In this document: piece by piece, positions 1-64,000 of the stretch
Numbering within the stretch: position 1 is the first letter of the stretch
How the letters are laid out: each line of letters opens with the position of its first letter
Origin: Candidatus Krumholzibacteriia bacterium
GTDB lineage: Bacteria; Krumholzibacteriota; Krumholzibacteriia; LZORAL124-64-63
Reading direction: 5' to 3'
DNA: 64,000 nt
Assembly (NCBI GenBank): GCA_035447065.1
Contig: DAOTGJ010000004.1
Span: 12,231-76,230 of the forward strand
Notes under the pieces: generated by a model
What the model was told of the DNA's origin: nothing
What the model saw: only the letters and a program-made list of their open reading frames with translations
The model's database searches: none
Translations under genes and position numbers: made by a program

Positions 1-1866
1 CTCCGGGGTCTGGAAGAGCGGCCCCACGTCCACGTCGAAGCCCAGGTCCGCGAAGGCGGTGGCGATGACCTTCTGCCCGCGGTCGTGCCCGTCCTGCCCC
101 ATCTTGGCCACGAGGATGCGCGGGCGGCGCCCCTCGCGCTCGGCGAAGGCCTCCACGCGCGCGCGCACGGCCGTCAGGTCCTGGTTCGTGTCGCCCATCT
201 CGCCGCTGTACACTCCGCTGATGGCCTGGATGGTGGCCTGGTGGCGCCCGAAGGCCGCCTCCAGGGCGTCGCTGATCTCGCCCACGGTGGCGCGGGCCCG
301 CGCCGCGTCCACGGCCAGGGCCAGCAGGTTGCCGTCGCCGCGGGCGGCGTCGGTCAAAGCGTTCAGGGCCGCCTGCACGGCGCCGGCGTCGCGCTCGGCC
401 TTCAGGGCGTGCAGCCGCGCGATCTGCGCCTCGCGCACGCGGCTGTTCTCCACCTTGAGGACCTCCAGGGGCTCCTCGTCGGCCACCACGTGCTTGTTCA
501 CGCCCACCACGGTCTGCCGCCCCGAGTCGATGCGCGCCTGCGTGCGCGCCGACGCCTCCTCGATGCGCAGCTTGGGCACCCCCGCCTCGATGGCGCGGGC
601 CATGCCCCCCATCTCCTCCACCTCGGCCAGGTGCGCCTGCGCCCGGCGCGCCAGCTCCGCGGTGAGCCTCTCCACGTACCAGCTCCCGGCCCAGGGATCC
701 ACGGTGCGGCAGGTGTCGGTCTCCTGCTGCAGGTAGAGCTGGGTGTTGCGGGCGATGCGCGCGGAGAAGTCCGTGGGCAGCGCCAGCGCCTCGTCCAGGC
801 TGTTGGTGTGCAGCGACTGGGTGTGCCCCTGGGTGGCGGCCATGGCCTCCACGCAGGTGCGCGCCACGTTGTTGTAGACGTCCTGCGCCGTGAGGCTCCA
901 GCCCGAGGTCTGGCTGTGGGTGCGCAGGGACATGCTCTTGGGATTGGTCGGCCCGAACCCCTTCACCAGCCCCGCCCACAGCAGGCGCGCGGCCCGCAGC
1001 TTGGCGATCTCCATGAACACGTTCATGCCGATGGCCCAGAAGAATGACAGCCGCGGCGCGAAGTCGTCAACGCCCAGTCCGGCGGCCGTGCCGGCGCGCA
1101 GGTACTCCACGCCGTCGGCCAGGGTGTAGGCCAGCTCCAGGTCCGCGCTCGCGCCGGCCTCCTGCATGTGGTAGCCGGAGATGCTGATGGAGTTGAAGCG
1201 CGGCATGCGCCGCGACGTGTAGGCGAAGATGTCGCCGATGATGCGCATGCTCGGCGCCGGCGGATAGATGTACGTGTTGCGGACCATGAACTCCTTGAGG
1301 ATGTCGTTCTGGATGGTCCCCGCCAGCTGCTCGGGCTTCACCCCCTGCTCCTCGGCCGCCACGATGTACAGGGCCATGACCGGCAGCACGGCGCCGTTCA
1401 TGGTCATGGACACGCTCATGCGGTCCAGGGGGATGCCGTCGAAGAGGATGCGCATGTCGGCGATGGAGTCGATGGCCACGCCGGCCATGCCCACGTCGCC
1501 CACCACGCGCGGATGGTCGGAGTCGTAGCCGCGGTGGGTGGCCAGGTCGAAGGCGATGCTCAGGCCCTTCTGCCCCGCGCGCAGGTTGCGCCGGTAGAAG
1601 GCGTTGCTCTCCTCCGCGGTGGAGAAGCCGGCGTACTGGCGCACGGTCCACGGCTGCGACGCGTACATGGTGGGGTACGGTCCGCGCAGGAACGGCGGCA
1701 GGCCGGGCAGGGTGTCCAGGTGGTCCAGGCCGGCGGCGTGCTCGGGGCCGAAGATCCGCGGCACGTCGATGCCCTCGGGCGTGGTCCACACCGCGGTGCC
1801 GGGCGTGGCGGCCGCGGCGGCGGCGCCCCGGCGGGGCACCGTGGTGAAGTCGGGATAGCTGATCAT
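1..1866 (-). CDS. mutB: methylmalonyl-CoA mutase large catalytic subunit, C-terminus cut by the window edge (gene runs off at position 1)
   Basis: My own reverse-strand translation from the ATG at 1866 gives [10 protein letters not shown]... with the ...[15 protein letters not shown]... core and the start of the B12-binding domain ([39 protein letters not shown]) at the edge. There is no in-window stop, so it is absent from the ORF track. The start overlaps the mutA stop (ATGA). Confidence 0.85.
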
Positions 1867-3797
1867 GCCTCCACCCCCTCGGCCCGGAGCAGGCCGCGCA
1901 GGAATTCCAGGATGTCCGTGCCCAGGCGCACCTCGTGGTCCACACCGGCGGCGCGCCAGGCGTCGGCGCGGTCGCCCAGGCGGCCGGCCAGGATCACGCG
2001 CGCGGCGCCCGCGTCCTTCAGCGCGCGGGCGGCGTCCTCGCCCCAGGCCTCGTAATCGGGATCGGCGCCGCAGAGCACGGCGGTGCGGCAGCCTGCGGCG
2101 CGGGCGGCGGCGTCAACGGCGGCGGCGTCCGCGCAGGGTCCGCTAGCGATCACGTCCAGGCCGCCGGCCTCCAGCACGTTGCGCGTCCAGCCCGCGCGGG
2201 CCGTGTGCCGGGCCACCGGCCCCAGGGTGGCCAGCAGCACGCGGGGGCGCGCGCCGTGGGCGGCCAGGTGGGCGTCGGCGGCGTCGCGCAGGGCCTCGAA
2301 GGGCGCGGCGGTGCGGCGTTCAGGCAACGGTTCCGCGGCGTCGGGTCGCGCGGCCTCCCGCGCCAGGCTGCCGGGCGCGCCCCAGCGCGCCGCGATGGCC
2401 GCGAGGTCGGGCGTCGGCCGCTCCGGCAGCGTCTCGGCCAGGTTGGGGAACTCGCTCACGCCGATGACCGGGTCGCGGCGCACGGCCAGACGCTTCCGGC
2501 GCTCCTGCCAGGTCTCGTCCACGCGCGCCTGCAGCCAGCCCGTGCGCACGGCCGCGGCCAGGCCGCCCTGGGCCTCGATGGCCTGGAAGAAGGCCCAGCC
2601 CGCCTCGGCCAGCTCGTCGGTCAAGGATTCCAGGAACCAGCTCCCGCCCGCCGGGTCCGCCACCCAGTCCAGATGGCACTCCTCGCGCAGGATGATGGGC
2701 ACGTTGCGGGCGATGCGCCGCGCGAAGGCGTCCGACGGCCCCAGCAGATGATCGAACGGCGTGACCGTCACGATGTCCGCGCCGCCGCAGGCCGCCGCGA
2801 AGGCGCCGGCGGTGGCGCGCAGCATGTTCACCCAGGGGTCGCGCACGCTGAACATGCGGAGGGACGTGCGGGCGTGCAGGGTCATGGCGCCGTCGGCGGG
2901 CGCGCCGCCGCTGGCCTCGATCAGCCGCGCCCACAGGCTGCGCGCGGCGCGCAGCTTGGCCAGGTCCAGGAAGAAGGTGCCGCCGGTGCTGAAGCAGAAC
3001 TGGAGCTGACGGGCGGCGTCGCCCAGGCCCAGGCCGGCGTCGGTCAGGGCCCGCAGGTAGGTCAGGCCCACGGCCAGGGCCAGGCCCAGCTCCTGGTCCG
3101 CGCCCGCGCCCGCGTTGTGGGCGGGGCAGGTGCTGACCTTGGCGGCGGTCATGCCCGGGCCCGCCGCGTGGCAGCGCGCCCCCAGGGCGCCCAGCTCCGC
3201 GAGCAGGGTCTCCAGGGGCACGGGCAGGCGGCCCTTGGCCAGCAGCGGCGTGATCGGGTCGGCCAGGTAGGAGCCGCGCGCCGCGGCGGGGTCCAGGCCG
3301 CGCGTGCGCCACACCTCCTCCAGGATCTCCGGCAGCCGGGCGAAGAACGGCCCGGCCTCCACGGCCACGGGCACCGCGCGCAGGTCCACGTCGGCCAGGC
3401 ACTCGCCCAGGGCCGCGGCCGTGGGCGCGATCACGCCCTTCAGACCCGACGGGTCCAGGCGCAGGATGAGCCCCTCGGCGCCGCCGGCGATCTCCTCGCG
3501 GGCGGCGGCGCGCACCGCGGCCGGATCGGGATGCAGCAGGTCCTGGCGGATCTCCCAGCCCGGCGCCTCCCCGCGCGGCAACGCGGCGCCGCGGGTGAAG
3601 GGCGCCGTGCCCGGCGGCGGCGGCGCGGCGTGGGCGTCGGCGGCCGTGTACAGGGGCCGGTAGGTGGCGCCCTCGCAGGTGGGCGTGGCCAGGCCGTCCA
3701 CGGGGCGGCCCTGGAGGCTCGCCTCGGCCACGGCGCGCCACTGCTCCAGGGAGGGGGACGGGAAGGCGTCGGTCAGACGGAATTCCAGGTCGCTCAT
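1863..3797 (-). CDS. mutA: methylmalonyl-CoA mutase small (beta) subunit
   Basis: The 644-aa ORF has MCM-like blocks (..[15 protein letters not shown].., [13 protein letters not shown]) and a C-terminal B12-binding-like domain. It is translationally coupled to mutB. Confidence 0.75.
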
Positions 3798-3897
3798 GGG
3801 GTTCGGCTCCCGTTGCGGTCTCTCGAGGGACGCCCGTGCGGCGGCGTCCGGGGCGGCCCGCCAACAGTAGGCAGGTAGCTGTTAATTTCCAAACATT

Positions 3898-5328
3898 TCA
3901 TGGCGATGGAGGCCCGCCACGGGTCAGGATCCGCGTCACGGCCGCGCGGACCGCCGCCGGATCGGCGCGGCCGTCGACGCGGGCCAGCACCCGCCCCACG
4001 AACCATCCCAGCAGGGCGGCCTTCCCCCCATGGTAAGCGGAGACCTGGGCGGGCGTCTCTGCCAAAACCGCGGCGGCCAGCGCTTCCAGGTCCGCGCCGG
4101 CCACCGCCACGGTCAGGCCGTGGGCGGCAGCCACCGCAAGCGGGTCGCGGGGATCGTCCACCAGCAGGGGCAGCAGGGCGCGGGCCTGGGGCGGGGCCAC
4201 GCGGCCGACGGCCTCCAGCCGCAGAAGGCGGGCCAGGCGCACGGCGCCCGGCACGACGGCGGCGCCGCGTTCGCGGGCCAGGGCCGCCACCGGTCCGGCG
4301 CACCAGCGGGCGGCCGCGCGAGCGTCGCCGGCGTAACGGGCCAGGGCTTCGAAGCGGTCGCAGGCCGCGCGGTCCGCGGTCACGGCGCGCAGCAGCTCGG
4401 GCTCCAGGCCGTGGAGCCGCGCCAGCCGCCGCGCCCGCACGCCGGGCAGCTCCGGCAGCGCGCGTCGGGCCAGCTCCGCGGCGGCGTCCAGGCCGGTCAG
4501 GGGCGGCAGGTCCGGATCTTCCAGGAAGCGGTAGTCGGCGGCGGTCTCCTTGGCGCGCAGGGGTTCGGTGCGGCGGGCCTCGGCGTTCCAGGCGCGGGTC
4601 TCCGGAACGGACGCCAAGCCGTCGGCCAGCCGGGCGTGCAACCGCGCGCGCTCGAACTCCAGGGCCCGGGCCACGCCGCGCGCCGTGTTCAGGTTCTTCA
4701 GCTCCACGCGGGGACCGGGCGCGCCGTCGGGTCCGCGCAGGGAGATGTTGGCGTCGCAGCGCAGGTCGCCGTCCTCCATGCGCGCCTCGCTCACGTCCAG
4801 CCAGCGCAGCAGGCGGCGCAGGGCGCGCAGCACCTGGTACGCCTCCTCCCCCGTGCGCAGCTCCGGCGCGGTGACGATCTCCGCCAGGGGCGCGCCGGCG
4901 CGGTTGAGATCCACGCTCACGCGGCCGTCGTGGACGCTGCGGCTGCGGCCGGCGTCTTCCTCCAGGTGGATCCCCTGCAGGGTCAGGCGACCCGGCGCGA
5001 GGTCGTCGCCGAACTCCAGCAGGCCGCCGCGGGCCAGGGGCCGGGCCTGCTGGGTGATCTGGTAGTTCCGGGGCAGGTCCGGGTAGAGGTACTGCTTGCG
5101 CGCGAAGCTGCTGTCCGGCGCCACCGTGCAGCCCAGGGCCGCGGCCAGCCGCAGGCCCTGGCGCACGGCGGCGGCGTTGGGCGCGGGCAGGGCACCGGGC
5201 AGGCCGGCGCACACGGGGCATACGTGCGTGTTGGGCGCGGCGGCGGGGTCCACCCGGCAGCCGCAGAACAGCTTGGTGCGCGTGGCCAGGCGCACGTGGA
5301 GCTCCAGGCCGATCAGCGCCTCCGCCAC
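3898..5328 (-). CDS. gatB: Asp-tRNA(Asn)/Glu-tRNA(Gln) amidotransferase subunit B
   Basis: The N-terminus IGLELHVRLATRTKLFCGC is the GatB signature, and the C-terminal GatB/YqeY domain is present. Confidence 0.9.
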   Translation of the reverse strand: MAEALIGLELHVRLATRTKLFCGCRVDPAAAPNTHVCPVCAGLPGALPAPNAAAVRQGLRLAAALGCTVAPDSSFARKQYLYPDLPRNYQITQQARPLARGGLLEFGDDLAPGRLTLQGIHLEEDAGRSRSVHDGRVSVDLNRAGAPLAEIVTAPELRTGEEAYQVLRALRRLLRWLDVSEARMEDGDLRCDANISLRGPDGAPGPRVELKNLNTARGVARALEFERARLHARLADGLASVPETRAWNAEARRTEPLRAKETAADYRFLEDPDLPPLTGLDAAAELARRALPELPGVRARRLARLHGLEPELLRAVTADRAACDRFEALARYAGDARAAARWCAGPVAALARERGAAVVPGAVRLARLLRLEAVGRVAPPQARALLPLLVDDPRDPLAVAAAHGLTVAVAGADLEALAAAVLAETPAQVSAYHGGKAALLGWFVGRVLARVDGRADPAAVRAAVTRILTRGGPPSP

Positions 5329-6752
5329 GGCGACTCCTTCCGCCGGGCGTCGAAGTCCGCGCCGCGTTCCAGGGCCGCGCCCAGGGTCAGCAGCGCCCCT
5401 TCGCCGTCGTCGCGGCCGATGAGCTGCGCGCTCAGAGGCAGGCCCGCCGCGGTCAGCGTGGTGGGCACGGTCAAGGCCGGCAGGCCGGCCAGGCTGGCGG
5501 GCACGGTGAAGCGGTCGGCGTCGCGCATGGCCACGGGATCTCCGGTACGCTCGCCGCGGCGGAAGGCCGGGCCCGCGGCGGTGGGCAGCAGCAGGACGTG
5601 ACGGTCGTGGAGGAGGTCGCGCAGCTCGCGGTGGATCAGCGCGCGGGCGCGGGCGGCGCGGCCCGCCCAGCGGTCGGCGTGGCCGGCGCGCAGCACGTGG
5701 GCGGCGGTGAGCAGGCGAAGGCGGACCTCCGCGCCGAAGCCGGCGGTGCGGGCGGCGGCGGCCGCGGCGGCATGATCTCCCCCGAACGCGCGGGGGCCCA
5801 GATGGCCGCCGTCGTATCTGGCCAGGTCGGCGCCGGCCTCGGCGCTCGCCAGGATCGTGTAGGCGGCCAGGGCCAGATCCGTGTCGGGCAGGTCCACCGG
5901 GTCCAGGACCGCGCCGGCGTCGGCCAGGATGGATCGGCAGCGGGCCTGGTCCGCCAGCGTGTCCGCATCGGCCCAGCGCTCCAGACCGCGCACCCAGCCC
6001 ACGCGCAGGCCGCGGCAGACGCGGCGGGTGGCGGCCACGGGGTCAGGCTCGGCCAGGTCGGTGCTCGTGGCGTCGCCGGCGTCGCGGCCGGCCACGTGGG
6101 CCAGCACGGCGGCGGCATCGGCCACCGAGCGCGTCAGCACGCCCACGCGGTCCAGGGAGGTGGCGTGGGGCACCAGGCCGCGGCGCGACACGCGTCCGTA
6201 GCCGGCGATCAGACCCGTCACGCCGCAGCAGTGGGCGGGATGGCGCACGCTGCCGCCCGTGTCGCTGCCCAGGGCGAAGCCCGCAAGGCCCGCCGCCACC
6301 GCCGCCGCGGCGCCGCCGCTGGAGCCGCCGGGCACGTGGTCGGGATGCCAGGGGTTGCGCGTGGCCAGGCCCCAGGCGTGCTCGGTGCTGGAGCCCATGG
6401 CGAACTCGTCCAGGTTCAGGGTGCCCAGGAGCACGGCGCCGGCGGCGCGCAGGCGGGCCACGGCGGCGGCGTCGGCGGGCGGCACCCAGCCGGCGAGCAG
6501 GCGCGACGCGCAGTCGGCGGGCGCGCCCCGGGCCCAGAGGTTGGCCTTGATGCCGTAAGGGATGCCCCACAGGGGCGACGGCCCGGGCGGGCCCGCGGGG
6601 GGCGCGGCCAGTTCCAGCCAGCGATAGCAGCCCAGATCGCCGTCCAGGTCGGCGATGCGCTCGCGGGCCGCCCGCAGGAGGTCCGCCGCGGTGAGTCCGC
6701 CATCGCGCAGGCGCGCGGCCGCCTCCAGCACGTCCAGGTCCGCGACGCTCAC
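5313..6752 (-). CDS. gatA: Glu-tRNA(Gln) amidotransferase subunit A (amidase family)
   Basis: Amidase signature (GGSSGGAAAAVAAG, GSDTGGSVRHPA). It lies between gatC and gatB with a 4-nt overlap with gatC. Confidence 0.9.
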   Translation of the reverse strand: MSVADLDVLEAAARLRDGGLTAADLLRAARERIADLDGDLGCYRWLELAAPPAGPPGPSPLWGIPYGIKANLWARGAPADCASRLLAGWVPPADAAAVARLRAAGAVLLGTLNLDEFAMGSSTEHAWGLATRNPWHPDHVPGGSSGGAAAAVAAGLAGFALGSDTGGSVRHPAHCCGVTGLIAGYGRVSRRGLVPHATSLDRVGVLTRSVADAAAVLAHVAGRDAGDATSTDLAEPDPVAATRRVCRGLRVGWVRGLERWADADTLADQARCRSILADAGAVLDPVDLPDTDLALAAYTILASAEAGADLARYDGGHLGPRAFGGDHAAAAAAARTAGFGAEVRLRLLTAAHVLRAGHADRWAGRAARARALIHRELRDLLHDRHVLLLPTAAGPAFRRGERTGDPVAMRDADRFTVPASLAGLPALTVPTTLTAAGLPLSAQLIGRDDGEGALLTLGAALERGADFDARRKESPWRRR

Positions 6753-7054
6753 GACGCCTCCTCCCCCGGTCGCGGCGCGGGCAGGTCCAGGCCGCCGTCG
6801 GGCGCGCGGGGACAGGCCGAGGGGAAGGGATCGGGGCCGGGAGCGGCAGGCTCGTCGTCACGCAGCGGGCAGGCCGTGGGACCGAGCCGCCACACGGGCT
6901 CCACGCCCTCCAGGTCCGCCTCCTGGAGCGCCGTCACCGCGGCCAGCACGCGCTCCAGGCTCGCGCCCAGAGCGTCGCGATCGGCCGCGTCGGGATCCAG
7001 GGCGGCCAACCGCGACAGGGCGGCGAGGTCCTCGGGGGTCAGGCGTTCGGCCAC
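6749..7054 (-). CDS. gatC: Asp/Glu-tRNA amidotransferase subunit C
   Basis: 101 aa, starting MAERLTPEDLAALSRLAALD..., in the gatCAB operon context. Confidence 0.8.
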   Translation of the reverse strand: MAERLTPEDLAALSRLAALDPDAADRDALGASLERVLAAVTALQEADLEGVEPVWRLGPTACPLRDDEPAAPGPDPFPSACPRAPDGGLDLPAPRPGEEAS

Positions 7055-7171
7055 GGCGTCTCCCGGCTGCGGGTCGCGGGCTCGCCTTGGGGGCGGCGGC
7101 CCTTTGGCGTATCATGACCCAAGCGCCGCCGCCTGCCAAGGGCGGCGCCCTCCCCTGCGGAAAGGAACCGC

Positions 7172-9121
7172 GTGCGTCTGCTTGGGATCGCCCTGCTGCT
7201 GCTGTCGACGCAAGCCTTGGCGCTGCCGCCGGCGCCGCCGTGCAAGCATGGGCTGAAGGCCCTGGCCGCGGACGACGGCGACGGCGACCGCGGCTTCGAC
7301 GTGCTGGCCTACGATCTGGATCTGAGCCTGGATCCCGCCGCCGCCCGCGTGGGCGGCACGGTGTCCGCATCGATCCGCCTGACCGACGCCGCCCTGGACT
7401 CCGTGCGCCTGGACCTGGTGCCGGAGCTGACCGTGAACGCCCTGACCTGGAACGGCGCGGCGGTCCCCTTCCGCCACGACGGCGAGCGCCTGGCCGTGCC
7501 CGTGCCCGCCGGGACCGCGGCGGCCTGCTCCCTGGCGGTCACCTACGGCGGCCGTCCGCCCCGCCACGGCGAGCTCTTCCTGGGGCTGGTCTTCCGCGAC
7601 CGCGGCACCTCCGCGGCGGATCCGCGCGGGCCCATCGTCTTCAACGTGAGCCAGCCCAGCAGCAGCCGCGCCTGGTGGCCGTGCAAGGACCACCCCGGCG
7701 ACAAGGCCCTGATGACCCTGCGCCTGACCGTGCCGGACACCCTGCGCGCGGTGGCCAACGGATACCAGGTGTCGGACACCGTCCTGGGCGACGGCCGCCG
7801 CACCACCGTCTGGCGCTCCGACTACCCCATGCCGCCGTACCTGGTGGGCGTGGCCGTGTCGGAGTTCGTGGAGACCGAGGAGGAATGCGCGGGCGTGGAC
7901 GGGCCCGTGGAGCTCACCTACCACCTCTGGCCGGAGCACGCCGACGCCGGCGCCGTCTTCTACCAGCCCACCTGCGCCATGCTGCAGTGGCTGGAGGAGC
8001 TGGCCGGCCCCTGGCCCTTCGCGGGCGAGCGCTACGGGCAGATGTCCGTGAAGTTCGGCGGGGCCATGGAGCACCAGACGTCCACCAGCTTCGGCGCGGG
8101 CATGATCGCGGAGGACGGGCGCTTCCGCGGCGTCATCGTGCACGAGCTGGCGCACCAGTGGTTCGGCGACCTGATGACGCCCGCGGAATGGTCGGACATC
8201 TGGCTCAACGAGGGCTTCGCCCGCTACTGCGAGGCCCTGTGGACCGAGCGCACCGAAGGCCGCGCCGCCTACCGGGCGTACCTGGACCTCATCGGGCCCC
8301 AGGGGCATCCGGACCTCTTCACGGCCGAGCGGCCGCTGAACGATCCCTCGCCCATCCTCTCGCTGCTGGTCTACGACAAGGGCGCCTGGGTGCTGCACAT
8401 GCTGCGCGGCGAGCTGGGCGACGCGCGTTTCTTCGAGTTCCTGCGAGACTACGCCGGCAGCACCGGCGGCGCGCCCGGCCACGTGACCGGCGCCGACGTT
8501 GTGGCCGCGGCCTCGCGCGCCGCGGGTCGCGACCTGAGCGGCTGGTTCCGGCCCTGGCTGGAGACCACGGCCGTGCCGGAGCTGGGCTGGAGCTGGCGCG
8601 CGGAGGCGGGCGCCGACGGCCCGCGCGGCGTGCTGCGGCTGGAGCAGCGGCAGGCGGAGCTCTTCGACCTGCGCGTGCCCGTGACCGTGGTGGCCGGCGG
8701 CGACAGCCTGCGCCTGCACGTGCGCCTGGACGGCCCCGCGGCCGAGGTGGACGTGCCCTGGACCGCGGCCCCGGACACGGTGCTGATCGATCCCGACGCG
8801 AGCCTGCTGCGCACCACGGCGGCCCTGCCCCCGCCTGCGCTCACCCTCGCGGCGCCGCACCCCAACCCGTCCGCGGGCGGCGACGTGGAGCTGCGCTACG
8901 TGGTGCGCCGCGCCGGGCCGGTGACCCTGGAGCTGCACGACGCCCGCGGCCGTCGCCTGGCGCGATGGGATCTGGGGGAGCATGCGGCCGCGGACGAGGC
9001 CGCGGCGTGGCACTGGAACGGCCGCGACGCCGAGGGCCGCCGCCTGCCCGCGGGCACCTACTGGTTCGCCCTGAGCGCCGGCGGCGCGCGTGCCGTGGAG
9101 AAGGTGGTGCTGCTGCGCTGA
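7172..9121 (+). CDS. secreted M1-family zinc aminopeptidase (aminopeptidase N-like) with a C-terminal FlgD-Ig/T9SS-type sorting-like domain
   Basis: Signal peptide MRLLGIALLLLSTQALA, GAMEH exopeptidase motif, HELAHQWFGD...WLNEGFA zinc site. The C-terminal ~90 aa (..HPNPSAGGDVELRYVV..LELHDARGRRLARWDLG..WNGRDAEGRRLPAGTYWF..) resemble a FlgD Ig-like or Por secretion tail. GTG start with AAAGGAA RBS. Confidence 0.85.
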   Translation: MRLLGIALLLLSTQALALPPAPPCKHGLKALAADDGDGDRGFDVLAYDLDLSLDPAAARVGGTVSASIRLTDAALDSVRLDLVPELTVNALTWNGAAVPFRHDGERLAVPVPAGTAAACSLAVTYGGRPPRHGELFLGLVFRDRGTSAADPRGPIVFNVSQPSSSRAWWPCKDHPGDKALMTLRLTVPDTLRAVANGYQVSDTVLGDGRRTTVWRSDYPMPPYLVGVAVSEFVETEEECAGVDGPVELTYHLWPEHADAGAVFYQPTCAMLQWLEELAGPWPFAGERYGQMSVKFGGAMEHQTSTSFGAGMIAEDGRFRGVIVHELAHQWFGDLMTPAEWSDIWLNEGFARYCEALWTERTEGRAAYRAYLDLIGPQGHPDLFTAERPLNDPSPILSLLVYDKGAWVLHMLRGELGDARFFEFLRDYAGSTGGAPGHVTGADVVAAASRAAGRDLSGWFRPWLETTAVPELGWSWRAEAGADGPRGVLRLEQRQAELFDLRVPVTVVAGGDSLRLHVRLDGPAAEVDVPWTAAPDTVLIDPDASLLRTTAALPPPALTLAAPHPNPSAGGDVELRYVVRRAGPVTLELHDARGRRLARWDLGEHAAADEAAAWHWNGRDAEGRRLPAGTYWFALSAGGARAVEKVVLLR

Positions 9122-9130
9122 GCGGCGCCG

Positions 9131-11386
9131 TCAGTCCAACGTGCGGAGCTTGGCCAACCGCGCCAGGAAGTGCTTGCGCTCGCCGCCGGGGAAATCCACG
9201 TCGAGCTTGAGGTTGGGGCCGCTGCCCTCCACCCGCGCCACCACGCCCTGCCCCATGGCCGGGTGCAGCACGGTCTGGCCCACGCGGTAGGCCACCTCCT
9301 CCTGGCTCACGTCGGACGCCCAGAGATCCGCCGTGGACTGCGGACGCGGACGCACGGGGGCCGACGGCCGCGGCGCCCGGCGTTCGCCGCCGCGCGACGC
9401 CCCGCCGAACCCGGTCCACGACTCCCCGCCCAGGAAGCTGCCCAGCGTGGGCGCCTGCACCGGATCGCCGCTCATCTCCATCAGCGTGTCCGGGATCTCG
9501 CCCAGGAAGCGCGACGCCAGGCAGGCCTCGCGCTGGCCGAAGCGCCGGCGCATGCGCGCGTGCAGCAGGTAGACGCGCTTCTCCGCGCGGGTGAGCGCCA
9601 CGTAGAACAGGCGGCGCTCCTCCTCCAGGGCCGAGGCGTCCTCCAGGTTGGAGACGTGGGGCATGAGCTCCTCCTCCACGCCGCAGATGGCCACCACCGG
9701 GAACTCCAGGCCCTTGGCCGCGTGCACCGTCATCATGCGCACCACGCCCTGATCGTCCGCGATGGTGTCCGCGTCGGCCACCAGGGCCACCTGCTCCAGG
9801 TACTGGGCCAGGGTGCCGCCGTCGGACTGGTCGTGGAAGGCGTGGGCGCCGTTGACGAGCTCCGCCACGTTCTCCAGGCGGGCGGCGGCGGTCTCGGCGT
9901 CGTCCTGCTCCAGCCAGGCCTCGTAGCCAACGCGGGTCAGGAGCGCCTCCAGCAGGTCCGGCACGCTCATCTCCTCCGCCATGGCGCGCAGCTGCGCCAC
10001 CAGCGCGAAGAACTCGCGGATCTTCTGCATGGCGGCGCCGCCCAGCTCCGTCTCCATCAGCCCGGGCCGGCCGGCCGCCTCGCCCAGGGTCAGCCCCTCG
10101 CGCTCGGCCAGGGCCAGCAGGCGCTGCGCCGACGTGTCGCCGATGCGTCGCTTGGGCACGTTGAGCACCCGCAGGGCCGCCACCGAGTCCGCCGGGTTGT
10201 GCAGGAGCTTGAGGTAGGCCAGCACGTCGCGGATCTCGCGCCGCTCGTAGAAGGCCGTGGAGCCCACCACCTGGTAGGGCACGGCGGCGCGGCGCAGGGC
10301 CTCCTCCAGGGCGCGGCTCTGGGCGTTGGTGCGGTAGAGGATGGTCACGTCGCCGCGCCGGAGGCCCTTGGCCGACTCCTCGCGCACGATGTCCACCACG
10401 CGCGCGGCCTCGTCCTCCTCGTCGCCCACCAGCTCCGCCTGCAGCAGGTCGCCCGCGGCGCCGGCCGTCCACAGGTTCTTGCCCTTGCGCTTGCTGTTGT
10501 GCGCGATGACGGCGTTGGCTGCGTCCAGGATGTTGCCCGTGCTGCGGTAGTTCTGCTCCAGGCGCACCAGGCCCGAGCCGGGGAAGAACTCCTCGAAGTT
10601 GAGCATGTTCTCCACCTGGGCGCCGCGCCAGCTGTAGATGGACTGGTCGTCGTCGCCCACGGCGAACACGTTGCCGTGCACGCTGCTCAGCGCCTTGATG
10701 AGGATGAGCTGCAGCTTGTTGGTGTCCTGGAACTCGTCCACCAGCACGTGGCGGAAGCGCTGGGCGTACTTGGCGCGCACCTCCTCGCTCTGCTCCAGCA
10801 GGTGCACGGTGCGCAGGATGAGGTCGTCGAAATCCAGGGCGTTGTTGGCGCGCAGGGCCTTCTCGTAGGCGGCGTAGGCCTTGGCCGGCGGCTCGTCCCA
10901 GAACTCGGCGTCGGCCAGGGCGGTCTCCGGGTCGATGTCCTCGTTCTTCCAGGCGCTGATGCGGTGGCGCAGCTTGGACGGCGGGTACTGCTTGGGGTCC
11001 GCGCCGGCGTCGGCGGCCACGCGCTTGAGCAGGCGCGTGCTGTCGTCCGTGTCGTAGATGGTGAAGTTGGGGTCGATGCCCAGGGCCGCGCCGTCGCGGC
11101 GCAGGATCTTCACGCCGGTGGCGTGGAAGGTGCCCACCCAGTGGGGCGCGCGGTTCTCCCCCACCAGCGTGTTCACGCGCTCCTTCATCTCGCGCGCGGC
11201 CTTGTTGGTGAAGGTGAAGGCCAGGATCTCCGAGGGCAGCACGCGGCGCTCGCTCAGGAGCCAGGCGATGCGGGTGGTCAGCACGCGGGTCTTGCCGCTG
11301 CCGGCGCCGGCCACCACGAGCTGGGGGCCTTCGGGAGCCTCCACGGCTTCCCGCTGGCGGTCGTTCAGGCGATGCAGTTCGAGCAC
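9131..11386 (-). CDS. pcrA: ATP-dependent DNA helicase PcrA/UvrD family
   Basis: Walker A GAGSGKTRVL, UvrD motifs (TFTNKAAREM, VDEFQDTN, TVHAAKGLEFPVV), 751 aa. Confidence 0.9.
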   Translation of the reverse strand: MLELHRLNDRQREAVEAPEGPQLVVAGAGSGKTRVLTTRIAWLLSERRVLPSEILAFTFTNKAAREMKERVNTLVGENRAPHWVGTFHATGVKILRRDGAALGIDPNFTIYDTDDSTRLLKRVAADAGADPKQYPPSKLRHRISAWKNEDIDPETALADAEFWDEPPAKAYAAYEKALRANNALDFDDLILRTVHLLEQSEEVRAKYAQRFRHVLVDEFQDTNKLQLILIKALSSVHGNVFAVGDDDQSIYSWRGAQVENMLNFEEFFPGSGLVRLEQNYRSTGNILDAANAVIAHNSKRKGKNLWTAGAAGDLLQAELVGDEEDEAARVVDIVREESAKGLRRGDVTILYRTNAQSRALEEALRRAAVPYQVVGSTAFYERREIRDVLAYLKLLHNPADSVAALRVLNVPKRRIGDTSAQRLLALAEREGLTLGEAAGRPGLMETELGGAAMQKIREFFALVAQLRAMAEEMSVPDLLEALLTRVGYEAWLEQDDAETAAARLENVAELVNGAHAFHDQSDGGTLAQYLEQVALVADADTIADDQGVVRMMTVHAAKGLEFPVVAICGVEEELMPHVSNLEDASALEEERRLFYVALTRAEKRVYLLHARMRRRFGQREACLASRFLGEIPDTLMEMSGDPVQAPTLGSFLGGESWTGFGGASRGGERRAPRPSAPVRPRPQSTADLWASDVSQEEVAYRVGQTVLHPAMGQGVVARVEGSGPNLKLDVDFPGGERKHFLARLAKLRTLD

Positions 11387-11411
11387 GGGGTCCTTCCCGG
11401 GGGGCTGGGGA

Positions 11412-14400
11412 TCAGAATTCGGGGCCGATGCTGAAGTGGAAGATGCCTTCCCCCGTGCTGCGCAGATCCGTGGGCCAGGCCCAGTCGAACTTGAGGGGGA
11501 GGAAGCCCAGGCTGGCCCTTATACCAAAGCCGTAGGAGCCCCGCAAGTCCCGCATGCCCCACTCGCCGGCGGCGTCGTGGCCCAGGAAGGCCACGGTCTC
11601 GCCGTCGGCCCAGGCGGTGCCGGCGTCGAAGAACACGGTGGCGCCGATGGGCCCCAGCCCCCAGCGCCCCGGCCAGCCGAAGATCAGCGCGTCCACCAGG
11701 GGCAGACGGTACTCCAGGTTCAGCATGACCAGGCGGCTGCCGGCCAGGTGCGGGTCCTGCTGGTAGTCGTAGAAGTCGTAGCCGCGCAGGGTGAAGGGGC
11801 CGCCCAGCACGAAGCCGCGCGGGTCGCGGCCCAGGCTCGCGGCGCCCAGCAGGCGCACGGCGAAGGTGTTCCGGCTCCAGGGCATGCCGTAGCGGCGCCA
11901 GTCCATCAGCACGGTGCGGCGGTCCAGGCTGTCGCCGCCGATGCCGATGGCCGGCGCGAAGTGCAGCTGCAGGCGGCTGCCGGTCACCGGACCGTGGTAG
12001 CCGTAGAAGGCGCTGTCGTGGCTGTACTCCAGCGTGGGCTGCAGCAGGTGGTGCTTCACGCTGCCGTCCTCCACCAGGTAGTAGCCCGACGGGTCCAGGG
12101 CGTACTGGGTGCGGATGGACGTGAGCGCCTGCAGGCCGATGCTCACGCGGCGGAAGGTGCTGAACGGGTAGGAGGCGTCGCAGACCAGACCGTAGTTGCG
12201 CTCGCTGAAGAAGGTGTCGTCGGGCAGCACCTCGCCCACGGTGGTGAACGCGGAGTTGTAGTAGTTCTTGAAGTGGAAGAGCCCCACGCCCAGGTCCCAG
12301 CGGTGCTTGAGGTAGGCGTAGCTGGCGGCCAGGTCGCTGTTCTCCAGCGACCCGTACACGTTGACCAGGAAGGACAGGCGCCGGTCGCCGAGCTGATCGC
12401 TGAAGTTGAGCACGTTGGCCATGCCCAGGCCGGCCTGCGGGCTGAAGAACACGGCGCCGCCGTCCAGGGCGCCGCTGGTGTCCAGGTGGAAGCGCGGGCT
12501 GTAGGGTTCCACATCGCCCACGGCGTCGGCGTCGCGCAGCGGAGGAGGGCCCTGCTCCGCCGTGACCAGCTCAGGCGGGTCGAAGGCCACGTCGCCGAGG
12601 GGCGCGCCGGCCGGCGTGCGGCGGGACCAGGCGCGGTAGCCGTCCACGGCGTGCAGGTCGTAGCCGCCGGCGAGGAAGGCCGTGAAGACCAGGCGGTCCG
12701 CGGCGCGGCTGTAGCTGGGCTGGGTGGCGGCGCCGGCCACGTTGGTGATCAGGCGCATGCGCGGCACGTCCGGGTCCGACACGTCCAGGGCCGCCAGGTT
12801 GGGCGTGCCGCCGCCCGCGTGGACCACGCAGAGCTCGGCGGCGTCGATCCACACCGGGTCGCGCCACTCCCCCTGCTCCGGGCGCAGGGCGCGGCGCGCG
12901 CCCGTGTCCGGGTCCAGCAGCACCAGGTCGCGGTCCTGGGCGTGGCCCACGCGCAGGGCCTCGTCGCCGTCCGCGAAACGGGCCCAGGCCAGGCGGCGCC
13001 CGCCGTCCGGCGTCTCCTCGAACTCGTACTCCACCGCGGCGCGGGGGTTGTGCACGAAGGCCAGGGTGCGGCCGTCGGGGCTCCAGGCGGGGGTCTCCTC
13101 GTCGCCGGCGTCGTCGGTGAGGCGGCGGCGGGCGGCGCCGTCGGCCAGGGGCGTCCAGCCGGGCGGGGGCGCGTCGCCGGCCTCCAGGTCCACCAGATGG
13201 AGGTCCGTGCGGCCCAGGGTCACGCCCACCAGGGCGATGGTGCGGCCGTCGGGGCTCCAGGCCGGCGCGCGGGCGCTGTCCAGGCCCAGGGGGATGGAGC
13301 GTGTCACGGCGCCGTCGTCCACGCGGATCGTGTGCAGGGTCTCGCGGGAGCCGCTGAGGGCCACGAAGGCGATCTCCGCGCCGTCGGGCGACCAGCTGAT
13401 GCCGCTGCGGAAGGAGTGGAAGCTCTCGAAGCGGTCCGCCCGGTGGCCGCGCGCCAGCCGGCGCACGCGCGCGGGGTCCAGCACGTCCAGCACGTAGAGC
13501 GACACCAGCCCGTCGCGGTCCGAGTAGAAGGCCGCGCGCAGACCGTCGGGCGAGAGGGCGGCGCGCTGGTTGAAGCCGTTGCCCTCCTCCTGATGGTCGG
13601 TCAGGCGGCGGGCGATGGCCTCCGGCTCCTCCAGGGTGCCGAAGGTGGGCCAGAACCAGCGCCGCGCCTCCAGCTGGAACTCGTCGTCCAGGTCCTCCAT
13701 GCGCAGGCCCAGCGTGCCCTCCAGGGTGCGATCCATGTTGCGGGTGCGCGCCAGCAGGCGCCACATCTCCACCAGCGTCTCCTCGCCGTAGCGCTCGGAG
13801 ATCATGCGCATGGCGGCCTGGCCCTCCTTGTAGACCAGGTAGCCGCCCACACGCGAGAGGGGCCAGAGGTAGTCGCGGGTGGCGGCGTCGCGCAGGACCA
13901 TCTCGGCGTTCTCGTCCCAGCCCGACGCGTACCACTCCGCCACGCCCTCGGCGAACCACAGCGGGATGCGGAAGAAAGGCGAGCGTGAGGCGCCGGCGCG
14001 GGAGCTGCCGAAGGCCATGTCGAACATGAAGACGTGCACCAGCTCGTGGCGCACCACGTGCACGAAGTCCGCGTGGTTGCCCTCGTAGGGCAGCACCATG
14101 CGGTTGCGCGAGGGCTCGGTGAAGCCGCCGGTGCCCTCGCCGAAGAGCTCGTCGGCGATGTTGGTCTGGGCGAACTCGCCGTGGCTGGCGTAGAGGATGA
14201 ACGGCACGCGCTTCTCGAGGTCGTGCCCCAGGCGCAGGGCGTACTCGCGGTAGGTGCGCTCGGCGATGATGGCCGCGCGCGCGGCCAGCTCGTCCGCGCC
14301 GTCGGCGTAGGTGATCTCGAAGTGGGGCGTGGTCAGGGTGCGCCAGTCGCGGTCGAAGGTCTGCACCTTGTTGCGGCCGAAGGCCTGGGCCCCGCCCGCG

Positions 14401-14450
14401 GTGCACAGCAGGACGAGCAGCAGCAGCGCGGCGCGGCGCGGAATGGTCAT
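11412..14450 (-). CDS. Omp85-family outer membrane beta-barrel protein with an N-terminal HExxH metallopeptidase-like domain and a TolB-like PD40 beta-propeller (unusual fusion)
   Basis: Signal peptide, then VRHELVHVF...WFAEGVAEWYA (HExxH plus downstream E, gluzincin-like). Multiple WSPDG PD40 repeats follow. The C-terminal barrel has the Omp85 L6 motif LRGY and ends ...GIFHFSIGPEF (aromatic terminus), paralogous to the adjacent Omp85 C-terminus. Confidence 0.7.
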   Translation of the reverse strand: MTIPRRAALLLLVLLCTAGGAQAFGRNKVQTFDRDWRTLTTPHFEITYADGADELAARAAIIAERTYREYALRLGHDLEKRVPFILYASHGEFAQTNIADELFGEGTGGFTEPSRNRMVLPYEGNHADFVHVVRHELVHVFMFDMAFGSSRAGASRSPFFRIPLWFAEGVAEWYASGWDENAEMVLRDAATRDYLWPLSRVGGYLVYKEGQAAMRMISERYGEETLVEMWRLLARTRNMDRTLEGTLGLRMEDLDDEFQLEARRWFWPTFGTLEEPEAIARRLTDHQEEGNGFNQRAALSPDGLRAAFYSDRDGLVSLYVLDVLDPARVRRLARGHRADRFESFHSFRSGISWSPDGAEIAFVALSGSRETLHTIRVDDGAVTRSIPLGLDSARAPAWSPDGRTIALVGVTLGRTDLHLVDLEAGDAPPPGWTPLADGAARRRLTDDAGDEETPAWSPDGRTLAFVHNPRAAVEYEFEETPDGGRRLAWARFADGDEALRVGHAQDRDLVLLDPDTGARRALRPEQGEWRDPVWIDAAELCVVHAGGGTPNLAALDVSDPDVPRMRLITNVAGAATQPSYSRAADRLVFTAFLAGGYDLHAVDGYRAWSRRTPAGAPLGDVAFDPPELVTAEQGPPPLRDADAVGDVEPYSPRFHLDTSGALDGGAVFFSPQAGLGMANVLNFSDQLGDRRLSFLVNVYGSLENSDLAASYAYLKHRWDLGVGLFHFKNYYNSAFTTVGEVLPDDTFFSERNYGLVCDASYPFSTFRRVSIGLQALTSIRTQYALDPSGYYLVEDGSVKHHLLQPTLEYSHDSAFYGYHGPVTGSRLQLHFAPAIGIGGDSLDRRTVLMDWRRYGMPWSRNTFAVRLLGAASLGRDPRGFVLGGPFTLRGYDFYDYQQDPHLAGSRLVMLNLEYRLPLVDALIFGWPGRWGLGPIGATVFFDAGTAWADGETVAFLGHDAAGEWGMRDLRGSYGFGIRASLGFLPLKFDWAWPTDLRSTGEGIFHFSIGPEF

Positions 14451-14465
14451 GCCCGTCCTCCCTTC

Positions 14466-17400
14466 CTAGTACTCGAAGCGGTACTTCAGGTCCACGCTGT
14501 ACGTGGTGTTGCCCAGGGCCTCGTCCAGGCGCCGGTTGATCTCGGACTGCAGCACCAGGTGGTCCGAGATCTGGTACTCCACCAGCACCTCGCGGTCCTG
14601 GTCCGTCACGGCCTGGGCGAAGCGCACGTAGAGGTCCCGCCCGATGTACTTGCCCACCCCCACCAGGGTCTGCATGGTGCCGTCGGCGCGCTCGCGCCCG
14701 CCGATGATGTCGAAGGTGTCCACCACGTCGAGCTGCTGCGCCACCTCGCGCTCCAGAAGGTTGAAGCCGGCGGCCACGGTGCCGCGCCGGATCTCGCCCA
14801 CGGTGGGCGAGTCGGCCGCGTGGGGCGACAGCCCCAGCAGCATGCGCTCGATGCTCTGGCGCGGATAGCCGCTCTCGCTCAGGAACGTCACCGTGGGCCC
14901 CGTGGCCGGTCCGGTCAAGGTGATCCAGATGCGCTCCAGGCGCCGGTTCACGTTCTCCGCGCCCTGGGGCGCCGGCAGCCGCACCTGCGTCTCCGCGGAG
15001 ATGTCCAGCTCCGGCACCGGACCGCGTCCGCTCAGGAACGTGGCCGTGCCCGCCGTCACGCGGAAGTCGTTGTTGAACACCGGCAGATGGCCCTGGTCGA
15101 TGGCCAGCTCGCCGCGCACGTCCATGCCGCCCTCGTCGCGGGTCAGGCGCACGTCGCCGCCCAGGTCCAGCTCCATCTGGTTGTTCTGCACGCTCACCGT
15201 GCGCGGCGGGGCGTGGATGGCCAGGTCCGCCAGCCAGTCCGGCGCCACCGTGCCGATGCGCGGGTCCACCACGCCGGCCTGCTCCGAGAAGTCGCCCGTG
15301 TAGCGGGCCTGGATCACCTCCAGGTCGCCGGTGAACATGGGCACGATGAGGCTGTCCGGCCCCACCTTCACCCCGGTGAGCTTCAGGGCGTCGCTGCGCA
15401 CCAGGGCGCGCACGTCCGGGATGGACGACACCAGGAAGCGGTCCGCCTCCAGGTCCACCTCGAAGGTCTCCAGCACCAGGCCGCGGAAGGTCAGCGTGCC
15501 GTCGCCTCGGACCGTGCCGCGCATGCCCTCGCGCCCGCGGATGTCGCGCAGGGTCAGCACGTCGCCCTGCCACACGCCGTCGGCGTTGATGTCCGCGTAC
15601 ACCTCGTTGAGGCGGCGGATCACCATGGAGCCGTCGCGCACGCGCAGGCTGCCGGAATAGTACGGATGATCGGCGCGTCCGGAAACCACCAGGTCCAGGC
15701 CGCCGGAGCCGCCCGCGGAGACGAAGGCGTTGGTGGCCTCGGCCAGGGGCGCCAGGTCCGAACCCTCCGGAATGGTCAGGCTCATGTAGAGCGGGCCGTC
15801 CAGGGGCGAGACCGGCTCCGAGTGGAAGTCCATCTCCAGGGGGATCTCGATGCGGCCGCTCAGATCCAGCGTCCCCTTGCGTCCCTGCAGGTCCGACAGG
15901 GTGAGCTGGCCGGGCTCGTAGGCCACGCCGCCCTGCAGGCGGTCCAGGTGCAGCCAGTGCACGTGGAAGGGTTCGCTGGTCAGCCCGCCCTCGATGCGCG
16001 GCGCCAGGGTGGTGCCGCCGATCTCCACGCTGCCCCGGAAGCGGCCGGCGATGCGGTCCAGCGCGGGGATCTCGAACTGGTCGATGAAGGCCCAGTCGCC
16101 GTCCAGCACGTCCAGGTGCAGGTCCAGGGCGGCGCCGCGCCACCACTCCTCCACCAGGTCCGTGCCCGGGTGCGACACGGCGCCCGACGCTCGCAGGCGG
16201 CCGTGGTCGCTGGCCAGTTCCACCTGGTGCAGGTCCAGCACGCCGTGGCTGAAGTCCAGGTCCACGGTCACCGTGTCCAGACGCGCCAGGGGGAAGTCGG
16301 CGTCGGTCAGGCGCGCGGTGAGCGCGGCCAGGGGCGCGTCGGGGCTGCCGCCCAGGCCGCAGCGGGCGGAGACGCGGCCGTTGAGCACGGGCTCGGCCAG
16401 GAACGGGTTGATGAGCTCCAGGTCCAGGGTGGCCAGGTCCACCTCGCCGCTCAGGGTGCCGGCGGGCTCGTCCCAGTCGATGGCCGCCGCCAGACGGCCC
16501 TGGGCGCTGCTCAGCTCCGCGGGCCGCAGGCGGAACACGCCGGGGCCGGCCTCCAGGCGCACCGTGTCCCCCACCGCCCACGTGGCGCCCTCCAGGTCCA
16601 GCGCCAGGTCCGCCACGCGCATGGCGGCCAGGCCGTCGCGGAAGGCGGCGTCGCCGTGGAAGGCCAGCACCGTGTCGCCGCGCTCGGTGCGGAAGCGCGA
16701 GAGCTCGGCGCGGCGGGCGTCCACCATGCCGGCCAGGCCGAAACGCCCGAAGGGCACGCCGCCGGCCCGCAGGCCGTCGCCCTCCGCCTCCAGCCACACG
16801 CCGGGGTCGCGCAGGGCGTCGGTCACGGTGATCTCCACGCGGGTCTCGGCGGCCTCCAGGCGCTCCAAGCCGGCGTCGTGGAGCAGCACGTTGCCGGCGA
16901 AGTCGAAGACCGGGTCCACGCCGCGCACCTCCCCCGACGCCCGCAGGCGCCCGTGCAGCGGCGGGGCGGGCCACTCCTCGGGCAGCCGCGAGAGATCCGA
17001 CGAGAGCACGTCCAGCCGGCCGCGGAAGTTGCCGTCCAGATCCGCGCGACCGTCCAGGCGGGCCTTGGCCGCGCCGTAGATCAGGTCCAGGCTGTGGAAG
17101 GTCACGCCGGCGGCGTCGCCGGCCACCAGCACGTGCAGGGAGTCGAAGGGCACGTCGGCCACGTGGCCGTCGCGCAGCCAGCCGCGCACCAGGGTGGACT
17201 CCTGGGCCTCGCGGCGCCAGATCTCCACCTCGCCCCAGCCGTCGGTGGGCGGCAGCTCCACGTCCGGCACCAGGCCGCGGGACAGGTCCACGTCGGCCAC
17301 GCTGCCGGTGACACGGAAGATCACGTCCTCGGTGTCGGTCACGTCGAAGCGGCCGCGGCCGCTGACCAGGGCGCCGTTGAGGCGGCCGGCCAGGGAGTGG

Positions 17401-18308
17401 AAGTCCAGGAAGCGGGGCGACAGGGTGGCGCGGCCGGTGAAGTCCCGGAACTCGTAGCCCTCCAGCTCGCCGGTGAAGTCCACGTCGAAGTCCAGGGTGT
17501 CGCCGTGGGCGTGCAGGTCCATGCGCACGTCGCCCCGGGCCTGGAAGCCCAGGGTCATGTCGATGAGCTCCTCCACCTCCACCGCGTCCACGCGCTGGGC
17601 CTCCACGCGCAGGTCCAGCGAGGCGTCGGCGCGGCGCACGCCGGAGACCAGGACGGTGCTGTCGTTGAGGCGGCCGCTCAGCTGATCCACGTGCAGGTCG
17701 CCGTCGCGCAGGGCCACGGCGCCGCGCAGGTCGGAGAGCCGGGCGTCGCGGGTGGTCCAGTCCAGGGCGGCGTCCACGGCGGAGATGCGGATCTCGTCGC
17801 CCAGGCGCAGGGAGCCCCGCCAGTCCAGGCCGGTGACCTCCTGCTCCAGGCGGCCGTCGGCGTCGGCCAGGGACAGGGCGCCGTGCAGCACCTCCAGGTC
17901 GTGGATCACCAGGCCGGGCAGGCCGCCGCCGCGGGCCTCGCCGTCGCCCGGCTCGCCGCGCACGCCGCGCACCTCCGGCCCCACCATCAGCACGCGCTTC
18001 AGCTCGTAGGGCTGGCGCAGCAGGGCGTGCAGGTCGTAGGCCAGCGACAGGGTGTCCACCCCCACCACGGTGGTGCCGCCGCCGGCGCCGGGCAGGGTGA
18101 GGGTCACGTCGTAGAGGGTCACGCCGCGCAGCGGGTTGCCGGCGTAGTCGGCGAAGCGCACGCTGCCGTGGGCGCCCAGCAGGTGGCGCGTGGCCAGGCG
18201 CGAGAGCCACGGCGCGGTGCTGGCGGGGTGCGTGGCCAGCCAGGCCACCACGCCCGTGAAGAGCACGACCGCCACCAGCAGCGTCCAGCGTGTCGCCCGC
18301 ACCAGCAT
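14466..18308 (-). CDS. tamB: TamB-like translocation and assembly module protein (AsmA-like/DUF490)
   Basis: 1280 aa with an N-terminal TM anchor and long repetitive beta-rich periplasmic region. The C-terminal DUF490-like end ...LVLQSEINRRLDEALGNTTYSVDLKYRFEY. It lies immediately downstream of the Omp85 gene with a 1-nt overlap. Confidence 0.75.
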   Translation of the reverse strand: MLVRATRWTLLVAVVLFTGVVAWLATHPASTAPWLSRLATRHLLGAHGSVRFADYAGNPLRGVTLYDVTLTLPGAGGGTTVVGVDTLSLAYDLHALLRQPYELKRVLMVGPEVRGVRGEPGDGEARGGGLPGLVIHDLEVLHGALSLADADGRLEQEVTGLDWRGSLRLGDEIRISAVDAALDWTTRDARLSDLRGAVALRDGDLHVDQLSGRLNDSTVLVSGVRRADASLDLRVEAQRVDAVEVEELIDMTLGFQARGDVRMDLHAHGDTLDFDVDFTGELEGYEFRDFTGRATLSPRFLDFHSLAGRLNGALVSGRGRFDVTDTEDVIFRVTGSVADVDLSRGLVPDVELPPTDGWGEVEIWRREAQESTLVRGWLRDGHVADVPFDSLHVLVAGDAAGVTFHSLDLIYGAAKARLDGRADLDGNFRGRLDVLSSDLSRLPEEWPAPPLHGRLRASGEVRGVDPVFDFAGNVLLHDAGLERLEAAETRVEITVTDALRDPGVWLEAEGDGLRAGGVPFGRFGLAGMVDARRAELSRFRTERGDTVLAFHGDAAFRDGLAAMRVADLALDLEGATWAVGDTVRLEAGPGVFRLRPAELSSAQGRLAAAIDWDEPAGTLSGEVDLATLDLELINPFLAEPVLNGRVSARCGLGGSPDAPLAALTARLTDADFPLARLDTVTVDLDFSHGVLDLHQVELASDHGRLRASGAVSHPGTDLVEEWWRGAALDLHLDVLDGDWAFIDQFEIPALDRIAGRFRGSVEIGGTTLAPRIEGGLTSEPFHVHWLHLDRLQGGVAYEPGQLTLSDLQGRKGTLDLSGRIEIPLEMDFHSEPVSPLDGPLYMSLTIPEGSDLAPLAEATNAFVSAGGSGGLDLVVSGRADHPYYSGSLRVRDGSMVIRRLNEVYADINADGVWQGDVLTLRDIRGREGMRGTVRGDGTLTFRGLVLETFEVDLEADRFLVSSIPDVRALVRSDALKLTGVKVGPDSLIVPMFTGDLEVIQARYTGDFSEQAGVVDPRIGTVAPDWLADLAIHAPPRTVSVQNNQMELDLGGDVRLTRDEGGMDVRGELAIDQGHLPVFNNDFRVTAGTATFLSGRGPVPELDISAETQVRLPAPQGAENVNRRLERIWITLTGPATGPTVTFLSESGYPRQSIERMLLGLSPHAADSPTVGEIRRGTVAAGFNLLEREVAQQLDVVDTFDIIGGRERADGTMQTLVGVGKYIGRDLYVRFAQAVTDQDREVLVEYQISDHLVLQSEINRRLDEALGNTTYSVDLKYRFEY

Positions 18309-20407
18309 CAGAACGGATACCCCAGCGAGAAGTGATAGACCACGCGGCTGTCGGCGTCGGTCTCCGACGTGCGCGCCCGCTTCAGCGGGAAGCCCACGTC
18401 CACGCGCACCGGTCCCACGGGCGTGTCCACGCGCACGCCCGTGCCCAGGCTCCAGCGGTAGTCGGTGAGCTTGGTGGAGGCGTCGTCCTCAGGATCGCCC
18501 GGGTCCGAGGTGAGCCGGAAGTCCTCCAGGCTCACGTCGCGCAGGCGCTCCCACACGTTGCCGCCGTCCAGGAAGAACACGCCGCCCACGTTCCACGCGC
18601 TGAGCACGGGCACGGGGAAGCGCCACTCCACGTTGCTCAGCAGCAGGTAGTTGCCGCCGCGGGCGGGCTGGTCCGGCAGGGGCACGTCGCTGGAGAGCTG
18701 CAGGCTGTCCAGCAGGGCCGGATCCGTGATCTGGGGCCCCAGGCTGCGCTCCTCGTAGCCGCGCACCGACGACACGCCGCCGGCGAAGTAGCGCTCCTGG
18801 TACGGCACCCCGTCGGCGCCGCGGTCCAGCGACCCGGCGTAGGGCCGCACCACGCCCGCGCTCACCCGCACGGCCAGCACGCCGCCCAGGGGGGTGCCCG
18901 TGTAGCCGTGCCAGCTCGAGGACAGCTTCCAGAAGGAGTTGTCGCCGCCCAGGGGGCCGCCGGCCACCTCGGCCAGGCCGGTGCGCAGGGAGCCGCGGCG
19001 GGGACGCACCGGGTCGTCGCGCTCCTCGTCGTACACGTTCCAGCTCAACGAGCGGGTGGAGGCGGCGGTGAGCCCGGCGGCGCGCCAGCGGTTCTGCATC
19101 TCCTCGATGGCGTCGGGATGGATCTCCGGCTCCACGCGCTCCACGCCGAAGGCCAGCGTGTTCACGGTGTGGTCGCCGGGCCGGAAGCGCGTGCCCGTGC
19201 GGAAGCCGCGCGTGCGCAGGTTCAGGCCCGACTCGCCGCGGGTCTCCTTCTCGACGTAGAAGTTGGTGTCCAGGCCGAAGCGGCCCAGCAGGTCCGGGTA
19301 GTTGTGGTTCAGCTCGTAGTGGTAGTTCAGCTCCGGGTCCGCCGCGCCGTCGCTCAGGCGCTGCACGTCCTCGTAGTTGAGGGCGTTGCGCGCGCGCAGG
19401 CCCAGCTTCTGACCCGTGCCGAAGAGGTTGTTGTGGCCCCAGCCGGCCAGCACGCGGATGCGCTCGCGGCTGCCCACGCCGAAACCGAACTCGTAGTAGG
19501 CGGGCTTGCGCTCCACCACCACCACCTCCAGGTCCGCCAGGCCCAGCAGGCTGTCCATGCGCGTGGGGCGGAAGGAGACGTCGCGGAACAGGGACGTCTC
19601 CACCAGGCGGTCGCGGGAGTCCTCCACCGCGCTCCAGCGGAAGAAGGCCCCGGGCTTGACCTGCAGGCGCTTGCGGATCAGCTCCGGCCGCGTGCGCTCC
19701 GCGCCCACGATGGTCACGTCGCCCACCACGTAGCGCGGGCCGGGACGCACGTGGTAGGCCAGCGCGGCGCCCAGGTGCAGGGAGTCGGGCGGCGCGGCGG
19801 GGCGCAGCTCCGGATCGATGGTCACGCCCAGGTGCCCGCGCTCCCAGAGGCCGGTGCGCAGGCGGTAGAGGTCCGGGCCCAGGTCGTTCAGGTCGCCGGG
19901 CGCGGGCACGCCGGGGCGGTAGCGGAGCTGCTCGCGCAGGCCCAGGTCCACCAGACCCTCGGCGCCCGGAAAGGACACCTCCACCAGGTCCGTGCGCGGA
20001 CCCTCGGTCACGCCGATGCGGATCACGTCGCCGCGGCCCTCGGGATCCTCCGTCACCGTGAGCAGCTCCACGCGCACGTCGTGGTAGCCGCGCTGGCGGT
20101 ACCAGCGCGCCAGCACGCCCAGCTCCACCTCCAGCAGATGGGGCTGGTAGCGGGCGGTGCGGTCCGACAGGCCCAGGAGCATGAGGGGATGGAAGCGGCG
20201 GGGCTCGCGGATCTTGAGCAGGCTCCTGAGCTCGCCGTCGTCGAAGGCCCGGTTGCCCTCGATCAGGATGCGGAAGACCTGGTGCTGCTCCAGGCCGAAA
20301 TCCAGCTCGCTCACCGCGGCGGCGCGGCCGACGCCCAGCAGGACGAGGCCGCACAGGAGCAGAAGCGTGCGGCTCACGCGGCCGCTAGCGTGCCGGGGGA
20401 AACTCAT
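18308..20407 (-). CDS. Omp85-family outer membrane protein assembly factor (BamA/TamA-like, POTRA plus barrel)
   Basis: Signal peptide, POTRA-like repeats, barrel with VRGY L6 motif, ending ...VYHFSLGYPF. It sits in the position occupied by bamA downstream of rseP in proteobacteria. Confidence 0.8.
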   Translation of the reverse strand: MSFPRHASGRVSRTLLLLCGLVLLGVGRAAAVSELDFGLEQHQVFRILIEGNRAFDDGELRSLLKIREPRRFHPLMLLGLSDRTARYQPHLLEVELGVLARWYRQRGYHDVRVELLTVTEDPEGRGDVIRIGVTEGPRTDLVEVSFPGAEGLVDLGLREQLRYRPGVPAPGDLNDLGPDLYRLRTGLWERGHLGVTIDPELRPAAPPDSLHLGAALAYHVRPGPRYVVGDVTIVGAERTRPELIRKRLQVKPGAFFRWSAVEDSRDRLVETSLFRDVSFRPTRMDSLLGLADLEVVVVERKPAYYEFGFGVGSRERIRVLAGWGHNNLFGTGQKLGLRARNALNYEDVQRLSDGAADPELNYHYELNHNYPDLLGRFGLDTNFYVEKETRGESGLNLRTRGFRTGTRFRPGDHTVNTLAFGVERVEPEIHPDAIEEMQNRWRAAGLTAASTRSLSWNVYDEERDDPVRPRRGSLRTGLAEVAGGPLGGDNSFWKLSSSWHGYTGTPLGGVLAVRVSAGVVRPYAGSLDRGADGVPYQERYFAGGVSSVRGYEERSLGPQITDPALLDSLQLSSDVPLPDQPARGGNYLLLSNVEWRFPVPVLSAWNVGGVFFLDGGNVWERLRDVSLEDFRLTSDPGDPEDDASTKLTDYRWSLGTGVRVDTPVGPVRVDVGFPLKRARTSETDADSRVVYHFSLGYPF

Positions 20408-20476
20408 CTTGCTCCGCGCCCCGATTCATCCCATGCTCCCGTGCGTCGACCCGCGAGGTCCGTCCCGGAGGTCATC

Positions 20477-20884
20477 ATGCCGCGTCGCGTCCTGCCGCTC
20501 GTCTGCCTCTGCGCGCTGCTCCTGCCGCTGGCGTCCTGCCGCGAGGAGAACGCGCCCCTGGGCGTGTCCGACCTCACTCCGGCCGAGCTCGAATACGTCA
20601 CCCGTTTCGTCCAGCTCGAACGGGCCCGGGCCGTCTCCCTGCGGGACCGTCCCGCCGGCGAGGCCCTGCTGGATTCCATGGCCGCGGCCTGGGGCGACTC
20701 CGCCCTGGCCCGCGCCGAGGCCGCCCTCTCGCCGGACACCGATCGTCTGGCCGCCTTCCACGACCTGCTGTCCCGCCTGCTCGAGGCCGAGGAGGACAGC
20801 CTCCTGGAGAACCCGTCGCCGGAACGCCTGACCGCGCCCCTACCGGCGCCCGCCACGGACGATCCGCCGCCGCCGCCCTCCTAG
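20477..20884 (+). CDS. small predicted lipoprotein, function unknown
   Basis: This is the 3' part of track ORF 18290..20884. An internal ATG at 20477 gives MPRRVLPLVCLCALLLPLASC (lipobox LASC), then 110 aa of helical, acidic sequence. The rest of that long ORF is antisense to the Omp85 gene. Confidence 0.45.
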   Translation: MPRRVLPLVCLCALLLPLASCREENAPLGVSDLTPAELEYVTRFVQLERARAVSLRDRPAGEALLDSMAAAWGDSALARAEAALSPDTDRLAAFHDLLSRLLEAEEDSLLENPSPERLTAPLPAPATDDPPPPPS

Positions 20885-22263
20885 CTGGGGATCACCCGCA
20901 GCACGTCCTTCACGATCACCGTGATCATGAACAGCATGAGCACGATGAGTCCCACCTGCGTGGCGATGGCCTGCACCCGCTGGTGCACAGAGCGGCCGAA
21001 GACCATCTCATAGAGGATGAACACCACGTGTCCGCCGTCCAGCACCGGGATGGGCAGCAGGTTCAGCAGGAACAGGTTCACGCTGAAGAAGGCCACGAAC
21101 TGCATCAGGTGGCCGAAGCTCCAGCGCAGCATCTCCCCGGCCACCTGCCCCACGCGGATGGGACCGCCCACGGCGTCCATGCCCGCGTCGAAGATCAGCG
21201 GCAGCGACCCCACGATGCCCATGACCGTGCCCCAGGTGGCGCGCCAGCCCAGGGCCACCGCGCTCAGCGGCCCCACGGCCTCCGACTCGAAGTAGCGTTC
21301 GAAGTTCAGGCGCCCCACGGTGGAGTCCGGCAGCACCTCCACCGCCTCGGGCGTGACCAGGGCCTGCATGGCGCGTCCGTCGCGCTCCCAGGCCACGGTC
21401 AGCGCACGGCCCGGATTGGCGCTCACGATGCGGGCGATGCTCCCGAAGGAGCGCACCGTCTCGCCGTCCACGCTCACGATGCGGTCGCCCCGCTGCAGAC
21501 CCGCCTCCGCGGCCGGGCCGCCCTTCTGCACCAGGCCCACGCGCGTGTCGCCGGGCTCCAGCCCCACGTTCCAGACGCCGTCCTCCAGGCCGGGCCGCAG
21601 GGTCACGGTGCGGGTCGCCCCGTCGCGCTCCACCTGCAGGTCCACGGGCCCCGGCGCCGGGTCGGCGGCCTGCGAGGCCTCCACCACGGCGTCGGTCACC
21701 GCGGTCCAGTTGTGCACGGCGTGGGAGCCCACGCCCACGATGCGGTCGCCCACCTGCAGCCCCGCCGCCGCCGCCGGCGAGTCCGCGCGCACGTGGCCCA
21801 CCTCCGTGGTGGGCACCACCATGAGGCCCGTGTCCCACACGCTGCCCGTGAAGATCACGAAGGCCAGCAGCAGGTTGGCCAGCGGTCCCGCCACCACCAC
21901 GGCCAGACGCTGCCACGCGGGCCGCGCGCGGAAGTGGCGGTGCTCGGGGATGGCGTCGTCGCGCATGGCCGCGAGCTGGTCGCCCTCCGCCGTGCCGATG
22001 GGATAGTGGTACTGCTCGCCGGTGCCGGCGTCCTGGATCTCCTCCATGACGCCCTCCCCCGCCATCTTCACGTAGCCGCCGAAGGGCACGGCGCTCAGGG
22101 CGTACTCCGTCTCCCCGTAGCGCCAGCGCAGCAGCTTGGGGCCGAAGCCGATGGAGAAGGTCTTCACGTAGATCCCCGTCCACTTGCAGACGAGGAAGTG
22201 CCCCAGCTCGTGGATCAGGATCACGAGCCCCAGGGTCACGACGAAGGCGATCAGGATGGACAT
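20881..22263 (-). CDS. rseP: RIP metalloprotease RseP (site-2 protease, M50 family with PDZ domains)
   Basis: The true start is MSILIAFVVTLGLVILIHELGHF (HExxH in TM1). PDZ domains are present, and the C-terminal LNLLPIPVLDGGHV motif. The track ORF over-extends 5' into dxr. Confidence 0.9.
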   Translation of the reverse strand: MSILIAFVVTLGLVILIHELGHFLVCKWTGIYVKTFSIGFGPKLLRWRYGETEYALSAVPFGGYVKMAGEGVMEEIQDAGTGEQYHYPIGTAEGDQLAAMRDDAIPEHRHFRARPAWQRLAVVVAGPLANLLLAFVIFTGSVWDTGLMVVPTTEVGHVRADSPAAAAGLQVGDRIVGVGSHAVHNWTAVTDAVVEASQAADPAPGPVDLQVERDGATRTVTLRPGLEDGVWNVGLEPGDTRVGLVQKGGPAAEAGLQRGDRIVSVDGETVRSFGSIARIVSANPGRALTVAWERDGRAMQALVTPEAVEVLPDSTVGRLNFERYFESEAVGPLSAVALGWRATWGTVMGIVGSLPLIFDAGMDAVGGPIRVGQVAGEMLRWSFGHLMQFVAFFSVNLFLLNLLPIPVLDGGHVVFILYEMVFGRSVHQRVQAIATQVGLIVLMLFMITVIVKDVLRVIPS

Positions 22264-22283
22264 GCTCTCTTCCTTGCGTCGGG

Positions 22284-23516
22284 TCAGGCGCGGGCGCGGC
22301 GCTGCAGGAGATCGCGGGCGGCGTCGCGGGCCGCGGCGTCGGCGGCCAGGGCGTCGTCCAGGGAGCGCACCGGCGCGGCGGGCGTCGCCGCGAGGACGTC
22401 GCCGATCACCGCGGCGATGTCGGAATAGCCCACACGGTCGGCCAGGAACGCCGCCACGGCCACCTCGTTGGCGGCGTTGAGCGCGATGGTGGCCGTGCCG
22501 CCCGCCTCGCCCGCGGCGCGCGCCAGGGCGAGGCAGGGGAACCGCTCCGGATCCGGCCGCTCGAAGCGCAGCTCGCCCAGGGCCGCCAGGTCCAGCCGCG
22601 GTCCGTCCAGGGGCTCGTGCCGCTCGCCCCACACGGCGTAGAGCAGGGGCACGCGCATGTCCGGCGCTCCGAGCTGGGCCATCACCGCGCCGTCGCGGAA
22701 CTCGGCCAGAGAATGCACGATGGAGCCGGGATGCACCACCACGTCGATGTCCCGGTACGGGGTGCCGAAGAGCACGTGCGCCTCGATCACCTCCAGGCCC
22801 TTGTTCATCAGCGTGGCCGAGTCCACCGAGATCTTGGGGCCCATGTCCCAGGTGGGGTGGGCCAGCACCTCGGCGCGGGTGGCCGCGGCCATGCGCTCCG
22901 CGCTCCAGGTGCGCAGGGGGCCGCCCGATGCGGTCAGGATCAGGCGCGCCAGCTCCCGCGGACGGCGCCCGCTCAAACACTGCGCCAGGGCCGAGTGTTC
23001 CGAGTCCACGGGGATGATCCTGGCGCCGTGCCGCGCCGCGGCCTCGCGCACCAGGTCCCCGCCCATGACCAGGGCCTCCTTGTTGGCCAGGGCCAGGGTG
23101 CGGCCGCGGGCGCAGGCGGCCAGGGTGGGCGGCAGGCCCGCGGCGCCCACCAGGCCGTTGACCACCACGTCCACGTCGCCCAGGCCGGCGGCCTGGGCCA
23201 CGCCCTCCGCCCCCGGCGGCAGCAGCCGGCGGCCCAGCACGGGGTCCGCGGCGGCGCGGGCGTGGGCCTCGGCGTCGGCCACGGCGATCCAGGGCCGGTC
23301 CGCGGCGCCGGAAGCCTCCAGTCGGCGCACCAGCGCGGCCAGCTCCTCGGTGCGGCTGTTGGCGGTGAGCACGGTCACGCGCAGGCGCTCGGGGTCGCGC
23401 AGCACCAGGTCCAGCATCTGGGTGCCGATGGAGCCCGTGGCTCCCAGCACCGCCAGGCGCACCGGCGCCTCGGGGCGGCGCGGGGGCTCGCCCATCGCGT
23501 ACAGGGCGCCGCTCAC
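22284..23516 (-). CDS. dxr: 1-deoxy-D-xylulose 5-phosphate reductoisomerase
   Basis: LAVLGATGSIGTQ NADPH motif, ..ANKEALV.., ..DSEHSAL.., 410 aa. Confidence 0.9.
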   Translation of the reverse strand: MSGALYAMGEPPRRPEAPVRLAVLGATGSIGTQMLDLVLRDPERLRVTVLTANSRTEELAALVRRLEASGAADRPWIAVADAEAHARAAADPVLGRRLLPPGAEGVAQAAGLGDVDVVVNGLVGAAGLPPTLAACARGRTLALANKEALVMGGDLVREAAARHGARIIPVDSEHSALAQCLSGRRPRELARLILTASGGPLRTWSAERMAAATRAEVLAHPTWDMGPKISVDSATLMNKGLEVIEAHVLFGTPYRDIDVVVHPGSIVHSLAEFRDGAVMAQLGAPDMRVPLLYAVWGERHEPLDGPRLDLAALGELRFERPDPERFPCLALARAAGEAGGTATIALNAANEVAVAAFLADRVGYSDIAAVIGDVLAATPAAPVRSLDDALAADAAARDAARDLLQRRARA

Positions 23517-24388
23517 GAGGCCCAGCCCAGCGCCAGGGCCCAGTAGAGGATCGGCGCGTTGAAGAAGAGGGAATCGAAGCGGTCCAGCACGCCGCCGTGG
23601 CCGGGCAGCAGGCCGGCGGTGTCCTTCACGCCGGCGTCGCGCTTGAGGGCCGACTCCACCAGGTCGCCCACCTGGCCCGCCACGCCGCAGATCAGGCCCA
23701 GCGTCAGGCCGGCCAGCGGCGAGAGAAGCGGCGCGCCGAAGGTCTCGGCCACCAGCCAGCCGGCCGCGCCGGCCGCCAGCAGGCCGCCCACGGCGCCCTC
23801 CCGCGACTTCTTGGGCGAGATGCTGGGCACCAGGGGCGTGCGGCCCATGCTCACGCCCACCACGTAGGCGAAGGTGTCGCAGGCCCAGGTGACCGCGGCC
23901 AGAAGGCCCAGGGCGCGGGCGCCGGCCAAGGGATCGGGGTGCTCCAGCCCGCGCAGCAGCCCCAGGTGCGCGCCGGGCAGGGCCACGTAGACCACGCCGA
24001 AGACGGAGGTGGCCACGTCGGCCACGAAGCCGCGCCGGTCGCGGCGCAGCAGCGTGGCGCTGCTGAGCACGAGGACGGCGGCGGTGATCAGGGCCACCGC
24101 CGGCCAGCCGCGCTCCAGGCCCGCCGCCACGCCGCCGCCCAGCAGCAGCATGGCCGCCTGGAAGGGGCGCCGCCCGGCGGCGCGGGCCAGCAGCTCGTAC
24201 TCCCGCAGGCCCAGCAGCACGACGGCCAGCACCAGGGCCTGGAAGCCCAGGCCGCCGTGGTATCCCAGCCAGATCAGCAGGGGTGCGCCGACGAGCGCCA
24301 CCAGGGTGCGCGGCAGGATGCCGGATCCGAGAAACCGGCCCCTGCGGGAGCCGGTCACGGGGTCGGGGGGCGGGGGCGCGCCGCTCAC
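23513..24388 (-). CDS. cdsA: phosphatidate cytidylyltransferase
   Basis: Multi-TM protein with the CdsA C-terminal signature (SxxKRxxGVKDxGxLxPGHGGxxDRxDS: ..SALKRDAGVKDTAGLLPGHGGVLDRFDS..). It sits in the uppS-cdsA-dxr-rseP context. Confidence 0.8.
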   Translation of the reverse strand: MSGAPPPPDPVTGSRRGRFLGSGILPRTLVALVGAPLLIWLGYHGGLGFQALVLAVVLLGLREYELLARAAGRRPFQAAMLLLGGGVAAGLERGWPAVALITAAVLVLSSATLLRRDRRGFVADVATSVFGVVYVALPGAHLGLLRGLEHPDPLAGARALGLLAAVTWACDTFAYVVGVSMGRTPLVPSISPKKSREGAVGGLLAAGAAGWLVAETFGAPLLSPLAGLTLGLICGVAGQVGDLVESALKRDAGVKDTAGLLPGHGGVLDRFDSLFFNAPILYWALALGWAS

Positions 24389-25230
24389 GAACGCACCTTC
24401 AGCAGACGTTTCCAGCGCTCGGGATCCAGCAGGGAGCCGCCGCCGGCCGCCGGGGCGGCGTCGTCGCCCAGGGCGCCGAAGCGCCGCTCGCGGCCCTGGA
24501 AATCCTGCACGGCCAGCATGAACTCGCGCTCGTCGAAGTCCGGCCAGAAGGTGGGCGTGAAGTACATCTCGGCGTAGGCGCTCTGCCAGATGAGGAAGTT
24601 GCTGAGGCGGTGCTCGCCGCTGGTGCGGATCACCAGGTCCGGGTCCGGCAGGTCCGGCGAGTCCAGGCCGGCGCGCAGCTCGTCCTCGTCCACCTGGTCC
24701 GGGGTGATCTCGCCGCGGGCCACGCGCTCGGCGGCGCGGCGGGCGGCGCGCACGATCTCCGCGCGGCCGCCGTAGGCCAGGGCCAGGTTCAGGGTCAGGG
24801 CCGAGTTGCCGGCCAGGCGGTCGATGCCGCCCTGCAGGGCCGCGCGGGCGCGCTCGGGGATGCTCTCCAGGTCGCCGGTGGCGGTCAGGCGCACGCCCTG
24901 CTGGTCCAGGGCGTCGATCTCGCTGCCCAGCACCTCCTGCAGGAACATCCAGAGGGCCTTGACCTCGGCCTCCGGCCGCTTCCAGTTCTCCTGGGAGAAG
25001 GTGTAGAGGGTGAGCACGTCCACGCCCAGGCGCAGGCAGGCCGCCACGGTGCGGCGCACGGCGTGGCGCCCGGCCCGATGGCCGGCCACGCGGGGCAGCC
25101 GGCGGCGGCTGGCCCAGCGCCCGTTGCCGTCCATGATCACGGCCACGTGGCGCGGGATGTTCCCCGCCGCCTTGAGCTCCCGCTCCAGGGCGTCCAGATC
25201 CGCGGCGGTGGTGGCCTTGGCGTCGCTCAC
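24385..25230 (-). CDS. uppS: isoprenyl transferase / undecaprenyl diphosphate synthase
   Basis: HVAVIMDGNGRWA and ..LTLYTFSQENWKRP.. UPPS motifs. Confidence 0.9.
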   Translation of the reverse strand: MSDAKATTAADLDALERELKAAGNIPRHVAVIMDGNGRWASRRRLPRVAGHRAGRHAVRRTVAACLRLGVDVLTLYTFSQENWKRPEAEVKALWMFLQEVLGSEIDALDQQGVRLTATGDLESIPERARAALQGGIDRLAGNSALTLNLALAYGGRAEIVRAARRAAERVARGEITPDQVDEDELRAGLDSPDLPDPDLVIRTSGEHRLSNFLIWQSAYAEMYFTPTFWPDFDEREFMLAVQDFQGRERRFGALGDDAAPAAGGGSLLDPERWKRLLKVRS

Positions 25231-25232
25231 GC

Positions 25233-25781
25233 TCAGATCTCCATGATCTCCGCTTCCTTCTCCTTGACGAGCTTGTCGATGTCGTCGCAGAAGCGGTCGG
25301 TCAGTTTCTGGACCTCGTCCTTGGCGGCGCGCGCCTCGTCCTCGGTCATGTCGTCGGCCTTCTTGATGGCGTCGTTGGCCGACTGCCGGGCCTTGCGCAC
25401 CGCCACCTTGCCCTGCTCGCCGAATTCACGGGCGTTCTTGGACATCTCGCGGCGGCGCTCCTCGGTCAGCTCCGGGATGGGCACGCGGATCACGTTGCCG
25501 TCGTTGCTGGGGTTCAGTCCCAGGCCGGCGGCCATGATGGCGCGCTCGATGTCGTTCAGGGTGGAGCGGTCGAAGGGCGCCACGGTCAGCAGCCGCGGCT
25601 CCGGCACGCCGATGTTCGCCAGCTGCTTGAGCGGCGTGGGCGAGCCGTAGTACTCCACGCGCACCGGATCCAGCAGCGCGGGCGTGGCCTTGCCCGTGCG
25701 GATCTTCGCCACGCGGCGGGCCAGGGCCTGGACCGCCTCCTCCATTTCCATCTCGGCTTCCTGCACCAGTTCGTGGCTCAT
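25233..25781 (-). CDS. frr: ribosome recycling factor
   Basis: 182 aa: ..VRVEYYGSPTPLKQLANI.. and ..VPIPELTEERRREMSK.. Confidence 0.9.
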   Translation of the reverse strand: MSHELVQEAEMEMEEAVQALARRVAKIRTGKATPALLDPVRVEYYGSPTPLKQLANIGVPEPRLLTVAPFDRSTLNDIERAIMAAGLGLNPSNDGNVIRVPIPELTEERRREMSKNAREFGEQGKVAVRKARQSANDAIKKADDMTEDEARAAKDEVQKLTDRFCDDIDKLVKEKEAEIMEI

Positions 25782-26545
25782 CTTGCGGACTCCTTGGTCA
25801 CCAGGGTGCCCTCCAGCTCCCCCCGCACCACGCGGCGCAGGTTGTCGGGATCGGAGATGTCGAAGACCATGATCGGCATGGCGTTCTCCTCGCAGAGGGC
25901 CAGGGCCGTCAGGTCCATGACGCGCAGTCGACGGTCGATGGCGACGTCGAAGCTCAGCGTGTCGTAGCGCACGGCGTCGGCGTGCCGCTTGGGATCCTTG
26001 TCGTACACGCCGTCCACCTGGGTGCCCTTCAGCAGGATGTCGGCCTGGATCTCCAGGGCGCGCAGGGCGGCGGCGCTGTCGGTGGTGAAGTACGGGTTGC
26101 CCGTGCCTCCCCCGAAGATCAGCACGGTCCGGTCCTGCAGCAAGGGCAGGGCCCGGTCCCGCGAGAAGGCCCGGCCCAGGGGCGGGCGCTCGTCCGGCGT
26201 CAGCACCACGGCGCGGGTGCCCTCGGCGCGCAGGTAGTCGCGCAGCACGGCGGCGTTCATCATGGTGGCCAGCATGCCCACGTGGTCCGCGGTGACGCGG
26301 TTCATGGTGTCCAGGTTGGCCGAGCGGGCCCGGAACAGGTTGCCCGCGCCCACCACCACGGCGATCTGGACCTTCTCCTCCACCAGGTCGGCGATGACGC
26401 GGGCCAGCGCCGCCAGCTTCTCGTGGCCGAAGGGATCGCCGTCGGCGGCCAGGGCCTCACCGCTGAGCTTGAGCAGGATGCGCGAATAGCGGTTGGAGAC
26501 CACGGCGTCCTCCCGCGGCGCCGCCCAGGCGACGCCGGATGGCAT
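25778..26545 (-). CDS. pyrH: UMP kinase
   Basis: YSRILLKLSGEAL, VVGAGNLFRA, FGGGTGNPYFTTDSAAALRA. The N-terminal ~15 aa may be over-extended. Confidence 0.85.
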   Translation of the reverse strand: MPSGVAWAAPREDAVVSNRYSRILLKLSGEALAADGDPFGHEKLAALARVIADLVEEKVQIAVVVGAGNLFRARSANLDTMNRVTADHVGMLATMMNAAVLRDYLRAEGTRAVVLTPDERPPLGRAFSRDRALPLLQDRTVLIFGGGTGNPYFTTDSAAALRALEIQADILLKGTQVDGVYDKDPKRHADAVRYDTLSFDVAIDRRLRVMDLTALALCEENAMPIMVFDISDPDNLRRVVRGELEGTLVTKESAR

Positions 26546-26589
26546 AAAAAAAGGCCCGGACCCAAACGAGTCCGGGCCCGATGCGGCGT

Positions 26590-27183
26590 CTAGCCGCCGA
26601 TCTGGAAGCGCACGAACCGCTTGATGGCCATGTTCTCGCCCAGCGACCCGATCTTGCTCTGCAGGAACTCCTGGATGGTCATGTCCGGGTCCTTCACGTA
26701 GGACTGCTCCAGCAGGCAGACCTCGCTGTAGAACTTGTCTACCTTCCCCGCCACGATCTTGTCAATGATATTGTCCGGCTTGCCCTCTTCCTTCATCTGG
26801 GCCTTGTAGATCTCGGCCTCCTTCTGGACCAGCGAGGCGTCCACGCTCTCGCGGTCGAGGGCCTGAGGGCTGGCGGCGGCGATGTGCATGGCCACGTCGT
26901 GGCAGAACTGCTTGAACTCGTCGGTGCGGGCCACGAAGTCCGTCTCGCAGTTGATCTCCAGCAGCACGCCCACCTGGCCGCCCTGGTGGATGTAGCTCTC
27001 CACCAGGCCGTTGGCCGTGGCGCGGCCTTCCTTCTTGGCGGCCTTGGCGATGCCCTTGGTGCGCAGGTACTCCACGGCCTTGTCGAAGTCGCCGTCGCTC
27101 TCGGTCAGCGCCTTCTTGCAGTCCATCATGCCGGCGTTGGTGGCCGCGCGCAGGTCGGCGACCATCTTGGCGGTGATTCCCAT
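26590..27183 (-). CDS. tsf: elongation factor Ts (short form, ~197 aa)
   Basis: The true start is MGITAKMVADLRAATNAGMMDCKKAL with a GGAGGA RBS 4 nt upstream. The track ORF over-extends into rpsB. Confidence 0.85.
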   Translation of the reverse strand: MGITAKMVADLRAATNAGMMDCKKALTESDGDFDKAVEYLRTKGIAKAAKKEGRATANGLVESYIHQGGQVGVLLEINCETDFVARTDEFKQFCHDVAMHIAAASPQALDRESVDASLVQKEAEIYKAQMKEEGKPDNIIDKIVAGKVDKFYSEVCLLEQSYVKDPDMTIQEFLQSKIGSLGENMAIKRFVRFQIGG

Positions 27184-27287
27184 GATCTCCTCCGTCGGAC
27201 GGCGTTCCCGTCCGTGTTGGTTCTGGTCCTGGTTGACGAGCGGGAGCGCGGGCCGCCGTCCGCGCGGGGCGGACGGCGGCCGCGGGA

Positions 27288-28076
27288 TCAGTCGCCGGCG
27301 GGCGCGGCGGCGTCGGCGCCGTCGCTGCTCACGGTGGCGGCGCCGGAGGCCGCGGTGGCCTTCTGCACGTCCACGGCGTCGCGGCCCTCGCGGCGCGCGC
27401 TGCGGCCCTCGAGGATCGAGTCGCAGGCCATGCGCGCGTAGAGCGAGATGGCGCGGATCGCGTCGTCGTTGCCCGGCACGGGAATGGTCACGGGCTCGGG
27501 ATCGCTGTTGGTGTCCACCACGCCGATGACCGGGATGCCCAGCTTGTTGGCTTCCTTGACGGCCGTCTCCTCCTCCACCGTGTCGATGATGAACACCGCG
27601 GCGGGCAGGCCCTTCATGTGGCGGATGCCGCCCAGGTCCTTGGACAGCTTCACGTACTGGCGGTCGATCTGGAGCTGCTCCTTCTTGGAGTGCTGCTCGA
27701 TCTTGCCGGTCGCGCGCAGGCCCTCGATGTGCTCGAGCTTGTGGACGCTCTTGCTGATGGTCTGCCAGTTGGTGAGCATGCCGCCCAGCCAGCGCTCGGT
27801 CACGTAGGGCATGCCGCACTTCTCGGCCGCCTCGCGCACCGCCACCTTGGCCTGCTTCTTGGTGCCCACGAAGAGCACGCTGCCGCCCTTGGCCGCCACG
27901 ACCTGGAGGAAGTCGCTGGCCTTGTAGAGGGCCTTGAGGGTCTTCTGGAGATCGATGATGTAGATGCCGTTGCGGGCGATGAAGATGTAGGGACGCATCT
28001 TCGGGTTCCACTTGCGGGTCTGGTGCCCGAAGTGGACGCCGGCCTCGAGCAGGTCGCGCAGTCCGACATTGGCCAT
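27288..28076 (-). CDS. rpsB: 30S ribosomal protein S2
   Basis: MANVGLRDLLEAGVHFGHQTRKWNPKM...; 262 aa with an acidic C-terminal tail. Confidence 0.95.
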   Translation of the reverse strand: MANVGLRDLLEAGVHFGHQTRKWNPKMRPYIFIARNGIYIIDLQKTLKALYKASDFLQVVAAKGGSVLFVGTKKQAKVAVREAAEKCGMPYVTERWLGGMLTNWQTISKSVHKLEHIEGLRATGKIEQHSKKEQLQIDRQYVKLSKDLGGIRHMKGLPAAVFIIDTVEEETAVKEANKLGIPVIGVVDTNSDPEPVTIPVPGNDDAIRAISLYARMACDSILEGRSARREGRDAVDVQKATAASGAATVSSDGADAAAPAGD

Positions 28077-28329
28077 GGTGGTGTCTCTTTCGTCTCGGGT
28101 TGAGCCTCCCCGGCCTTCGTCGCTCCCACCGAACGCCGGGTCCTGGGAAGGACCGGGGGCGCCACCGGGTGGGGGCTCGGGTCGGGTGGGTGGTGGGCAT
28201 CCGGTCCATTAGGGGCCGGCGCCGTAGCGGCGGAGCCTGGGCTCACCATGTTCGGTCGCCCAGGATCCGCCGACACATTGTGGAAGCGCTCCCTACGGTG
28301 CGAGCACTCCCGGCAGGATCGGAACGATC

Positions 28330-28716
28330 CTAGCGCTTGCTGAACTGGAACCGCTTGCGGGCGCCCGGCTGACCGTACTTCTTGCGCTCCACGGCACGGG
28401 AGTCGCGGGTCAGCAGGCCGGCCTTGCGCATGATGGTGCGGTTCTCCTCGTCCAGCGCCACCAGGGCGCGGGCGATGCCGTGACGGATGGCGCCGGCCTG
28501 ACCGGTCACGCCGCCGCCCTTCACGGTGGCCATCACGTCATAGGTGCCCTCGCCGCCCAAGGCGCCGAAGGGCTCGTTGATGGCCTGGATGCGGATGCCA
28601 TCGAAGTACTGGTCGGCGGGCTTGTGGTTGACCGTGATCTTGCCGGTGCCGCCGGGGATCACCCAGACGCGGGCCACCGAGGTCTTGCGCCGACCGGTCG
28701 CGTAGAACTTCTCCAC
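28330..28716 (-). CDS. rpsI: 30S ribosomal protein S9
   Basis: [13 protein letters not shown]...[19 protein letters not shown]...[25 protein letters not shown]. Confidence 0.95.
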
Positions 28717-28749
28717 TTCCTACCTCCTGCCGCCGCGGCGGCTGGGAAA

Positions 28750-29190
28750 CTAGCGGTAACTGGGCAGCTCGAAGGCGCGGGGCTGCTGAGCCTCGTGCTT
28801 GTGCGCGGCGCCCTCGTAGACGCGCAGGTGCTTGATCTGCGCGCGGGCCAGCTTGGTCTTGGGCAGCATGCCCTTCACGGCGTGCGTGATGACGAAATCG
28901 GGGTGCTTCTTCATCATCTCCTGGATGGGAGTGATCTTCTGCCCGCCGATGTAGCCGCTGACCTGCTGGTAGGTCTTCTGATCGATCTTCTGCCCGGTCA
29001 GCTTGACCTTCTCGGCGTTGATCACGATCACGTGGTCGCCCATGTCCATGTGGGGGGTGAACGTGGGCTTGTGCTTGCCGCGCAGCAGGGTCGCCACGTG
29101 GGTCGCCAGGCGGCCGAGGGGAACGTCGGTGGCGTCCACGACGAGCCACTCGCGATCGATCTCGGCCTTCTTCATGCTGTAGGTCTTCAA
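28750..29190 (-). CDS. rplM: 50S ribosomal protein L13 (probable TTG start)
   Basis: LKTYSMKKAEIDREWLVVDATDVPLGRLA.. aligns to the L13 N-terminus MKTF..K..V.R.WYVVDA. GGAGG lies 7 nt upstream of the TTG at 29190. The track start at 29334 is an over-extension. An ATG at 29176 is an alternative start. Confidence 0.85.
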   Translation of the reverse strand: MKTYSMKKAEIDREWLVVDATDVPLGRLATHVATLLRGKHKPTFTPHMDMGDHVIVINAEKVKLTGQKIDQKTYQQVSGYIGGQKITPIQEMMKKHPDFVITHAVKGMLPKTKLARAQIKHLRVYEGAAHKHEAQQPRAFELPSYR

Positions 29191-29412
29191 CCTGGTGCCT
29201 CCATGAGGGGGACGCACACCAGCGCCACGGATCGCCAGATCCGGGGGCGCGAGGAGGGCATCCGCAAAGGTTTCCGCAGTGTCGCTCACGGCGTAACGGC
29301 CCTTGTCCGACGGCTCGCGCCGGGGGCCTGGCAACGTCTTGATCGGGACTTGCGTGGCCGCGTGTCGCGGAAGCGCTTGCAGCGCAAGGCGGGGAATGTA
29401 GCAAACCGCCCG

Positions 29413-30501
29413 TCAGGTGTCAAGAACGGGGTTTTCCCCAGCCCAGGCCAGGCTCTCCCCGTACGGCGGGCGGTGCGCTCCCCGCTCCGTGACGATGGCC
29501 GTGATCAGGGCCGCCGGCGTCACGTCGAAGGCCGGATTCCACGCCCCCACTCCGGCCGGTGCCCACGAAAGATCACGGAATCCAAGGACTTCTGCGGCTC
29601 CCCGCTCCTCCACCGGAATGGCTTCTCCATCCGGGCAGGCCGGATCCAGGGTGGACGACGGGGCCGCCACGTAGAAGGGCACCCCGTGCTCCCGGGCCGC
29701 CAGAGCCAGGGGATAGGTCCCCACCTTGTTGGCCGTGTCGCCGTTGCGGGCGATCCGGTCCGCCCCCACCACCACGGCGTCCACGCCGCCCCGCCGCAGC
29801 AGGCCGGCCGCCGCGCCCTCGCAGAGCACGGTCACCGGCACCCCGCGGGCCTGGAGCTCCCAGGCGGTCAGGCGCGCCCCCTGGAGCAGGGGCCGGGTCT
29901 CGTCGGCGAACACGTGGATGCGCTTGCCGGCCTCCTGGGCGGCGTAGACCACCCCCAGGGCCGTGCCGTAGCCGCCGGTGGCCAGGCCGCCGGCGTTGCA
30001 GTGGGTGAGCACCACGGCGTCGTCGGGCAGCAGGGCGGCGCCGGCGGCGCCCAGGGCCCGTCCCAGGGCGATGTCCTCATCGCGCACCGCCGCGGCCTCG
30101 GAGCGCAGCCGCTCCCCCACCGCCGCCACGTCCAGGCCGGCGGCCAGGGCGGCGTCGGCGGCGCGGTCCAGGCGTTCCAGGCCCCAGAACAGGTTCACGG
30201 CCGTGGGCCGGGTGGCGGCCAGGGCGTCGCGGTCCGCGCCCAGGGCGGCCCGCGCGGCGGTCGCGTCCCGGCCCGCGCGCCGCGACAGGTCCCAGCTCAG
30301 CGCCATGCCCCACGCCGCCGCGCAGCCGATGGCCGGGGCCCCGCGCACCGCCAGCTCGCGGATCGCGTCGCCCAGCTCCGCCACCGTGCGGCAGTCGCGG
30401 AACTCCAGCCGTTCCGGCAGCAGGGTCTGGTCGATGAGGCGCACGGCACCGTCGCGCCAGTCCACCACCGGGAACGGGAAGGGCAGGGTGCGGGGGTCCA
30501 T
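29413..30501 (-). CDS. mtnA: S-methyl-5-thioribose-1-phosphate isomerase (eIF-2B alpha/beta/delta-like family)
   Basis: 362 aa: ..AIRELAVRGAPAIGCAAAWG.., ..THCNAGGLATGGYGTALGV.., ..GADRIARNGDTANKVGTY.. Confidence 0.75.
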   Translation of the reverse strand: MDPRTLPFPFPVVDWRDGAVRLIDQTLLPERLEFRDCRTVAELGDAIRELAVRGAPAIGCAAAWGMALSWDLSRRAGRDATAARAALGADRDALAATRPTAVNLFWGLERLDRAADAALAAGLDVAAVGERLRSEAAAVRDEDIALGRALGAAGAALLPDDAVVLTHCNAGGLATGGYGTALGVVYAAQEAGKRIHVFADETRPLLQGARLTAWELQARGVPVTVLCEGAAAGLLRRGGVDAVVVGADRIARNGDTANKVGTYPLALAAREHGVPFYVAAPSSTLDPACPDGEAIPVEERGAAEVLGFRDLSWAPAGVGAWNPAFDVTPAALITAIVTERGAHRPPYGESLAWAGENPVLDT

Positions 30502-30502
30502 G

Positions 30503-31123
30503 TCAGTCTCCCAGGATCTCGCGCAGGCCGGCGCCCAGACGCGCCAACGGCAGGCCCATGACGTTGAAGTAGCAGCCGTCCACCCCGCGCACCATCATGG
30601 CTCCGAAGCCCTGGATCCCGTAGGCCCCGGCCTTGTCCATGGGTTCGCCGGTGGCCACGTAGGCGGCGATGTCGTCGTCGGTCAGAGGCAGGAACTCCAC
30701 CCCCGTGCGCTCCGCGGCGTCCCAGGCCCGGCCCTCCGCGGCCCGCCGCAGGGCCACCGCGGTGATCACGGTGTGGCGGTGGGCCGCCAGGCGGCGGAGC
30801 ATGGCCCGCGCCTCGGCCTCGTCGCGGGGCTTCTCCAGGATCTCCCCGTCCAGCACCACGATGGTGTCCGCGCCCAGCACCAGGCGTTCCGGCGCCGCGG
30901 CGGCCACGGCGTCGGCCTTGGCCCCCGCCAGGTACCGGGCGTACGTCACCGGGTCGCCCTGGGCCAGGCGCGCGGCCACGACGGGATCCTCCACGTGCTC
31001 CGCCGCCGGCCGCACCTCGAAGGGCACGCCCGCCACGCGCAGCAGCTCCGCCCGGCGCGGCGAACGCGAGGCCAGCAGCAGGGTCTCCCCCGCCGGCCAG
31101 GGCACGAAAGGCGTCAGGGTCAC
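30503..31123 (-). CDS. maf: Maf-like nucleoside triphosphate pyrophosphatase (septum formation protein Maf)
   Basis: The true N-terminus is VTLTPFVPW...LLLASRSPRRAELLR. The GTG start at 31123 overlaps the dtd stop (GTGA). The C-terminus has ..KAGAYGIQGFGAMMVRGVDGCYFNVMGLP.. Confidence 0.75.
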   Translation of the reverse strand: MTLTPFVPWPAGETLLLASRSPRRAELLRVAGVPFEVRPAAEHVEDPVVAARLAQGDPVTYARYLAGAKADAVAAAAPERLVLGADTIVVLDGEILEKPRDEAEARAMLRRLAAHRHTVITAVALRRAAEGRAWDAAERTGVEFLPLTDDDIAAYVATGEPMDKAGAYGIQGFGAMMVRGVDGCYFNVMGLPLARLGAGLREILGD

Positions 31124-31578
31124 GGCGTCTCCTCGTCGGCGTCGCGGTCCACGATGAGGGTCACCGGGCCCTCGTTGATCAGCTCCACGCTCATGCTCGC
31201 CCCGAACTCCCCCTCGGCCACCGTGGGCCAGGCCTCGCGCAGCAGCGCCCCGAAGCGCCCGTACAGCGCGCGCGCCCGCTCCGGCGGCGCCGAGCCCGTG
31301 AAGCTGGGCCGGTGGCCGCGGCGGCAGTCGCCGTACAGGGTGAACTGGGAGACCAGGAGGATGCCGCCGCCGGTGTCGGCCAGGCTGCGGTTGATGCGGC
31401 CCTCGTCGTCGTTGAACAGGCGCAGGGCGGGCAGCTTGCGCGCCATCCAGGCCAGCTCCGCCTCGGTGTCGCCGGGGGCGAAGGCCGCCAGCACCAGCAG
31501 GCCGCCGTCGATGCGTCCGGTGACCCGGCCGTCCACGCGCACCTCGGCGCGGGACACTCGCTGGACGACGCATCGCAA
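31120..31578 (-). CDS. dtd: D-aminoacyl-tRNA deacylase
   Basis: MRCVVQRVSRAEVRVDGRV...LLVLAAFAPGDTE...ILLVSQFTLYGD...SMSVELINEGPVT. Confidence 0.9.
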   Translation of the reverse strand: MRCVVQRVSRAEVRVDGRVTGRIDGGLLVLAAFAPGDTEAELAWMARKLPALRLFNDDEGRINRSLADTGGGILLVSQFTLYGDCRRGHRPSFTGSAPPERARALYGRFGALLREAWPTVAEGEFGASMSVELINEGPVTLIVDRDADEETP

Positions 31579-31594
31579 GGGCCGGACCTCCGTG

Positions 31595-33775
31595 TCAGCC
31601 GATCTGGTACCGCTCCACCCGCGACACGTTGGGCACGCGCCGCACGGTGTTGAGGATCTTCTCCAGGTTGTTCAGGTTGCGCACCTCCACCAGCAGGGAG
31701 ACGCGCGCGTACTCGCCGTCGGCCTTGAAGTCGCCGCTCTGGATGTTGCTGCCCAGGCCGCTGATGGCGTCGCTCACGTCGGCCAGCAGGCCCTTGCGGT
31801 CCTCGCCGGTGACGATGAGCTTCACCAGGAACGTGCGGTTCTCCTCCACGTCCCAGGTCACCTCGATGAGGCGCTCGTCCGGCGAGTCCTTCAGGTTGGG
31901 GCAGCCCACGCGGTGCACGGACACGCCGCGGCCGCGGGTGATCACGCCCACCACCGAGTCGCCCGGGATGGGCTCGCAGCAGCGGGCGTAGCGCACCATC
32001 AGGCTGTCCAGCCCCTGGATGCGCACCCCGCCCACCTTGCGGCGCATGATGGACGCGTAGAGGTCCTTGCCCATGTCCACCAGGCGCGCCGGCGGGGCCT
32101 TCTCCTCCGGCGCCACCTTGTGCAGCACCTTGGTGGCGGTGAGGTCGCCGCGGCCCACGGCCGCGAACATGCGGTCCACGTCCGTGTAGCCCAGGTCCTG
32201 GCTGGTGTCCACGAAATCGCGGTCCAGCTTCAGGTTCAGCTTCTTCTTGCGCGACTCCCGCTCCAGGATCTCGCGGCCCAGGCGCACGCTGTCCTCGAAC
32301 TGGGTGGAGCGGATCCAGCGCCGGATGTGGTGCTTGGCCTTGCTGGTCTTGACGATGTCCAGCCACGACGTGCTGGGGTGCGCGCTGCCGCTGGTCAGGA
32401 TCTCCACCGTGTCGCGGTTCTCCAGCGGCGTGGTCAGGCTCACGATGCGGCCGTTGACCTTGGCCCCCACGCAGCGCAGCCCCACCTCCGAGTGCACCTC
32501 GAAGGCGAAGTCCAGCGGCGTGGACCCGCGCGGGAACTGGAAGAGGTCGCCCGCCGGCGAGAACACGAAGACCTCGTCCTGGAAGAGGTCGATCTTCATG
32601 GACTCCATGAACTCGCGCGGGTCCGCCACGTCCTCCTGCCACTCCACCAGCTGGCGCAGCCACGCCACCATGCGCGTGAAGTCGATGGTCCCGCCCTGCT
32701 CCCCCTCCTTGTACATCCAGTGGGCCGCGATGCCGATCTCGCTGCGCTCGTGCATCTCGTGCGTGCGGATCTGGATCTCCACGTACTTGCCGGCCGGCGT
32801 GCGCACCGTGGTGTGCAGGCTCTGGTACATGTTGGCCTTGGGGTTGGCCACGAAGTCCTTGATGCGGTCGTGCAGGGGCGAGAAGAGCGAGTGCACGATG
32901 CCCAGGGCGTGGTAGCAGTCGGCCTTGCTCTCCACCAGGATGCGCAGGGCCAGCAGGTCGTAGATGGCCTCGATGCCCACGCCCTGCCGCTTCATCTTGT
33001 TGTGGATGGACCAGAAGTGCTTGGGCCGCCCGCCGATCTCCGCCGTGATGCCCGCCTCCACCAGGGCCGCCGCCAGCGGCGCGCGCACCTGCTCGATGAT
33101 GCGCTCGCGGTCCGCGCGGGTCTGGTTCACCGCGCGCTCCACCGCGAAGTAGGCCTCGGGGTCCAGCACCTTGAAGCAGCGGTCCTCCAGCTCCCACTTG
33201 ATCTTGGCCAGGCCGAAGCGGTGGGCCAGCGGCGCGAACACGTCCAGGGTCTCGCGGGCCATGCCCTGCTGGCGGTCCGGCGGCAGGTACTGCACGGTGC
33301 GCATGTTGTGGAGGCGGTCGGCCATCTTGATCAGCACGGTGCGCGGATCCTGGGCCGTGGTGAAGACCAGCTTGCGGTAGTTCTCGGCCTTGCGCGTCTC
33401 GGGGTTGTGGCTGCGCAGGTCGCTGATCTTCGTGACGCCGTCCACCATGCGCGCCACGTCGGCGCCGAACTCGGCGCGGATCTCCTCCAGGGAGACCGAC
33501 GTGTCCTCCACCACGTCGTGGAGCAGGCCGGCGCAGAGGGTGTCCACGTCCATGCGCAGGTCCGCCAGGATGTCGATCACCGTCAGGGCGTGGATGTAGT
33601 ACGGCTCGCCGCTCTTGCGCAGCTGGCCCTCGTGGGCGCTGCGGCCGCGTCGATAGGCGCGCCAGAGGCGGTCCTCGTCGGCGCGCGGGTTGTACTCGCG
33701 CACCTTGCGGACCACGGCGCTCATCATGGCGTCGAGGTCGATGCTGCCGCCGCTGCCGTCGCCGAAGGGCACCAT
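31595..33775 (-). CDS. rel: bifunctional (p)ppGpp synthetase/hydrolase RelA/SpoT (Rel)
   Basis: HD domain (YIHALTVIDILADLRMD...HDVVEDT), synthetase domain (..RPKHFWSIHNKM..YQSLHTTV..), TGS and ACT domains. The true start is MVPFGDG... at 33775, overlapping the recJ stop by 1 nt. Confidence 0.9.
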   Translation of the reverse strand: MVPFGDGSGGSIDLDAMMSAVVRKVREYNPRADEDRLWRAYRRGRSAHEGQLRKSGEPYYIHALTVIDILADLRMDVDTLCAGLLHDVVEDTSVSLEEIRAEFGADVARMVDGVTKISDLRSHNPETRKAENYRKLVFTTAQDPRTVLIKMADRLHNMRTVQYLPPDRQQGMARETLDVFAPLAHRFGLAKIKWELEDRCFKVLDPEAYFAVERAVNQTRADRERIIEQVRAPLAAALVEAGITAEIGGRPKHFWSIHNKMKRQGVGIEAIYDLLALRILVESKADCYHALGIVHSLFSPLHDRIKDFVANPKANMYQSLHTTVRTPAGKYVEIQIRTHEMHERSEIGIAAHWMYKEGEQGGTIDFTRMVAWLRQLVEWQEDVADPREFMESMKIDLFQDEVFVFSPAGDLFQFPRGSTPLDFAFEVHSEVGLRCVGAKVNGRIVSLTTPLENRDTVEILTSGSAHPSTSWLDIVKTSKAKHHIRRWIRSTQFEDSVRLGREILERESRKKKLNLKLDRDFVDTSQDLGYTDVDRMFAAVGRGDLTATKVLHKVAPEEKAPPARLVDMGKDLYASIMRRKVGGVRIQGLDSLMVRYARCCEPIPGDSVVGVITRGRGVSVHRVGCPNLKDSPDERLIEVTWDVEENRTFLVKLIVTGEDRKGLLADVSDAISGLGSNIQSGDFKADGEYARVSLLVEVRNLNNLEKILNTVRRVPNVSRVERYQIG

Positions 33776-35721
33776 CACGACTCCGCGGGCTTCAGGTCCA
33801 GGAGCTGCTGCTGAACCGGGTCCACCGCGCGCCCGTCGCGCGGCCGCCAGGTGTTGGGGGCCACCGTGAACAGGATGTCCCAGGCGCCGTCCATGGCCTC
33901 GCGCAGGCCCCCGGACAGGCCGCGCAGGTGATCGTTCCAGGCCCGGCCGTGGCCGAAGCACACGAACTCGCGGGACAGGGCGGGCGTGCCGCCGTTGCCG
34001 CCGTCGTCCGGCGCGGCGAAGCCGAAGCGCAGGTGGTCGCCGGTGCGCCCCATGACCTGGGGCGGCCGCCGCAGGCGCACGCCGTTGCAACGCAGCACGG
34101 GCAGGCGGTTCCCCTCGCCGAAGGGCGCCAGCCGCTCCAGGCCGCGGGTCAGGTCCGCCACGTCGGCCATGCTCATGGCCTCCAGGTCCAGCTCAAGGTC
34201 GTACTCGCTGACGGCGGGGCCGTCCTCCCCGGCGTGGCGCAGGGCCTCCAGGAAGGCTTCGCGGAAGGCGTCCAGGTCCGCGCTGCGCAGGGTGACGCCG
34301 GCGGCCTGGGCGTGGCCGCCGTGGCGGATGAGCAGGTCCGCACAGCGGTCCATGGCCGCCTTCACGTCCACGCCCGGCACGCTGCGCGCCGAGCCGCGGG
34401 CCTCCCCGCCCTCCACGGCGCAGAGGATGGCCGGCACCCCGAACATCTCCACCAGCCGCGAGGCGCAGATCCCGATCACGCCCTTGTGCCACAGGGCCGA
34501 GCCCAGCACCAGGCCGGGATCGCCCCGCTCCACGAAGGGCCGCGCCATGGCCGCGGCCTGCTCCTTCATCTCCTGGTCCATCTGCTTGCGCTTCTGGTTG
34601 CTGGCGTCGGCCTCGCGGGCCAGGGCGGCGGCCTCGTTGGAGTTGCGAGTCAGCAGCAGGCGCAGGGCGGCCTCCACGCGGCCCACGCGGCCGCAGGCGT
34701 TCAGGCGCGGCGCGAGCTGGTAGGCGATGTCCGTGGCGCCCACGGGGAAGCCCCGGTCCAGCCCCGACACGCTCAGCAGCGCGTGGAGCCCGGGCCGGCG
34801 CGATTCCAGATCGTTGATCCGTTCCAGGCCCTTGCAGACCAGCATGCGGTTCTCGCCCACCAGGGCCATCTGGTCGGCGATGAGCCCCAGGGCGGTCAGG
34901 TCCAGCACGCCGGCCAGGAAACCGTCGGGCAGCGCGCCGGGGGCCAGGCGCGTCACGGCCTCGGCCAGCTTGTAGGCCACGGCCACGCCGCAGAGTTCGG
35001 GGTTGGCGTAGCGGTTCTCCACCCGACGCGGATTGACCAGCACGGTGGCGCCGCGGGGCCGGCCCTCGAACAGATGGTGGTCCAGCACCACCACCTCCAT
35101 GCCGCCCCGCCGGGCCAGGTCCAGGGCCTCGTAGGCCGCGGCGCCCGTGTCCACCGTGACCAGCAGATCCACGCCGTCGGACACCCACTGCTCGATCTTG
35201 CGCAGGGCCACGCCGTAGCCGTCGCGGGCGCGGTCGGGCACGAAGGCCTCCACCAGCTCCGGGCCGCGGCCGTCCACGCGCACGGCGCCCAGCAGCTCGG
35301 CCAGCAGGGCGGTGCCGGTGATGCCGTCCACGTCGAAATCGCCGTGCACGGCCACGCGCTCGCCGGCGGCGGCGGCGCGCAGCACGCGGCGGGCGGCGGC
35401 CTCCATCTCGTCCAGGACCAGGGGGTCGTGGCCGTGATCCTGGCGGGGATAGAAGAAGCGGTCCAGCTCCTCGGGCGTGGCCAGGCCGCGGGAGGCCAGC
35501 AGGGTCAGCACGTGGTCGTCCACGCGGTGCGCCACCGCGAGGCCCAGCCGCAGCTCCGCCACCACGCCCGGGTCCGGGCGCGTCACCGACCGCCACACGC
35601 GCCCGCTGAACAGACCGCAGGCGGCCGGCTCCGGCGCGGGCGCGGGCTGGGGGGCGGTGCCGTCGGTCGCGGCGTCGAAAGGCATGCGGTACTGCAAGCG
35701 GGCCTCCATGAACGGCGGCAC
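33775..35721 (-). CDS. recJ: single-stranded-DNA-specific exonuclease RecJ
   Basis: DHH motifs (VAVHGDFDVDGITGTALL, VTVDTGAA, VLDHH) and a DHHA1 domain. 648 aa. Confidence 0.85.
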   Translation of the reverse strand: MPPFMEARLQYRMPFDAATDGTAPQPAPAPEPAACGLFSGRVWRSVTRPDPGVVAELRLGLAVAHRVDDHVLTLLASRGLATPEELDRFFYPRQDHGHDPLVLDEMEAAARRVLRAAAAGERVAVHGDFDVDGITGTALLAELLGAVRVDGRGPELVEAFVPDRARDGYGVALRKIEQWVSDGVDLLVTVDTGAAAYEALDLARRGGMEVVVLDHHLFEGRPRGATVLVNPRRVENRYANPELCGVAVAYKLAEAVTRLAPGALPDGFLAGVLDLTALGLIADQMALVGENRMLVCKGLERINDLESRRPGLHALLSVSGLDRGFPVGATDIAYQLAPRLNACGRVGRVEAALRLLLTRNSNEAAALAREADASNQKRKQMDQEMKEQAAAMARPFVERGDPGLVLGSALWHKGVIGICASRLVEMFGVPAILCAVEGGEARGSARSVPGVDVKAAMDRCADLLIRHGGHAQAAGVTLRSADLDAFREAFLEALRHAGEDGPAVSEYDLELDLEAMSMADVADLTRGLERLAPFGEGNRLPVLRCNGVRLRRPPQVMGRTGDHLRFGFAAPDDGGNGGTPALSREFVCFGHGRAWNDHLRGLSGGLREAMDGAWDILFTVAPNTWRPRDGRAVDPVQQQLLDLKPAES

Positions 35722-35760
35722 GGCCAGGCGGCCGTGCCTGCGGTCGGCGTTGAGAGAACG

Positions 35761-36122
35761 GGAGGAAGCCGGTCGTAAGCCGGGTTCTGTTGCCGCGGAG
35801 CGGCGACGGTCATGTATCTGGGATCGCCGTTCCCGACGACCTCGTGCGACCTACCCGGGAGTCGAGCGAGGCGGGCCACCTCATCCTCCCCTATATGGTC
35901 TTGCTCCGGGTGGGGTTTACCATGCGACGCCTGTCACCAGCCGCCCGGTGAGCTCTTACCTCACCTTTTCACCCTTACCGCGGTCCGAGGACCGAGGCGG
36001 TATGTTTTCTGTGGCACTTTCCGTGGGATCGCTCCCCCTGGGGGTTACCCAGCACCCTGCCCTGAGGAGCCCGGACTTTCCTCACGCCGCGAGGGCGTGC
36101 GACCGTCTCCCCGACTTCCTCC
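35761..36122 (-). ncRNA. rnpB: RNase P RNA, bacterial type A
   Basis: The reverse strand reads GGAGGAAGUCGGGGAGACGGUCGC...GAGGAAAGUCCGGGCUCC...CACAGAAAACAUACCGCC...GGUAAACCCCACCCGGAGCAAG...ACAGAACCCGGCUUACGACCGGCUUCCUCC. The universal GGAAAGUCCGGGCUCC block is present. P1 pairing joins the 5' and 3' ends. Overall it is collinear with E. coli M1 RNA. Confidence 0.9.
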
Positions 36123-36180
36123 ACACCGTATGATAGCAGATCGCGCGCGGGTGTCACCGTCCGGCTTGCGCCGCCGGCTC

Positions 36181-36903
36181 CTACGCGCCGAAGGCGGCGC
36201 CCTTGCCGTCCAGGGCCAGGTTGGCCAGGGCGTCCGCGTGGGAATTCTGGGCCCGGCGCACGTGGCGCACCAGGAAGCGGTCCAGATCCTGGCTCAGGCT
36301 CACCACCTGGCGGTAGTAGGGCAGCAGGTCCGGGCTCTTCACGCGGTACTGGCCGGTGAGCTGACGGGCGATGAGCTCGCTGTCCAGATGGAGCGTGAGC
36401 CTGGAGAGCTTCCACGCCGACGCGAACTGCAGCGCCCGCAGCACGGCCCGGTACTCGGCCACGTTGTTGGTGGCCTTGCCGATGGTCTCCGCGTGGGCGC
36501 AGAGCAGCTCCCCCTCCGGCAGGGCGAAGAGCACGCCGATGGAGGCGGGGCCGGGGTTGCCGCGGCTGGCGCCGTCGGTCCACACATGGAGCTGGGGATG
36601 GTCCTGGAGGTCCGCAGGGGTCAGGTCCACGCACGCGGAGAGCCCGGCCAGGGCTTCCGGCACGCCGGCGACGGCTGCGGGACGTGAGGCGGCGGGTTCG
36701 GCGTCCGCCGCGCGCGGCGCGTCGGTCTCGGGCGCGTCGGCCTCGGTCTCGCCCGTCTCCAGCTCCTTGCGCCAGCGCTTGAGGCTGCGGCGCAGGTCCC
36801 CGGGGGCCATGCCGCACTGCCGGGCCAGGGTGCGCAGGTTGTCGCTGCGCTCCAGGTGGAGCAGGAGCTCGCCCAGGGTGGTGGGCTTCTCCGCTTCGGT
36901 CAT
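36181..36903 (-). CDS. rnhA: ribonuclease HI family protein with a ~100-aa N-terminal extension
   Basis: RNase H catalytic block LHVWTDGASRGNPGPASIGVL...ATNNVAEYRAVLRAL...HADALANLA. The N-terminal domain MTEAEKPTTLGELLLHLERSDNLRTLARQCGMAPGDLRRSLKRWRKE... is of unknown type. Confidence 0.8.
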   Translation of the reverse strand: MTEAEKPTTLGELLLHLERSDNLRTLARQCGMAPGDLRRSLKRWRKELETGETEADAPETDAPRAADAEPAASRPAAVAGVPEALAGLSACVDLTPADLQDHPQLHVWTDGASRGNPGPASIGVLFALPEGELLCAHAETIGKATNNVAEYRAVLRALQFASAWKLSRLTLHLDSELIARQLTGQYRVKSPDLLPYYRQVVSLSQDLDRFLVRHVRRAQNSHADALANLALDGKGAAFGA

Positions 36904-36975
36904 GGGCGTCCTCCTGACACGAGAAAAGGGTGCCGAGGCACCCTCCCTGAACCGCTGCGGTGAAGAGTCAGAACG

Positions 36976-37052
36976 TGGTGGGCGATACTGGACTCGAACC
37001 AGTGACCTCTCGCGTGTGAGGCGAGCGCTCTAGCCAGCTGAGCTAATCGCCC
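36976..37052 (-). tRNA. tRNA-Val (anticodon CAC), CCA encoded
   Basis: Reverse strand GGGCGAUUAGCUCAGCUGGCUAGAGCGCUCGCCUCACACGCGAGAGGUCACUGGUUCGAGUCCAGUAUCGCCCACCA folds as a cloverleaf with anticodon loop CUCACAC. Confidence 0.9.
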
Positions 37053-37071
37053 ACGTTCTGGAGCCGGCGGT

Positions 37072-37147
37072 TGGTGGGCCCACCTGGATTTGAACCAGGG
37101 ACCGACCGGTTATGAGCCGGCTGCTCTGACCGCTGAGCTATGGGCCC
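37072..37147 (-). tRNA. tRNA-Met (anticodon CAU), elongator-type or tRNA-Ile2; G1-C72 paired so not an initiator
   Basis: Reverse strand GGGCCCAUAGCUCAGCGGUCAGAGCAGCCGGCUCAUAACCGGUCGGUCCCUGGUUCAAAUCCAGGUGGGCCCACCA. Confidence 0.85.
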
Positions 37148-37188
37148 TGTGACCCGGCGGCCAACAATAGTTCCTGACCCGCAGCCGG

Positions 37189-38829
37189 TCAAACGATTTC
37201 CGAGTACCCCTTGAGTTTCCGGCAGCGGCTGGGATGCCGCAGCTTGCGCAGGGCCTTGGCCTCGATCTGCCGCACGCGCTCGCGCGTGACCTGGAAGATG
37301 GAGCCCACCTCCTCCAGCGTCCGCGGCGTGCCGTCCCCCAGGCCGAAGCGCAGGCGGATGACCTTCTCCTCCCGGCGCGACAGGGTGCTCAGCACGCGCC
37401 GCAGCTGCTCCTTGAGCATGGCGTGGGCCGCCACCTTGTGGGGCGACAGGGCCATGGTGTCCTCGATGAAGTCGCCCAGGCTGCTGTCCTCGTCCTCGCC
37501 GATGGGCCGGTCCAGGGACACGGGCTCCATGCTGGCCTTGAGCACGCCGCTGACCTTCTCCAGGGGCATGTCCAGGGCGCGGGCGATCTCCTCCGGCGAG
37601 GGGTCGCGTCCCAGCTCCTGCACGAGCTGGCGCTGCACCCGGTTCACCTTGTTGATCGCCTCGATCATGTGCACCGGCACGCGGATGGTGCGCGCCTGGT
37701 CCGCGATGGCGCGGGTGATGGCCTGGCGGATCCACCACGTGGCGTACGTGGAGAACTTGTAGCCCTTGCGGTAGTCGAACTTCTCCACCGCGCGCATCAG
37801 GCCGCTGTTGCCCTCCTGGATGAGGTCCAGGAATTCCAGGCCGCGGTTCGTGTAGCGCTTGGCGATGGAGATCACCAGCCGCACGTTGGCCTCGATCATC
37901 TCGCGCTGGGCCGTGTCCACCTCGCGGCGGCCGGCCTGGATCTGGGCGGACTTGAGCGCGATCTCGGCGGCGTCGAAGCCCACCTCGCGCTCCACGTCGC
38001 CGATCTGCTTGCGCAGCCCGCGGGCGGCGGCGCTGCCCTTGGCCTCGGCGTCGATGCGCGCCTTGAGGTCCTCCACCTTCTGGTGGATCAGCACCAGGCG
38101 GTTGGCGAGCTGGTCCACCAGCTGGGGCGAGAGGTGCAGGGCGTGGAACAGCTCCTCCACCTTGCGCTCCCGCGACTGGATCATGCGCGTGAGCGTGGCC
38201 GTGCGCGTGCGGTCCTTGCAGCGCTTGAGCTCCTTGCGCTGCTCGTCCAGCTCCTCGTTCATCTTCAGGATGCGGTCCACGGCCTTCTGGATCCGCGCGC
38301 CCTCCTTGCGGGGCGAGTGGTGCACGTTCCAGGTGCTGCTGTCGTGCTGCACCACCTCGTCCACCATGATGCTCTCGTTCTGGAGCTGGGCGGCGTACTG
38401 GCGCAGCTCCTTGAGCGTCAGCGGACTGCTGGCGATGGCCTCGAGCACCGCGTGCTGGCCGTCCTCCATGCGCTTGGCCAGGTCCACCTCGCCCTGGCGC
38501 GTGAGCAGGGGCACGCGGCCCATCTCGCGCAGGTACATGCGCACCGGATCGTCGTACTTGACGTTGGTGCGCTGCGCCTTGCGCTGCTGCTGCACCTTCT
38601 TGCGCTGCTTCGCCTTCTCCTTGGCGCGTTTGCGCTCGGCGTCCTCCGCCGAATCGAAGAAGTCGATCTTGATCTCGGTGAGCTTCTCGTAGACCTCGTC
38701 CAGAAGCTCGATGTCGATGTCGTCGTCCTCGATCAGCGCGTTGATCTGCTCGTGCAGCACGAAGCCGCCGTTCTCGCTGGCGATCTTGCGGATCTTGTCG
38801 ACGAAGGGCTCCAACTTGGCATGGCTCAT
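37189..38829 (-). CDS. rpoD: RNA polymerase sigma factor RpoD (sigma-70)
   Basis: Regions 1.2 to 4 are present: ..[54 protein letters not shown].. and the region 4 HTH ..[30 protein letters not shown].. Confidence 0.95.
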
Positions 38830-38836
38830 GAACGAT

Positions 38837-40603
38837 CTATTCCCCCTCCCGCCGGGCGTGGGCGCGCAAGGCCTCCAGCTCCCGACGGCGGTTGCGGACC
38901 TGTTCCAGCCGCTGATGACAGTCGCGGACGATTCCCTCGTGATCGGCAGCTACCGCTCCTTCTTGATCGTTGAGCAGATCGGCGACGCCCTGCCGGTAGG
39001 CGTCGTCCCGCTCGTGCCACCGCGCCTGGACGAAGACCGCGGGGGCCGGGGCCGCGCCCCGCTCCCGCTCCTCCTCCCAATCGGTGAGGTCGTCCCGCAG
39101 CATCCGGACCCAGGCCGGCGCCACGTTGTAGGGGACCTCCGCGGCCAGCAGGGCCAGGGCGGCCTTGCCGGCGTCATCCTGCAGGGCGTGCACCAGCATC
39201 TGGCGCACCAGCCGCCAGGGGTCCACCCCCAGCAGCCGTTCCTGGGCTTCCGGCGGCGGCGGGGCCGACGGCCGCGGCGCCGGGCCGGGATCCGCGCCCT
39301 CGCGCGCGCCCGGGGCGCCGGCGTCCCGACGCTCCACCTCCCGCAGGACCACCTCGCGCGGCAGCTCGAACACCGCCGCGCACTCCTCCACCAGGTAGGC
39401 CCGCCGCACCGGATCCGGCACGCCGGCCAGGGTCTGCAGGGCCGTCTTGGCCGCCCGTTCCACGCCCTCGCGCCCCAGGCCGCTCTCGTCGGCCAGCCGC
39501 CGCAGCAGGGGCAGGTACGTGGGCGCGGCCTCCAGGATCTCCGTCAGGGCCGCCGCGTCGCGGGAGCCCAGGAAGGAGTCGGGATCCTCGCCGTCGGGCA
39601 GCAGGGCCACGTGGGGCTCCAGCCCGGCGGCCAGGGCCTGGGCCGCGGCCTTCACGGCGGCCTTGCGTCCTGCACGATCGCCGTCGAACAGCACGTACAG
39701 GGTCCGGCAGCCGCGATGCAGCGTCCGGGCCTGCTCCTCGGTGAACGCGGTGCCGCAGGTGGCCACGCTGTTGGTGAATCCCGCCTGCGCCAGGGCCATG
39801 AGATCCAGGTACCCCTCCACCAGGATGGCCTTGCGGTGCCGGGCGATGGGGATGCGCGAATGGGCGAACCCGTACAGGAGCTGACGCTTGTTGAAGTACG
39901 GATTCTCGGCCGTGTTCAGGTACTTGGGTTCCCCGTCCGCCAGGATGCGCCCCCCGAAGCCCGCCACGCGTTGCGCGACGTTCTTGACCGGAAAGATAAC
40001 CCGGTTGCGGAAATAGGCAAAAGGCGCGCCGCCGTCGCGGGCGCGAAGCAGATCGGCGCGCAGGGCCAGGTCCCGCCCCACCCCCTTGCGCTCCAGTTCT
40101 CCGGCCAGCCAGCCGGCCGGACCGCGGGCGAATCCCACCTGGTAGCGGCGCACGATCTCCTCGGCGAAGCCGCGTCCCTCCAGGTAGGCGCGGGCCTCGG
40201 CTCCGGCGTCGGACCAGTAGTCCTCCTCCCAGATCTCCGTGGCCGCCTCCAGGGCGCGGAAGTAGGCCTGCCGCTCCCCCTCGCCCTCGTCGTTCTCGGT
40301 CAGGTAGCGGGCCAGGTCGATGTTCAGGGGCCGCGCCAGCACCTCGATGGCCTCGGGGAAGGCCAGGCCCTGGAGCTTCATGAGGAAGGAGATGGCGTCG
40401 CCGCCCTCGCCGCAGCCGAAGCACTTGTAGATCTGCCGCTGGGGGTTGACGTGGAAACTCGGGGTGCGTTCGCGATGGAAGGGGCACAGCCCCTTGAAGG
40501 ACGTGCCGGCGGGCTTGAGGGTGACGTACTCCCTCACCACGGAGACGATGTCCGTCTCCTCCTTGATGCGCGTCACGATGTCCCTGGGAAGAACGGGCAC
40601 CAC
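38837..40603 (-). CDS. dnaG: DNA primase DnaG (probable GTG start)
   Basis: CHC2 zinc finger [30 protein letters not shown], Toprim domain (..[24 protein letters not shown]..). The track ORF 38837..42754 reads through upstream with no ATG. The first GTG (40603) or second GTG (40600) is preceded by GGGGAG. 588 aa. Confidence 0.85.
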
Positions 40604-40679
40604 GCGACTCCCCGGCCTGATGCGGATCCCACGACGATGTGACCCCACAACGTACCAGAGAACGCGGCAAAAGTCCAAT

Positions 40680-40696
40680 GGGCCGGGCGCCGGCCC
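40680..40696 (-). terminator. candidate intrinsic terminator hairpin downstream of mutS2
   Basis: GGGCCGG-GCG-CCGGCCC is a perfect 7-bp GC stem, followed on the coding strand by AUUGGACUUUUGCC. Confidence 0.35.
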
Positions 40697-40698
40697 GC

Positions 40699-43125
40699 TC
40701 AGACCTCCGCCAGCCGGACCACGCTGCAGCCGTCGCCGCCGGCGTCGGGAGCGGCGTCGCGCACGGAGTCCACGCGCGCGTCGGCCGCCAGCAGGCGGCG
40801 CAGGTGCGCCTTGAGGCGGCCGGTGCCGTGGCCGTGGATCACGCGGATCTCGCGGGTGCCGGCGGGGATGGCCCGGTCCAGCAGGCGGTCCAGGGCGTCC
40901 CAGCCCTCGTCGGCGCGGTAGCCGCGCAGGTCCAGCTCCTGCTCCAGGGGGGCGTCGGCGTCGCGCCAACGCCAGGCGCCGGCGGCGGAGGACGGCGTCG
41001 GGGCCGGGTCCGCGGTGCGGGCCGGCTTGCCGGGCTGCAGGGACTCCACGTCGCCGCGGCCCAGGGTCAGGCGGGTGCCGTGGGCGTCCACCACCAGGCG
41101 GTCGCCGCGCACCTCCATCACGCGGCCGGTCCAGCCCAGGTGCGGCACGCGCACCTGGTCGCCCTCGGCCACGCGGTCCGCGGCCGGGATCGCGGGCGCG
41201 TCGGGCAGGGCCCGGGCCAGGGCGTCCAGCCGCGCGCGGCCCGCCTTGATGGCCTCGCCGCTGGCGCCGCCGCTGCGGATCTCCCGCACCACGCCCTCCA
41301 GGGTGCTGCGGGCCTCCTTGAGGAAGGCCTCCCCCTCGCGGCGGGTGCGGGCCAGCACGAGCTTCTTCTCCTTCTCCAACCCGTCCAGCCGCGCCTCCAG
41401 GGCCGACGCATGCCGCGCCGCCTCGGCGGTGCGCTGCGCGAGCTCGGCCTCGGTCTCCGCCAGCCGCCGCGTGCGCGTGCCCAGCTCCGCCAGCAGGTTC
41501 TCCACGCGGAAGCGGTCCTCTCCCACGCGGGCGCGGGCCTTGGCCAGCAGATCCGCGGGCAGGCCCAGCCGCGAGGCGATGGCGAAGGCGTGGCTCGCCC
41601 CCGGCACCCCCAGGCGCAGGCTGAACAGGGGGCTCAGGGTCTCCTCGTCGAAGTCCATGGCGGCGTTGACCATGGCCGGGTGCTCGTCCACCGCCGCCTT
41701 GAGCACGCCGTAATGGGTGGAGGCCAGCACCAGCGCGCCGCGGGCCACCAGCTCCTCCAGCACGCCGAAGGCCAGGGCCGTGCCCTCGTCCGGATCCGTG
41801 CCGCTGCCGATCTCGTCGCAGAGGACCAGGGCGTCGGGGCCGGCCAGCTCCAGGAAGCGGCCCAGGTGGTCCAGGTGGGCGGAGAAGCTGCTCAGGGAGC
41901 GGGTGATGGATTGGTCGTCGCCCAGGTCCACGCAGAGGCGGCGCACCAGGGGCAGGCGCGTGCCCGGCTGCGCCGGCACGTCCCATCCGCTCTGGGCCAG
42001 CAGCACGGCCACGCCCACGCCCTTCAGGGCCACGCTCTTGCCGCCGGCGTTGGGACCGCTGATGACCACGGCGCGGCGGCCCTCGGGCCAGGCCAGGGTC
42101 AGCGGCACCACCTGCGCGGGATCCTCCAAACGGGCCAGCAGCAGGGGGTGGCGCAGGCCGTGCAGGTCGGGTCGGGCGCCGGGCTCCAACGGCGCGCGCA
42201 CGCCGCGCACGGCGCGGCTCCACAGCACGGCGGCCTGGGCCTCGTCCAGGCGCAGCAGCAGCCGCGATGCGGAAGCCAGGTCCTCCGCGCGGCCTTCCAC
42301 CACGCCGTTCAGCTCCAGGAGGATGCGCTCCACCTCGGCCGCGGCGTCCAGACGGGCTTCCACCAGGTCGTTCTGGAGCTGCACCACCTCCGCGGGCTCC
42401 ACGTACACGGTGCCGCCGGTGGCGGAACGGTCGTGCACGATGCCGTCCACGCGGCGGCGGGCGCCGGCCTGCAGGGGCAGGCAGAAGCGGTCGCCGCGCA
42501 GGGTCACCTCGGGGCCGTTGATCCAGCCCTTGGCGCGGGCGCGGTCCATGGCGCGGGCCACGGCCTCGCGGGCCTGCTGCTCGCGGTCGCGCTCGGTGCG
42601 GCGCAGGGCGCGCAGACGGGGGGTGGCGTCGTCCTTCACGCGGCCGTCGCGGTCCAGCATGGCCAGGATGCGGCCGTGCACGGGGTCCAGGGACGTCAGC
42701 AGGCCGGCCGCCGCGGACCAGTCCGGCGCCGCGTCGGACCGACGCAGGGCCCACTGGCGGCAGGCGTCCAGGTCCCGGGACAGCACGGCCACGTGCAGAA
42801 GCTCCTCCCCGGCCAGGCGCCAGGGCCGCGGCCGCTCCAGGAGGTCCAGCAGGTCCGAGGGATCGCTCAGCGGAGGCGCGTCGTCGTCCGCGAGGGCGGC
42901 GCGCACCTGGTCCTGCAGGCGGTGCCGCTGGTCGATGGCCGCCGCCGCGGTGAAGGGGCGTCGCGCGCGCAGGGCCCCGGCGCCGCGACGCGTGCGGGCG
43001 TAGGCCGCCACCTGGGCCGCCACCCGCTCCCAGCCCAGCAGGCGCAGGGCCCGCGCGTGCTCGGCGTCGTCGGTCAGCACGGCGGCGTGCTCGGCGGTCT
43101 CCAGCTCGCGCAGCAGGGGGATCAC
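40699..43125 (-). CDS. mutS2: endonuclease MutS2 (MutS domain plus C-terminal Smr domain)
   Basis: Walker A ISGPNAGGKSVALK, Walker B LVLCDEIGSGTDPDEG, STHYGVLK, and the C-terminal Smr domain EIRVIHGHGTGRLKAHLRRLLAAD. 808 aa. Confidence 0.9.
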   Translation of the reverse strand: MIPLLRELETAEHAAVLTDDAEHARALRLLGWERVAAQVAAYARTRRGAGALRARRPFTAAAAIDQRHRLQDQVRAALADDDAPPLSDPSDLLDLLERPRPWRLAGEELLHVAVLSRDLDACRQWALRRSDAAPDWSAAAGLLTSLDPVHGRILAMLDRDGRVKDDATPRLRALRRTERDREQQAREAVARAMDRARAKGWINGPEVTLRGDRFCLPLQAGARRRVDGIVHDRSATGGTVYVEPAEVVQLQNDLVEARLDAAAEVERILLELNGVVEGRAEDLASASRLLLRLDEAQAAVLWSRAVRGVRAPLEPGARPDLHGLRHPLLLARLEDPAQVVPLTLAWPEGRRAVVISGPNAGGKSVALKGVGVAVLLAQSGWDVPAQPGTRLPLVRRLCVDLGDDQSITRSLSSFSAHLDHLGRFLELAGPDALVLCDEIGSGTDPDEGTALAFGVLEELVARGALVLASTHYGVLKAAVDEHPAMVNAAMDFDEETLSPLFSLRLGVPGASHAFAIASRLGLPADLLAKARARVGEDRFRVENLLAELGTRTRRLAETEAELAQRTAEAARHASALEARLDGLEKEKKLVLARTRREGEAFLKEARSTLEGVVREIRSGGASGEAIKAGRARLDALARALPDAPAIPAADRVAEGDQVRVPHLGWTGRVMEVRGDRLVVDAHGTRLTLGRGDVESLQPGKPARTADPAPTPSSAAGAWRWRDADAPLEQELDLRGYRADEGWDALDRLLDRAIPAGTREIRVIHGHGTGRLKAHLRRLLAADARVDSVRDAAPDAGGDGCSVVRLAEV

Positions 43126-43129
43126 GGGC

Positions 43130-43705
43130 TCAGTCCTTGCCGCCGACGCGGCCGGCCGCCGCCGCGGCGTCGCGGCCCAGATCGCCGGCCGATTCGGCGC
43201 CGTCGCGCAGCAGGCGCTCCAGCTCCTTGTCCTCGCCGTTGACGAAGCTCCACAGGGCCGGCGCCACGCCGCGCACGAAGCCCGGCAGGGGTTCGTCGGC
43301 GAGCATGTCCCGCAGGCGGTCGTTGCCGGGCACCGCGGCGCCCAGCACCAGCAGCACGCTCAGGATCACCGCGCCCACGCCCAGGCCGAAGAGGGCGCCC
43401 CCGGTACGGTCCACCCAGCCCAGGATGGTGGCGCCCACGGCCTTGCTCACGGCCCAGGCCACCAGCTTGGCCACCAGGAAGCCCACGCCCACCACCACCA
43501 GCCAGCCGGCCACCAGCGACGCGGTGCGAGGCAGGCCGGTGGCCTCCGCCACGGCCAGGCCGGCGTCGTTGCCGAAGCGCGAGGCCAGCAGCACGGCCAC
43601 GCACAGGCCCGCCAGCTCCAGCACCCGCTTGATGAGGCCCGCGCGCCAGCCGGCCGCCGCCGTCACCAGCAGGACCAGCGCCACCGCCGCGCTCAGCCAG
43701 GGCAC
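43130..43705 (-). CDS. cvpA: CvpA family membrane protein
   Basis: 191 aa with four predicted TM helices, spacing and size like CvpA. Weak motif-level support only. Confidence 0.5.
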   Translation of the reverse strand: MPWLSAAVALVLLVTAAAGWRAGLIKRVLELAGLCVAVLLASRFGNDAGLAVAEATGLPRTASLVAGWLVVVGVGFLVAKLVAWAVSKAVGATILGWVDRTGGALFGLGVGAVILSVLLVLGAAVPGNDRLRDMLADEPLPGFVRGVAPALWSFVNGEDKELERLLRDGAESAGDLGRDAAAAAGRVGGKD

Positions 43706-43709
43706 GGCG

Positions 43710-44165
43710 TCACCCCGCCAGCAGGCGCTTGACGACGGCGCTGACGCGCGCGCCCTCGGCCTGCCCGGCGGTGCGGGCCAGCGTGGCCTTGATGGCCTGG
43801 CCCATGTCCTTCATGGAGGTGGCGCCAACCTCGGCGATGGCGTCGCGGGCGTGGGCCTCCAACGCGGCGTCGTCCAGCTCCGTCGGGAGGAACTCCTGCA
43901 CCACGCCCAGCTCGTAGTCCGCCGCGGCCACCATGGCCTCGCGACCGGCGTCCACGGCGCCCTGGCGGGCGTCCTTCACCTTCTTGGCGTGGCTGCGCAG
44001 GATGGCGATGAGCCCCTGGTCGTCGGGCTCGGTGCGGGTGTCCACCTCCACCTGCTTCACCGCCGCCTGCAGCATGCGCAGCACCTGCAGGCGCTCCTTG
44101 TCCTTGGCCTTCATGGCCGCCACGGTGGCCTGCTGCAGACGCGTCGCGATCTCGCTCTTCGCCAT
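43710..44165 (-). CDS. yqeY: GatB/YqeY domain-containing protein
   Basis: 151 aa: ..ATVAAMKAKDKERLQVLRMLQAAVKQVEVD.., ending ..AVVKRLLAG, typical of the YqeY family. Confidence 0.75.
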   Translation of the reverse strand: MAKSEIATRLQQATVAAMKAKDKERLQVLRMLQAAVKQVEVDTRTEPDDQGLIAILRSHAKKVKDARQGAVDAGREAMVAAADYELGVVQEFLPTELDDAALEAHARDAIAEVGATSMKDMGQAIKATLARTAGQAEGARVSAVVKRLLAG

Positions 44166-44209
44166 GGTCCGTCATCCTTTCCCGCCGCCCGTCGCGGGCG
44201 GCCGTGGGA

Positions 44210-45010
44210 TCATGCCCCGGGAGCGGGGCGGGGTCCAGCGTCCGCTGCGAGCAGGGCCTCGCGCCGGGCGGACAGGAGCATCAGGCCGGCGGCCGCCGCG
44301 GTGGCGGTGCGCAGGCGGTGGGGTCCCAGGCGCACGGCCCGGCCGTGGGCGGCCAGCAGATCCGACTCGTGGTCGTCCCAGCCGCCCTCGGGGCCCACGC
44401 ACCAGACCAGGGCCGGCGGCGCCGCGCCGGCGGCGGCGGCCACCGCGGCCGGGGTCGCCAGGGCGGGATCCAGGGCGGGGCGGTTGCGGTCGCGGGCGCG
44501 GCCGTAGAAGACCTCCCCCGGCGCCGCGGCCAGGAAGCCGGCCAGGTCCATGGGCTCCGCCAGGTCCGGGCACCAGGTGCGGCCCGACTGCTTCAGCGCC
44601 GTGAGCAGGATGGTCCGCCAGCGGCGCTGGCGCCCGGCGCCGGGATCCACCTCGGCGCGCTGGGCCAGCAGCGGCACGACGGCGTGGGCGCCCAGCTCCA
44701 CCGCCGCTTCCAGCAGCCCCTCCCAGCGCTTGCCCTTGATCAGCCCGCAGGCCAGGACCAGCCGCGGCGTGCGCAGCTCGTCCTCGTCGCGCCGCACCTC
44801 CACCACGCGCACGCGGGCGGCGCGCGCGTCGCCGCCGGTGAGCTCCGCCGTGAAGGCGTGGCCGCGGCCGTCGGTCAGCAGCACGCGGTGGCCGGGGCGG
44901 GCGCGCAGGACCCTCAGCAGGTGGCGGCTCTCCTCCTCGCCCAGGAGCCGCTCCTCGCCCGGGGCGGGCAGGCCGTCGGGGGCGTCGGGATCCAGATAGA
45001 ACTGCCGCAC
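44210..45010 (-). CDS. rsmE: 16S rRNA (uracil1498-N3)-methyltransferase RsmE (probable GTG start)
   Basis: VRQFYLDPD...RHLLRVLRARPGHRVLLTDGRGHAFTAELT...LACGLIKGKRWE...ALVWCVGPEGGW. GGAGG lies 6 nt upstream of the GTG at 45010. The track ORF over-extends into dnaJ. Confidence 0.8.
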   Translation of the reverse strand: MRQFYLDPDAPDGLPAPGEERLLGEEESRHLLRVLRARPGHRVLLTDGRGHAFTAELTGGDARAARVRVVEVRRDEDELRTPRLVLACGLIKGKRWEGLLEAAVELGAHAVVPLLAQRAEVDPGAGRQRRWRTILLTALKQSGRTWCPDLAEPMDLAGFLAAAPGEVFYGRARDRNRPALDPALATPAAVAAAAGAAPPALVWCVGPEGGWDDHESDLLAAHGRAVRLGPHRLRTATAAAAGLMLLSARREALLAADAGPRPAPGA

Positions 45011-45024
45011 CGTCGGCCTCCGGT

Positions 45025-46155
45025 CTAGGAGAAGAGATCGCGCCGCGGCGCCGGGACCTGATCGCGCAGGCGGCCCGCCACGGCCTCCAGCTCCTTCTTC
45101 ATGGCCCCGCCCACGTCCTGGGGGGTCCAGGCGATCACGCGCACCAGCTGGTCGCCCTGCCCGCCCTGGTTGAGGCGGGGCAGCCCCTTGCCGCGCAGGC
45201 GGAAGATCTTGTGGGTCTGGGTGCCGGCCGGGACCTTGAGGGCCACGCGGCCGTCCAGGGTGGGCACCTCCACGCGGGCGCCCAGGGCCAGGTCCGCCGG
45301 GGAGATGGGCAGGTCCAGCAGCAGGTCGTCGCCGTGGCGCTCGAAGACCGGGTGCTCCGCCACGTTCATCACCACGCGCAGGTCGCCGGCCGGGCCGCCG
45401 AACTGGCCGGCGTCGCCGCGGCCCGCGAGCTCCATGAAGTTGCCCGTGGACACGCCCTTGGGGATGCGCACCTCCACGGTCTCCTCTCCGCGCAGCGTGC
45501 CGGTGCCGTGGCACTCGGTGCAGGGGTCGGTCACGGTGGTGCCGCGGCCCTGGCAGCGCGGGCAGGCGGACTCGGTGACCATCTGGCCCAGCAGGGAGCG
45601 TCGCACCTGGCGCACGCGTCCCATGCCGTTGCACTGGGCGCAGGGGGCGGGCTTGCTGCCGGCACGGGCGCCGCTGCCCTCGCAGGTGCCGCAGCGCACC
45701 TGCTTGCGCAGCTTGATCTTCTTGCGCGCGCCCTCGGCCACCTCGTCCAGGGTGAGCTCCACCTTGACCTGCAGGTCGTGGCCGCGGTTGACCGAGGCGC
45801 CGCCCCCGCCCATGCCGCCGCCGAACATGTCGCCGAAGCCGCCGAAGTTGCGCAGGAAGGACTCCAGGGCGTCGTTGATGTCGAAGCCGCCGGCGCCGAA
45901 TCCGCCGGCGCCGAACCCGCCGCCCTGATCGAAGGCCGCGTGGCCGAACTGGTCGTACTTCTGGCGCTCCGCCGGATCCTTCAGCACCTCGTAGGCCTCG
46001 GTGGCCTCGCGGAACTTCTCCGCGGCGGTGGGATCGTCCGGGTTGCGGTCGGGATGGTACTTCACCGCGAGCTTGCGGTAGGCCTTCTTGATGTCGGTCT
46101 CAGTGGCGCCGCGCTCCACGCCCAGGATCTCATAGAAGTCGCGCTTGGGGCTCAT
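45025..46155 (-). CDS. dnaJ: molecular chaperone DnaJ
   Basis: J domain [38 protein letters not shown] region, four CxxCxGxG zinc-finger repeats. 376 aa. Confidence 0.95.
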
Positions 46156-46170
46156 GGGTCCTCCGTGTTC

Positions 46171-46731
46171 CTACTGTGCCACCACCACGCGCGCCGGACG
46201 CAGCACGCGGTCGCCGAGACGGTACCCGGCCAGCACCACGTCCACCACGGCGCCCGAGGGCACGTCGCCGCCGGGGATCTGTGCCACGGCCTCATGCTCG
46301 CGCGGGTCGAACTCGTCGCCGGCGCCCACGGTCAGCCGCTCCACGCCGCGGCGGGTCAGGGCGTCGCGCAGGCGCGCCTCGATCATGGCCACGCCCTGGC
46401 GGATGGCGGCGGCGGGGCCGTCGGCCTCGCCCTCTTCGCCGGCGGCGGCCAGGGCGCGCTCCACGTCGTCCAGGACCTCCAGCATGTCGCGCACCACGTC
46501 GGCGGTGGCGAAGGCGTGGGCGTCCTGCACCTCGCGGCGCGTGCGCTTGCGGAGGTTGTCCATCTCCGCGGCGGCGCGCAGCAGGCGGTCGCGGGCCTCG
46601 TCGCGCTCGCGCTCCAGATCCGCCAGAGGATCGGCGGCGGGATCGGCGTCGTTCTCCGCGGCGTCCGCGGCGGCAGCGTCGGGCTGCAGCTCGGTCTCGG
46701 GCTCGTGCTCAGGCGTCCGGGAATCCGGCAT
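46171..46731 (-). CDS. grpE: nucleotide exchange factor GrpE
   Basis: 186 aa, with the coiled-coil ..LERERDEARDRLLRAAAEMDNLRKRTRRE.. and the C-terminal beta domain. Confidence 0.85.
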   Translation of the reverse strand: MPDSRTPEHEPETELQPDAAAADAAENDADPAADPLADLERERDEARDRLLRAAAEMDNLRKRTRREVQDAHAFATADVVRDMLEVLDDVERALAAAGEEGEADGPAAAIRQGVAMIEARLRDALTRRGVERLTVGAGDEFDPREHEAVAQIPGGDVPSGAVVDVVLAGYRLGDRVLRPARVVVAQ

Positions 46732-46773
46732 GGTTCGGGTCTCCTTCGTCGTCGGGTCGGGGTGCGTGCGTCG

Positions 46774-47802
46774 TCAATCCAGGTCGCGCAGGGTGCGCGT
46801 CAGCATCTGCATGCCGCCGATGGCGCGATCATAGGGCATGCGGCGCAGGCCGAGAACCGCCAACACGCCGCGGCGTCCGTCCAGCTCGCACGGCGACGAG
46901 ACGAGGCTGAAGCCGCGCAGCTCGTCGATGGGGTTCTCCGCGCCGATCCACACCGCGATGCCGTCGCGGTTCTCCGGGCTCAGCCGCTGCAGGGCGTCGC
47001 GGATGGTCCGCGGCGACTCCAGGAAGCGCACCAGGCTCTTCAGGCGGTCCGGGTCCGAGAACTCCGGGGCGTCCAGCACGTTGGTCACGCCCATGAGCTC
47101 CAGCTCGCCCTCCTCCACGTCCAGGAAGAGGTCGCCGCCGCGCAGGGTCACCTCGCGGGCGCAGCGGCCCACGGGGTCCGCGCGGTCCAGGTCCTCCAGG
47201 GCGCCGTCGCGGATCTGGCGGATGGTCAGGCCGTGCAGACGCTCGGAGAGCAGCCGCGAGGCGTCGGCCAGCACGTCGGCGTTGAAGGGCTCGTCCACGG
47301 CGATGGTGCCCGTGCGCACCATGGCGTTGTCCAGCACCAGCACCATGAGGATGCGCCGGTTCTCCTTGGCGTAGAGATCCAGGCGCTGGGCCTTCACCGT
47401 GTCCCAGGCGGGGCCCAGGATGATGCCGATGTTGTCCGTCATGCGGCTCAGCAGCGCCGCCAGGGCCTTGACCATGGCGTGGGTGCTGCCCGAGCGCTGC
47501 AACTCGCGGGCCACCAGGGGCAGCAGCGACGCCGGCGCGGCCGCGGGCTCCTCCCCCTCCAGCAGGCGGTTCACGAAGACGCGGAAGCCCGTGTCCGTGG
47601 GCACCCGCCCCGCCGAGGTGTGGGGCTTCTCCAGCAGTCCGCGCTCCTCCAGCCGCTGCATGTCCGCGCGGATGGTGGCCGACGACACGCGGCCGTCCAG
47701 CCAGCGCACCACCAGGGCGGAGCTGACCGGCAGCCCCGTCTGGCTGTACAGGCGCACCACGGCGCCGAGGACCTGGAATTCCCTGTCGTCTTTGCGTGCC
47801 AT
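46774..47802 (-). CDS. hrcA: heat-inducible transcription repressor HrcA
   Basis: N-terminal winged HTH ..REFQVLGAVVRLYSQTGLPVSSALVV..; 342 aa, immediately upstream of grpE-dnaJ. Confidence 0.85.
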   Translation of the reverse strand: MARKDDREFQVLGAVVRLYSQTGLPVSSALVVRWLDGRVSSATIRADMQRLEERGLLEKPHTSAGRVPTDTGFRVFVNRLLEGEEPAAAPASLLPLVARELQRSGSTHAMVKALAALLSRMTDNIGIILGPAWDTVKAQRLDLYAKENRRILMVLVLDNAMVRTGTIAVDEPFNADVLADASRLLSERLHGLTIRQIRDGALEDLDRADPVGRCAREVTLRGGDLFLDVEEGELELMGVTNVLDAPEFSDPDRLKSLVRFLESPRTIRDALQRLSPENRDGIAVWIGAENPIDELRGFSLVSSPCELDGRRGVLAVLGLRRMPYDRAIGGMQMLTRTLRDLD

Positions 47803-47842
47803 GAGCGGATGATCCCGTCGAGGGCCGAGGTTACGGACCGCA

Positions 47843-47872
47843 CAAGGTAGTCGTCCGCGGCGGAAGGTGTCA
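47843..47872 (-). promoter_or_regulatory. candidate sigma70-type promoter upstream of hrcA (TTGACA-N18-TACCTT); no CIRCE element recognised
   Basis: Reverse strand ggTTGACAccttccgccgcggacgacTACCTTgtg, about 40 nt before the hrcA ATG. CIRCE is TTAGCACTC-N9-GAGTGCTAA, and I found no inverted repeat like it in the 90-nt leader. Confidence 0.3.
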
Positions 47873-47890
47873 ACCGGGGGCGACGGCGGC

Positions 47891-49054
47891 TCAGCCCAGG
47901 CGCGCGGCCAGCCAGGCCTCCACGTCGTCGATGCGCAGCAGGCCGCGCGGGGTCAGGCGCAGGCGGCCGTCGGCCACGGTCCAGAGGCCCTCGGCCTCGC
48001 CGGCGCGCAGGGCCGCGGCGTCGGCGCGCACGGGCGCCAGGTCGCAGCCGCCGGCCGTGCGCAGGGCCAGGATGACGCGCTCCAGCCGGGCGCGGTCGGC
48101 GTCCAACAGCTCGCGCTCCGCCTCGGGCAGGCGGCCCGCGTCCACGTCGGCCGTCCATCGCTCCACGGCGCCGTGGTTGGCCGCGCGTGTGCGCCCCCAC
48201 TGGGCGTGGGCGCCGGGCCCCAGACCCAGGTACGGGCGGCGCTCCCAGTAGGCGGAGTTGTGCAGGGACTCGGCGCCGGGCCGCGCGAAGTTGCTCACCT
48301 CGTAGGCGCGGTAGCCCAGGGCCTCCAGGGTCTCTCGACCGGCCAGGTAGAGGCGCTCGATGCTCGCATCCGAGTCCGGCCGCACCAGGCCGCGGGCGCG
48401 GTCGCGGGCCAGCCCCGTGTGAGGGTGCCACTCCAGGATGTAGAACGACACGTGCTCCACGCCCAGGTCCCGGGCCTCGCGGAACTCGTCGGCCAGGGTC
48501 TCGGGACGGCACCCCGGCGCCAGGATCCAGTCGGCGGACACGCGGGGGAAGCGCGCCGCGGCCAGACGCAGGGCGGCGCGGTTGCGGGCGGGATCCGCGG
48601 CGCGGCCCAGCCAGGCCAGCACGTCCGGATCCAGGGACTGCACGCCCAGGCTCACGCGGTCCACGCCGGCGTCGCGCCAGGCCGCGGCCGCCTCCTCTCC
48701 GAAGCTCTCCGGGTTGGCCTCCACGGTGGCCTCCCGCACGCGCGAGAAGTCCAGCCGAGCCCGCAGCCCGCCGAGCAGGCGCGCGAACTCCGGCGGCTCC
48801 AGCACCGACGGCGTGCCGCCGCCCACGTACAGCGTGCGCACGCCGCGCCTTCCCGTCGCCAGCGACGGGCAGGCCGCCAGCCTCAGGTCCAGCTCCGCCA
48901 GCACCCCGTCCACGTAGGCGCGCCGAGCCGCGGGCCCGTGGCGGTCCGTGCGCGCGAAGTGGCAGTAGCGGCAGATGCTGGTGCAGAAAGGGACGTGGAC
49001 GTACACGCCCCCGTCCCGACCGTCGCGGAACGGGGGCGTCGTCGGGGCGGTCAC
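47891..49054 (-). CDS. hemW: radical SAM family heme chaperone HemW (HemN-like, oxygen-independent coproporphyrinogen III oxidase family)
   Basis: CxxxCxxC motif VPFCTSICRYCHF, ..LYVGGGTPS.., HemN C-terminal domain. 387 aa. Confidence 0.85.
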   Translation of the reverse strand: MTAPTTPPFRDGRDGGVYVHVPFCTSICRYCHFARTDRHGPAARRAYVDGVLAELDLRLAACPSLATGRRGVRTLYVGGGTPSVLEPPEFARLLGGLRARLDFSRVREATVEANPESFGEEAAAAWRDAGVDRVSLGVQSLDPDVLAWLGRAADPARNRAALRLAAARFPRVSADWILAPGCRPETLADEFREARDLGVEHVSFYILEWHPHTGLARDRARGLVRPDSDASIERLYLAGRETLEALGYRAYEVSNFARPGAESLHNSAYWERRPYLGLGPGAHAQWGRTRAANHGAVERWTADVDAGRLPEAERELLDADRARLERVILALRTAGGCDLAPVRADAAALRAGEAEGLWTVADGRLRLTPRGLLRIDDVEAWLAARLG

Positions 49055-50037
49055 CGGATCAGGTCGCCCAGGCGGCTCAGGCGCGGACGCGTGCGCTCGC
49101 CGTCCCAGGACCAGTAGATGAAGATGGCCTTGCCGCGCACCAGCTCCTTGTCCAGCGGCCCCCAGAAGCGGCTGTCGGCGCTGTTGTAGCGGTTGTCGCC
49201 CATCATGAAGAGGTAGCCCTCGGGCACCACGTAGGGGGCGTTCACGGCTTCGGCGTGGTCGCGCATGCGCACCAGGTGCCCGCGCAGGCGGTTCATGGGC
49301 AGGGGCGCCGAGCCGTCCACCACGCCGCGCAGGGCGGCCAGGTCCGGCGCCAGCTCCCGGGCGTCGAGCCCCACGTCCGCCGCCAGGGCGGCCTCCATGG
49401 TGCGCAGGAAGAGCTCCGGCGTCATGGCGCGGATGTTCAGGGCCTGCGCCAGATGGTACTCGCGGTTGAGGCGCTGGCCGGCCTTGAGCGGATCGTGCTC
49501 GGTGTGGGGAAGGATGCGGGTTCCGTCGGGGGCGGGGCGGTTGTCGGCGGCGGGGTCGGACAGGTCATCCTCGTAGATGTCGCCGTTGACGTAGACCATC
49601 CCGTCGATCATCTCCACGCGGTCGCCGGCCACGGCCACGCAGCGCTTGATGTAGTCCTGGTCCCGGTCCAGGGGGTACTCGAAGACGATGATGTCGCCCT
49701 GGCGCGGCTCGCGCAGGGCGGGCAGCTTCAGCACGGGCAGTCCGTCCACCAGGGTCTTGTTCAGCAGGGGCACGCGCAGCCGCTCCGGGGTCTTGGCCCC
49801 GTAGAGGAACTTGTTCACGAAGAGGAAGTCGCCCACCAGCAGCGTGCGCTCCATGGATCCCGTGGGGATGCGGAAGGCCTGGATCAGGAACTGCCGGATG
49901 AGCAGGGCGAAGAGGATCGCCGAGAGGATCGGGCGGATGTTGTCCCGCCACTGCCGACGCCAGAAGCCCAGCCGCTGCAGGGCCGGGTCCTTCTCCGCGG
50001 CGCGGCCGCGGCGGAAGAGGTTGCTCAGCTTCGCCAT
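49051..50037 (-). CDS. lepB: signal peptidase I
   Basis: N-terminal TM segment, catalytic Ser box IPTGSMERTL, Lys box ..YIKRCVAVAGD.., ..GDNRYNSADSRFWG.. Confidence 0.9.
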   Translation of the reverse strand: MAKLSNLFRRGRAAEKDPALQRLGFWRRQWRDNIRPILSAILFALLIRQFLIQAFRIPTGSMERTLLVGDFLFVNKFLYGAKTPERLRVPLLNKTLVDGLPVLKLPALREPRQGDIIVFEYPLDRDQDYIKRCVAVAGDRVEMIDGMVYVNGDIYEDDLSDPAADNRPAPDGTRILPHTEHDPLKAGQRLNREYHLAQALNIRAMTPELFLRTMEAALAADVGLDARELAPDLAALRGVVDGSAPLPMNRLRGHLVRMRDHAEAVNAPYVVPEGYLFMMGDNRYNSADSRFWGPLDKELVRGKAIFIYWSWDGERTRPRLSRLGDLIR

Positions 50038-50053
50038 CGTCCAGGGTCCCCTC

Positions 50054-51847
50054 TCAGCGTTCCACCTTGAGCACCGCCATGAAGGCCTCCTGGGGGATCT
50101 CCACGGACCCCACCTGCTTCATGCGCTTCTTGCCTTCCTTCTGCTTCTCCAGGAGCTTGCGCTTGCGCGTGATGTCGCCGCCGTAGCACTTGGCCGTCAC
50201 GTTCTTGCGGTAGGCCTGCACGTTGGTGCGCGCCACCACGCGCGTGCCGATGGCCGCCTGGATGGCCACCTGGAACATCTGCCGCGGGATCAGCTCCTTG
50301 AGCTTGCGGCACAGCTCCAGCCCCCAGTGGTACGCCTTCTCGCGGTGCACGATGCAGGCCAGGGCGTCCACGGGCTCGCCGTTGATCATGATGTCCAGCT
50401 TGATCAGGTCGCCGGGCCGGTGCTCGGTGTACTCGTAGTCCAGCGAGGCGTAGCCGCGGGTCACGCTCTTGAGCTTGTCGTAGTAGTCCACCACGAGCTC
50501 GGACAGCGGCAGGTCGAAGTCCAGGGTCACCCGCTCGGTGTCGATGTACTCCATCTTGCGCTGGGTGCCGCGCCGGTCCAGGCTGATCTGGATCACGGGG
50601 CCGATGTACTCCTTGGGCGTGATCACCGACGCCCGCACGTACGGCTCGCGCACCTCGGTGATCTGCTGCACCGGCGGCATGAAGGCCGGGTTCTCCACCA
50701 GCACCGTCTCGCCGGTCTTGGTGGCCACCTCGTACTCCACGTTGGGCAGGGTGGCGATGAGGTTGAGGTCGTACTCGCGCTCCAGCCGTTCCTGGATGAT
50801 CTCCATGTGCAGCAGCCCCAGGAACCCGCAGCGGAAGCCGAAGCCCAGGGCCGCGCTCTTCTCCAGCTCCCAGGTCAGCGCCGCGTCGTTGAGCTGCATC
50901 TTCTGCAGGGCGTCCTTGAGGTCGTCGTACTGGTCGTTGTCCACGGGGTAGAAGCCGCTGAAGACCATGGGCTTGGCTTCCTCGTAGCCGGCCAGGGGCT
51001 TGGCGCAGGGCGCGTCGGCCATGGTCAGGGTGTCGCCCACGCGGATCTGGCGCACGTCCTTGGCGCCGGTGGCGATGTACCCCACCTCCCCCGCGCTCAG
51101 CTCCTTGCGCGCCATGCGCGTCAGCCGGAACCAGCCGATCTCGCCCACCTCGTGGTCCACGCCCAGGTTCATCAGCCTCACCCTCTGCCCCTTGGCGATG
51201 CGGCCGTGCATGACGCGGACGTACGCCACGGCGCCCACGTAGGGGTCGAAGATGGAGTCGAAGATCAGGGCCTGCGTGGGCGCCTGGGGATCTCCCGCCG
51301 GCGGGGGCACGTGGGCCACCACGTGCTCCAGCAGCGCGGCCACGCCCTCGCCGGTCTTGGCGCTGACGCGCACCACCTCCTCCGGCTCGCAGCCCAGCAG
51401 GTCCACCACCTGCTCGGTCACCTCGTCGGCGCGCGCGGCCGGCAGGTCGATCTTGTTGATGACCGGGATGATGGCCAGGTCGTGCTCCAGGGCCAGGTAG
51501 AGGTTGTTGATGGTCTGGGCCTGGATGCCCTGCACCGCGTCCACCACCAGCAGCGCGCCCTCGCACGCGGCCAGGCTGCGCGAGACCTCGTAGTGGAAGT
51601 CCACGTGCCCCGGCGTGTCGATGAGGTTCAGCACGTAGGGCGTGCCGTCCGCCGCCTTGTAGTCCATGCGGATGGGGTGGCTCTTGATGGTGATGCCCCG
51701 CTCCTGCTCCAGCTCCATGGAGTCCAGGACCTGCGCGGTGAGCTGCTTGCCGGACAGGGTGCCGGTGAGCTCGAGCAGGCGGTCGGCCAGGGTGGACTTC
51801 CCGTGGTCGATGTGGGCGATGATGCAGAAGTTGCGGAACTGGTCCAT
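50054..51847 (-). CDS. lepA: elongation factor 4 (LepA)
   Basis: MDQFRNFCIIAHIDHGKSTLADRLL, ..LIDTPGHVDF.., the LepA-specific C-terminal domain. 597 aa. Confidence 0.95.
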   Translation of the reverse strand: MDQFRNFCIIAHIDHGKSTLADRLLELTGTLSGKQLTAQVLDSMELEQERGITIKSHPIRMDYKAADGTPYVLNLIDTPGHVDFHYEVSRSLAACEGALLVVDAVQGIQAQTINNLYLALEHDLAIIPVINKIDLPAARADEVTEQVVDLLGCEPEEVVRVSAKTGEGVAALLEHVVAHVPPPAGDPQAPTQALIFDSIFDPYVGAVAYVRVMHGRIAKGQRVRLMNLGVDHEVGEIGWFRLTRMARKELSAGEVGYIATGAKDVRQIRVGDTLTMADAPCAKPLAGYEEAKPMVFSGFYPVDNDQYDDLKDALQKMQLNDAALTWELEKSAALGFGFRCGFLGLLHMEIIQERLEREYDLNLIATLPNVEYEVATKTGETVLVENPAFMPPVQQITEVREPYVRASVITPKEYIGPVIQISLDRRGTQRKMEYIDTERVTLDFDLPLSELVVDYYDKLKSVTRGYASLDYEYTEHRPGDLIKLDIMINGEPVDALACIVHREKAYHWGLELCRKLKELIPRQMFQVAIQAAIGTRVVARTNVQAYRKNVTAKCYGGDITRKRKLLEKQKEGKKRMKQVGSVEIPQEAFMAVLKVER

Positions 51848-51866
51848 GGGCTCCTCGGCTTCTGGG

Positions 51867-52451
51867 TCAGAAGCCCGCGCTCAGGCGCAGGATGGGGGCG
51901 CCGCCGCCCGTCGCGGGCGGCAGCTCGATGGGCTGGGGGATGTCCCCCGGATCCCAGGCGTCGGGCACGTGCACCGGATCCTCGTCGAACCGGTCCAGAT
52001 GGGCGCCCACGTAGGCGTCCAGGGCGATGAAGAACAGCGCGCCTCCCGCCCACCAGGCGTTGTCGCGCTTGATCTCCCAGAGATCTCCGTAGACGCCCAC
52101 GGCCGCCTCGAAACCGTCCGCCCCCCGCAGGGGTTCGATGCGGTCGCGGTAGCGTTCCGCCCGCCGGTCGAAGGTGACGACCCTGGCCAGGAACCAGCCC
52201 TCGAACCCGAAGGCCAGCGCGGCGCGCCACGCGTTGTCCGTGGCCAGCTGCCCCCAGCCCGGGAAGACCGCCGAGGTGAACACGGCCGCCGTGGGGCTCA
52301 CGCGCGGCCGGCCCAGCAGCGACGGCGCCGTGGGACGGGCGGCCGCCACGCTGTCGGCGTCCGTCACCCGGAGCGCCGACCCGGGCTGCGCCGCCGCGCC
52401 GGCGGCCAGCGCCAGCAGCAGCAGCGTCGCGATCCCGGCCCGGGCCCTCAT
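51867..52451 (-). CDS. secreted hypothetical protein (DUF5683-like; PGWGQ motif)
   Basis: Signal peptide MRARAGIATLLLLALAAGAAA, and ..SAVFPGWGQL.. resembling the DUF5683 family. It overlaps the downstream kinase gene by 4 nt. Confidence 0.45.
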   Translation of the reverse strand: MRARAGIATLLLLALAAGAAAQPGSALRVTDADSVAAARPTAPSLLGRPRVSPTAAVFTSAVFPGWGQLATDNAWRAALAFGFEGWFLARVVTFDRRAERYRDRIEPLRGADGFEAAVGVYGDLWEIKRDNAWWAGGALFFIALDAYVGAHLDRFDEDPVHVPDAWDPGDIPQPIELPPATGGGAPILRLSAGF

Positions 52452-53353
52452 GGCGTCGCCTCCCCGCGCGGCACGATCACGCGCAGCGCGCCCGCCCGCA
52501 AGCGGAATTCATGGCGTCCGGCCGGCAGGCGGTCCGGCTCGCCGTCCCAGTGCACGGCCAGCGGCTCCTCGCTCTCGAGCACCGCCGACGCCGCGCGCGG
52601 ATAGTGGACCCGGGGATGTCCCAGGTGATCTCCGGTCACGGCCTTGGGCAGCGTGCGCAGCAGGTCCCAGAGGCCCACGCGCCGCACCAGGCAGAAATCC
52701 AGGCGGCCGTCCCCCGGATCGGCCAGGGGCGTCAGCCGGAAGCCGCCGCCGCAGAGGGCGCCGTTGCCCACCTCGGCCAGGGTCCAGCGGCCGTCCAGAT
52801 CCCGCGGCTCAGGCGTCCCGTCCGGGAACGTCCAGCGCGCCCGCGGCGCCCGGTAGCGCCCCACCAGGGGCAGGGTGGCCAGGCTGTAGCGCAGGCCGCC
52901 CCAGCGGCGGGAGATGCGGGCCGCCCGCAGCGACGCCTCGCCGCTGAGGAAGAGCCCGCAGCTGTTCACGAACGGACGCCCGGCGAACTCGCCCAGGTCC
53001 AGCGGCCGGGTGCGGCCGCCCGTCAGGGCCGTCAGGCCGTCGTCCAGGGAGCGCAGCCCCAGGCCCCTGGCGAAGTCGTTGCCGCTGCCCGTGGGCAGCA
53101 CCGCCAGCGACGCGCCGCTGCCGGCCAGCCCGGCCGCCACCTCGCCCACCGTGCCGTCGCCGCCCACGGCCACCACCAGGTCGTGGCGCTCCGCCGCGGC
53201 GCGGGCCAGCTCCCGCCCGTGCCCCGCACCGGCGGTGTGCAGGAGCTCCGCGTCGCGGCCCGCGCGGGCCAGGGCCCGGCGCAGCTCTTCCGGATCGGGT
53301 CGGTCCCGATCGCGGCCGCTGATGGGATTCAGGACGACGGCGCAGGTCGGCAT
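52448..53353 (-). CDS. diacylglycerol kinase catalytic-domain family lipid kinase (YegS/BmrU-like)
   Basis: The true start is MPTCAVVLNPISGR with a GGAGG RBS. GGDGT motif VVAVGGDGTVGEVAAGL. The track ORF over-extends 5'. Confidence 0.75.
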   Translation of the reverse strand: MPTCAVVLNPISGRDRDRPDPEELRRALARAGRDAELLHTAGAGHGRELARAAAERHDLVVAVGGDGTVGEVAAGLAGSGASLAVLPTGSGNDFARGLGLRSLDDGLTALTGGRTRPLDLGEFAGRPFVNSCGLFLSGEASLRAARISRRWGGLRYSLATLPLVGRYRAPRARWTFPDGTPEPRDLDGRWTLAEVGNGALCGGGFRLTPLADPGDGRLDFCLVRRVGLWDLLRTLPKAVTGDHLGHPRVHYPRAASAVLESEEPLAVHWDGEPDRLPAGRHEFRLRAGALRVIVPRGEATP

Positions 53354-53451
53354 GGCCCTCCGGTCAACGGCGGCCGGCCGGCCGGGTTCCCCCGGGCGAC
53401 GGCCGTGCAGAACGGGGACGCGGCCGCGGCCGCGTCCCCGCATGCGCACAC

Positions 53452-53549
53452 TGGCGGGAATGTGTGGGAATCGAACCCACCTCGGACGGTTGACGCGCCC
53501 GACACAGGGATTTGAAGTCCCGGGGGACCACCAGGCCCCATCCACTCCC
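53452..53549 (-). tRNA. selC: tRNA-Sec (selenocysteine tRNA, anticodon UCA), CCA encoded
   Basis: Reverse strand GGGAGUGG-AU-GGGGCC-UGGU-GGUCCC-CCGGGA-CUUCAAA-UCCCUG-UG-UCGGGCG-CGUCAAC-CGUCCGA-G-GUGGG-UUCGAUU-CCCAC-ACAUUCCC-G-CCA, 98 nt. It shows all the bacterial Sec hallmarks: 8-bp acceptor (one GU, one terminal mismatch), 6-bp D-stem with 4-nt loop, anticodon loop CUUCAAA identical to E. coli selC, a 7-bp variable arm, 5-bp T-stem and G73 discriminator. Confidence 0.8.
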
Positions 53550-53612
53550 GCGAACCGCCCTTATGCTAAGGCATGAGGGGCCACGGGGCCAGGAAAACAG
53601 GCGCCGCCGCTC

Positions 53613-53996
53613 TCAGTTCCGCGCCGCGATCATCTCGATCTCCACCCGCGCGTCCACCGGCAGCCGCGCCACCTGCACGGCCGAGCGGGCCGGCGGGTCC
53701 ACGGCGAAGTAGCCCTTGTAGACCTCGTTCACCGCGGCGAAGTCGTTCATGTCCGCCAGGAAGACGGTCACCTTCACCACGTCGGCCAGGGTCATGCCGC
53801 CGGCCTCCACCACGGCGCGGGCGTTCTCCAGGGCGCGGCGCGCCTGCTCGGCCACGTCGGCCGACACGAACTTGCCCGTGCCGGGGTCCAGCCCCAGCTG
53901 CCCGGCCGTGAAAAGGAGCCCGCCGCTCACGATCCCCTGGCTGTAGGGGCCGATGGCGGCGGGCGCGGCGTCGGTACGGATGACGGTGCGGCTCAT
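53613..53996 (-). CDS. ridA: RidA family protein (YjgF/TdcF, reactive enamine/imine deaminase)
   Basis: 127 aa: ..AAPAAIGPYSQGIVSGGLLFTAGQL.., ..ARSAVQVARLPVDARVEIEMIA.. Confidence 0.9.
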   Translation of the reverse strand: MSRTVIRTDAAPAAIGPYSQGIVSGGLLFTAGQLGLDPGTGKFVSADVAEQARRALENARAVVEAGGMTLADVVKVTVFLADMNDFAAVNEVYKGYFAVDPPARSAVQVARLPVDARVEIEMIAARN

Positions 53997-54035
53997 GGTC
54001 TCTCCCTCGGGGCCGGAGCCCCGAGGGCGACCGGC

Positions 54036-55859
<1,824 letters not shown>

Positions 55860-55877
55860 GTCGTCGTCTCCCTCCGG

Positions 55878-57218
55878 TCAGCCCTGAAGCCGGGCGCGGG
55901 TGCGTTCCACCAGCGCGCGGGCCTCGTCCTCTGTGGGAGCCTCGGCGATCACGCGCACGATGGGCTCCGTATTGCTAGGACGCACATGCACCCAGCCGGA
56001 CTCGCCGGCCCAACGCACGCCGTCCCGATCGTCGAGGGTGCCGTCGCCGAGACCGGCGAGGGCGTCCCGCACTGCATCGGCCAGGAACGGACCTTCTTGA
56101 CCGAACTTGTCCTTGACCATGGCCACGGGCGGATAGCCCGCCATGACCTCCCCCAGGCCGGCCCCGCGGTCCGCAAGCATCTGCAGCACCATGGCGATGC
56201 CCACCAGGGCGTCGCGGCCGGCGTGCAGGGCGGGGTAGATCACGCCGCCGTTGCCCTCGCCGCCGATGACCGCGCCCTCGGCCAGCATGGTGGCCACCAC
56301 GTTGGCCTCCCCCACCGGCGTGCGGCTCACCGACGCGCCGTGGCGGGCCGCCACGGTCTCGATCAGGCCCGTGGTGCTCAGGTTCACGGCCACGCCGCCG
56401 GGCTGCACGCCCAGCAGGAAGTCCACGCACACGGCCAGGGTCAGCTCCTCGCTGAGCACCGTGCCCGCGCCGTCCACCAGCACCAGGCGGTCCACGTCCG
56501 GATCCACGGCGAAGCCCAGGTCGCAGCCGTGGGCCCGCACCGCCTCGCCCAGCTCCGCCAGGTGGGCCGGCGTGGGCTCGGGCGGATGGGGGAAGTGCCC
56601 CGTGCAGCCGCAGTGCAGGGGCACGCAGCGCACGCCCAGCCGCTCCAGCAGGGCCGGCACGATGCGGCCGCCCGCGCCCTCCACCGCGTCCACCGCGGCG
56701 GTCAGGCCGCGGGCGCGGATGCGCTCGGCGTCCAGCCAGGGCAGGGCCAGGATCATGTCCAGATGGCGGGCGTCCGCGGTGTCGTCCGTGGACACGGCGC
56801 CGATGCCGTCCCAGGCCGCGTGCACGGCGCCGCGCGCGAAGATGTCCGCCAGCTCCCCGTTCTGCTCCGCGTTGAGGAACAGACCGGTGTGGTCCAGCAG
56901 CTTCAGGGCGTTCCACTGCTGCGGGTTGTGGCTGGCGGTGAGGATGATGCCGCCCACGGCGTCGGTCTCCTGGACCGCCAGCTCCGTGGTGGGCGTGGTG
57001 GCCAGGCCGATGTCCACCACGTCGTGGCCCGTGGACATGAGCGCCGCCTTCACCGCGTGCAGGAGCATGGGGCCCGTGGGCCGGCTGTCGCGTCCCACCA
57101 CCACGGGGCCGGGAGGCAGCCAGGTGCCGAAGGCCGCCGCCCAGCGGCCCACCACCTCGGCGTTGAACTCGGGACCCAGGATCCCGCGGATCCCGGACAC
57201 GCTCACCTTGAGGGACAT
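55878..57218 (-). CDS. glmM: phosphoglucosamine mutase / phosphohexomutase family
   Basis: MSLKVSVSGIRG, active-site ..ILTASHNPQQWN.., GGEGNGG. The start was trimmed to the ATG at 57218 preceded by GGAAGGAG. Confidence 0.8.
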   Translation of the reverse strand: MSLKVSVSGIRGILGPEFNAEVVGRWAAAFGTWLPPGPVVVGRDSRPTGPMLLHAVKAALMSTGHDVVDIGLATTPTTELAVQETDAVGGIILTASHNPQQWNALKLLDHTGLFLNAEQNGELADIFARGAVHAAWDGIGAVSTDDTADARHLDMILALPWLDAERIRARGLTAAVDAVEGAGGRIVPALLERLGVRCVPLHCGCTGHFPHPPEPTPAHLAELGEAVRAHGCDLGFAVDPDVDRLVLVDGAGTVLSEELTLAVCVDFLLGVQPGGVAVNLSTTGLIETVAARHGASVSRTPVGEANVVATMLAEGAVIGGEGNGGVIYPALHAGRDALVGIAMVLQMLADRGAGLGEVMAGYPPVAMVKDKFGQEGPFLADAVRDALAGLGDGTLDDRDGVRWAGESGWVHVRPSNTEPIVRVIAEAPTEDEARALVERTRARLQG

Positions 57219-57310
57219 ACGGGCTCCTTCCCAATGCCCGCGCGCGGGGCGCACGAGAGGGTGGCCGCGCCGGGAGGCGCGACGAGGCGGTCATGAGGCG
57301 GAGGGGAAGA

Positions 57311-57386
57311 TGGAGCCGATGTGGGGACTCGAACCCCAGACCTGCTCATTACGAGTGAGCTGCTCTACCAGCTGAGCTACATCGGC
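57311..57386 (-). tRNA. tRNA-Thr (anticodon CGU), CCA encoded
   Basis: Reverse strand GCCGAUGUAGCUCAGCUGGUAGAGCAGCUCACUCGUAAUGAGCAGGUCUGGGGUUCGAGUCCCCACAUCGGCUCCA. Confidence 0.9.
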
Positions 57387-57406
57387 CCGAATCGGGGGAT
57401 CGGAAA

Positions 57407-57482
57407 TGGTGCCTGGGGGCGGATTTGAACCACCGACACCCGCATTTTCAGTGCGGTGCTCTACCAACTGAGCTACCCAGGC
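57407..57482 (-). tRNA. tRNA-Phe (anticodon GAA), CCA encoded
   Basis: Reverse strand GCCUGGGUAGCUCAGUUGGUAGAGCACCGCACUGAAAAUGCGGGUGUCGGUGGUUCAAAUCCGCCCCCAGGCACCA. Confidence 0.9.
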
Positions 57483-57512
57483 ACGATCACCGTACCGCTC
57501 GTGAGCGGTCCG

Positions 57513-57542
57513 GGAATAAAACACTCCCGATCACGACCTGTC
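57513..57542 (-). promoter_or_regulatory. candidate promoter for the tRNA-Phe/tRNA-Thr transcription unit
   Basis: The reverse strand reads cggcTTGACAggtcgtgatcgggagtgTTTTATTcccgg, a consensus -35 with an AT-rich -10-like element 16-18 nt downstream. It is followed by a perfect hairpin ACCGCUC-ACGA-GAGCGGU just before the tRNA 5' end. Confidence 0.3.
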
Positions 57543-57619
57543 AAGCCGCCCTCCGGTTTTTCCACGGCGGGGAGCATACACCCGAACGGGCCGCTTGGCC
57601 ACCCCCCGCATCCCGCGGG

Positions 57620-58615
57620 TCAGGCGCGGCGATCGGCGTCGTCGTAGCCCCGCGGGTGGGCGGTGTGCCAGGCCCAGGCGTCGGCCACCACGGTGTCCAC
57701 GTCGCTGCGGCGGGGGCGCCAGCCCAGGAGCTCCGCGGCGCGGCCGTTGGCGGCCACCAGGCGGGCCGGGTCGCCTGCGCGGCGCGGGGCCACGGGCGGG
57801 TCCAGGGGTCGGCCGGTGACGCGGGCCGCGGCGTCCACGATCTCGCGCACCGACGTGCCGTCGCCCGTGCCCAGGTTCAGGGCCGTGAAGCCGGGCGTCG
57901 CCGCCCACTCCACGGCGCGCAGATGGGCGTCGGCCAGGTCCGACACGTGGATGTAGTCGCGGATGCAGGTGCCGTCGGGAGTGGGGAAATCGTCGCCGAA
58001 GATGCGGAAGCCCACCGCCGGATCCAGCAGCGAGCGCAGCAGGCGCGGAATGAGGTGGGTCTCGGGGTCGTGGTCCTCCCCCAGCGGGCCGTCCGCACCG
58101 CAGGCGTTGAAGTAGCGCAGGGCCACGGCCGCCACGCCCGCCTGATCCGCCACCGCGGCCAGGGCGCGCTCCACCGCCAGCTTGGTCTCGCCGTAGGGGT
58201 TCACCGGCGCCGTGGGCGCCGATTCCAGGATGGGCACGTCCTCCGGCTCCCCGTACACCGCCGCGGTGCTGGAGAACACGAAGCGCTCCACCCCCGCCGC
58301 GCTCACCGCGCGCAGCAGGTTCAGGCCGCCGCCCACGTTGTTGCGCCAGTACTTCAGCGGGTCGGTCACCGACTCGCCCACCAGGCTGAAGGCCGCGAAA
58401 TGCACCACCGCCCGGAAGCCGCCGCGGGCGAGCACGTCCGTGGTGAACGCCTCGTCCAGCAGGCTGCCCCGGTGCAGGACCGCCTCGGGGGGCAGGGCCG
58501 CGGGATGGCCGGTGCTGAAGTCGTCCAGCACCTCCACCTCATGGCCGGCGGCCAGCAGCCGCCGCGCCGTCACGCTGCCGATGTAGCCGGCGCCGCCGGT
58601 GACCAGGATCCTCAT
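57620..58615 (-). CDS. galE: UDP-glucose 4-epimerase
   Basis: MRILVTGGAGYIGS Rossmann motif, catalytic YGETK, ..FNACGA.. The true start at 58615 overlaps the uvrA stop (ATGA). The track ORF over-extends through uvrA. Confidence 0.9.
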   Translation of the reverse strand: MRILVTGGAGYIGSVTARRLLAAGHEVEVLDDFSTGHPAALPPEAVLHRGSLLDEAFTTDVLARGGFRAVVHFAAFSLVGESVTDPLKYWRNNVGGGLNLLRAVSAAGVERFVFSSTAAVYGEPEDVPILESAPTAPVNPYGETKLAVERALAAVADQAGVAAVALRYFNACGADGPLGEDHDPETHLIPRLLRSLLDPAVGFRIFGDDFPTPDGTCIRDYIHVSDLADAHLRAVEWAATPGFTALNLGTGDGTSVREIVDAAARVTGRPLDPPVAPRRAGDPARLVAANGRAAELLGWRPRRSDVDTVVADAWAWHTAHPRGYDDADRRA

Positions 58616-61389
58616 GTCGCGTTCCTTTCCGCCCGGAAGTACGCCGCCAGATGGCGGCCGGTGGGGCCCGCGGCGCCCTCGGCCACCTGCCGCGGCGTGC
58701 CCTGGGCCACCAGGCGCCCGCCGGCGTCGCCGCCGCCCGGCCCCAGGTCCACCACCCAATCCGCGCGGGCGATCAGGTCCAGGTTGTGCTCGATGACCAC
58801 CACGCTGTGGCCGGCGTCCACCAGCTCGTTGAGCACGCCCACGAGCTGGGCCACGTCGTGCACGTGCAGGCCGGTGGTGGGCTCGTCCAGCAGGTAGAGG
58901 TTGCGCTTCCCGCCGGGCGACGCCAGCTCGCGCGCGATCTTCAGGCGCTGGCTCTCCCCGCCCGAGAGCGTGGTGGCCGACTGCCCCAGGGTCAGGTAGC
59001 CCAGTCCCACCTTGCGCAGGATCCAGAGCCGGTCGCGCACCGCGTTGGCGTCGCGGAAGAAGGCCAGGGCCTCCTCGATGGTCAGGTCCAGCACCTGGGC
59101 GATGGTGCGTCCGCGCAGCCGCACCTCCAGGGTGGCCGGGTTGAAGCGCGTGGCCCCGCACACGTCGCAGGGCACGCTGATGTCGGCCATGAAGTGCATC
59201 TCCACGCGGTGCTCGCCCAGGCCCTGGCATTCCGGGCAGCGGCCGCCGGCGGTGTTGAAGCTGAAGCGGCCGGCGTCGTAGCCGCGGGCGCGCGCCTCGG
59301 GCGTGGCGGCGAAGAGCTCGCGGATGGGGCCCAGCACGCCCAGGTAGGTGGCCGGGTTGGAGCGGCTGCTCTTGCCGATGGGGGTCTGGTCCACCCGCAC
59401 CACCTTGTCCACCCAGCCCGCGCCCTGGAAGCCCGTGAACGGCTTGCCTCGCTCCGGGCCGCCGGCCTCGCGGCCGGTGAGGCCGTCGTGCAGGCAGTCG
59501 TTCATCAGCGTGCTCTTGCCGGACCCGGAGAGGCCCGTGAGGCAGACCAGCCGTTCCAGCGGGATGCTCACGTCCAGGTTGCGCAGGTTGTGGCGGCGGG
59601 CGCCCTTGACCGTCAGCACGTGGTCCGCCTTGGCCTTGCGCGGCGCGCGTTCGGGCAGGCGGCGGCGGCCGGTGAGGTAGTCGGCGGTGAGGGTGTCCAC
59701 GTCGCCGCGCAGGCCCGCCACGGGGCCCTGGTAGACCACCTCGCCGCCGTGGGTGCCGGCGGCGGGCCCCAGCTCCACCATGTGGTGGGCGTGGGCCAGG
59801 ACCTCCAGGTCGTGCTCCACCACCACCACCGTGTTGCCCAGCTCCACCAGGTCCTGCAGGGTGCCGATGAGGCGCTGCACGTCGTCGGGGTGCAGGCCGC
59901 TGGTGGGCTCGTCCAGCACGTAGAGGGTGTCCACCAGCCGGCTGCCCAGGGCGTTGGCCAGGTGGATGCGCTGGGCCTCGCCGCCGGACAGGGTGCGCGT
60001 GAGGCGGTCCAGGGTGAGGTAGCCCAGCCCCACCTTCTCCAGGAACGTGAGGCGGTGGAGCACGTCCTCCAGCACGTCGCCGGCGGCGGCGCGGTCCGCC
60101 TGGCTCAGGCGCAGGCCGTCCATGCGCGACAGGCCGTCGCGCACGCTCAGGCGCGAGATCTGGCCCAGGTCCAGGGTCCCCACCTTCACGGCCAGGGCCT
60201 CGGTGCGCAGGCGGCTGCCGCCGCAGGTGCGGCAGGTGGTGTCGCCCATGAAGCGGCGGGTGAAGAAGCGGTGGTGCGCCTTCTTCATCTCCGCGCGCAT
60301 GTCCTCCAGGAAGGGGATCGGCCCCACGTACTTGCCCTCGCGGGACTCCAGCACCTGCCGGCGCTGGGCGTCGGTCAGCTTGCGCCAGGACCTGTCCATG
60401 GGGATGCCCTTGGCCTTGCAGAAGCGGGCCATGGACGTGGCGGCGTGGGCGAAGGTGTCGGTGCGCCACGGCTTGATGGCGCCTTCGAGCAGGGAGAGCC
60501 CGTCGTCCGGGACGATCTTCTCCTCGTCGAACTCCAGCCGGTTGCCGAACCCGTTGCAGTCCGGGCAGGCGCCGTGAGGCGAGTTGAAGGAGAAGAGGTG
60601 GGGCGTGGGTTCGGGGAACACGCGGCCGCAGCCGTTGCAGGCGCGGCGGTTGGAAAACGCCAGCCGATCCGCCTCGCGCCGCAGCACCACGCGCCCGCCG
60701 CTCTGCTGGAAGGCCAGCTCCACGGCCTCGGCGAAGCGCGCACGGGCCTTGGCCTGCAGGCGCAGGCGGTCCACCACCACGTCCACGGCGGCGCCGGCGG
60801 CGGGGGCCGGCGGCTCCGCGTCGTCCAGGCGCAGCACCTCCCCGTCCACCACCGCGCGCTGGAAGCCCTGGGCCAGCAGGCTGTCGGCCCAGCCGGGCGC
60901 GGCGCCCTCCGGCGGCAGGTCCAGGGGATGGCAGATCAGCACGGCGTCGTCCTCGCCCCAGGCGGATCGCACGGCCTTCCAGACGCTGGCGGGCGTCTCC
61001 GGCTCCACGCGCTCGTTGCAGGCCGGGCAGACGGTGCGGCCCACGCGGGAGAAGAGCACGCGCAGGTAGTCGTTGATCTCAGTCACGGTGCCCACGGTGC
61101 TGCGGCCGCTGCGGGCGGCGTTGCGCTGCTCGATGGCGATGGACGGGCCGATGCCGTCCACCCAGTCCAGGTCCGGCTTGGGCATGCGGTCCAGGAACTG
61201 GCGCGCGTAGGTGGACAGGCTCTCCACGTAGCTGCGCTGGCCCTCGGCGTAGAGGGTGTCGAAGACCAGCGACGACTTGCCCGAGCCGGACAGCCCCGAC
61301 ACGGCCGTGAGCCGGTTGCGCGGGATGTCCACGTCCACGGACTTCAGGTTGTGCTGGCGTGCGCCGCGGATGCGGATGGCGTCGTCCAT
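58612..61389 (-). CDS. uvrA: excinuclease ABC subunit A
   Basis: MDDAIRIRGARQHNLKSVDVDIPRNRLTAVSGLSGSGKSSL, two ABC ATPase modules, zinc fingers (CNGCG, CPDCNGFG, CPECQGLG). The start was trimmed to the ATG at 61389 with a GAGGGAG RBS. 925 aa. Confidence 0.95.
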   Translation of the reverse strand: MDDAIRIRGARQHNLKSVDVDIPRNRLTAVSGLSGSGKSSLVFDTLYAEGQRSYVESLSTYARQFLDRMPKPDLDWVDGIGPSIAIEQRNAARSGRSTVGTVTEINDYLRVLFSRVGRTVCPACNERVEPETPASVWKAVRSAWGEDDAVLICHPLDLPPEGAAPGWADSLLAQGFQRAVVDGEVLRLDDAEPPAPAAGAAVDVVVDRLRLQAKARARFAEAVELAFQQSGGRVVLRREADRLAFSNRRACNGCGRVFPEPTPHLFSFNSPHGACPDCNGFGNRLEFDEEKIVPDDGLSLLEGAIKPWRTDTFAHAATSMARFCKAKGIPMDRSWRKLTDAQRRQVLESREGKYVGPIPFLEDMRAEMKKAHHRFFTRRFMGDTTCRTCGGSRLRTEALAVKVGTLDLGQISRLSVRDGLSRMDGLRLSQADRAAAGDVLEDVLHRLTFLEKVGLGYLTLDRLTRTLSGGEAQRIHLANALGSRLVDTLYVLDEPTSGLHPDDVQRLIGTLQDLVELGNTVVVVEHDLEVLAHAHHMVELGPAAGTHGGEVVYQGPVAGLRGDVDTLTADYLTGRRRLPERAPRKAKADHVLTVKGARRHNLRNLDVSIPLERLVCLTGLSGSGKSTLMNDCLHDGLTGREAGGPERGKPFTGFQGAGWVDKVVRVDQTPIGKSSRSNPATYLGVLGPIRELFAATPEARARGYDAGRFSFNTAGGRCPECQGLGEHRVEMHFMADISVPCDVCGATRFNPATLEVRLRGRTIAQVLDLTIEEALAFFRDANAVRDRLWILRKVGLGYLTLGQSATTLSGGESQRLKIARELASPGGKRNLYLLDEPTTGLHVHDVAQLVGVLNELVDAGHSVVVIEHNLDLIARADWVVDLGPGGGDAGGRLVAQGTPRQVAEGAAGPTGRHLAAYFRAERNAT

Positions 61390-61520
61390 CGGGCTCCCTC
61401 TGGGTGGCAGGTCGCAGGCGATCGCTGCGACCGTCCAAGGTCGCACACTTTCGCCCACCCCACAAGGGGGTTACCATGGACCGGTCCGCAGCATCCCCCC
61501 GTCCCGTTCGGAGGCCGCCA

Positions 61521-62306
61521 ATGTCCCTGCCCCACACCGAGGCCCTGCTCCGCACCATCCACACCCTGCGCTCCCCCGGGGGCTGTCCCTGGGACATCAA
61601 GCAGACCCTGCCGGACGCGGCGCGCTACCTCATCGACGAGGGCGGCGAGCTGCTGGAGGCCGCGCTGGCGGGCGACCGGGAGCACGTGACGGAGGAGCTG
61701 GGGGACCTGCTGTTCATGGTGGCCTTCTGCTGCCGCATCCACCAGGAGACGGCCCCCGCGGACTTCGAGGCGGTGGCGCGCACGGGCAACGAGAAGCTGA
61801 TCCGCCGCCACCCCCACGTCTTCGGCGACGTGGATGCTCAGGACCAGGCCCAGAGCCAGGTGCACTGGAACGCCATCAAGGCCCAGGAGAAGGCGGCCAA
61901 GGGCGTGGTGGAGGAGCCCACGGTGCTGAAGGACCTGCCCGCGTCCAGCTCGCCCCTGCGCCAGGCCCACGTGTACCAGAAGAACGCCGCGGAGGTGGGG
62001 TTCGACTGGCCCGACGTGGCCGGCGTGAAGGCCAAGCTGCTGGAGGAGCTGGAGGAGCTGGAGGAGGCCCGCGCCGCCGGCGACGCCGAGGCCCTGCGCC
62101 ACGAGGTGGGCGACCTGCTGCTGGCCGCCGTCAACCTGGCCCGCCGCGTGGGCGTGGAGGCCGACGACGCCCTGCGCCTGGCCAACCGGCGCTTCCGCAC
62201 CCGCTTCCGCCACGTGGAGCGCGCCTACCCCGACCACGAGGCCATGAAGGCCGCGCCGCTGGACGAGCTGGAAGGGCACTGGCAGGAGGCGAAGAGGGCC
62301 GAGTAG
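61521..62306 (+). CDS. mazG: nucleoside triphosphate pyrophosphohydrolase MazG
   Basis: Two MazG EEXX(E/D) modules (..LIDEGGELLEAALAGDREHVTEELGDLLF.. and ..LLEELEELEEA..EVGDLLLAAVNLAR..). The ATG at 61521 is preceded by GGAGG. The track start at 61359 is probably over-extended. Confidence 0.85.
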   Translation: MSLPHTEALLRTIHTLRSPGGCPWDIKQTLPDAARYLIDEGGELLEAALAGDREHVTEELGDLLFMVAFCCRIHQETAPADFEAVARTGNEKLIRRHPHVFGDVDAQDQAQSQVHWNAIKAQEKAAKGVVEEPTVLKDLPASSSPLRQAHVYQKNAAEVGFDWPDVAGVKAKLLEELEELEEARAAGDAEALRHEVGDLLLAAVNLARRVGVEADDALRLANRRFRTRFRHVERAYPDHEAMKAAPLDELEGHWQEAKRAE

Positions 62307-62345
62307 TCCGGAGCGACGACGAGCGGCGCGAAGCCCTCCGCGACC

Positions 62346-63875
62346 TCAGGACGAGGGTCGGGAGGGCTTCTTCGCAGGGGTCTGGGCCGGGACCGGTGTC
62401 TGGGACGGACCCGGGGACGGCTCCGTCGCGGGAGCGGAGGGGGGATCGGGGCAGCCGTCGTCGTCATCGACGCCGTCGTAGTCCTCGGCCTCGTTCGGGC
62501 AGGCGTCCAGGGCGTCGGGGATGCCGTCCAGGTCGTTGTCCAGGTCGGGGCAGCCGTCCTCGTCGCGGTAGCCGTCGAAGTCCTCGGGCTCGTCGGGGCA
62601 CGCGTCGTCGGCGTCGATGATGCCGTCGCCGTCGCGGTCCGGGGTCTCCTCCGGGCAGCCGTCGTCGTCCTCGTGGCCGTCGAAGTCCTCGGGCGTGTCG
62701 GGACAGGCGTCGCGCACGTCGGGGATGCCGTCGCCGTCGTTGTCGGGGTCGGGCAGGCCGTCGTCGTCCAGGTAGCCGTCGTGGTCCTCGGGGGCGTCGG
62801 GGGCCAGGTCGTAGGCGTCGGGGATGCCGTCCTCGTCGTTGTCGGGGTCGGGGCAGCCGTCGTCGTCGCGGAAGCCGTCGACGTCCTCGGGAGCGTCGGG
62901 GCAAGGGTCCAGGCGGTCGGGGATGCCGTCGCGGTCGCGGTCGCCGGCCGACACGGAGAAGCTCCAGCTCACGCCGGCGCTCAGCAGCATGTCGGGCATG
63001 GCGGGGCGGAAGGCGGTGGACGGATCGTCGAGCTGCAGGGGGACGTCGTAGGCCAGCGTGACCGCGGGGCCGGTCTCCCCGCCCCAGCGCAGGCCGCCGG
63101 TGAGAAACTCGGGCTGCTCGCGCGGGGCCGCCACGGCCTCGTCGTACACGTGACGCGTCCATTCCAGGAAGAGGCGCGCATCGCCGCGGCGGAACTCCAG
63201 GGCGACGCCCAGGACCAGGGGATCGTTGTCGCCGGCGTCGCCGCCGGCGGGCACCGCGGGATAGAGCAGGGGCCAGTCCTCCAGCACGTCGCCGCGCACG
63301 CCGCCCCGGCCGGCGTCGGCGGGCAGGGTCCAGCGGCCGGCGCGCAGGTGCACGCGCATCTCGGGGGCGGGACCGTCGGTCCAGGCGCGGGCGGTGAAGG
63401 CCAGGCCCGCGTAGCGCCGGGCGGCGCCGTCGCCCAGGCCGGCCGCCTCGTCGCCGGTGGGCAACGTAGCGCGCAGGTCCAGCGCCGCGCCCAGCCAGCT
63501 CGACGGCCGCCACGGCGTGAGCAGCAGGCCCACCTCCACATCGCCCGGGCCGGAGCGCGACGCGGGCTCCAGGCCCAGCTCGTCCAGCCCCGACAGCCCG
63601 AGCCAGGGCAGCCGCGCGCTCAGCCGCACCTCCGGACGCCAGCCCCAGGCCGCCGTCAGGGCCGTCTCGCGGCGGTCCGTGAACTGGTAGGTCTCGTCCG
63701 GGCTCCAATCGGTGGACGAGAGCGTGGTCTCCACGCCCAGCAGCAGCAGGCCCGGCGGCGGCGGCAGCGCCGACTCCTGCCGATGCAGACGGCTGGCGCG
63801 CTCCACGTCGCGCGCAACGGCGGGGAGTGCCAGCAGGGCCGCCAGGGCCGCGATGCCCAGGAACCTAGGCCTCAT
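62346..63875 (-). CDS. outer membrane protein with C-terminal thrombospondin type-3 (TSP3) calcium-binding repeats and a Pro-rich tail
   Basis: Signal peptide MRPRFLGIAALAALLALPAVA. The ~300-aa N-terminal region is beta-rich. It is followed by at least 7 tandem DxDxDGxxDxxDxCP-type repeats (DRDGIPDRLDPCPD, DEDGIPDAYDLAPD, DGDGIPDVRDACPD ...), then PSAPATEPSPGPSQTPVPAQTPAKKPSRPSS. No OmpA-like C-terminal peptidoglycan-binding domain is present. Confidence 0.7.
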   Translation of the reverse strand: MRPRFLGIAALAALLALPAVARDVERASRLHRQESALPPPPGLLLLGVETTLSSTDWSPDETYQFTDRRETALTAAWGWRPEVRLSARLPWLGLSGLDELGLEPASRSGPGDVEVGLLLTPWRPSSWLGAALDLRATLPTGDEAAGLGDGAARRYAGLAFTARAWTDGPAPEMRVHLRAGRWTLPADAGRGGVRGDVLEDWPLLYPAVPAGGDAGDNDPLVLGVALEFRRGDARLFLEWTRHVYDEAVAAPREQPEFLTGGLRWGGETGPAVTLAYDVPLQLDDPSTAFRPAMPDMLLSAGVSWSFSVSAGDRDRDGIPDRLDPCPDAPEDVDGFRDDDGCPDPDNDEDGIPDAYDLAPDAPEDHDGYLDDDGLPDPDNDGDGIPDVRDACPDTPEDFDGHEDDDGCPEETPDRDGDGIIDADDACPDEPEDFDGYRDEDGCPDLDNDLDGIPDALDACPNEAEDYDGVDDDDGCPDPPSAPATEPSPGPSQTPVPAQTPAKKPSRPSS

Positions 63876-64000
63876 CCCGCTCCGCTTCCGGAGCGGCGGC
63901 GTCCGCGGGCGCGGCGGCGTCCTTGCGGCGCTCGTCGGCGTAGTTGAGCTGCAGCTCCATGACCACGCGGTCCAGGTGCGTGGTGATCTCCGGGGCCAGG
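63866..64000 (-). CDS. hypothetical protein, C-terminal fragment (5' part outside the window)
   Basis: Reverse-strand reading frame with strong GC3 bias: ..LAPEITTHLDRVVMELQLNYADERRKDAAAPADAAAPEAERDEA*. The stop overlaps the start of the TSP3 gene. Confidence 0.4.

Follow-up and report, generated by a model that had tools for sequence, protein, structure and literature searches.

A WD40-like Omp85 protein with a probable zinc peptidase domain and a TolB-like propeller, encoded next to tamB in Candidatus Krumholzibacteria

The window considered here, a stretch of 64,000 nucleotides, belongs to a metagenome-assembled genome of a Candidatus Krumholzibacteriia bacterium. On its minus strand lies a gene (Table 1) whose reading frame has a GC3 of 0.97 and whose 1012-aa product is 100% identical to a database protein annotated as 'BamA/TamA family outer membrane protein [Candidatus Krumholzibacteria bacterium]'. 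The protein is composed, in this order, of a signal peptide, a gluzincin domain, a six-bladed PD40 propeller, a coil linker and a 16-strand Omp85 barrel. The cleavage site of the signal peptide, predicted from an AxA pattern, would leave FGRNKVQ at the mature N-terminus, where conservation reaches 90% or more at G25, N27, K28 and Q30.

Table 1. Features of the locus, with positions counted in the window and residues in the 1012-aa protein
Feature	Positions	Strand	Residues	Remarks
WD40-like/peptidase Omp85 gene	11412..14450	minus		1012 aa; single intact ORF, ATG start, stop codon 11412-11414 (ORF list, translation)
Ribosome-binding site GGGAGG	14457..14462	minus		6 nt before ATG, within the 15 nt that follow the tamB stop codon 14466-14468 (sequence read directly)
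Sec signal peptide (MTIPRRAALLLLVLLCTAGGAQA)	14382..14450	minus	1-23	translation; low pLDDT in residues 1-23
Gluzincin (clan MA) metallopeptidase domain	13581..14345	minus	~36-290	
E-G-T-G-G-F-T-E-P segment	14112..14138	minus	105-113	edge strand upstream of HExxH; model strand at 110-112
HELVH zinc-binding/catalytic motif	14034..14048	minus	135-139	model helix 126-147; aligns to HELAH of M1 peptidase
W-F-A-E-G-V-A-E helix	13935..13958	minus	165-172	aligned with DIWLNEGFARY in the M1 peptidase of the window
V-Y-K-E-G-Q	13818..13835	minus	206-211	aligns to VYDKGA of M1 peptidase; Y207 106/106, G210 105/106
Six-bladed TolB-like PD40 beta-propeller	12642..13574	minus	~293-603	Pfam, TIGR02800, AF2 model, Foldseek
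Linker	12453..12641	minus	~604-666	mostly coil, no POTRA fold; poorly conserved (mean column conservation 0.18)
Omp85-type 16-strand beta-barrel	11415..12452	minus	~667-1012	~346 aa; C-terminal beta-signal HFSIGPEF
Loop-6 LRGY motif	11778..11789	minus	888-891	R889 104/106, G890 102/106
F-F-D-A-G	11619..11633	minus	940-944	D942 103/106, G944 94/106
TamB-like protein gene	14466..18308	minus		1280 aa; upstream of the 1012-aa protein gene; Pfam TamB E 2e-36
POTRA-containing Omp85 gene	18308..20407	minus		699 aa; bamA genomic position; shares base 18308, its last, with the start of the tamB ORF

The short gap to the upstream gene on the same strand, reported in an earlier note made on this DNA from its letters only, was found again, with TAG as the upstream stop codon. 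The same note spoke of an Omp85-tamB pair; because rpsB, pyrH, uppS, dxr and rseP precede the gene of the 699-aa Omp85, this arrangement is better read as an Omp85 in the bamA position followed by tamB. The 699-aa protein matches the Pfam Omp85 (E 2.6e-46) and POTRA (E 1e-13) families and scores 234 bits against the BamA model TIGR03303, whose cut-off is 297. No promoter was found in a scan of positions 9000-23500; a terminator scan of the same interval gave a single terminator-like site, on the non-coding strand, and none on the coding strand within the cluster. Positions 7172-9121, not far away, encode another M1 peptidase, of secreted type.

Comparison of related loci revealed a conserved block, in which rseP, the POTRA-Omp85 gene in the bamA position, tamB, the gene of the 1012-aa type and uvrD follow one another. 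In 62 of 72 loci the gene immediately upstream, on the same strand, is tamB, and a POTRA-Omp85 gene comes before tamB in 47 of 49; rseP is found upstream in 47/52 and uvrD downstream in 46/60. In three candidate phyla, Krumholzibacteriota, Latescibacterota and Eisenbacteria, the gene is located in the conserved rseP/bamA-like/tamB block. Adjacency to tamB, whose constancy the earlier note proposed to check, is common but not universal: it is absent in 10 of the 72 loci. The preceding gene is murA in Zixibacteria and Ignavibacteria, and in one Gemmatimonadota locus the neighbouring genes are unrelated. A homologue search started from an Ignavibacteria-labelled locus returned only proteins from metagenome-assembled genomes of uncultured bacteria. 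Because uvrD is nearly as conserved downstream and ten loci lack the adjacency, the vicinity of tamB may reflect inherited gene order rather than functional coupling. No mention of a gene of this type beside tamB was found in the literature searched, papers on TAM included.

The AF2 model of the 1012-aa protein (pLDDT 85.7, pTM 0.83) is made up of peptidase, propeller, linker and barrel, with no POTRA; pLDDT falls to 46-52 at the linker/barrel junction, around residues 661-680. Pfam, the model and Foldseek agree with the earlier description of an Omp85 barrel joined to a peptidase-like domain and a TolB-like propeller without POTRA, and all the motifs quoted at that time are present in the translation: VRHELVHVF (residues 133-141), WFAEGVAEWYA (165-175), WSPDG, LRGY and HFSIGPEF, together with HFSLGYPF at the C-terminus of the neighbouring Omp85. 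The domain matches then expected were obtained for PD40 (E 5e-19, in three stretches) and Omp85 (PF01103, E 1.5e-16, residues 714-1012), whereas Peptidase_MA_2, with E 4e-4 and 20.6 bits, remained below its gathering score of 32.4. A degenerate POTRA array at the N-terminus is ruled out: Pfam gives no POTRA match in the protein at E up to 1, and DSSP finds no beta-alpha-alpha-beta-beta unit in the model of residues 24-666. Likewise, an assembly artefact or a frameshift joining two genes is ruled out, since hundreds of independent assemblies contain the same single ORF of ~1000 aa.

The same layout was found in more than 200 independent full-length homologues, at 29-88% identity; conservation was assessed on a diverse alignment of 106 sequences with 29-42% identity and on a second set of 119 homologues. 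Two peptide patterns matched 520 species genomes, and the peptidase domain matched 552 representatives at 50% identity with E <= 1e-30; this N-terminal domain is nearly always located at residues ~25-300 of proteins of 900-1130 aa. The tripartite architecture is genuine and broadly conserved; it is not, however, a new kind of system, contrary to what had been implied, since it was catalogued in 2014 under the name of 'WD40-like' Omp85 subfamily, whose members, found in the FCB group and elsewhere, have N-terminal regions resembling TolB and aminopeptidases (Heinz & Lithgow 2014, Front Microbiol 5:370, PMC4104836). Table S3 of that paper lists TolB (2W8B, 2IVZ), tricorn factor F3, 4KXD, aminopeptidase-N-family (4FGM) and BamA/TamA structural templates for these members. 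The 1012-aa protein, which has a PD40/WD40-like propeller N-terminal to the barrel, an aminopeptidase-like region ahead of the propeller and no POTRA, can be placed by architecture and templates in this subfamily, whose named members include H1XQ58, D0MEQ5 and B3QRX6.

The N-terminal domain is a gluzincin by its thermolysin-like fold, with HExxH on one helix and the Glu ligand on the next. No significant match to the Pfam M1 family (PF01433) was found in a profile search of the protein, and sequence and profile searches of the domain against PDB chains gave nothing at E <= 10; PF13485 matches are precomputed on many homologues. In the fold search the closest folds included endopeptidases (M30, M9) as well as aminopeptidases (M1), so that the domain may follow either mode of cleavage. 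HELVH is invariant, in 119/119 homologues and 106/106 sequences of the diverse set, and so are E168, G169 and E172; H135, E136, H139, E168, E172 and Y207 are each present in 106/106 sequences of the diverse alignment. The refutation that the earlier note set out for HExxH and the downstream Glu, a lack of conservation among homologues, thus fails. By comparison with the M1 motif WLNEGFA, E168 is probably the third ligand of the zinc, and Y207, by comparison with the M1 motif VYxKG, is presumably the Tyr that stabilises the transition state, a role assumed from what is known of the M1 family. Between the second His and the Glu ligand the spacing is 28 residues, compared with 18 in M1 peptidases. 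Upstream of HExxH, the E-G-T-G-G-F-T-E-P segment, in which E105, F110 and E112 are invariant across the 119 homologues and G109 and E112 are each found in 104/106 sequences of the diverse set, appears to resemble the M1 GxMEN motif. Since the M1-type catalytic motif set is complete and invariant, the domain probably works as an enzyme and not as a scaffold. In the 106-sequence set, 22 positions are at least 95% conserved in the peptidase domain, 20 in the barrel and a single one in the propeller; by this count conservation is highest in the peptidase domain.

The propeller, for which four or more blades had been predicted, has six in the model, formed by 24 strands in groups of four; WSPDG occurs three times in the protein and LSPDG once. 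Its top Foldseek matches are TolB structures (2W8B, 1CRZ, 2IVZ; E 5e-12 to 1e-10), with TolB-Pal complexes among them. These matches, and the murA gene that adjoins the locus in Zixibacteria and Ignavibacteria, fit a tether resembling Tol-Pal, in which the propeller, by binding a Pal- or OmpA-type peptidoglycan-associated protein, would connect the outer membrane with the cell wall, while the peptidase would act on wall-linked proteins. We regard this as very unlikely: the TolB model TIGR02800 scores 69 bits against a cut-off of 343.15, over the propeller blades only, the N-terminal domain of TolB is absent and the propeller surface is poorly conserved; moreover, we know of no M1/M9/M30-type gluzincin that acts as a peptidoglycan hydrolase.

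A propeller joined to a peptidase also calls to mind DPP-IV and tricorn, which process oligopeptides; indeed, Pfam gives a weak DPPIV_N match in the 1012-aa protein, and tricorn-type propeller families are precomputed on its homologues. Together with the M1-like motifs, which, the GxMEN-like segment included, suggest exopeptidase chemistry, and with the other M1 peptidase encoded nearby, this would suit a nutritional aminopeptidase, periplasmic or displayed on the surface, that degrades imported or external peptides and uses the barrel as a mere anchor or as a type V-like exporter. Such a role is unlikely, as the gene context is consistently one of envelope housekeeping and not of peptide or amino-acid transport, and the POTRA that type Vb/Vd export uses is missing. 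Furthermore, the enzyme domain of PlpD, N-terminal to an Omp85 barrel and once thought to be exported, is experimentally periplasmic (PMC11116518).

The barrel, estimated earlier at ~370 aa and somewhat shorter in fact, belongs to the Omp85 superfamily, and its 16 strands were counted in the DSSP output of the AF2 model. It matches BamA barrels (6QGW, 7NRE and others) in Foldseek at ~1e-9, with a target TM of ~0.6, and 98/106 sequences of the diverse set end in F or Y. The F-F-D-A-G segment is the Omp85 (F/G)xDxG motif, which pairs with loop 6 in BamA. The protein is neither a BamA, with 33.9 bits against 297.15 for TIGR03303 and over the barrel only, nor a TamA, with 16 bits against 625 for NF047950 and over the last 54 residues only. 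Paralogy to the neighbouring POTRA-Omp85, which had been considered clear, stands as superfamily homology but not as close kinship: with 24% identity over 128 aa (E 2e-6), the barrel is, as judged from the alignment, only a distant relative, and a recent duplication is ruled out by the same figures.

The retention of loop 6 and FxDxG, and a propeller, a type of domain that BamB and TolB also have, would be in line with an insertase-like Omp85 in which the propeller is a scaffold that replaces BamB and POTRA, the peptidase being secondary or a binding module only; this 'BamA-BamB fusion' idea was put forward in PMC4104836, which discusses the propeller only and analyses neither the catalytic motifs nor the linkage to tamB. 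It appears very improbable for the 1012-aa protein: the catalytic residues are invariant in the most conserved domain while the propeller is hardly conserved, the propeller is of the six-bladed TolB-like and not of the eight-bladed BamB type, and an Omp85 with POTRA is encoded two genes upstream. Somewhat less improbable, though still rather unlikely, is that, in the sense of the substrate-capture variant suggested in the earlier note, this POTRA-less Omp85 is the dedicated third subunit of a BamA-TamB machine; its barrel would catch beta-barrel substrates, nascent or stalled, by pairing strands at the seam, or would dock the C-terminus of TamB, and its tethered peptidase would trim or destroy them; a third component set in Krumholzibacteriota, Latescibacterota and Eisenbacteria seems similarly doubtful. 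The close spacing and recurrent order of the POTRA-Omp85 gene, tamB and this gene, and the functional Omp85 motifs kept in the barrel, speak for a third subunit; but the linkage is lost in Zixibacteria, Ignavibacteria and the Gemmatimonadota locus, and the whole block is syntenic, uvrD included, so that adjacency alone is weak evidence.

Starting from what is observed directly, namely the ORF, the folds of its domains, the lack of POTRA, the invariant catalytic residues and the conserved gene order, we tentatively favour a zinc peptidase anchored in the outer membrane and facing the periplasm, co-expressed with the bamA-position Omp85 and tamB and having a housekeeping or quality-control role in the envelope; the gene context, which is that of envelope biogenesis, is counted in favour of such a role. 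The Sec signal peptide would carry the protein to the periplasm, where the N-terminal 640 residues are predicted to be kept, tethered beneath the membrane, because strand 1 of Omp85 barrels begins on the periplasmic side. A precedent is PlpD, whose Omp85 barrel likewise keeps an enzyme in the periplasm (PMC11116518). This part would be a catalytically competent zinc gluzincin (HExxH, WxxEG, VYxxG) packed beside the TolB-like propeller, which, by analogy with other propeller-peptidases, most likely binds or gates peptide substrates. The enzyme would probably cleave unfolded or stalled envelope proteins or peptides near the outer membrane, a task that may resemble what the HExxH protease BepA, a further precedent, does at the BAM complex; a physical link to BamA or TamB may be envisaged.

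The WD40-like subfamily is abundant and among the few Omp85 branches without experimental characterisation; two 2024 papers mention it as uncharacterised, and full-text literature searches, Peptidase_MA_2 included, found no experimental work on Omp85 combined with PD40/WD40/TolB-like domains or on the aminopeptidase-propeller architecture. Beyond the catalogue entry of 2014, the present analysis adds the invariant M1-type motif set, the N-terminal domain as the most constrained one and the rseP/bamA-like/tamB block in three candidate phyla, points that bear on envelope quality control outside Proteobacteria.

Among known systems, the WD40-like Omp85 proteins are the closest in layout, with PD40 repeats followed by a PF01103 barrel, no POTRA, and TolB 2W8B/2IVZ, F3, 4FGM and BamA/TamA templates in common. 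BamA and TamA share with the 1012-aa protein the 16-strand barrel, loop-6 RG(Y/F), FxDxG, the C-terminal aromatic signal and a genomic position beside tamB, but they bear POTRA, whereas the 1012-aa protein has none and lies far below both family cut-offs. TolB has the same six-bladed PD40 propeller; the absence of its N-terminal, TolA-binding domain indicates that the 1012-aa protein is not a TolB orthologue. The M1, M9 and M30 (hyicolysin-type) gluzincins share the thermolysin-like catalytic fold, HExxH and the Glu that follows it, and WxxEG and VYxxG are of M1 type; however, the N-terminal beta-domain and the C-terminal helical domain of M1 aminopeptidases are missing. PlpD and other patatin-like Omp85 proteins also carry an enzyme domain fused N-terminally to the barrel; in PlpD this is a lipase domain followed by one POTRA, unlike the metallopeptidase and propeller found here, so that the passenger-POTRA-barrel order of type Vd does not apply. 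Finally, BepA, described in PMC13655028 as an HExxH protease associated with the BAM complex, is likewise a periplasmic zinc protease at the outer-membrane assembly machinery and may be a functional analogue, but it is an M48 enzyme with TPR repeats, soluble or peripheral and not fused to a barrel; if the 1012-aa protein were indeed a third component, it would represent a covalently fused counterpart of BAM plus BepA.

The gene consists of a single ORF of 1012 codons with an ATG start; a ribosome-binding site, GGGAGG, is found 6 nt ahead of it, within the 15-nt gap that follows the TAG stop of the upstream gene, and its GC content by codon position (0.70/0.50/0.97) has the pattern of the surrounding real genes. 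All the motifs quoted in the earlier note were found in the translation, including three WSPDG and one LSPDG repeats and the C-terminal HFSIGPEF, which corresponds to HFSLGYPF at the end of the neighbouring Omp85 protein. Pfam identified PD40 repeats (E 5e-19) and an Omp85 domain (E 1.5e-16), with no POTRA match; Peptidase_MA_2 was weak (E 4e-4, 20.6 bits, under the gathering score of 32.4), and the NCBIfam matches to TolB, BamA and TamA were all partial and far below threshold. The AlphaFold2 model, for which 69 homologues were used, is confident (mean pLDDT 85.7, pTM 0.83), and a Foldseek search of it against the PDB matched TolB (5e-12) and BamA barrels (about 1e-9). Pfam, model and Foldseek thus bear out the structural reading previously made, a peptidase-like domain and a propeller joined to an Omp85 barrel.

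Features of the peptidase/propeller/barrel protein (residues), of the window and of related loci (nucleotides)
Feature	Position	Source or remark
Signal peptide, disordered	residues 1-23	AlphaFold2 model
Alpha/beta domain	residues about 36-290	AlphaFold2 model
Helix with HExxH	residues 126-147	AlphaFold2 model
VRHELVHVF	residues 133-141	translation
Helix with WFAEG Glu	residues 164-176	AlphaFold2 model
WFAEGVAEWYA	residues 165-175	translation
Propeller, 24 strands, six four-stranded blades	residues 293-603	AlphaFold2 model
Linker, coil	residues 604-666	AlphaFold2 model
Barrel, 16 strands	residues 667-1012	AlphaFold2 model, our count
Omp85 domain	residues 714-1012	Pfam
LRGY	residues 888-891	translation
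Overlapping ORFs, about 78% GC	window 3794-6042	both strands
475-aa ORF	window 3794-5221 (-)	
M1 peptidase gene	window 7172-9121 (+)	
UvrD/PcrA helicase gene	window 9131-11386 (-)	25-nt gap after the peptidase/barrel gene
Peptidase/propeller/barrel gene	window 11412-14450 (-)	
Classical bamA neighbourhood	window 18308-28076 (-)	
EPSP-synthase family gene	L072 1361-2734	Pfam; same strand, directly upstream of homologue
EPSP-synthase family gene	L074 8405-9694	Pfam; same strand, directly upstream of homologue
EPSP-synthase family gene	L077 8172-9494	Pfam; same strand, directly upstream of homologue
EPSP-synthase family gene	L080 1173-2477	Pfam; same strand, directly upstream of homologue
Guanylate-cyclase/AAA_16/TPR protein, 1457 aa	L062 1471-5841 (+)	upstream of homologue

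The absence of POTRA domains was also confirmed, since the modelled linker has no beta-alpha-alpha-beta-beta unit, and a degenerate POTRA array is thereby ruled out. The fusion is genuine: more than 100 full-length homologues, with identity down to 32%, share the architecture, which rules out a frameshift or assembly artefact, and public databases hold an identical protein annotated as 'BamA/TamA family outer membrane protein [Candidatus Krumholzibacteria bacterium]'. Many MAG records with close homologues (55-68% identity; L002, L003, L008, L009 and others) are labelled 'uncultured Fibrobacteraceae'; their closest named relatives belong to Krumholzibacteriota and Latescibacterota, and the taxonomy behind these labels seems coarse or out of date.

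The residues H135, E136, H139, E168 and E172 are invariant in 119 full-length homologues, which settles the conservation of the HExxH/E set on which the earlier note had made its reading depend. In a diverse alignment (n=106, the query and 105 full-length representatives 29-42% identical to it) H135, E136, H139, E168, G169, E172, Y207 and R117 are all conserved in 106/106; at a level of 95% or more, the peptidase domain has 22 conserved positions, the barrel 20 and the propeller 1. The same alignment retains the signatures of the barrel, namely RG(Y/F), FxDxG and an aromatic residue at the C-terminus. Functions as an insertase scaffold or as a Tol-Pal-like tether both appear very unlikely. Searching the peptidase domain alone against 1.84 billion cluster representatives gave 552 at E <= 1e-30, and the best matches were mostly proteins of 900-1130 aa carrying the domain at residues about 25-300.

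Sequence and profile searches of the peptidase domain against PDB chains gave no match, so that it constitutes a remote gluzincin lineage. The fold search placed it closest to lugdulysin (M30, 16.6), collagenases (M9, 16.4-13.4) and the M1 enzymes ERAP1, APN, PSA, LTA4H and F3 (15.4-13), followed by M61 aminopeptidases (11.6, 9.6) and thermolysin (M4, 9.5); since the M30/M9 endopeptidases fit about as well as the M1 aminopeptidases, the fold is compatible with either endo- or exopeptidase action. In M1 enzymes HExxH is the zinc motif, a WLNEGFA-type motif provides the third ligand and a VYxKG-type motif the catalytic Tyr. The window itself contains a bona fide M1-family peptidase (Peptidase_M1_N and Peptidase_M1, with a C-terminal FlgD Ig-like domain), about 2.3 kb away on the opposite strand, which served as M1 reference: the domain profile aligns with it (hhalign, E 3e-5), pairing HELVH/HELAH, PLWFAEGVAEW/DIWLNEGFARY and VYKEGQ/VYDKGA. 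Upstream of HExxH the family has an invariant, GxMEN-like G-G-F-(S/T)-E segment, which we infer from its sequence to be a candidate GxMEN equivalent. Gene calls around the overlapping ORFs of the nearby high-GC stretch are uncertain, because the 475-aa ORF there has no Pfam match.

The catalytic set is strictly conserved, which speaks in favour of an active peptidase, and the best-supported reading is a predicted outer-membrane-anchored periplasmic zinc peptidase. After Sec export the first barrel strand would be entered from the periplasm, as is the rule for Omp85 proteins, leaving the N-terminal domains periplasmic; a precedent is PlpD, whose enzyme domain had long been regarded as exported but was found by experiment to be periplasmic (PMC11116518). 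A nutritional or surface peptidase is an improbable alternative. The propeller would probably restrict or present substrates, as in other propeller-peptidases.

The window covers a housekeeping region, in which the minus-strand order is rpsB, pyrH, uppS, dxr, rseP, a 699-aa POTRA-Omp85, tamB, the peptidase/barrel gene and UvrD/PcrA helicase; the terminator scan found no terminator-like site in the gap before the last. The 699-aa protein reaches 234 bits on the BamA model (cut-off 297), and its classical bamA neighbourhood favours a BamA type rather than a proteobacterial-style TamA; it is probably the organism's BamA-type protein, in which case bamA and tamB are arranged here as has been reported outside Proteobacteria. 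With 24% identity over 128 aa, the two barrels are distant relatives, and a recent duplication was rejected.

In a scan of one genome per species, relatives turned up in 520 genomes. The 80 best loci, which belong to Krumholzibacteriota, Latescibacterota, Eisenbacteria, Zixibacteria, Gemmatimonadota and Ignavibacteria, all keep HExxH...WxxEG (80/80) and provided the synteny counts. The constant adjacency to tamB raised in the earlier note holds, directly upstream and on the same strand, in 62 of the 72 loci with enough DNA (including L007 and L029, where stop-to-stop ORFs were over-extended) and fails in ten, mostly of Zixibacteria and Ignavibacteria, with murA upstream. Four loci with these labels have an EPSP-synthase family gene in the place of tamB, and the three scanned with NCBIfam (L072, L074, L077) are murA (TIGR01072, 504-557 bits). 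At L062, labelled Gemmatimonadota, no tamB lies upstream; an M3 oligopeptidase and a NAD-dependent epimerase were also observed there. A POTRA-Omp85 precedes tamB in 47/49 loci, rseP lies upstream in 47/52 and uvrD downstream in 46/60. Since even uvrD is kept, the block as a whole is passed on in synteny whatever the functions of its genes, and the position of tamB is thus only moderate evidence of functional coupling; a dedicated BAM/TAM subunit is accordingly rather unlikely, and a fused BAM/TAM-associated quality-control protease can be proposed only tentatively, at similarly low probability. The context is consistently that of cell-envelope biogenesis, which suggests that the predicted peptidase may turn over envelope proteins or act in their quality control, analogous to BepA at the BAM complex (PMC13655028).

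Full-text literature searches found no experimental study of this architecture, and papers on TAM evolution and TamL make no mention of such a gene beside tamB. The architecture itself is not new, contrary to what the earlier note had implied: among the ten bacterial subfamilies of the Omp85/TpsB superfamily, Heinz & Lithgow 2014 (PMC4104836) defined a 'WD40-like' one, with PF07676 repeats and PF01103 and without POTRA, including members from Caldithrix, Rhodothermus, Chloroherpeton and others; later papers name it and describe it as uncharacterised. In their Table S3 the barrel was best matched by BamA/TamA, the propeller by TolB (2IVZ, 2W8B) and the N-terminus by aminopeptidases (F3 1Z5H, 4KXD, 4FGM); the templates found here are the same. 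The protein is therefore a member of this known but unstudied subfamily, assigned by identical architecture and templates; to its description the present analysis adds, modestly, an M1-type catalytic signature that is complete and more strongly constrained than the rest of the protein, and an rseP/bamA-like/tamB/peptidase-barrel/uvrD block conserved in three candidate phyla.

Follow-up and report, generated by a model that had tools for sequence, protein, structure and literature searches.

Among the closest described systems to the locus analysed here are BamA-TamB operons in diderm phyla that have neither TamA nor TamL (Heinz et al. 2015, PMC4494059), and in Borrelia TamB has been found to bind BamA (PMC5582053). 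Duplicated BamAs are paired with TamB in Acidobacteria and Aquificae (PMC4494059). [quoted passage not shown] POTRA1 and POTRA2 are divergent in both TamA and TamL, and cyanobacterial BamA has three POTRAs (PMC4104836). An earlier survey also described 'BamA-like' Omp85s with 1-3 POTRAs, which were in every case additional to a true BamA, and a WD40-Omp85 subfamily (Heinz & Lithgow 2014).

We compared these systems with a locus in a 64,000-nucleotide stretch of DNA from a Candidatus Krumholzibacteriia bacterium (the whole stretch analysed, hereafter the window), where the minus-strand order rpsB-tsf-pyrH-frr-uppS-cdsA-dxr-rseP is followed by genes for a 699-aa Omp85, a 1280-aa TamB and a 1012-aa Omp85-barrel protein:

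22284..28076, minus strand, upstream housekeeping block rpsB to dxr (Pfam and called genes)
27288-28076, minus strand, rpsB (called gene, assembly with identical Omp85 protein)
26590-27183, minus strand, tsf (called gene, assembly with identical Omp85 protein)
25778-26545, minus strand, pyrH (Pfam/NCBIfam match)
25233-25781, minus strand, frr (Pfam/NCBIfam match)
24385-25230, minus strand, uppS (Pfam/NCBIfam match)
23513-24388, minus strand, cdsA (Pfam/NCBIfam match)
22284-23516, minus strand, dxr (Pfam/NCBIfam match)
20881..22263, minus strand, rseP, site-2 metalloprotease, 460 aa (PF02163 206 bits; TIGR00054 279 bits, above cut-off)
20477..20884, plus strand, small lipoprotein gene, 135 aa (called in three assemblies)
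20408..20476, no strand, divergent intergenic gap, 69 nt (sequence)
18308..20407, minus strand, probable short BamA-type Omp85, 699 aa, with signal peptide (ORF, Pfam, NCBIfam, AF2 model)
14466..18308, minus strand, TamB/AsmA-like protein, 1280 aa (PF04357 126 bits)
11412..14450, minus strand, second Omp85-barrel protein, 1012 aa (Pfam, AF2 model)

The start of rseP is that of the called gene, and rplM, rpsI, rpsB and tsf were identified from called genes in the assembly carrying the identical Omp85 protein. The first-pass annotation had placed the Omp85 gene in the bamA slot of a conserved supercluster ending at rseP, and this was borne out by Pfam/NCBIfam matches, by called genes and by a check of the E. 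coli rseP-bamA order; the E. coli reference order ends rseP-bamA-skp-lpxD and has the same housekeeping block, with dxr in a different place. The next same-strand gene after rseP does encode a POTRA-containing Omp85 (ORF 18308-20407, PF01103 and PF07244), giving the uppS-cdsA-rseP-bamA neighbourhood of a BamA, although the succession is direct only in same-strand order, as the opposite-strand lipoprotein gene (20477-20884) intervenes. That gene points towards rseP, overlapping it by 4 nt, and away from the Omp85 gene; its product has a lipobox (MPRRVLPLVCLCALLLPLAS before the cysteine, C), and relatives sought in Pfam, NCBIfam and PDB were not found. A homologue lies at the same position in 61 of 63 related loci, with the lipobox present in 58 of 71 homologue matches. 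LPS-core genes adjoin the window, which indicates that the cell has to build an outer membrane.

The Omp85 and tamB genes overlap by 1 nt, as had been reported, the junction ...ttcTGATGctg having one base common to the stop TGA and the start ATG. Neither reading frame is interrupted, and both carry a strong coding signature (GC3 0.97-0.98, GC1>GC2). The 69-nt gap between the Omp85 and lipoprotein genes is the putative promoter region of an Omp85-tamB unit; inspection of its sequence gave no sigma-70 consensus, and neither a promoter nor a terminator consensus was found when operon boundaries were sought. Conservation was counted over 80 related loci, each from a distinct genome, with the loci having enough room as denominators. 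RseP was encoded upstream of Omp85 in 62/63 and TamB downstream in 63/64, while the gene for the 1012-aa-type protein, third of the cluster, was found in 30/52; with such counts the arrangement is not chance. The block of rseP, lipoprotein, Omp85 and TamB is common to about 80 related genomes, and the Omp85-TamB pair spans genomes of 42-73% GC at about 31-99% protein identity. That the two genes are mere neighbours of no significance, or that one of them is decaying, would fit an operon undefined by promoter or terminator consensus, but is highly improbable given the start/stop overlap and the intact frames, and is effectively refuted by the conservation of the pair across this range of GC. 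These data support an operon of Omp85 and TamB in the ancestral bamA position, whose genes would be co-transcribed.

The arrangement is phylum-wide, of a known kind and only mildly unusual. The non-proteobacterial pairing of bamA with tamB in place of a dedicated tamA, which the first-pass annotation had invoked, is documented (PMC4494059). As in such operons (PMC4494059, PMC5582053), an apparently BamA-type Omp85 adjoins a co-oriented tamB whose product is anchored at its N-terminus and carries DUF490 at its C-terminus, and the gene order, bamA then tamB, is that of Acidobacteria. Unlike them, the pair here occupies the rseP-bamA slot and is accompanied by the lipoprotein gene and the protease/propeller-Omp85. 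POTRA number also differs: the sole BamA of Spirochaetes has five and duplicated BamAs six to seven, against three in the Omp85 here.

The two parts of this Omp85 were delimited as follows:

19511..20284, minus strand, three POTRA domains, aa 42-134, 139-221 and 227-299 (AF2 model and alignments)
18311..19501, minus strand, 16-strand barrel, aa 303-699 (PF01103 residues 327-698; AF2 model)

Its Pfam matches are to PF01103 (159 bits) and to the POTRA family PF07244. The POTRAs form three beta-alpha-alpha-beta-beta units in the AF2 model (mean pLDDT 82.9) and are equivalent to BamA POTRA3-5 by profile, sequence alignments and model: the TIGR03303 match begins at model position 151, E. coli and Neisseria BamA align starting at residue 175, and the match to a 756-position profile of 18 five-POTRA BamAs starts at position 182. 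As in BamA, the 16-strand barrel bears a loop-6 VRGF/Y motif, here VRGY at V548-R549-G550-Y551 (residues 548-551), which is invariant in 52 sequences and aligned with the VRGF of BamA; the C-terminus reads ...FSLGYPF. The N-terminus (...LLLLCGLVLLGVGRAAAVSE) is a signal peptide without a lipobox, so the protein is not a lipoprotein.

Three POTRAs, counted by profile, alignments and AF2 model, are not the five of canonical proteobacterial BamA, and under the rule proposed in the first-pass annotation (five for BamA, three for TamA) would point to TamA. The count alone is not decisive, because the BamA of cyanobacteria has three POTRAs and a chain of 659-675 residues has been deposited as Fusobacterium BamA. 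We set the 699-aa protein against each family. On the BamA model TIGR03303 it scored 234.4 bits, under the curated cut-off of 297.15, with close relatives reaching 263-279 bits; on the TamA equivalog model NF047950 it scored 65 bits (cut-off 625) and on the TamL model NF052279 103 bits (cut-off 400), the lipoprotein cysteine of TamL also being absent. PDB chains of BamA matched at 157-165 bits and those of TamA at 56-64 bits, while hhalign gave 218.6 for E. coli BamA (BamA residues 175-807) and 103.3 for E. coli TamA. Each of the three POTRAs aligns with a BamA POTRA, with matches to BamA POTRA3-4 and weak ones to TamA, so the divergent POTRA1-2 of TamA type are not seen. Foldseek on the model returned BamA as the top matches (E 1e-38), and the highest target-normalised TM-score was to E. 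coli TamA (0.77). NCBI names the protein only 'BamA/TamA family'. Together these sequence comparisons place it closer to BamA than to TamA or TamL.

In a sister lineage of the phylum (L088, L090, L098) this slot holds three-POTRA orthologues of 640-677 aa. Representatives of that family reach 300-330 bits on TIGR03303 and exceed the cut-off, and NCBI calls members of the family BamA. A rough NJ tree, whose deep nodes are weak and whose grouping may merely reflect species phylogeny, clustered the short forms with TamB-linked Omp85s of about 900 aa (Nitrospirota, where named), apart from canonical five-POTRA BamAs.

A quite possible alternative is that the Omp85 is a dedicated TamB partner, either a TamA analogue or a duplicated BamA, with a five-POTRA BamA and BamD encoded elsewhere and the pair acting as an accessory TAM devoted to particular substrates or to lipid flow. 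TamA, like TamL, also consists of three POTRAs and a barrel, and the tamA gene immediately precedes tamB in the same operon; the locus resembles the E. coli TAM in this, in the overlap with a downstream tamB of about 1260-1280 aa, which tamA and tamB also show in E. coli, and in the conserved C-terminal strand motif of TamB. The TM-score to TamA, the score below the BamA equivalog cut-off and the NJ clustering with long TamB-linked forms point the same way, as do the duplicated BamAs with TamB of Acidobacteria and Aquificae (PMC4494059), one example of which was met in L005. The Omp85 here also resembles the 'BamA-like' subfamily of Heinz & Lithgow (2014), in that it contains POTRAs, is of less than BamA length and differs from TamA; members of that subfamily were always extra to a true BamA in that survey, which lends the TamA-like reading some weight. 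Against it, unlike the E. coli TAM, the protein falls far short of the TamA and TamL cut-offs, its first two POTRAs are BamA-like, and the pair lies at the bamA position and not at a separate locus. The orthologues of the sister lineage, moreover, exceed the BamA threshold.

The search for another BamA bears on the same point. Each related locus contained exactly one POTRA-bearing Omp85. A five-POTRA Omp85 was found neither in the window, nor in the 10 kb past its right end, nor in about 85 related loci of up to 23 kb (about 1.6 Mb), where the 10 kb around each Omp85 were covered, and bamD was not found within the window. No Krumholzibacteria-labelled five-POTRA BamA surfaced in database searches, and among the 12 distant matches listed by a word-based search, 0 lay on a clade-matching contig. 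NCBI leaves the phylum Krumholzibacteriota unplaced, and we take its GTDB placement to be near Bacteroidota. Bacteroidota have, in addition to TamL, a separate BamA, which counts against the Omp85 being the main BamA.

Other three-POTRA systems show further likenesses. As with TamL-TamB of Bacteroidota/Chlorobi (PMC12045153), a three-POTRA Omp85 is the apparent partner of TamB outside Proteobacteria; TamL is a lipoprotein, unlike the Omp85 here, and tamL and tamB do not share an operon in Bacteroidota, whereas here the two genes overlap. Cyanobacterial BamA and plastid Toc75/Oep80 (PMC4104836) likewise offer a three-POTRA BamA-type insertase, possibly the main Omp85, alongside a TamB homologue. 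The lineages are unrelated, so POTRA reduction would be independent, and cyanobacterial POTRAs are partly TpsB-like, unlike those here. The partner of Toc75 is TIC236, a TamB homologue. We know of no operon link between the BamA-type Omp85 and the TamB homologue in cyanobacteria or plastids.

The second protein is TamB/AsmA-like by length, about 1200-1300 aa in this family, by an N-terminal hydrophobic anchor read from the sequence (RWTLLVAVVLFTGVVAWLAT, aa ~8-27, nt 18228-18287) and by a C-terminal TamB/DUF490 domain (aa 923-1280, nt 14469-15542; PF04357 126.5 bits, cut-off 22.4). It ends ...DLKYRFEY, and its C-terminus aligns with E. coli TamB through the last residue; the proteobacterial TamB equivalog NF047952 gave 31 against 825 bits.

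The 1012-aa protein starts 15 nt past tamB, preceded by GGAGG. The first-pass annotation had called it a third Omp85 paralog; it is third only by gene order in the cluster, the window encoding just two Omp85-domain proteins, of which it is the second, and Pfam and the AF2 model (pLDDT 84.7, pTM 0.83) gave no POTRA. A signal peptide is followed by a HELVH metalloprotease-like domain (aa ~36-280), a TolB-like beta-propeller (aa ~293-603) and a POTRA-less Omp85 barrel (aa ~679-1012), with Pfam matches to PD40 (68 bits), Omp85 (61 bits) and, below cut-off, Peptidase_MA_2, and Foldseek matches to TolB and BamA barrels. With the propeller fused before a POTRA-less barrel, it has the architecture of the WD40-Omp85 subfamily (Heinz & Lithgow 2014), to which it adds the HExxH (Peptidase_MA_2-like) domain and a conserved place right after tamB.

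We are inclined, on balance, to read the locus as the version of the BamA-TamB module found in Krumholzibacteriota, its Omp85 being the main and perhaps the only BamA. The claim that the Omp85 is the BamA orthologue stands as regards BamA-like sequence and ancestral position, and less well as regards its three POTRAs and its TIGR03303 score (234 < 297). We counted for this reading the architecture, sequence, position, coupling, conservation, sister-lineage names and lack of a lipobox, and against it the three POTRAs, the sub-cut-off score, the NJ grouping, the 2014 survey and the lack of a promoter or terminator consensus. The Omp85 would be a BamA-family insertase reduced to three barrel-proximal POTRAs (POTRA3-5 equivalents) and a 16-strand barrel, its gene translationally coupled to tamB. 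The N-terminal helix of TamB would anchor it in the inner membrane, and the protein would cross the periplasm as a long beta-rich groove, with the DUF490 domain and final beta-strand predicted to dock onto the Omp85. The two may then form one trans-envelope machine, whose substrates would be beta-barrel proteins for insertion and which would probably convey phospholipid to the outer membrane. The operon would, in this lineage, run on into the barrel-anchored metalloprotease-like/propeller protein, flanked by the conserved lipoprotein gene.

More speculatively, and with considerable doubt, Krumholzibacteriota and perhaps many other uncultured lineages with 600-690-aa BamA-like proteins might use a minimal three-POTRA BamA as their only insertase, hard-wired to TamB as a BAM/TAM hybrid, with the 135-aa lipoprotein and the outer-membrane-anchored metalloprotease/propeller, which could serve in quality control as a protease like BepA, replacing the proteobacterial lipoproteins. 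NCBI naming is uneven: for the same positional orthologue it uses 'BamA' in one of the lineages and 'BamA/TamA family' in the other. If a canonical BamA lies elsewhere, the locus would be one more TamA-like duplicate, its value mainly better annotation. If the Omp85 is the sole BamA of the phylum, it would be a natural minimal BamA outside cyanobacteria, made of POTRA3-5 equivalents and operon-linked to TamB; the small lipoprotein and the barrel-anchored protease/propeller would be candidate accessory factors, and the locus would support BamA-TamB as the ancestral trans-envelope unit, with TamA and TamL as later specialisations.

The window has a GC content of 73%, and true genes were told from numerous spurious ORFs by a third-position GC filter. 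The minus-strand order was rplM, rpsI, rpsB, tsf, pyrH, frr, uppS, cdsA, dxr, rseP, Omp85, TamB, a 1012-aa protein and uvrD/pcrA; in E. coli the same block ends rseP-bamA-skp-lpxD. The genes around the Omp85 are as follows.

20881-22263, minus strand, rseP
20477-20884, plus strand, small lipoprotein gene (135 aa, …LLPLAS/C)
18308-20407, minus strand, Omp85 (699 aa)
14466-18308, minus strand, TamB (1280 aa)
11412-14450, minus strand, Omp85-barrel protein (1012 aa), third gene of the cluster

The coordinates, lengths and 1-nt overlap proposed for the Omp85/TamB pair by a first-pass annotation were exact, as seen from the ORFs and from the TGATG junction, in which the stop codon of the Omp85 gene and the start codon of tamB have one base in common. 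The third gene is preceded by GGAGG and starts 15 nt after the end of tamB, with uvrD lying 25 nt past its own end. The placing of Omp85 directly after rseP holds for the minus-strand order, but the plus-strand lipoprotein gene sits between the two, converging on rseP and leaving a 69-nt divergent gap to Omp85. As the two genes diverge across this gap, the Omp85-tamB unit would need its own promoter; promoter and terminator consensus scans of this 73% GC locus gave no useful match.

An AF2 model of the 699-aa Omp85, built on a 52-sequence alignment (pLDDT 82.9), placed three POTRA units of beta-alpha-alpha-beta-beta fold (residues 42-134, 139-221 and 227-299) between a signal peptide and a 16-strand barrel. 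The POTRA count suggested earlier as a check thus gave three, not five, and the alignments concurred: the NCBIfam BamA equivalog model TIGR03303 aligned from model position 151 through to its end, PDB BamA chains aligned from about residue 175, where POTRA3 begins, hhalign paired profile columns 47-698 with E. coli BamA 175-807, and a profile from 18 five-POTRA BamAs matched starting at position 182 of 756. In E. coli BamA, only POTRA3-5 are known to be essential. Judged by similarity the protein is BamA-like, scoring 234 bits with the NCBIfam model for BamA, 65 for TamA and 103 for TamL, 157-165 bits with PDB chains of BamA and 56-64 with those of TamA, and hhalign scores of 218.6 with E. coli BamA and 103.3 with TamA. 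All three POTRAs belong to the BamA type; POTRA1 and POTRA2 of TamA and TamL are divergent (PMC4104836). The N-terminus lacks a lipobox, so the protein is not a TamL.

Its BamA score falls under the NCBI cut-off (234 vs 297 bits), the NCBI name is merely "BamA/TamA family", and Foldseek did not tell BamA and TamA apart for the model. The three POTRAs and the sub-threshold score favour a reading in which the 699-aa Omp85 is a TamA-like extra copy. POTRA number alone is not decisive, since cyanobacterial BamA has three POTRAs (PMC4104836) and a 659-675-residue PDB chain is deposited as Fusobacterium BamA.

The identical 699-aa protein was present in ENA, Logan and JGI assemblies, and scanning a single genome for each species yielded 431 relatives, from which 80 loci were fetched (GC 42-73%, nearly all labelled Krumholzibacteri- or vaguely). 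RseP was upstream of the Omp85 in 62/63 loci with room for it and TamB downstream in 63/64, with exactly one POTRA-bearing Omp85 per related locus. Loci L008-L087 carried inconsistent labels ('uncultured Fibrobacteraceae', 'Gemmatimonas sp.', 'Gemmatimonadales', 'Latescibacterota', 'Eiseniibacteriota', 'bacterium'). A rearranged locus was seen in a 4.3-Mb complete genome labelled Latescibacterota (L097, CP070677.1, 8253-13285), with only a 541-aa TamB-domain gene, a TamB fragment, followed by a homologue of the 1012-aa protein, addA/addB-like helicase genes taking the upstream place of rseP-Omp85, and the window's order kept downstream (uvrD, gatCAB, MeaB, methylmalonyl-CoA mutase). It has no bearing on the BamA question.

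The downstream barrel gene had been annotated as a third Omp85 paralog; it is the second, as Pfam on every sizeable window gene and three profiles on six-frame ORFs of the window and of every fetched locus returned just the two known Omp85 proteins. No five-POTRA Omp85 was found in the window, in the 10 kb past its right end or in the fetched related loci, and homologue searches of public data gave no five-POTRA protein attributable to Krumholzibacteriota. In the ranking from an exhaustive profile search the protein's own family was followed by 600-690-aa three-POTRA proteins and then by forms of ~900-980 aa, with canonical five-POTRA BamAs reaching just 235-265 bits. The 600-690-aa Omp85s starting at the BamA POTRA3 equivalent formed a large, diverse public set (matches P0122-P0268), and ten that were tested scored 225-330 bits on the BamA model, mostly without a lipobox.

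Two groups were considered and rejected as a further BamA in the phylum. Among the ~900-980-aa Omp85s, those with a name were Nitrospirota, and one more adjoins its own tamB. The other group, the P0129 family of short three-POTRA Omp85s (640-658 aa, labelled Krumholzibacteri-, with members named BamA by NCBI), lies in the order rseP, small gene, Omp85, TamB, protease/propeller protein, uvrD, which is that of the window, and its context marks it as the positional orthologue of a sister lineage rather than as a paralogue. NCBI's name for this orthologue differs between lineages ('BamA' or 'BamA/TamA family'), since the scores lie either side of the TIGR03303 cut-off (297.15 bits). The P0129 representative is above that cut-off. 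With the P0129 family in the same slot, a single short gene of BamA type is retained at the bamA position throughout the phylum.

The 10 kb to the right of the window carried no Omp85; the genes there were of the LPS-core and housekeeping kinds, and at the left end no exact record was matched. The rightmost complete protein of the window maps to a 228-kb contig of an NCBI MAG, L095 (GCA_035399505.1, DAOPJE010000002.1), and on it Kdo-transferase-like (Glycos_transf_N) and heptosyltransferase (Glyco_transf_9) genes were observed 3-6 kb past position 64000; such genes beside the window point to LPS core synthesis and hence to a true outer membrane to build. The search ranking, the P0129 slot, the lack of five-POTRA matches and the LPS-core genes count indirectly for this being the only BamA.

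A rough NJ tree placed the short Omp85s with the long ones linked to TamB and not with canonical BamAs, which counts against this being the only BamA, but its deep support was weak and the grouping may mirror species phylogeny; neither the tree nor the Foldseek comparison is taken as decisive. "BamA-like" proteins with 1-3 POTRAs always stood beside a true BamA in a 2014 survey (Heinz & Lithgow 2014), and duplicated BamAs paired with TamB are already known (PMC4494059). A TamA-like extra copy is the somewhat less likely of the two readings. We lean modestly towards predicting that the 699-aa Omp85 is the principal BamA. The original interpretation as a BamA orthologue working with TamB is supported in part: the BamA-like character, the bamA slot and the coupling to TamB stand, but there are three POTRAs, and the role of sole BamA is putative.

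Two neighbouring products are candidate accessory parts of the Omp85/TamB machine. The 135-aa lipoprotein had no relatives in Pfam, NCBIfam or the PDB; homologues occupied the same site in 61/63 related loci, with a lipobox in 58/71 matches. The 1012-aa protein (AF2 pLDDT 84.7, pTM 0.83) has three parts by Pfam, AF2 and Foldseek, namely a HELVH metalloprotease-like domain, a TolB-like propeller and a BamA-like barrel, and is without POTRA, in agreement with the "WD40-Omp85" class (Heinz & Lithgow 2014), which is uncharacterised. The protein bears the label Candidatus Krumholzibacteria. Homologues at E<=1e-5 numbered 3252/8000 scored candidates. Found in 30/52 related loci, the gene when beside tamB was always directly downstream (these loci and the sister lineages L088, L090, L098 and L097) except in L084, where it lies upstream of the Omp85. 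Its product might, at a guess, be a barrel-anchored periplasmic protease, and a BepA-like quality-control role may be speculated. Elsewhere in the window, two minus-strand ORFs (39174-40670, 498 aa; 62346-63875, 509 aa) had no Pfam match, the latter giving faint NCBIfam matches, far under cut-off, to the myxobacterial outer-membrane exchange/cohesion proteins TraB and MtsC.

TamB carries a hydrophobic anchor at its N-terminus; the Pfam TamB domain (126 bits) spans residues 923-1280, and the C-terminus can be aligned with E. coli TamB up to the last residue. Following proposals for TAM, Borrelia BamA-TamB (PMC5582053) and Bacteroidota TamL-TamB (PMC12045153), the Omp85, by its barrel and the three POTRAs in the periplasm, would act as the insertase for beta-barrel proteins. 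TamB, anchored in the inner membrane and spanning the periplasm, would dock on the Omp85 through its DUF490 end and form a bridge over which substrates, lipids or both could pass. The prediction that Omp85 and TamB form a stoichiometric complex is supported by their translational coupling and by their linkage across the phylum. The arrangement is of a known kind, the BamA/TamA-TamB operons, and what is new is its member from an unstudied phylum.

Follow-up and report, generated by a model that had tools for sequence, protein, structure and literature searches.

A selC gene for tRNA-Sec(UCA), very probably functional, between ridA and a lipid kinase gene in an uncultured Candidatus Krumholzibacteria bacterium

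We found that positions 53452..53549 on the minus strand of the window, i.e., the whole 64-kb stretch of DNA analysed here, hold a 98-nt gene with an encoded CCA end that is recognized as a selenocysteine tRNA both by ARAGORN and by the Rfam family RF01852, and whose structure is supported by covariation in 46 clade sequences. At a probability of about 93%, we consider this gene to be the functional selC of an uncultured Candidatus Krumholzibacteria bacterium, with tRNA-Sec(UCA) as its product. The call is correct but ordinary, because the gene is detected by standard tools at default settings and its family is thoroughly known; knowledge of selenocysteine decoding itself is left unchanged by it. 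Its presence nonetheless carries a warning for annotation, namely that selenocysteine may be the meaning of some of the genome's TGA codons and that gene callers may split or truncate the selenoprotein genes in which they lie.

Detection and anatomy of the tRNA

ARAGORN, run on the 64-kb window, called five tRNA genes, one of which is a tRNA-SeC with the anticodon (tca) at tRNA position 35. Its coordinates on the minus strand are identical to those of the 98-nt tRNA with anticodon UCA that had been claimed in a preliminary description of this DNA; that description also terms the gene unannotated, a point of minor importance given that tRNA finders call it in their default mode. In a search of the whole window with curated thresholds, the Rfam model of bacterial tRNA-Sec (RF01852) matched at 53456..53549 (minus strand) over its entire length (model positions 1–91 of 91), and the general tRNA model did not win over it within the clan. 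The E-value of this match was 2.7e-12 for the 64-kb window with both strands and 1.2e-14 in a local scan. The Rfam score amounts to 70.1 bits, the gathering score of the model being 47 bits. With a covariance-model score above threshold and a Sec call by a tRNA finder, the gene belongs to the bacterial tRNA-Sec family. The match is real and far exceeds chance, the two independent detectors agree on its identity, and the family-level covariation presented below concurs with them.

Where tRNA position i corresponds to window position 53550-i, the acceptor stem is formed by positions 1–8 (53542..53549, minus strand) and 87–94 (53456–53463) and consists of seven standard pairs (G1-C94, G2-C93, G3-C92, A4-U91, G5•U90, U6-A89, and G7-C88) followed by the non-standard G8•A87. 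A linker of two residues, A9 and U10, leads to the D arm (53524..53539, minus strand), in which a 6-bp stem (11–16/21–26) with one G•U pair closes the 4-nt loop UGGU. This arm is supported by the MFE fold, RNAalifold, and pair counts, with 97.8% of the cells paired and four of the six pairs changed on both sides. In the anticodon stem (27–32/40–45), four pairs, from G29-C43 to A32-U40, are solid, while the rest can be drawn either as C27-G45 with a C28•U44 mismatch or with U44 bulged, as in the Infernal/Rfam alignment. The anticodon UCA (53513..53515, minus strand; tRNA positions 35–37), given by ARAGORN and by the sequence, reads UGA and lies in the 7-nt loop CUUCAAA with U33. The long variable arm (53481..53504, minus strand; positions 46–69) has a 7-bp stem (48–54/62–68), four pairs of which have changed on both sides, and a 7-nt loop. 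It is followed by the T arm (53464..53480, minus strand) with a 5-bp stem (70–74/82–86) and the loop UUCGAUU. The discriminator G73 (tRNA position 95; 53455..53455, minus strand) precedes the CCA encoded at 53452–53454 (positions 96–98).

The acceptor/T register of elongator tRNAs is 7+5. With acceptor strands of 8 nt each and a T stem of 5 bp, the tRNA described here has an 8+5 register, but owing to G8•A87 it falls short of the 13 standard acceptor/T pairs seen in E. coli and Aquifex. A full set of 13 does not strictly define the family, as natural variants with 12 bp have been published (PMC5330540). The preliminary description had credited it with every structural hallmark of bacterial tRNA-Sec; nearly all of them are indeed present, the exceptions being the G8•A87 pair and the anticodon stem with its C•U mismatch or bulge. 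All arms were recovered by the MFE fold, yet its z-score of -1.22 is unremarkable at 73% G+C, and support for the fold therefore comes from the covariance model and the comparative data, not from energy.

By analogy with the established bacterial pathway, the tRNA would be charged with serine by SerRS, whose identity elements include G73 and a long variable arm (PMC9976931); both are found here, the latter with its 7-bp stem. The charged tRNA would then be turned into Sec-tRNA-Sec by SelA, with selenophosphate supplied by SelD; the feature that SelA recognises is the 6-bp D stem with a 4-nt loop (PMC7609411), and it would read the same feature in this tRNA. Delivery to UGA codons followed by a SECIS hairpin would fall to SelB rather than EF-Tu, with the extended acceptor/T helix as the determinant.

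Conservation of the locus and the selenocysteine machinery

The placement of the tRNA gene between ridA and a lipid kinase gene, already given in the preliminary description, agrees with the Pfam domains of both neighbours. Upstream lies a RidA/L-PSP family gene (53613..53996, minus strand; PF01042, E 2e-43), whose stop is located 63 nt before the tRNA, and downstream a gene for a lipid kinase of the diacylglycerol kinase family (52448..53353, minus strand) with DAGK_cat and YegS_C domains (PF00781 and PF19279). NCBI names the upstream protein a RidA family protein of Candidatus Krumholzibacteria bacterium and assigns the kinase and a 509-aa protein encoded elsewhere in the window to the same organism. 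The gene order around the tRNA is uvrA, a NAD-dependent epimerase gene, tRNA-Phe, tRNA-Thr, glmM, glmS, ridA, selC, the DAGK_cat/YegS_C kinase gene, and a DUF5683 gene, followed by lepA, lepB, a HemN-like radical SAM gene, hrcA, grpE, and dnaJ. We determined that the block glmM-glmS-ridA-selC-(DAGK-DUF5683)-lepA is kept in about 60 related species-level genomes, in which protein identity to the window ranges from approximately 80% (glmS; L014, L018, and L034) down to approximately 47–60% (e.g., ridA and glmM). Labels of this type denote loci that hold copies of the window or its relatives in assemblies.

Relatives of the tRNA were collected in one scan of species-representative genomes with a pattern across the anticodon arm and the T arm. 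The scan gave 103 loci, with a tRNA-SeC(tca) call by ARAGORN in 100 of them, and these fall into a large group of MAGs (labelled Krumholzibacteriia, Eisenbacteria, Latescibacterota, or "Fibrobacteraceae," or without a classification) and a second group of Aquificota and a few others. Among independent assemblies that hold the tRNA region itself (L001–L007 and L010–L012), the tRNA is identical. The RidA, kinase, and 509-aa proteins of the window are also encoded on a 228-kb contig of MAG GCA_035399505.1, in GCA_964529345.1, in a metagenome contig of the JGI anaerobic-digester series, and in ENA and Logan assemblies.

From the 46 distinct sequences of the clade, RNAalifold derived the same cloverleaf, 10 pairs of which have changed on both sides. 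When the full 8/5 structure was laid over these sequences, 91.8% of the cells held a standard pair, compared with 37–59% in slid controls, and the observed covariation score was reached by none of 500 column shuffles. Within the clade the T stem does not vary, which is partly because the search pattern demanded it, and the discriminator is G in all 84 of the related tRNA-Sec sequences.

The genes for the selenocysteine machinery were looked for in the window and beyond. Pfam scans of essentially all window ORFs gave no SelA, SelB, SelD, or (molybdopterin) formate dehydrogenase domains, a six-frame search of the window gave no SelA PLP-site, SelB G1, or SelD DFFxP motifs, and no in-frame TGA in the window was flanked by coding-like GC3 both before and after it. 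Neither sel genes nor TGA-interrupted ORFs were found in the approximately 16 kb of adjoining contig (some 10 kb on one side and 6 kb on the opposite side; L010 and L139), which brings the contig sequence covered to about 80 kb. In a protein database search, the SelD of the window MAG was not among the best 120 of more than 8,000 relatives of an Eisenbacteria SelD; within these best 120, the motif DVTGFGLLGH occurs exactly in 34 proteins, and its codons vary.

In Eisenbacteria-type relatives, selD is located between ridA and selC. These genomes share with the window the block of tRNA-Phe, tRNA-Thr, glmM, glmS, and ridA before selC and of DUF5683, lepA, lepB, the radical SAM gene, hrcA, grpE, and dnaJ after it; in contrast, the window block is devoid of selD, and its selC is followed by the DAGK-family kinase gene. 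In three of these relatives, the selD gene directly upstream of selC contains an in-frame TGA in the context ..VACAG*ASKLGP.. (L070:3781-4870, minus strand; L057:3556-4556, plus strand; L030:5270-6315, plus strand), and in L064 a Cys codon is present instead (..AGCAAKLGP..). This TGA occupies what we take, from E. coli SelD, to be the position of the catalytic Cys, the known Sec/Cys site of SelD. Four further metagenome SelDs (P0047, P0088, P0078, and P0032), chosen among the listed hits for a source pattern like that of the window MAG, proved to come from other organisms; they are encoded in the same block, with tRNA-SeC immediately downstream. Truncation of selenoprotein genes is visible here, since many of the Eisenbacteria-type SelD entries are approximately 306–320 aa long, the gene callers having apparently placed the start after the in-frame TGA. 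A separate arrangement was observed in a MAG labelled "uncultured Firmicutes," in which selC, selB, selA, and selD form a compact cluster (L050:960-5430) and the eighth acceptor pair of the tRNA-Sec is also G•A.

It could be argued that the window selC is a decaying relic, kept at its old site in a lineage that no longer has the Sec machinery. The 63-nt ridA-selC spacer of the window has no selD, though the sister lineage carries it at that place, and both the roughly 80 kb of contig without a sel gene and the absence of the MAG's SelD from the best 120 relatives would fit such a loss. The tRNA itself, however, is intact, scores well above threshold, and is the same in all the independent assemblies that hold its region. 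Moreover, the 33 distinct tRNA sequences, that of the window included, which have no adjacent selD show 100% pairing at nearly all stem positions, and lineages of this kind have acquired compensatory changes, such as U-A to C-G at acceptor pair 6 and a fully re-paired D stem in L020, which is the pattern left by purifying selection on a working tRNA. The tRNA is 84–96% identical to its relatives, against 50–65% for its flanks (63 nt upstream and 98 nt downstream), and a dead tRNA gene would not be kept in this state over such divergence. Because of the synteny of selC, the identity of the tRNA compared with its flanks, the compensatory stem changes, and the position of selD beside selC in the sister lineage, the loss of the machinery would seem very unlikely. 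On the same grounds it is reasonable to infer, with good indirect support, that the organism uses the Sec machinery and carries selA, selB, and selD elsewhere in its genome.

Taken over the relatives, the data suggest that the use of selenocysteine is widespread and vertically inherited in the little-studied candidate phyla labelled Krumholzibacteriia, Eisenbacteria, and Latescibacterota. In the library searched, no paper was found that mentions the trait in these phyla; its spread there, apparently unreported, is a mildly new point.

The eighth acceptor pair and comparison with other tRNAs

The eighth acceptor pair (window 53542/53463; columns 8/90 of alignment A1) is non-standard in 45 of the 46 distinct clade sequences, being G•A, A•G, A•A, or C•A, and Watson-Crick or G•U in the Aquificota and other outgroups. 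Both the G•A pair and the anticodon-stem mismatch or bulge of the window tRNA are common to its relatives. The position of G8•A87 corresponds to C7-G66 of E. coli tRNA-Sec, one of three pairs reported as determinants for SelB and antideterminants for EF-Tu (PMC9976931). Tentatively, and with the odds rather against it, the clade-wide and mostly purine•purine pair might represent a lineage-specific form of SelB/EF-Tu discrimination that co-evolved with the SelB of the clade, and hence a small structural subtype rather than neutral slack. The mismatch is variation within known limits, since natural bacterial tRNA-Sec species whose acceptor/T helix has 12 standard pairs, or whose anticodon stem has an additional base, are on record (PMC5330540); its clade-wide occurrence is a mildly new point.

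The window tRNA agrees with the 8/5 tRNA-Sec of E. coli and Aquifex aeolicus in its anticodon (UCA), in the length of its acceptor strands (8 nt) and of its T and D stems (5 and 6 bp), in the 4-nt D loop and the long variable arm, and in having G73 and an encoded CCA. It differs in the G•A at the eighth acceptor pair and in the anticodon stem, which is composed of four invariant pairs and a C•U mismatch or U bulge instead of six clean pairs. Natural atypical bacterial tRNA-Sec species with a 12-bp acceptor/T helix (7/5; the Cloacimonetes type, Epsilonproteobacteria, and others) or an extra base in the anticodon stem have been described in the Secmarker paper (PMC5330540). Like the former, the window tRNA has only 12 standard acceptor/T pairs, and like the latter it has one additional or unpaired nucleotide in the 3' strand of its anticodon stem, which can be compared with the bulge reported at position 43a. 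Unlike the 7/5 species, however, it retains eight residues on both acceptor strands and thus represents an 8/5 form with a mismatch, not a shortened stem; none of the types described in PMC5330540 combines the 8/5 register with such a conserved mismatch.

Two other kinds of tRNA, described by Mukai et al. (2017) and summarized in PMC7609411, were considered as candidates. There, selC*-type tRNA-Cys is characterized by a U73 discriminator, an 8/4 shape, and an A51a bulge, and allo-tRNA by a 12-bp acceptor domain in the 8/4 or 9/3 form. Neither kind matches the window tRNA, which differs from the former in its G73 and in the bulge-free T stem of 5 bp, and from the latter in having this 5-bp T stem in an 8/5 register.

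A look-alike that inserts an amino acid other than selenocysteine at UGA, be it a tRNA-Cys of the selC* type or a serine-inserting opal suppressor of the allo-tRNA(UCA) kind, would nevertheless share several features with the window tRNA, as such tRNAs have a long variable arm and an extended acceptor stem and can carry UCA (PMC7609411), and as the non-standard eighth pair leaves seven plus five standard acceptor/T pairs. We regard this as highly improbable, in view of the G73, the 5-bp T stem, the 8-nt acceptor strands, and the SelA-type D arm with its 6-bp stem and 4-nt loop, and also in view of the orthologous copies that lie immediately after selD.

Transcription and surrounding genes

A promoter consensus scan detected no sigma-70-like promoter in the 63-nt spacer between ridA and the tRNA. 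Because of this, selC may depend on read-through from the operon before it, with the tRNA being excised from a transcript that would end at a GC-rich hairpin downstream. The candidate for the latter is a perfect 26-nt GC-rich palindrome, GGGGACGCGGCCGCGGCCGCGTCCCC (53414..53439, minus strand), which begins 12 nt past the CCA of the tRNA and has a weak U tract, GUUCUG. A consensus terminator scan did not call this hairpin; it was revealed by folding, in which the 60 nt downstream of the tRNA reached -40.9 kcal/mol. The closest relatives (L018, and L014, L034, and L110) have strong hairpins of other sequence at the same place, followed by UUUUU in the L014 group. The palindrome is therefore a probable terminator or 3'-processing hairpin.

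In enterobacteria, selC marks the edges of genomic islands. An island whose edge is selC and whose cargo is made up of the kinase and DUF5683 genes would account for the presence of the DAGK gene after selC in only a subset of the relatives, others having DUF5683 or lepA directly after selC, but we consider it scarcely credible here, given that the 3' end of the tRNA is not repeated anywhere in the window even when three mismatches are allowed, that no integrase or mobile-element domain was found among the neighbours, and that several species-level relatives share the order DAGK-DUF5683-lepA at 46–63% protein identity, a finding indicative of vertical inheritance.

The genes of the window are nearly all housekeeping genes on the minus strand. 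Apart from those around selC, they encode methylmalonyl-CoA mutase subunits, GatA, GatB, an M1 peptidase, UvrD/PcrA, outer-membrane proteins of the Omp85/TamB type, and RseP, and further include dxr, uppS, pyrH, rpsB, rpsI, rplM, a gene for an IF-2B-family protein, maf, and dtd, as well as relA/spoT, recJ, the RNase P RNA gene, a gene for an RNase H-like protein, tRNA-Val, tRNA-Met, rpoD, dnaG (38950-40650, upstream of rpoD), mutS2, cvpA, and a gene for a YqeY protein.

Several minor observations concern these surroundings. The RNase P RNA is of the bacterial class A and was matched over its full length with 304.8 bits (35760-36119, minus strand). The tRNA genes other than selC are arranged in two pairs, one of tRNA-Phe(gaa) and tRNA-Thr(cgt) (57311-57482, minus strand), which is situated upstream of glmM and kept in the distant relatives L124, L130, and L131, and one of tRNA-Met(cat) and tRNA-Val(cac) (36976-37147, minus strand). 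The epimerase gene (57620-58615, minus strand; L001/L002:5382-6377) is annotated as a single protein of 331 aa in the NCBI and ENA records of this organism, and as two fragments of 113 and 52 aa in its JGI record. The 509-aa protein (62346-63875, minus strand), whose gene is preceded by a DUF1844 gene, is hypothetical according to NCBI and gave no Pfam match at E <= 0.001. In turn, the M1 peptidase (7118-9121, plus strand) ends in a C-terminal FlgD_ig-like domain; in bacteria of the FCB group, domains of this kind often act as tags for sorting or secretion, and the presence of one here would be in keeping with the taxonomic placement.
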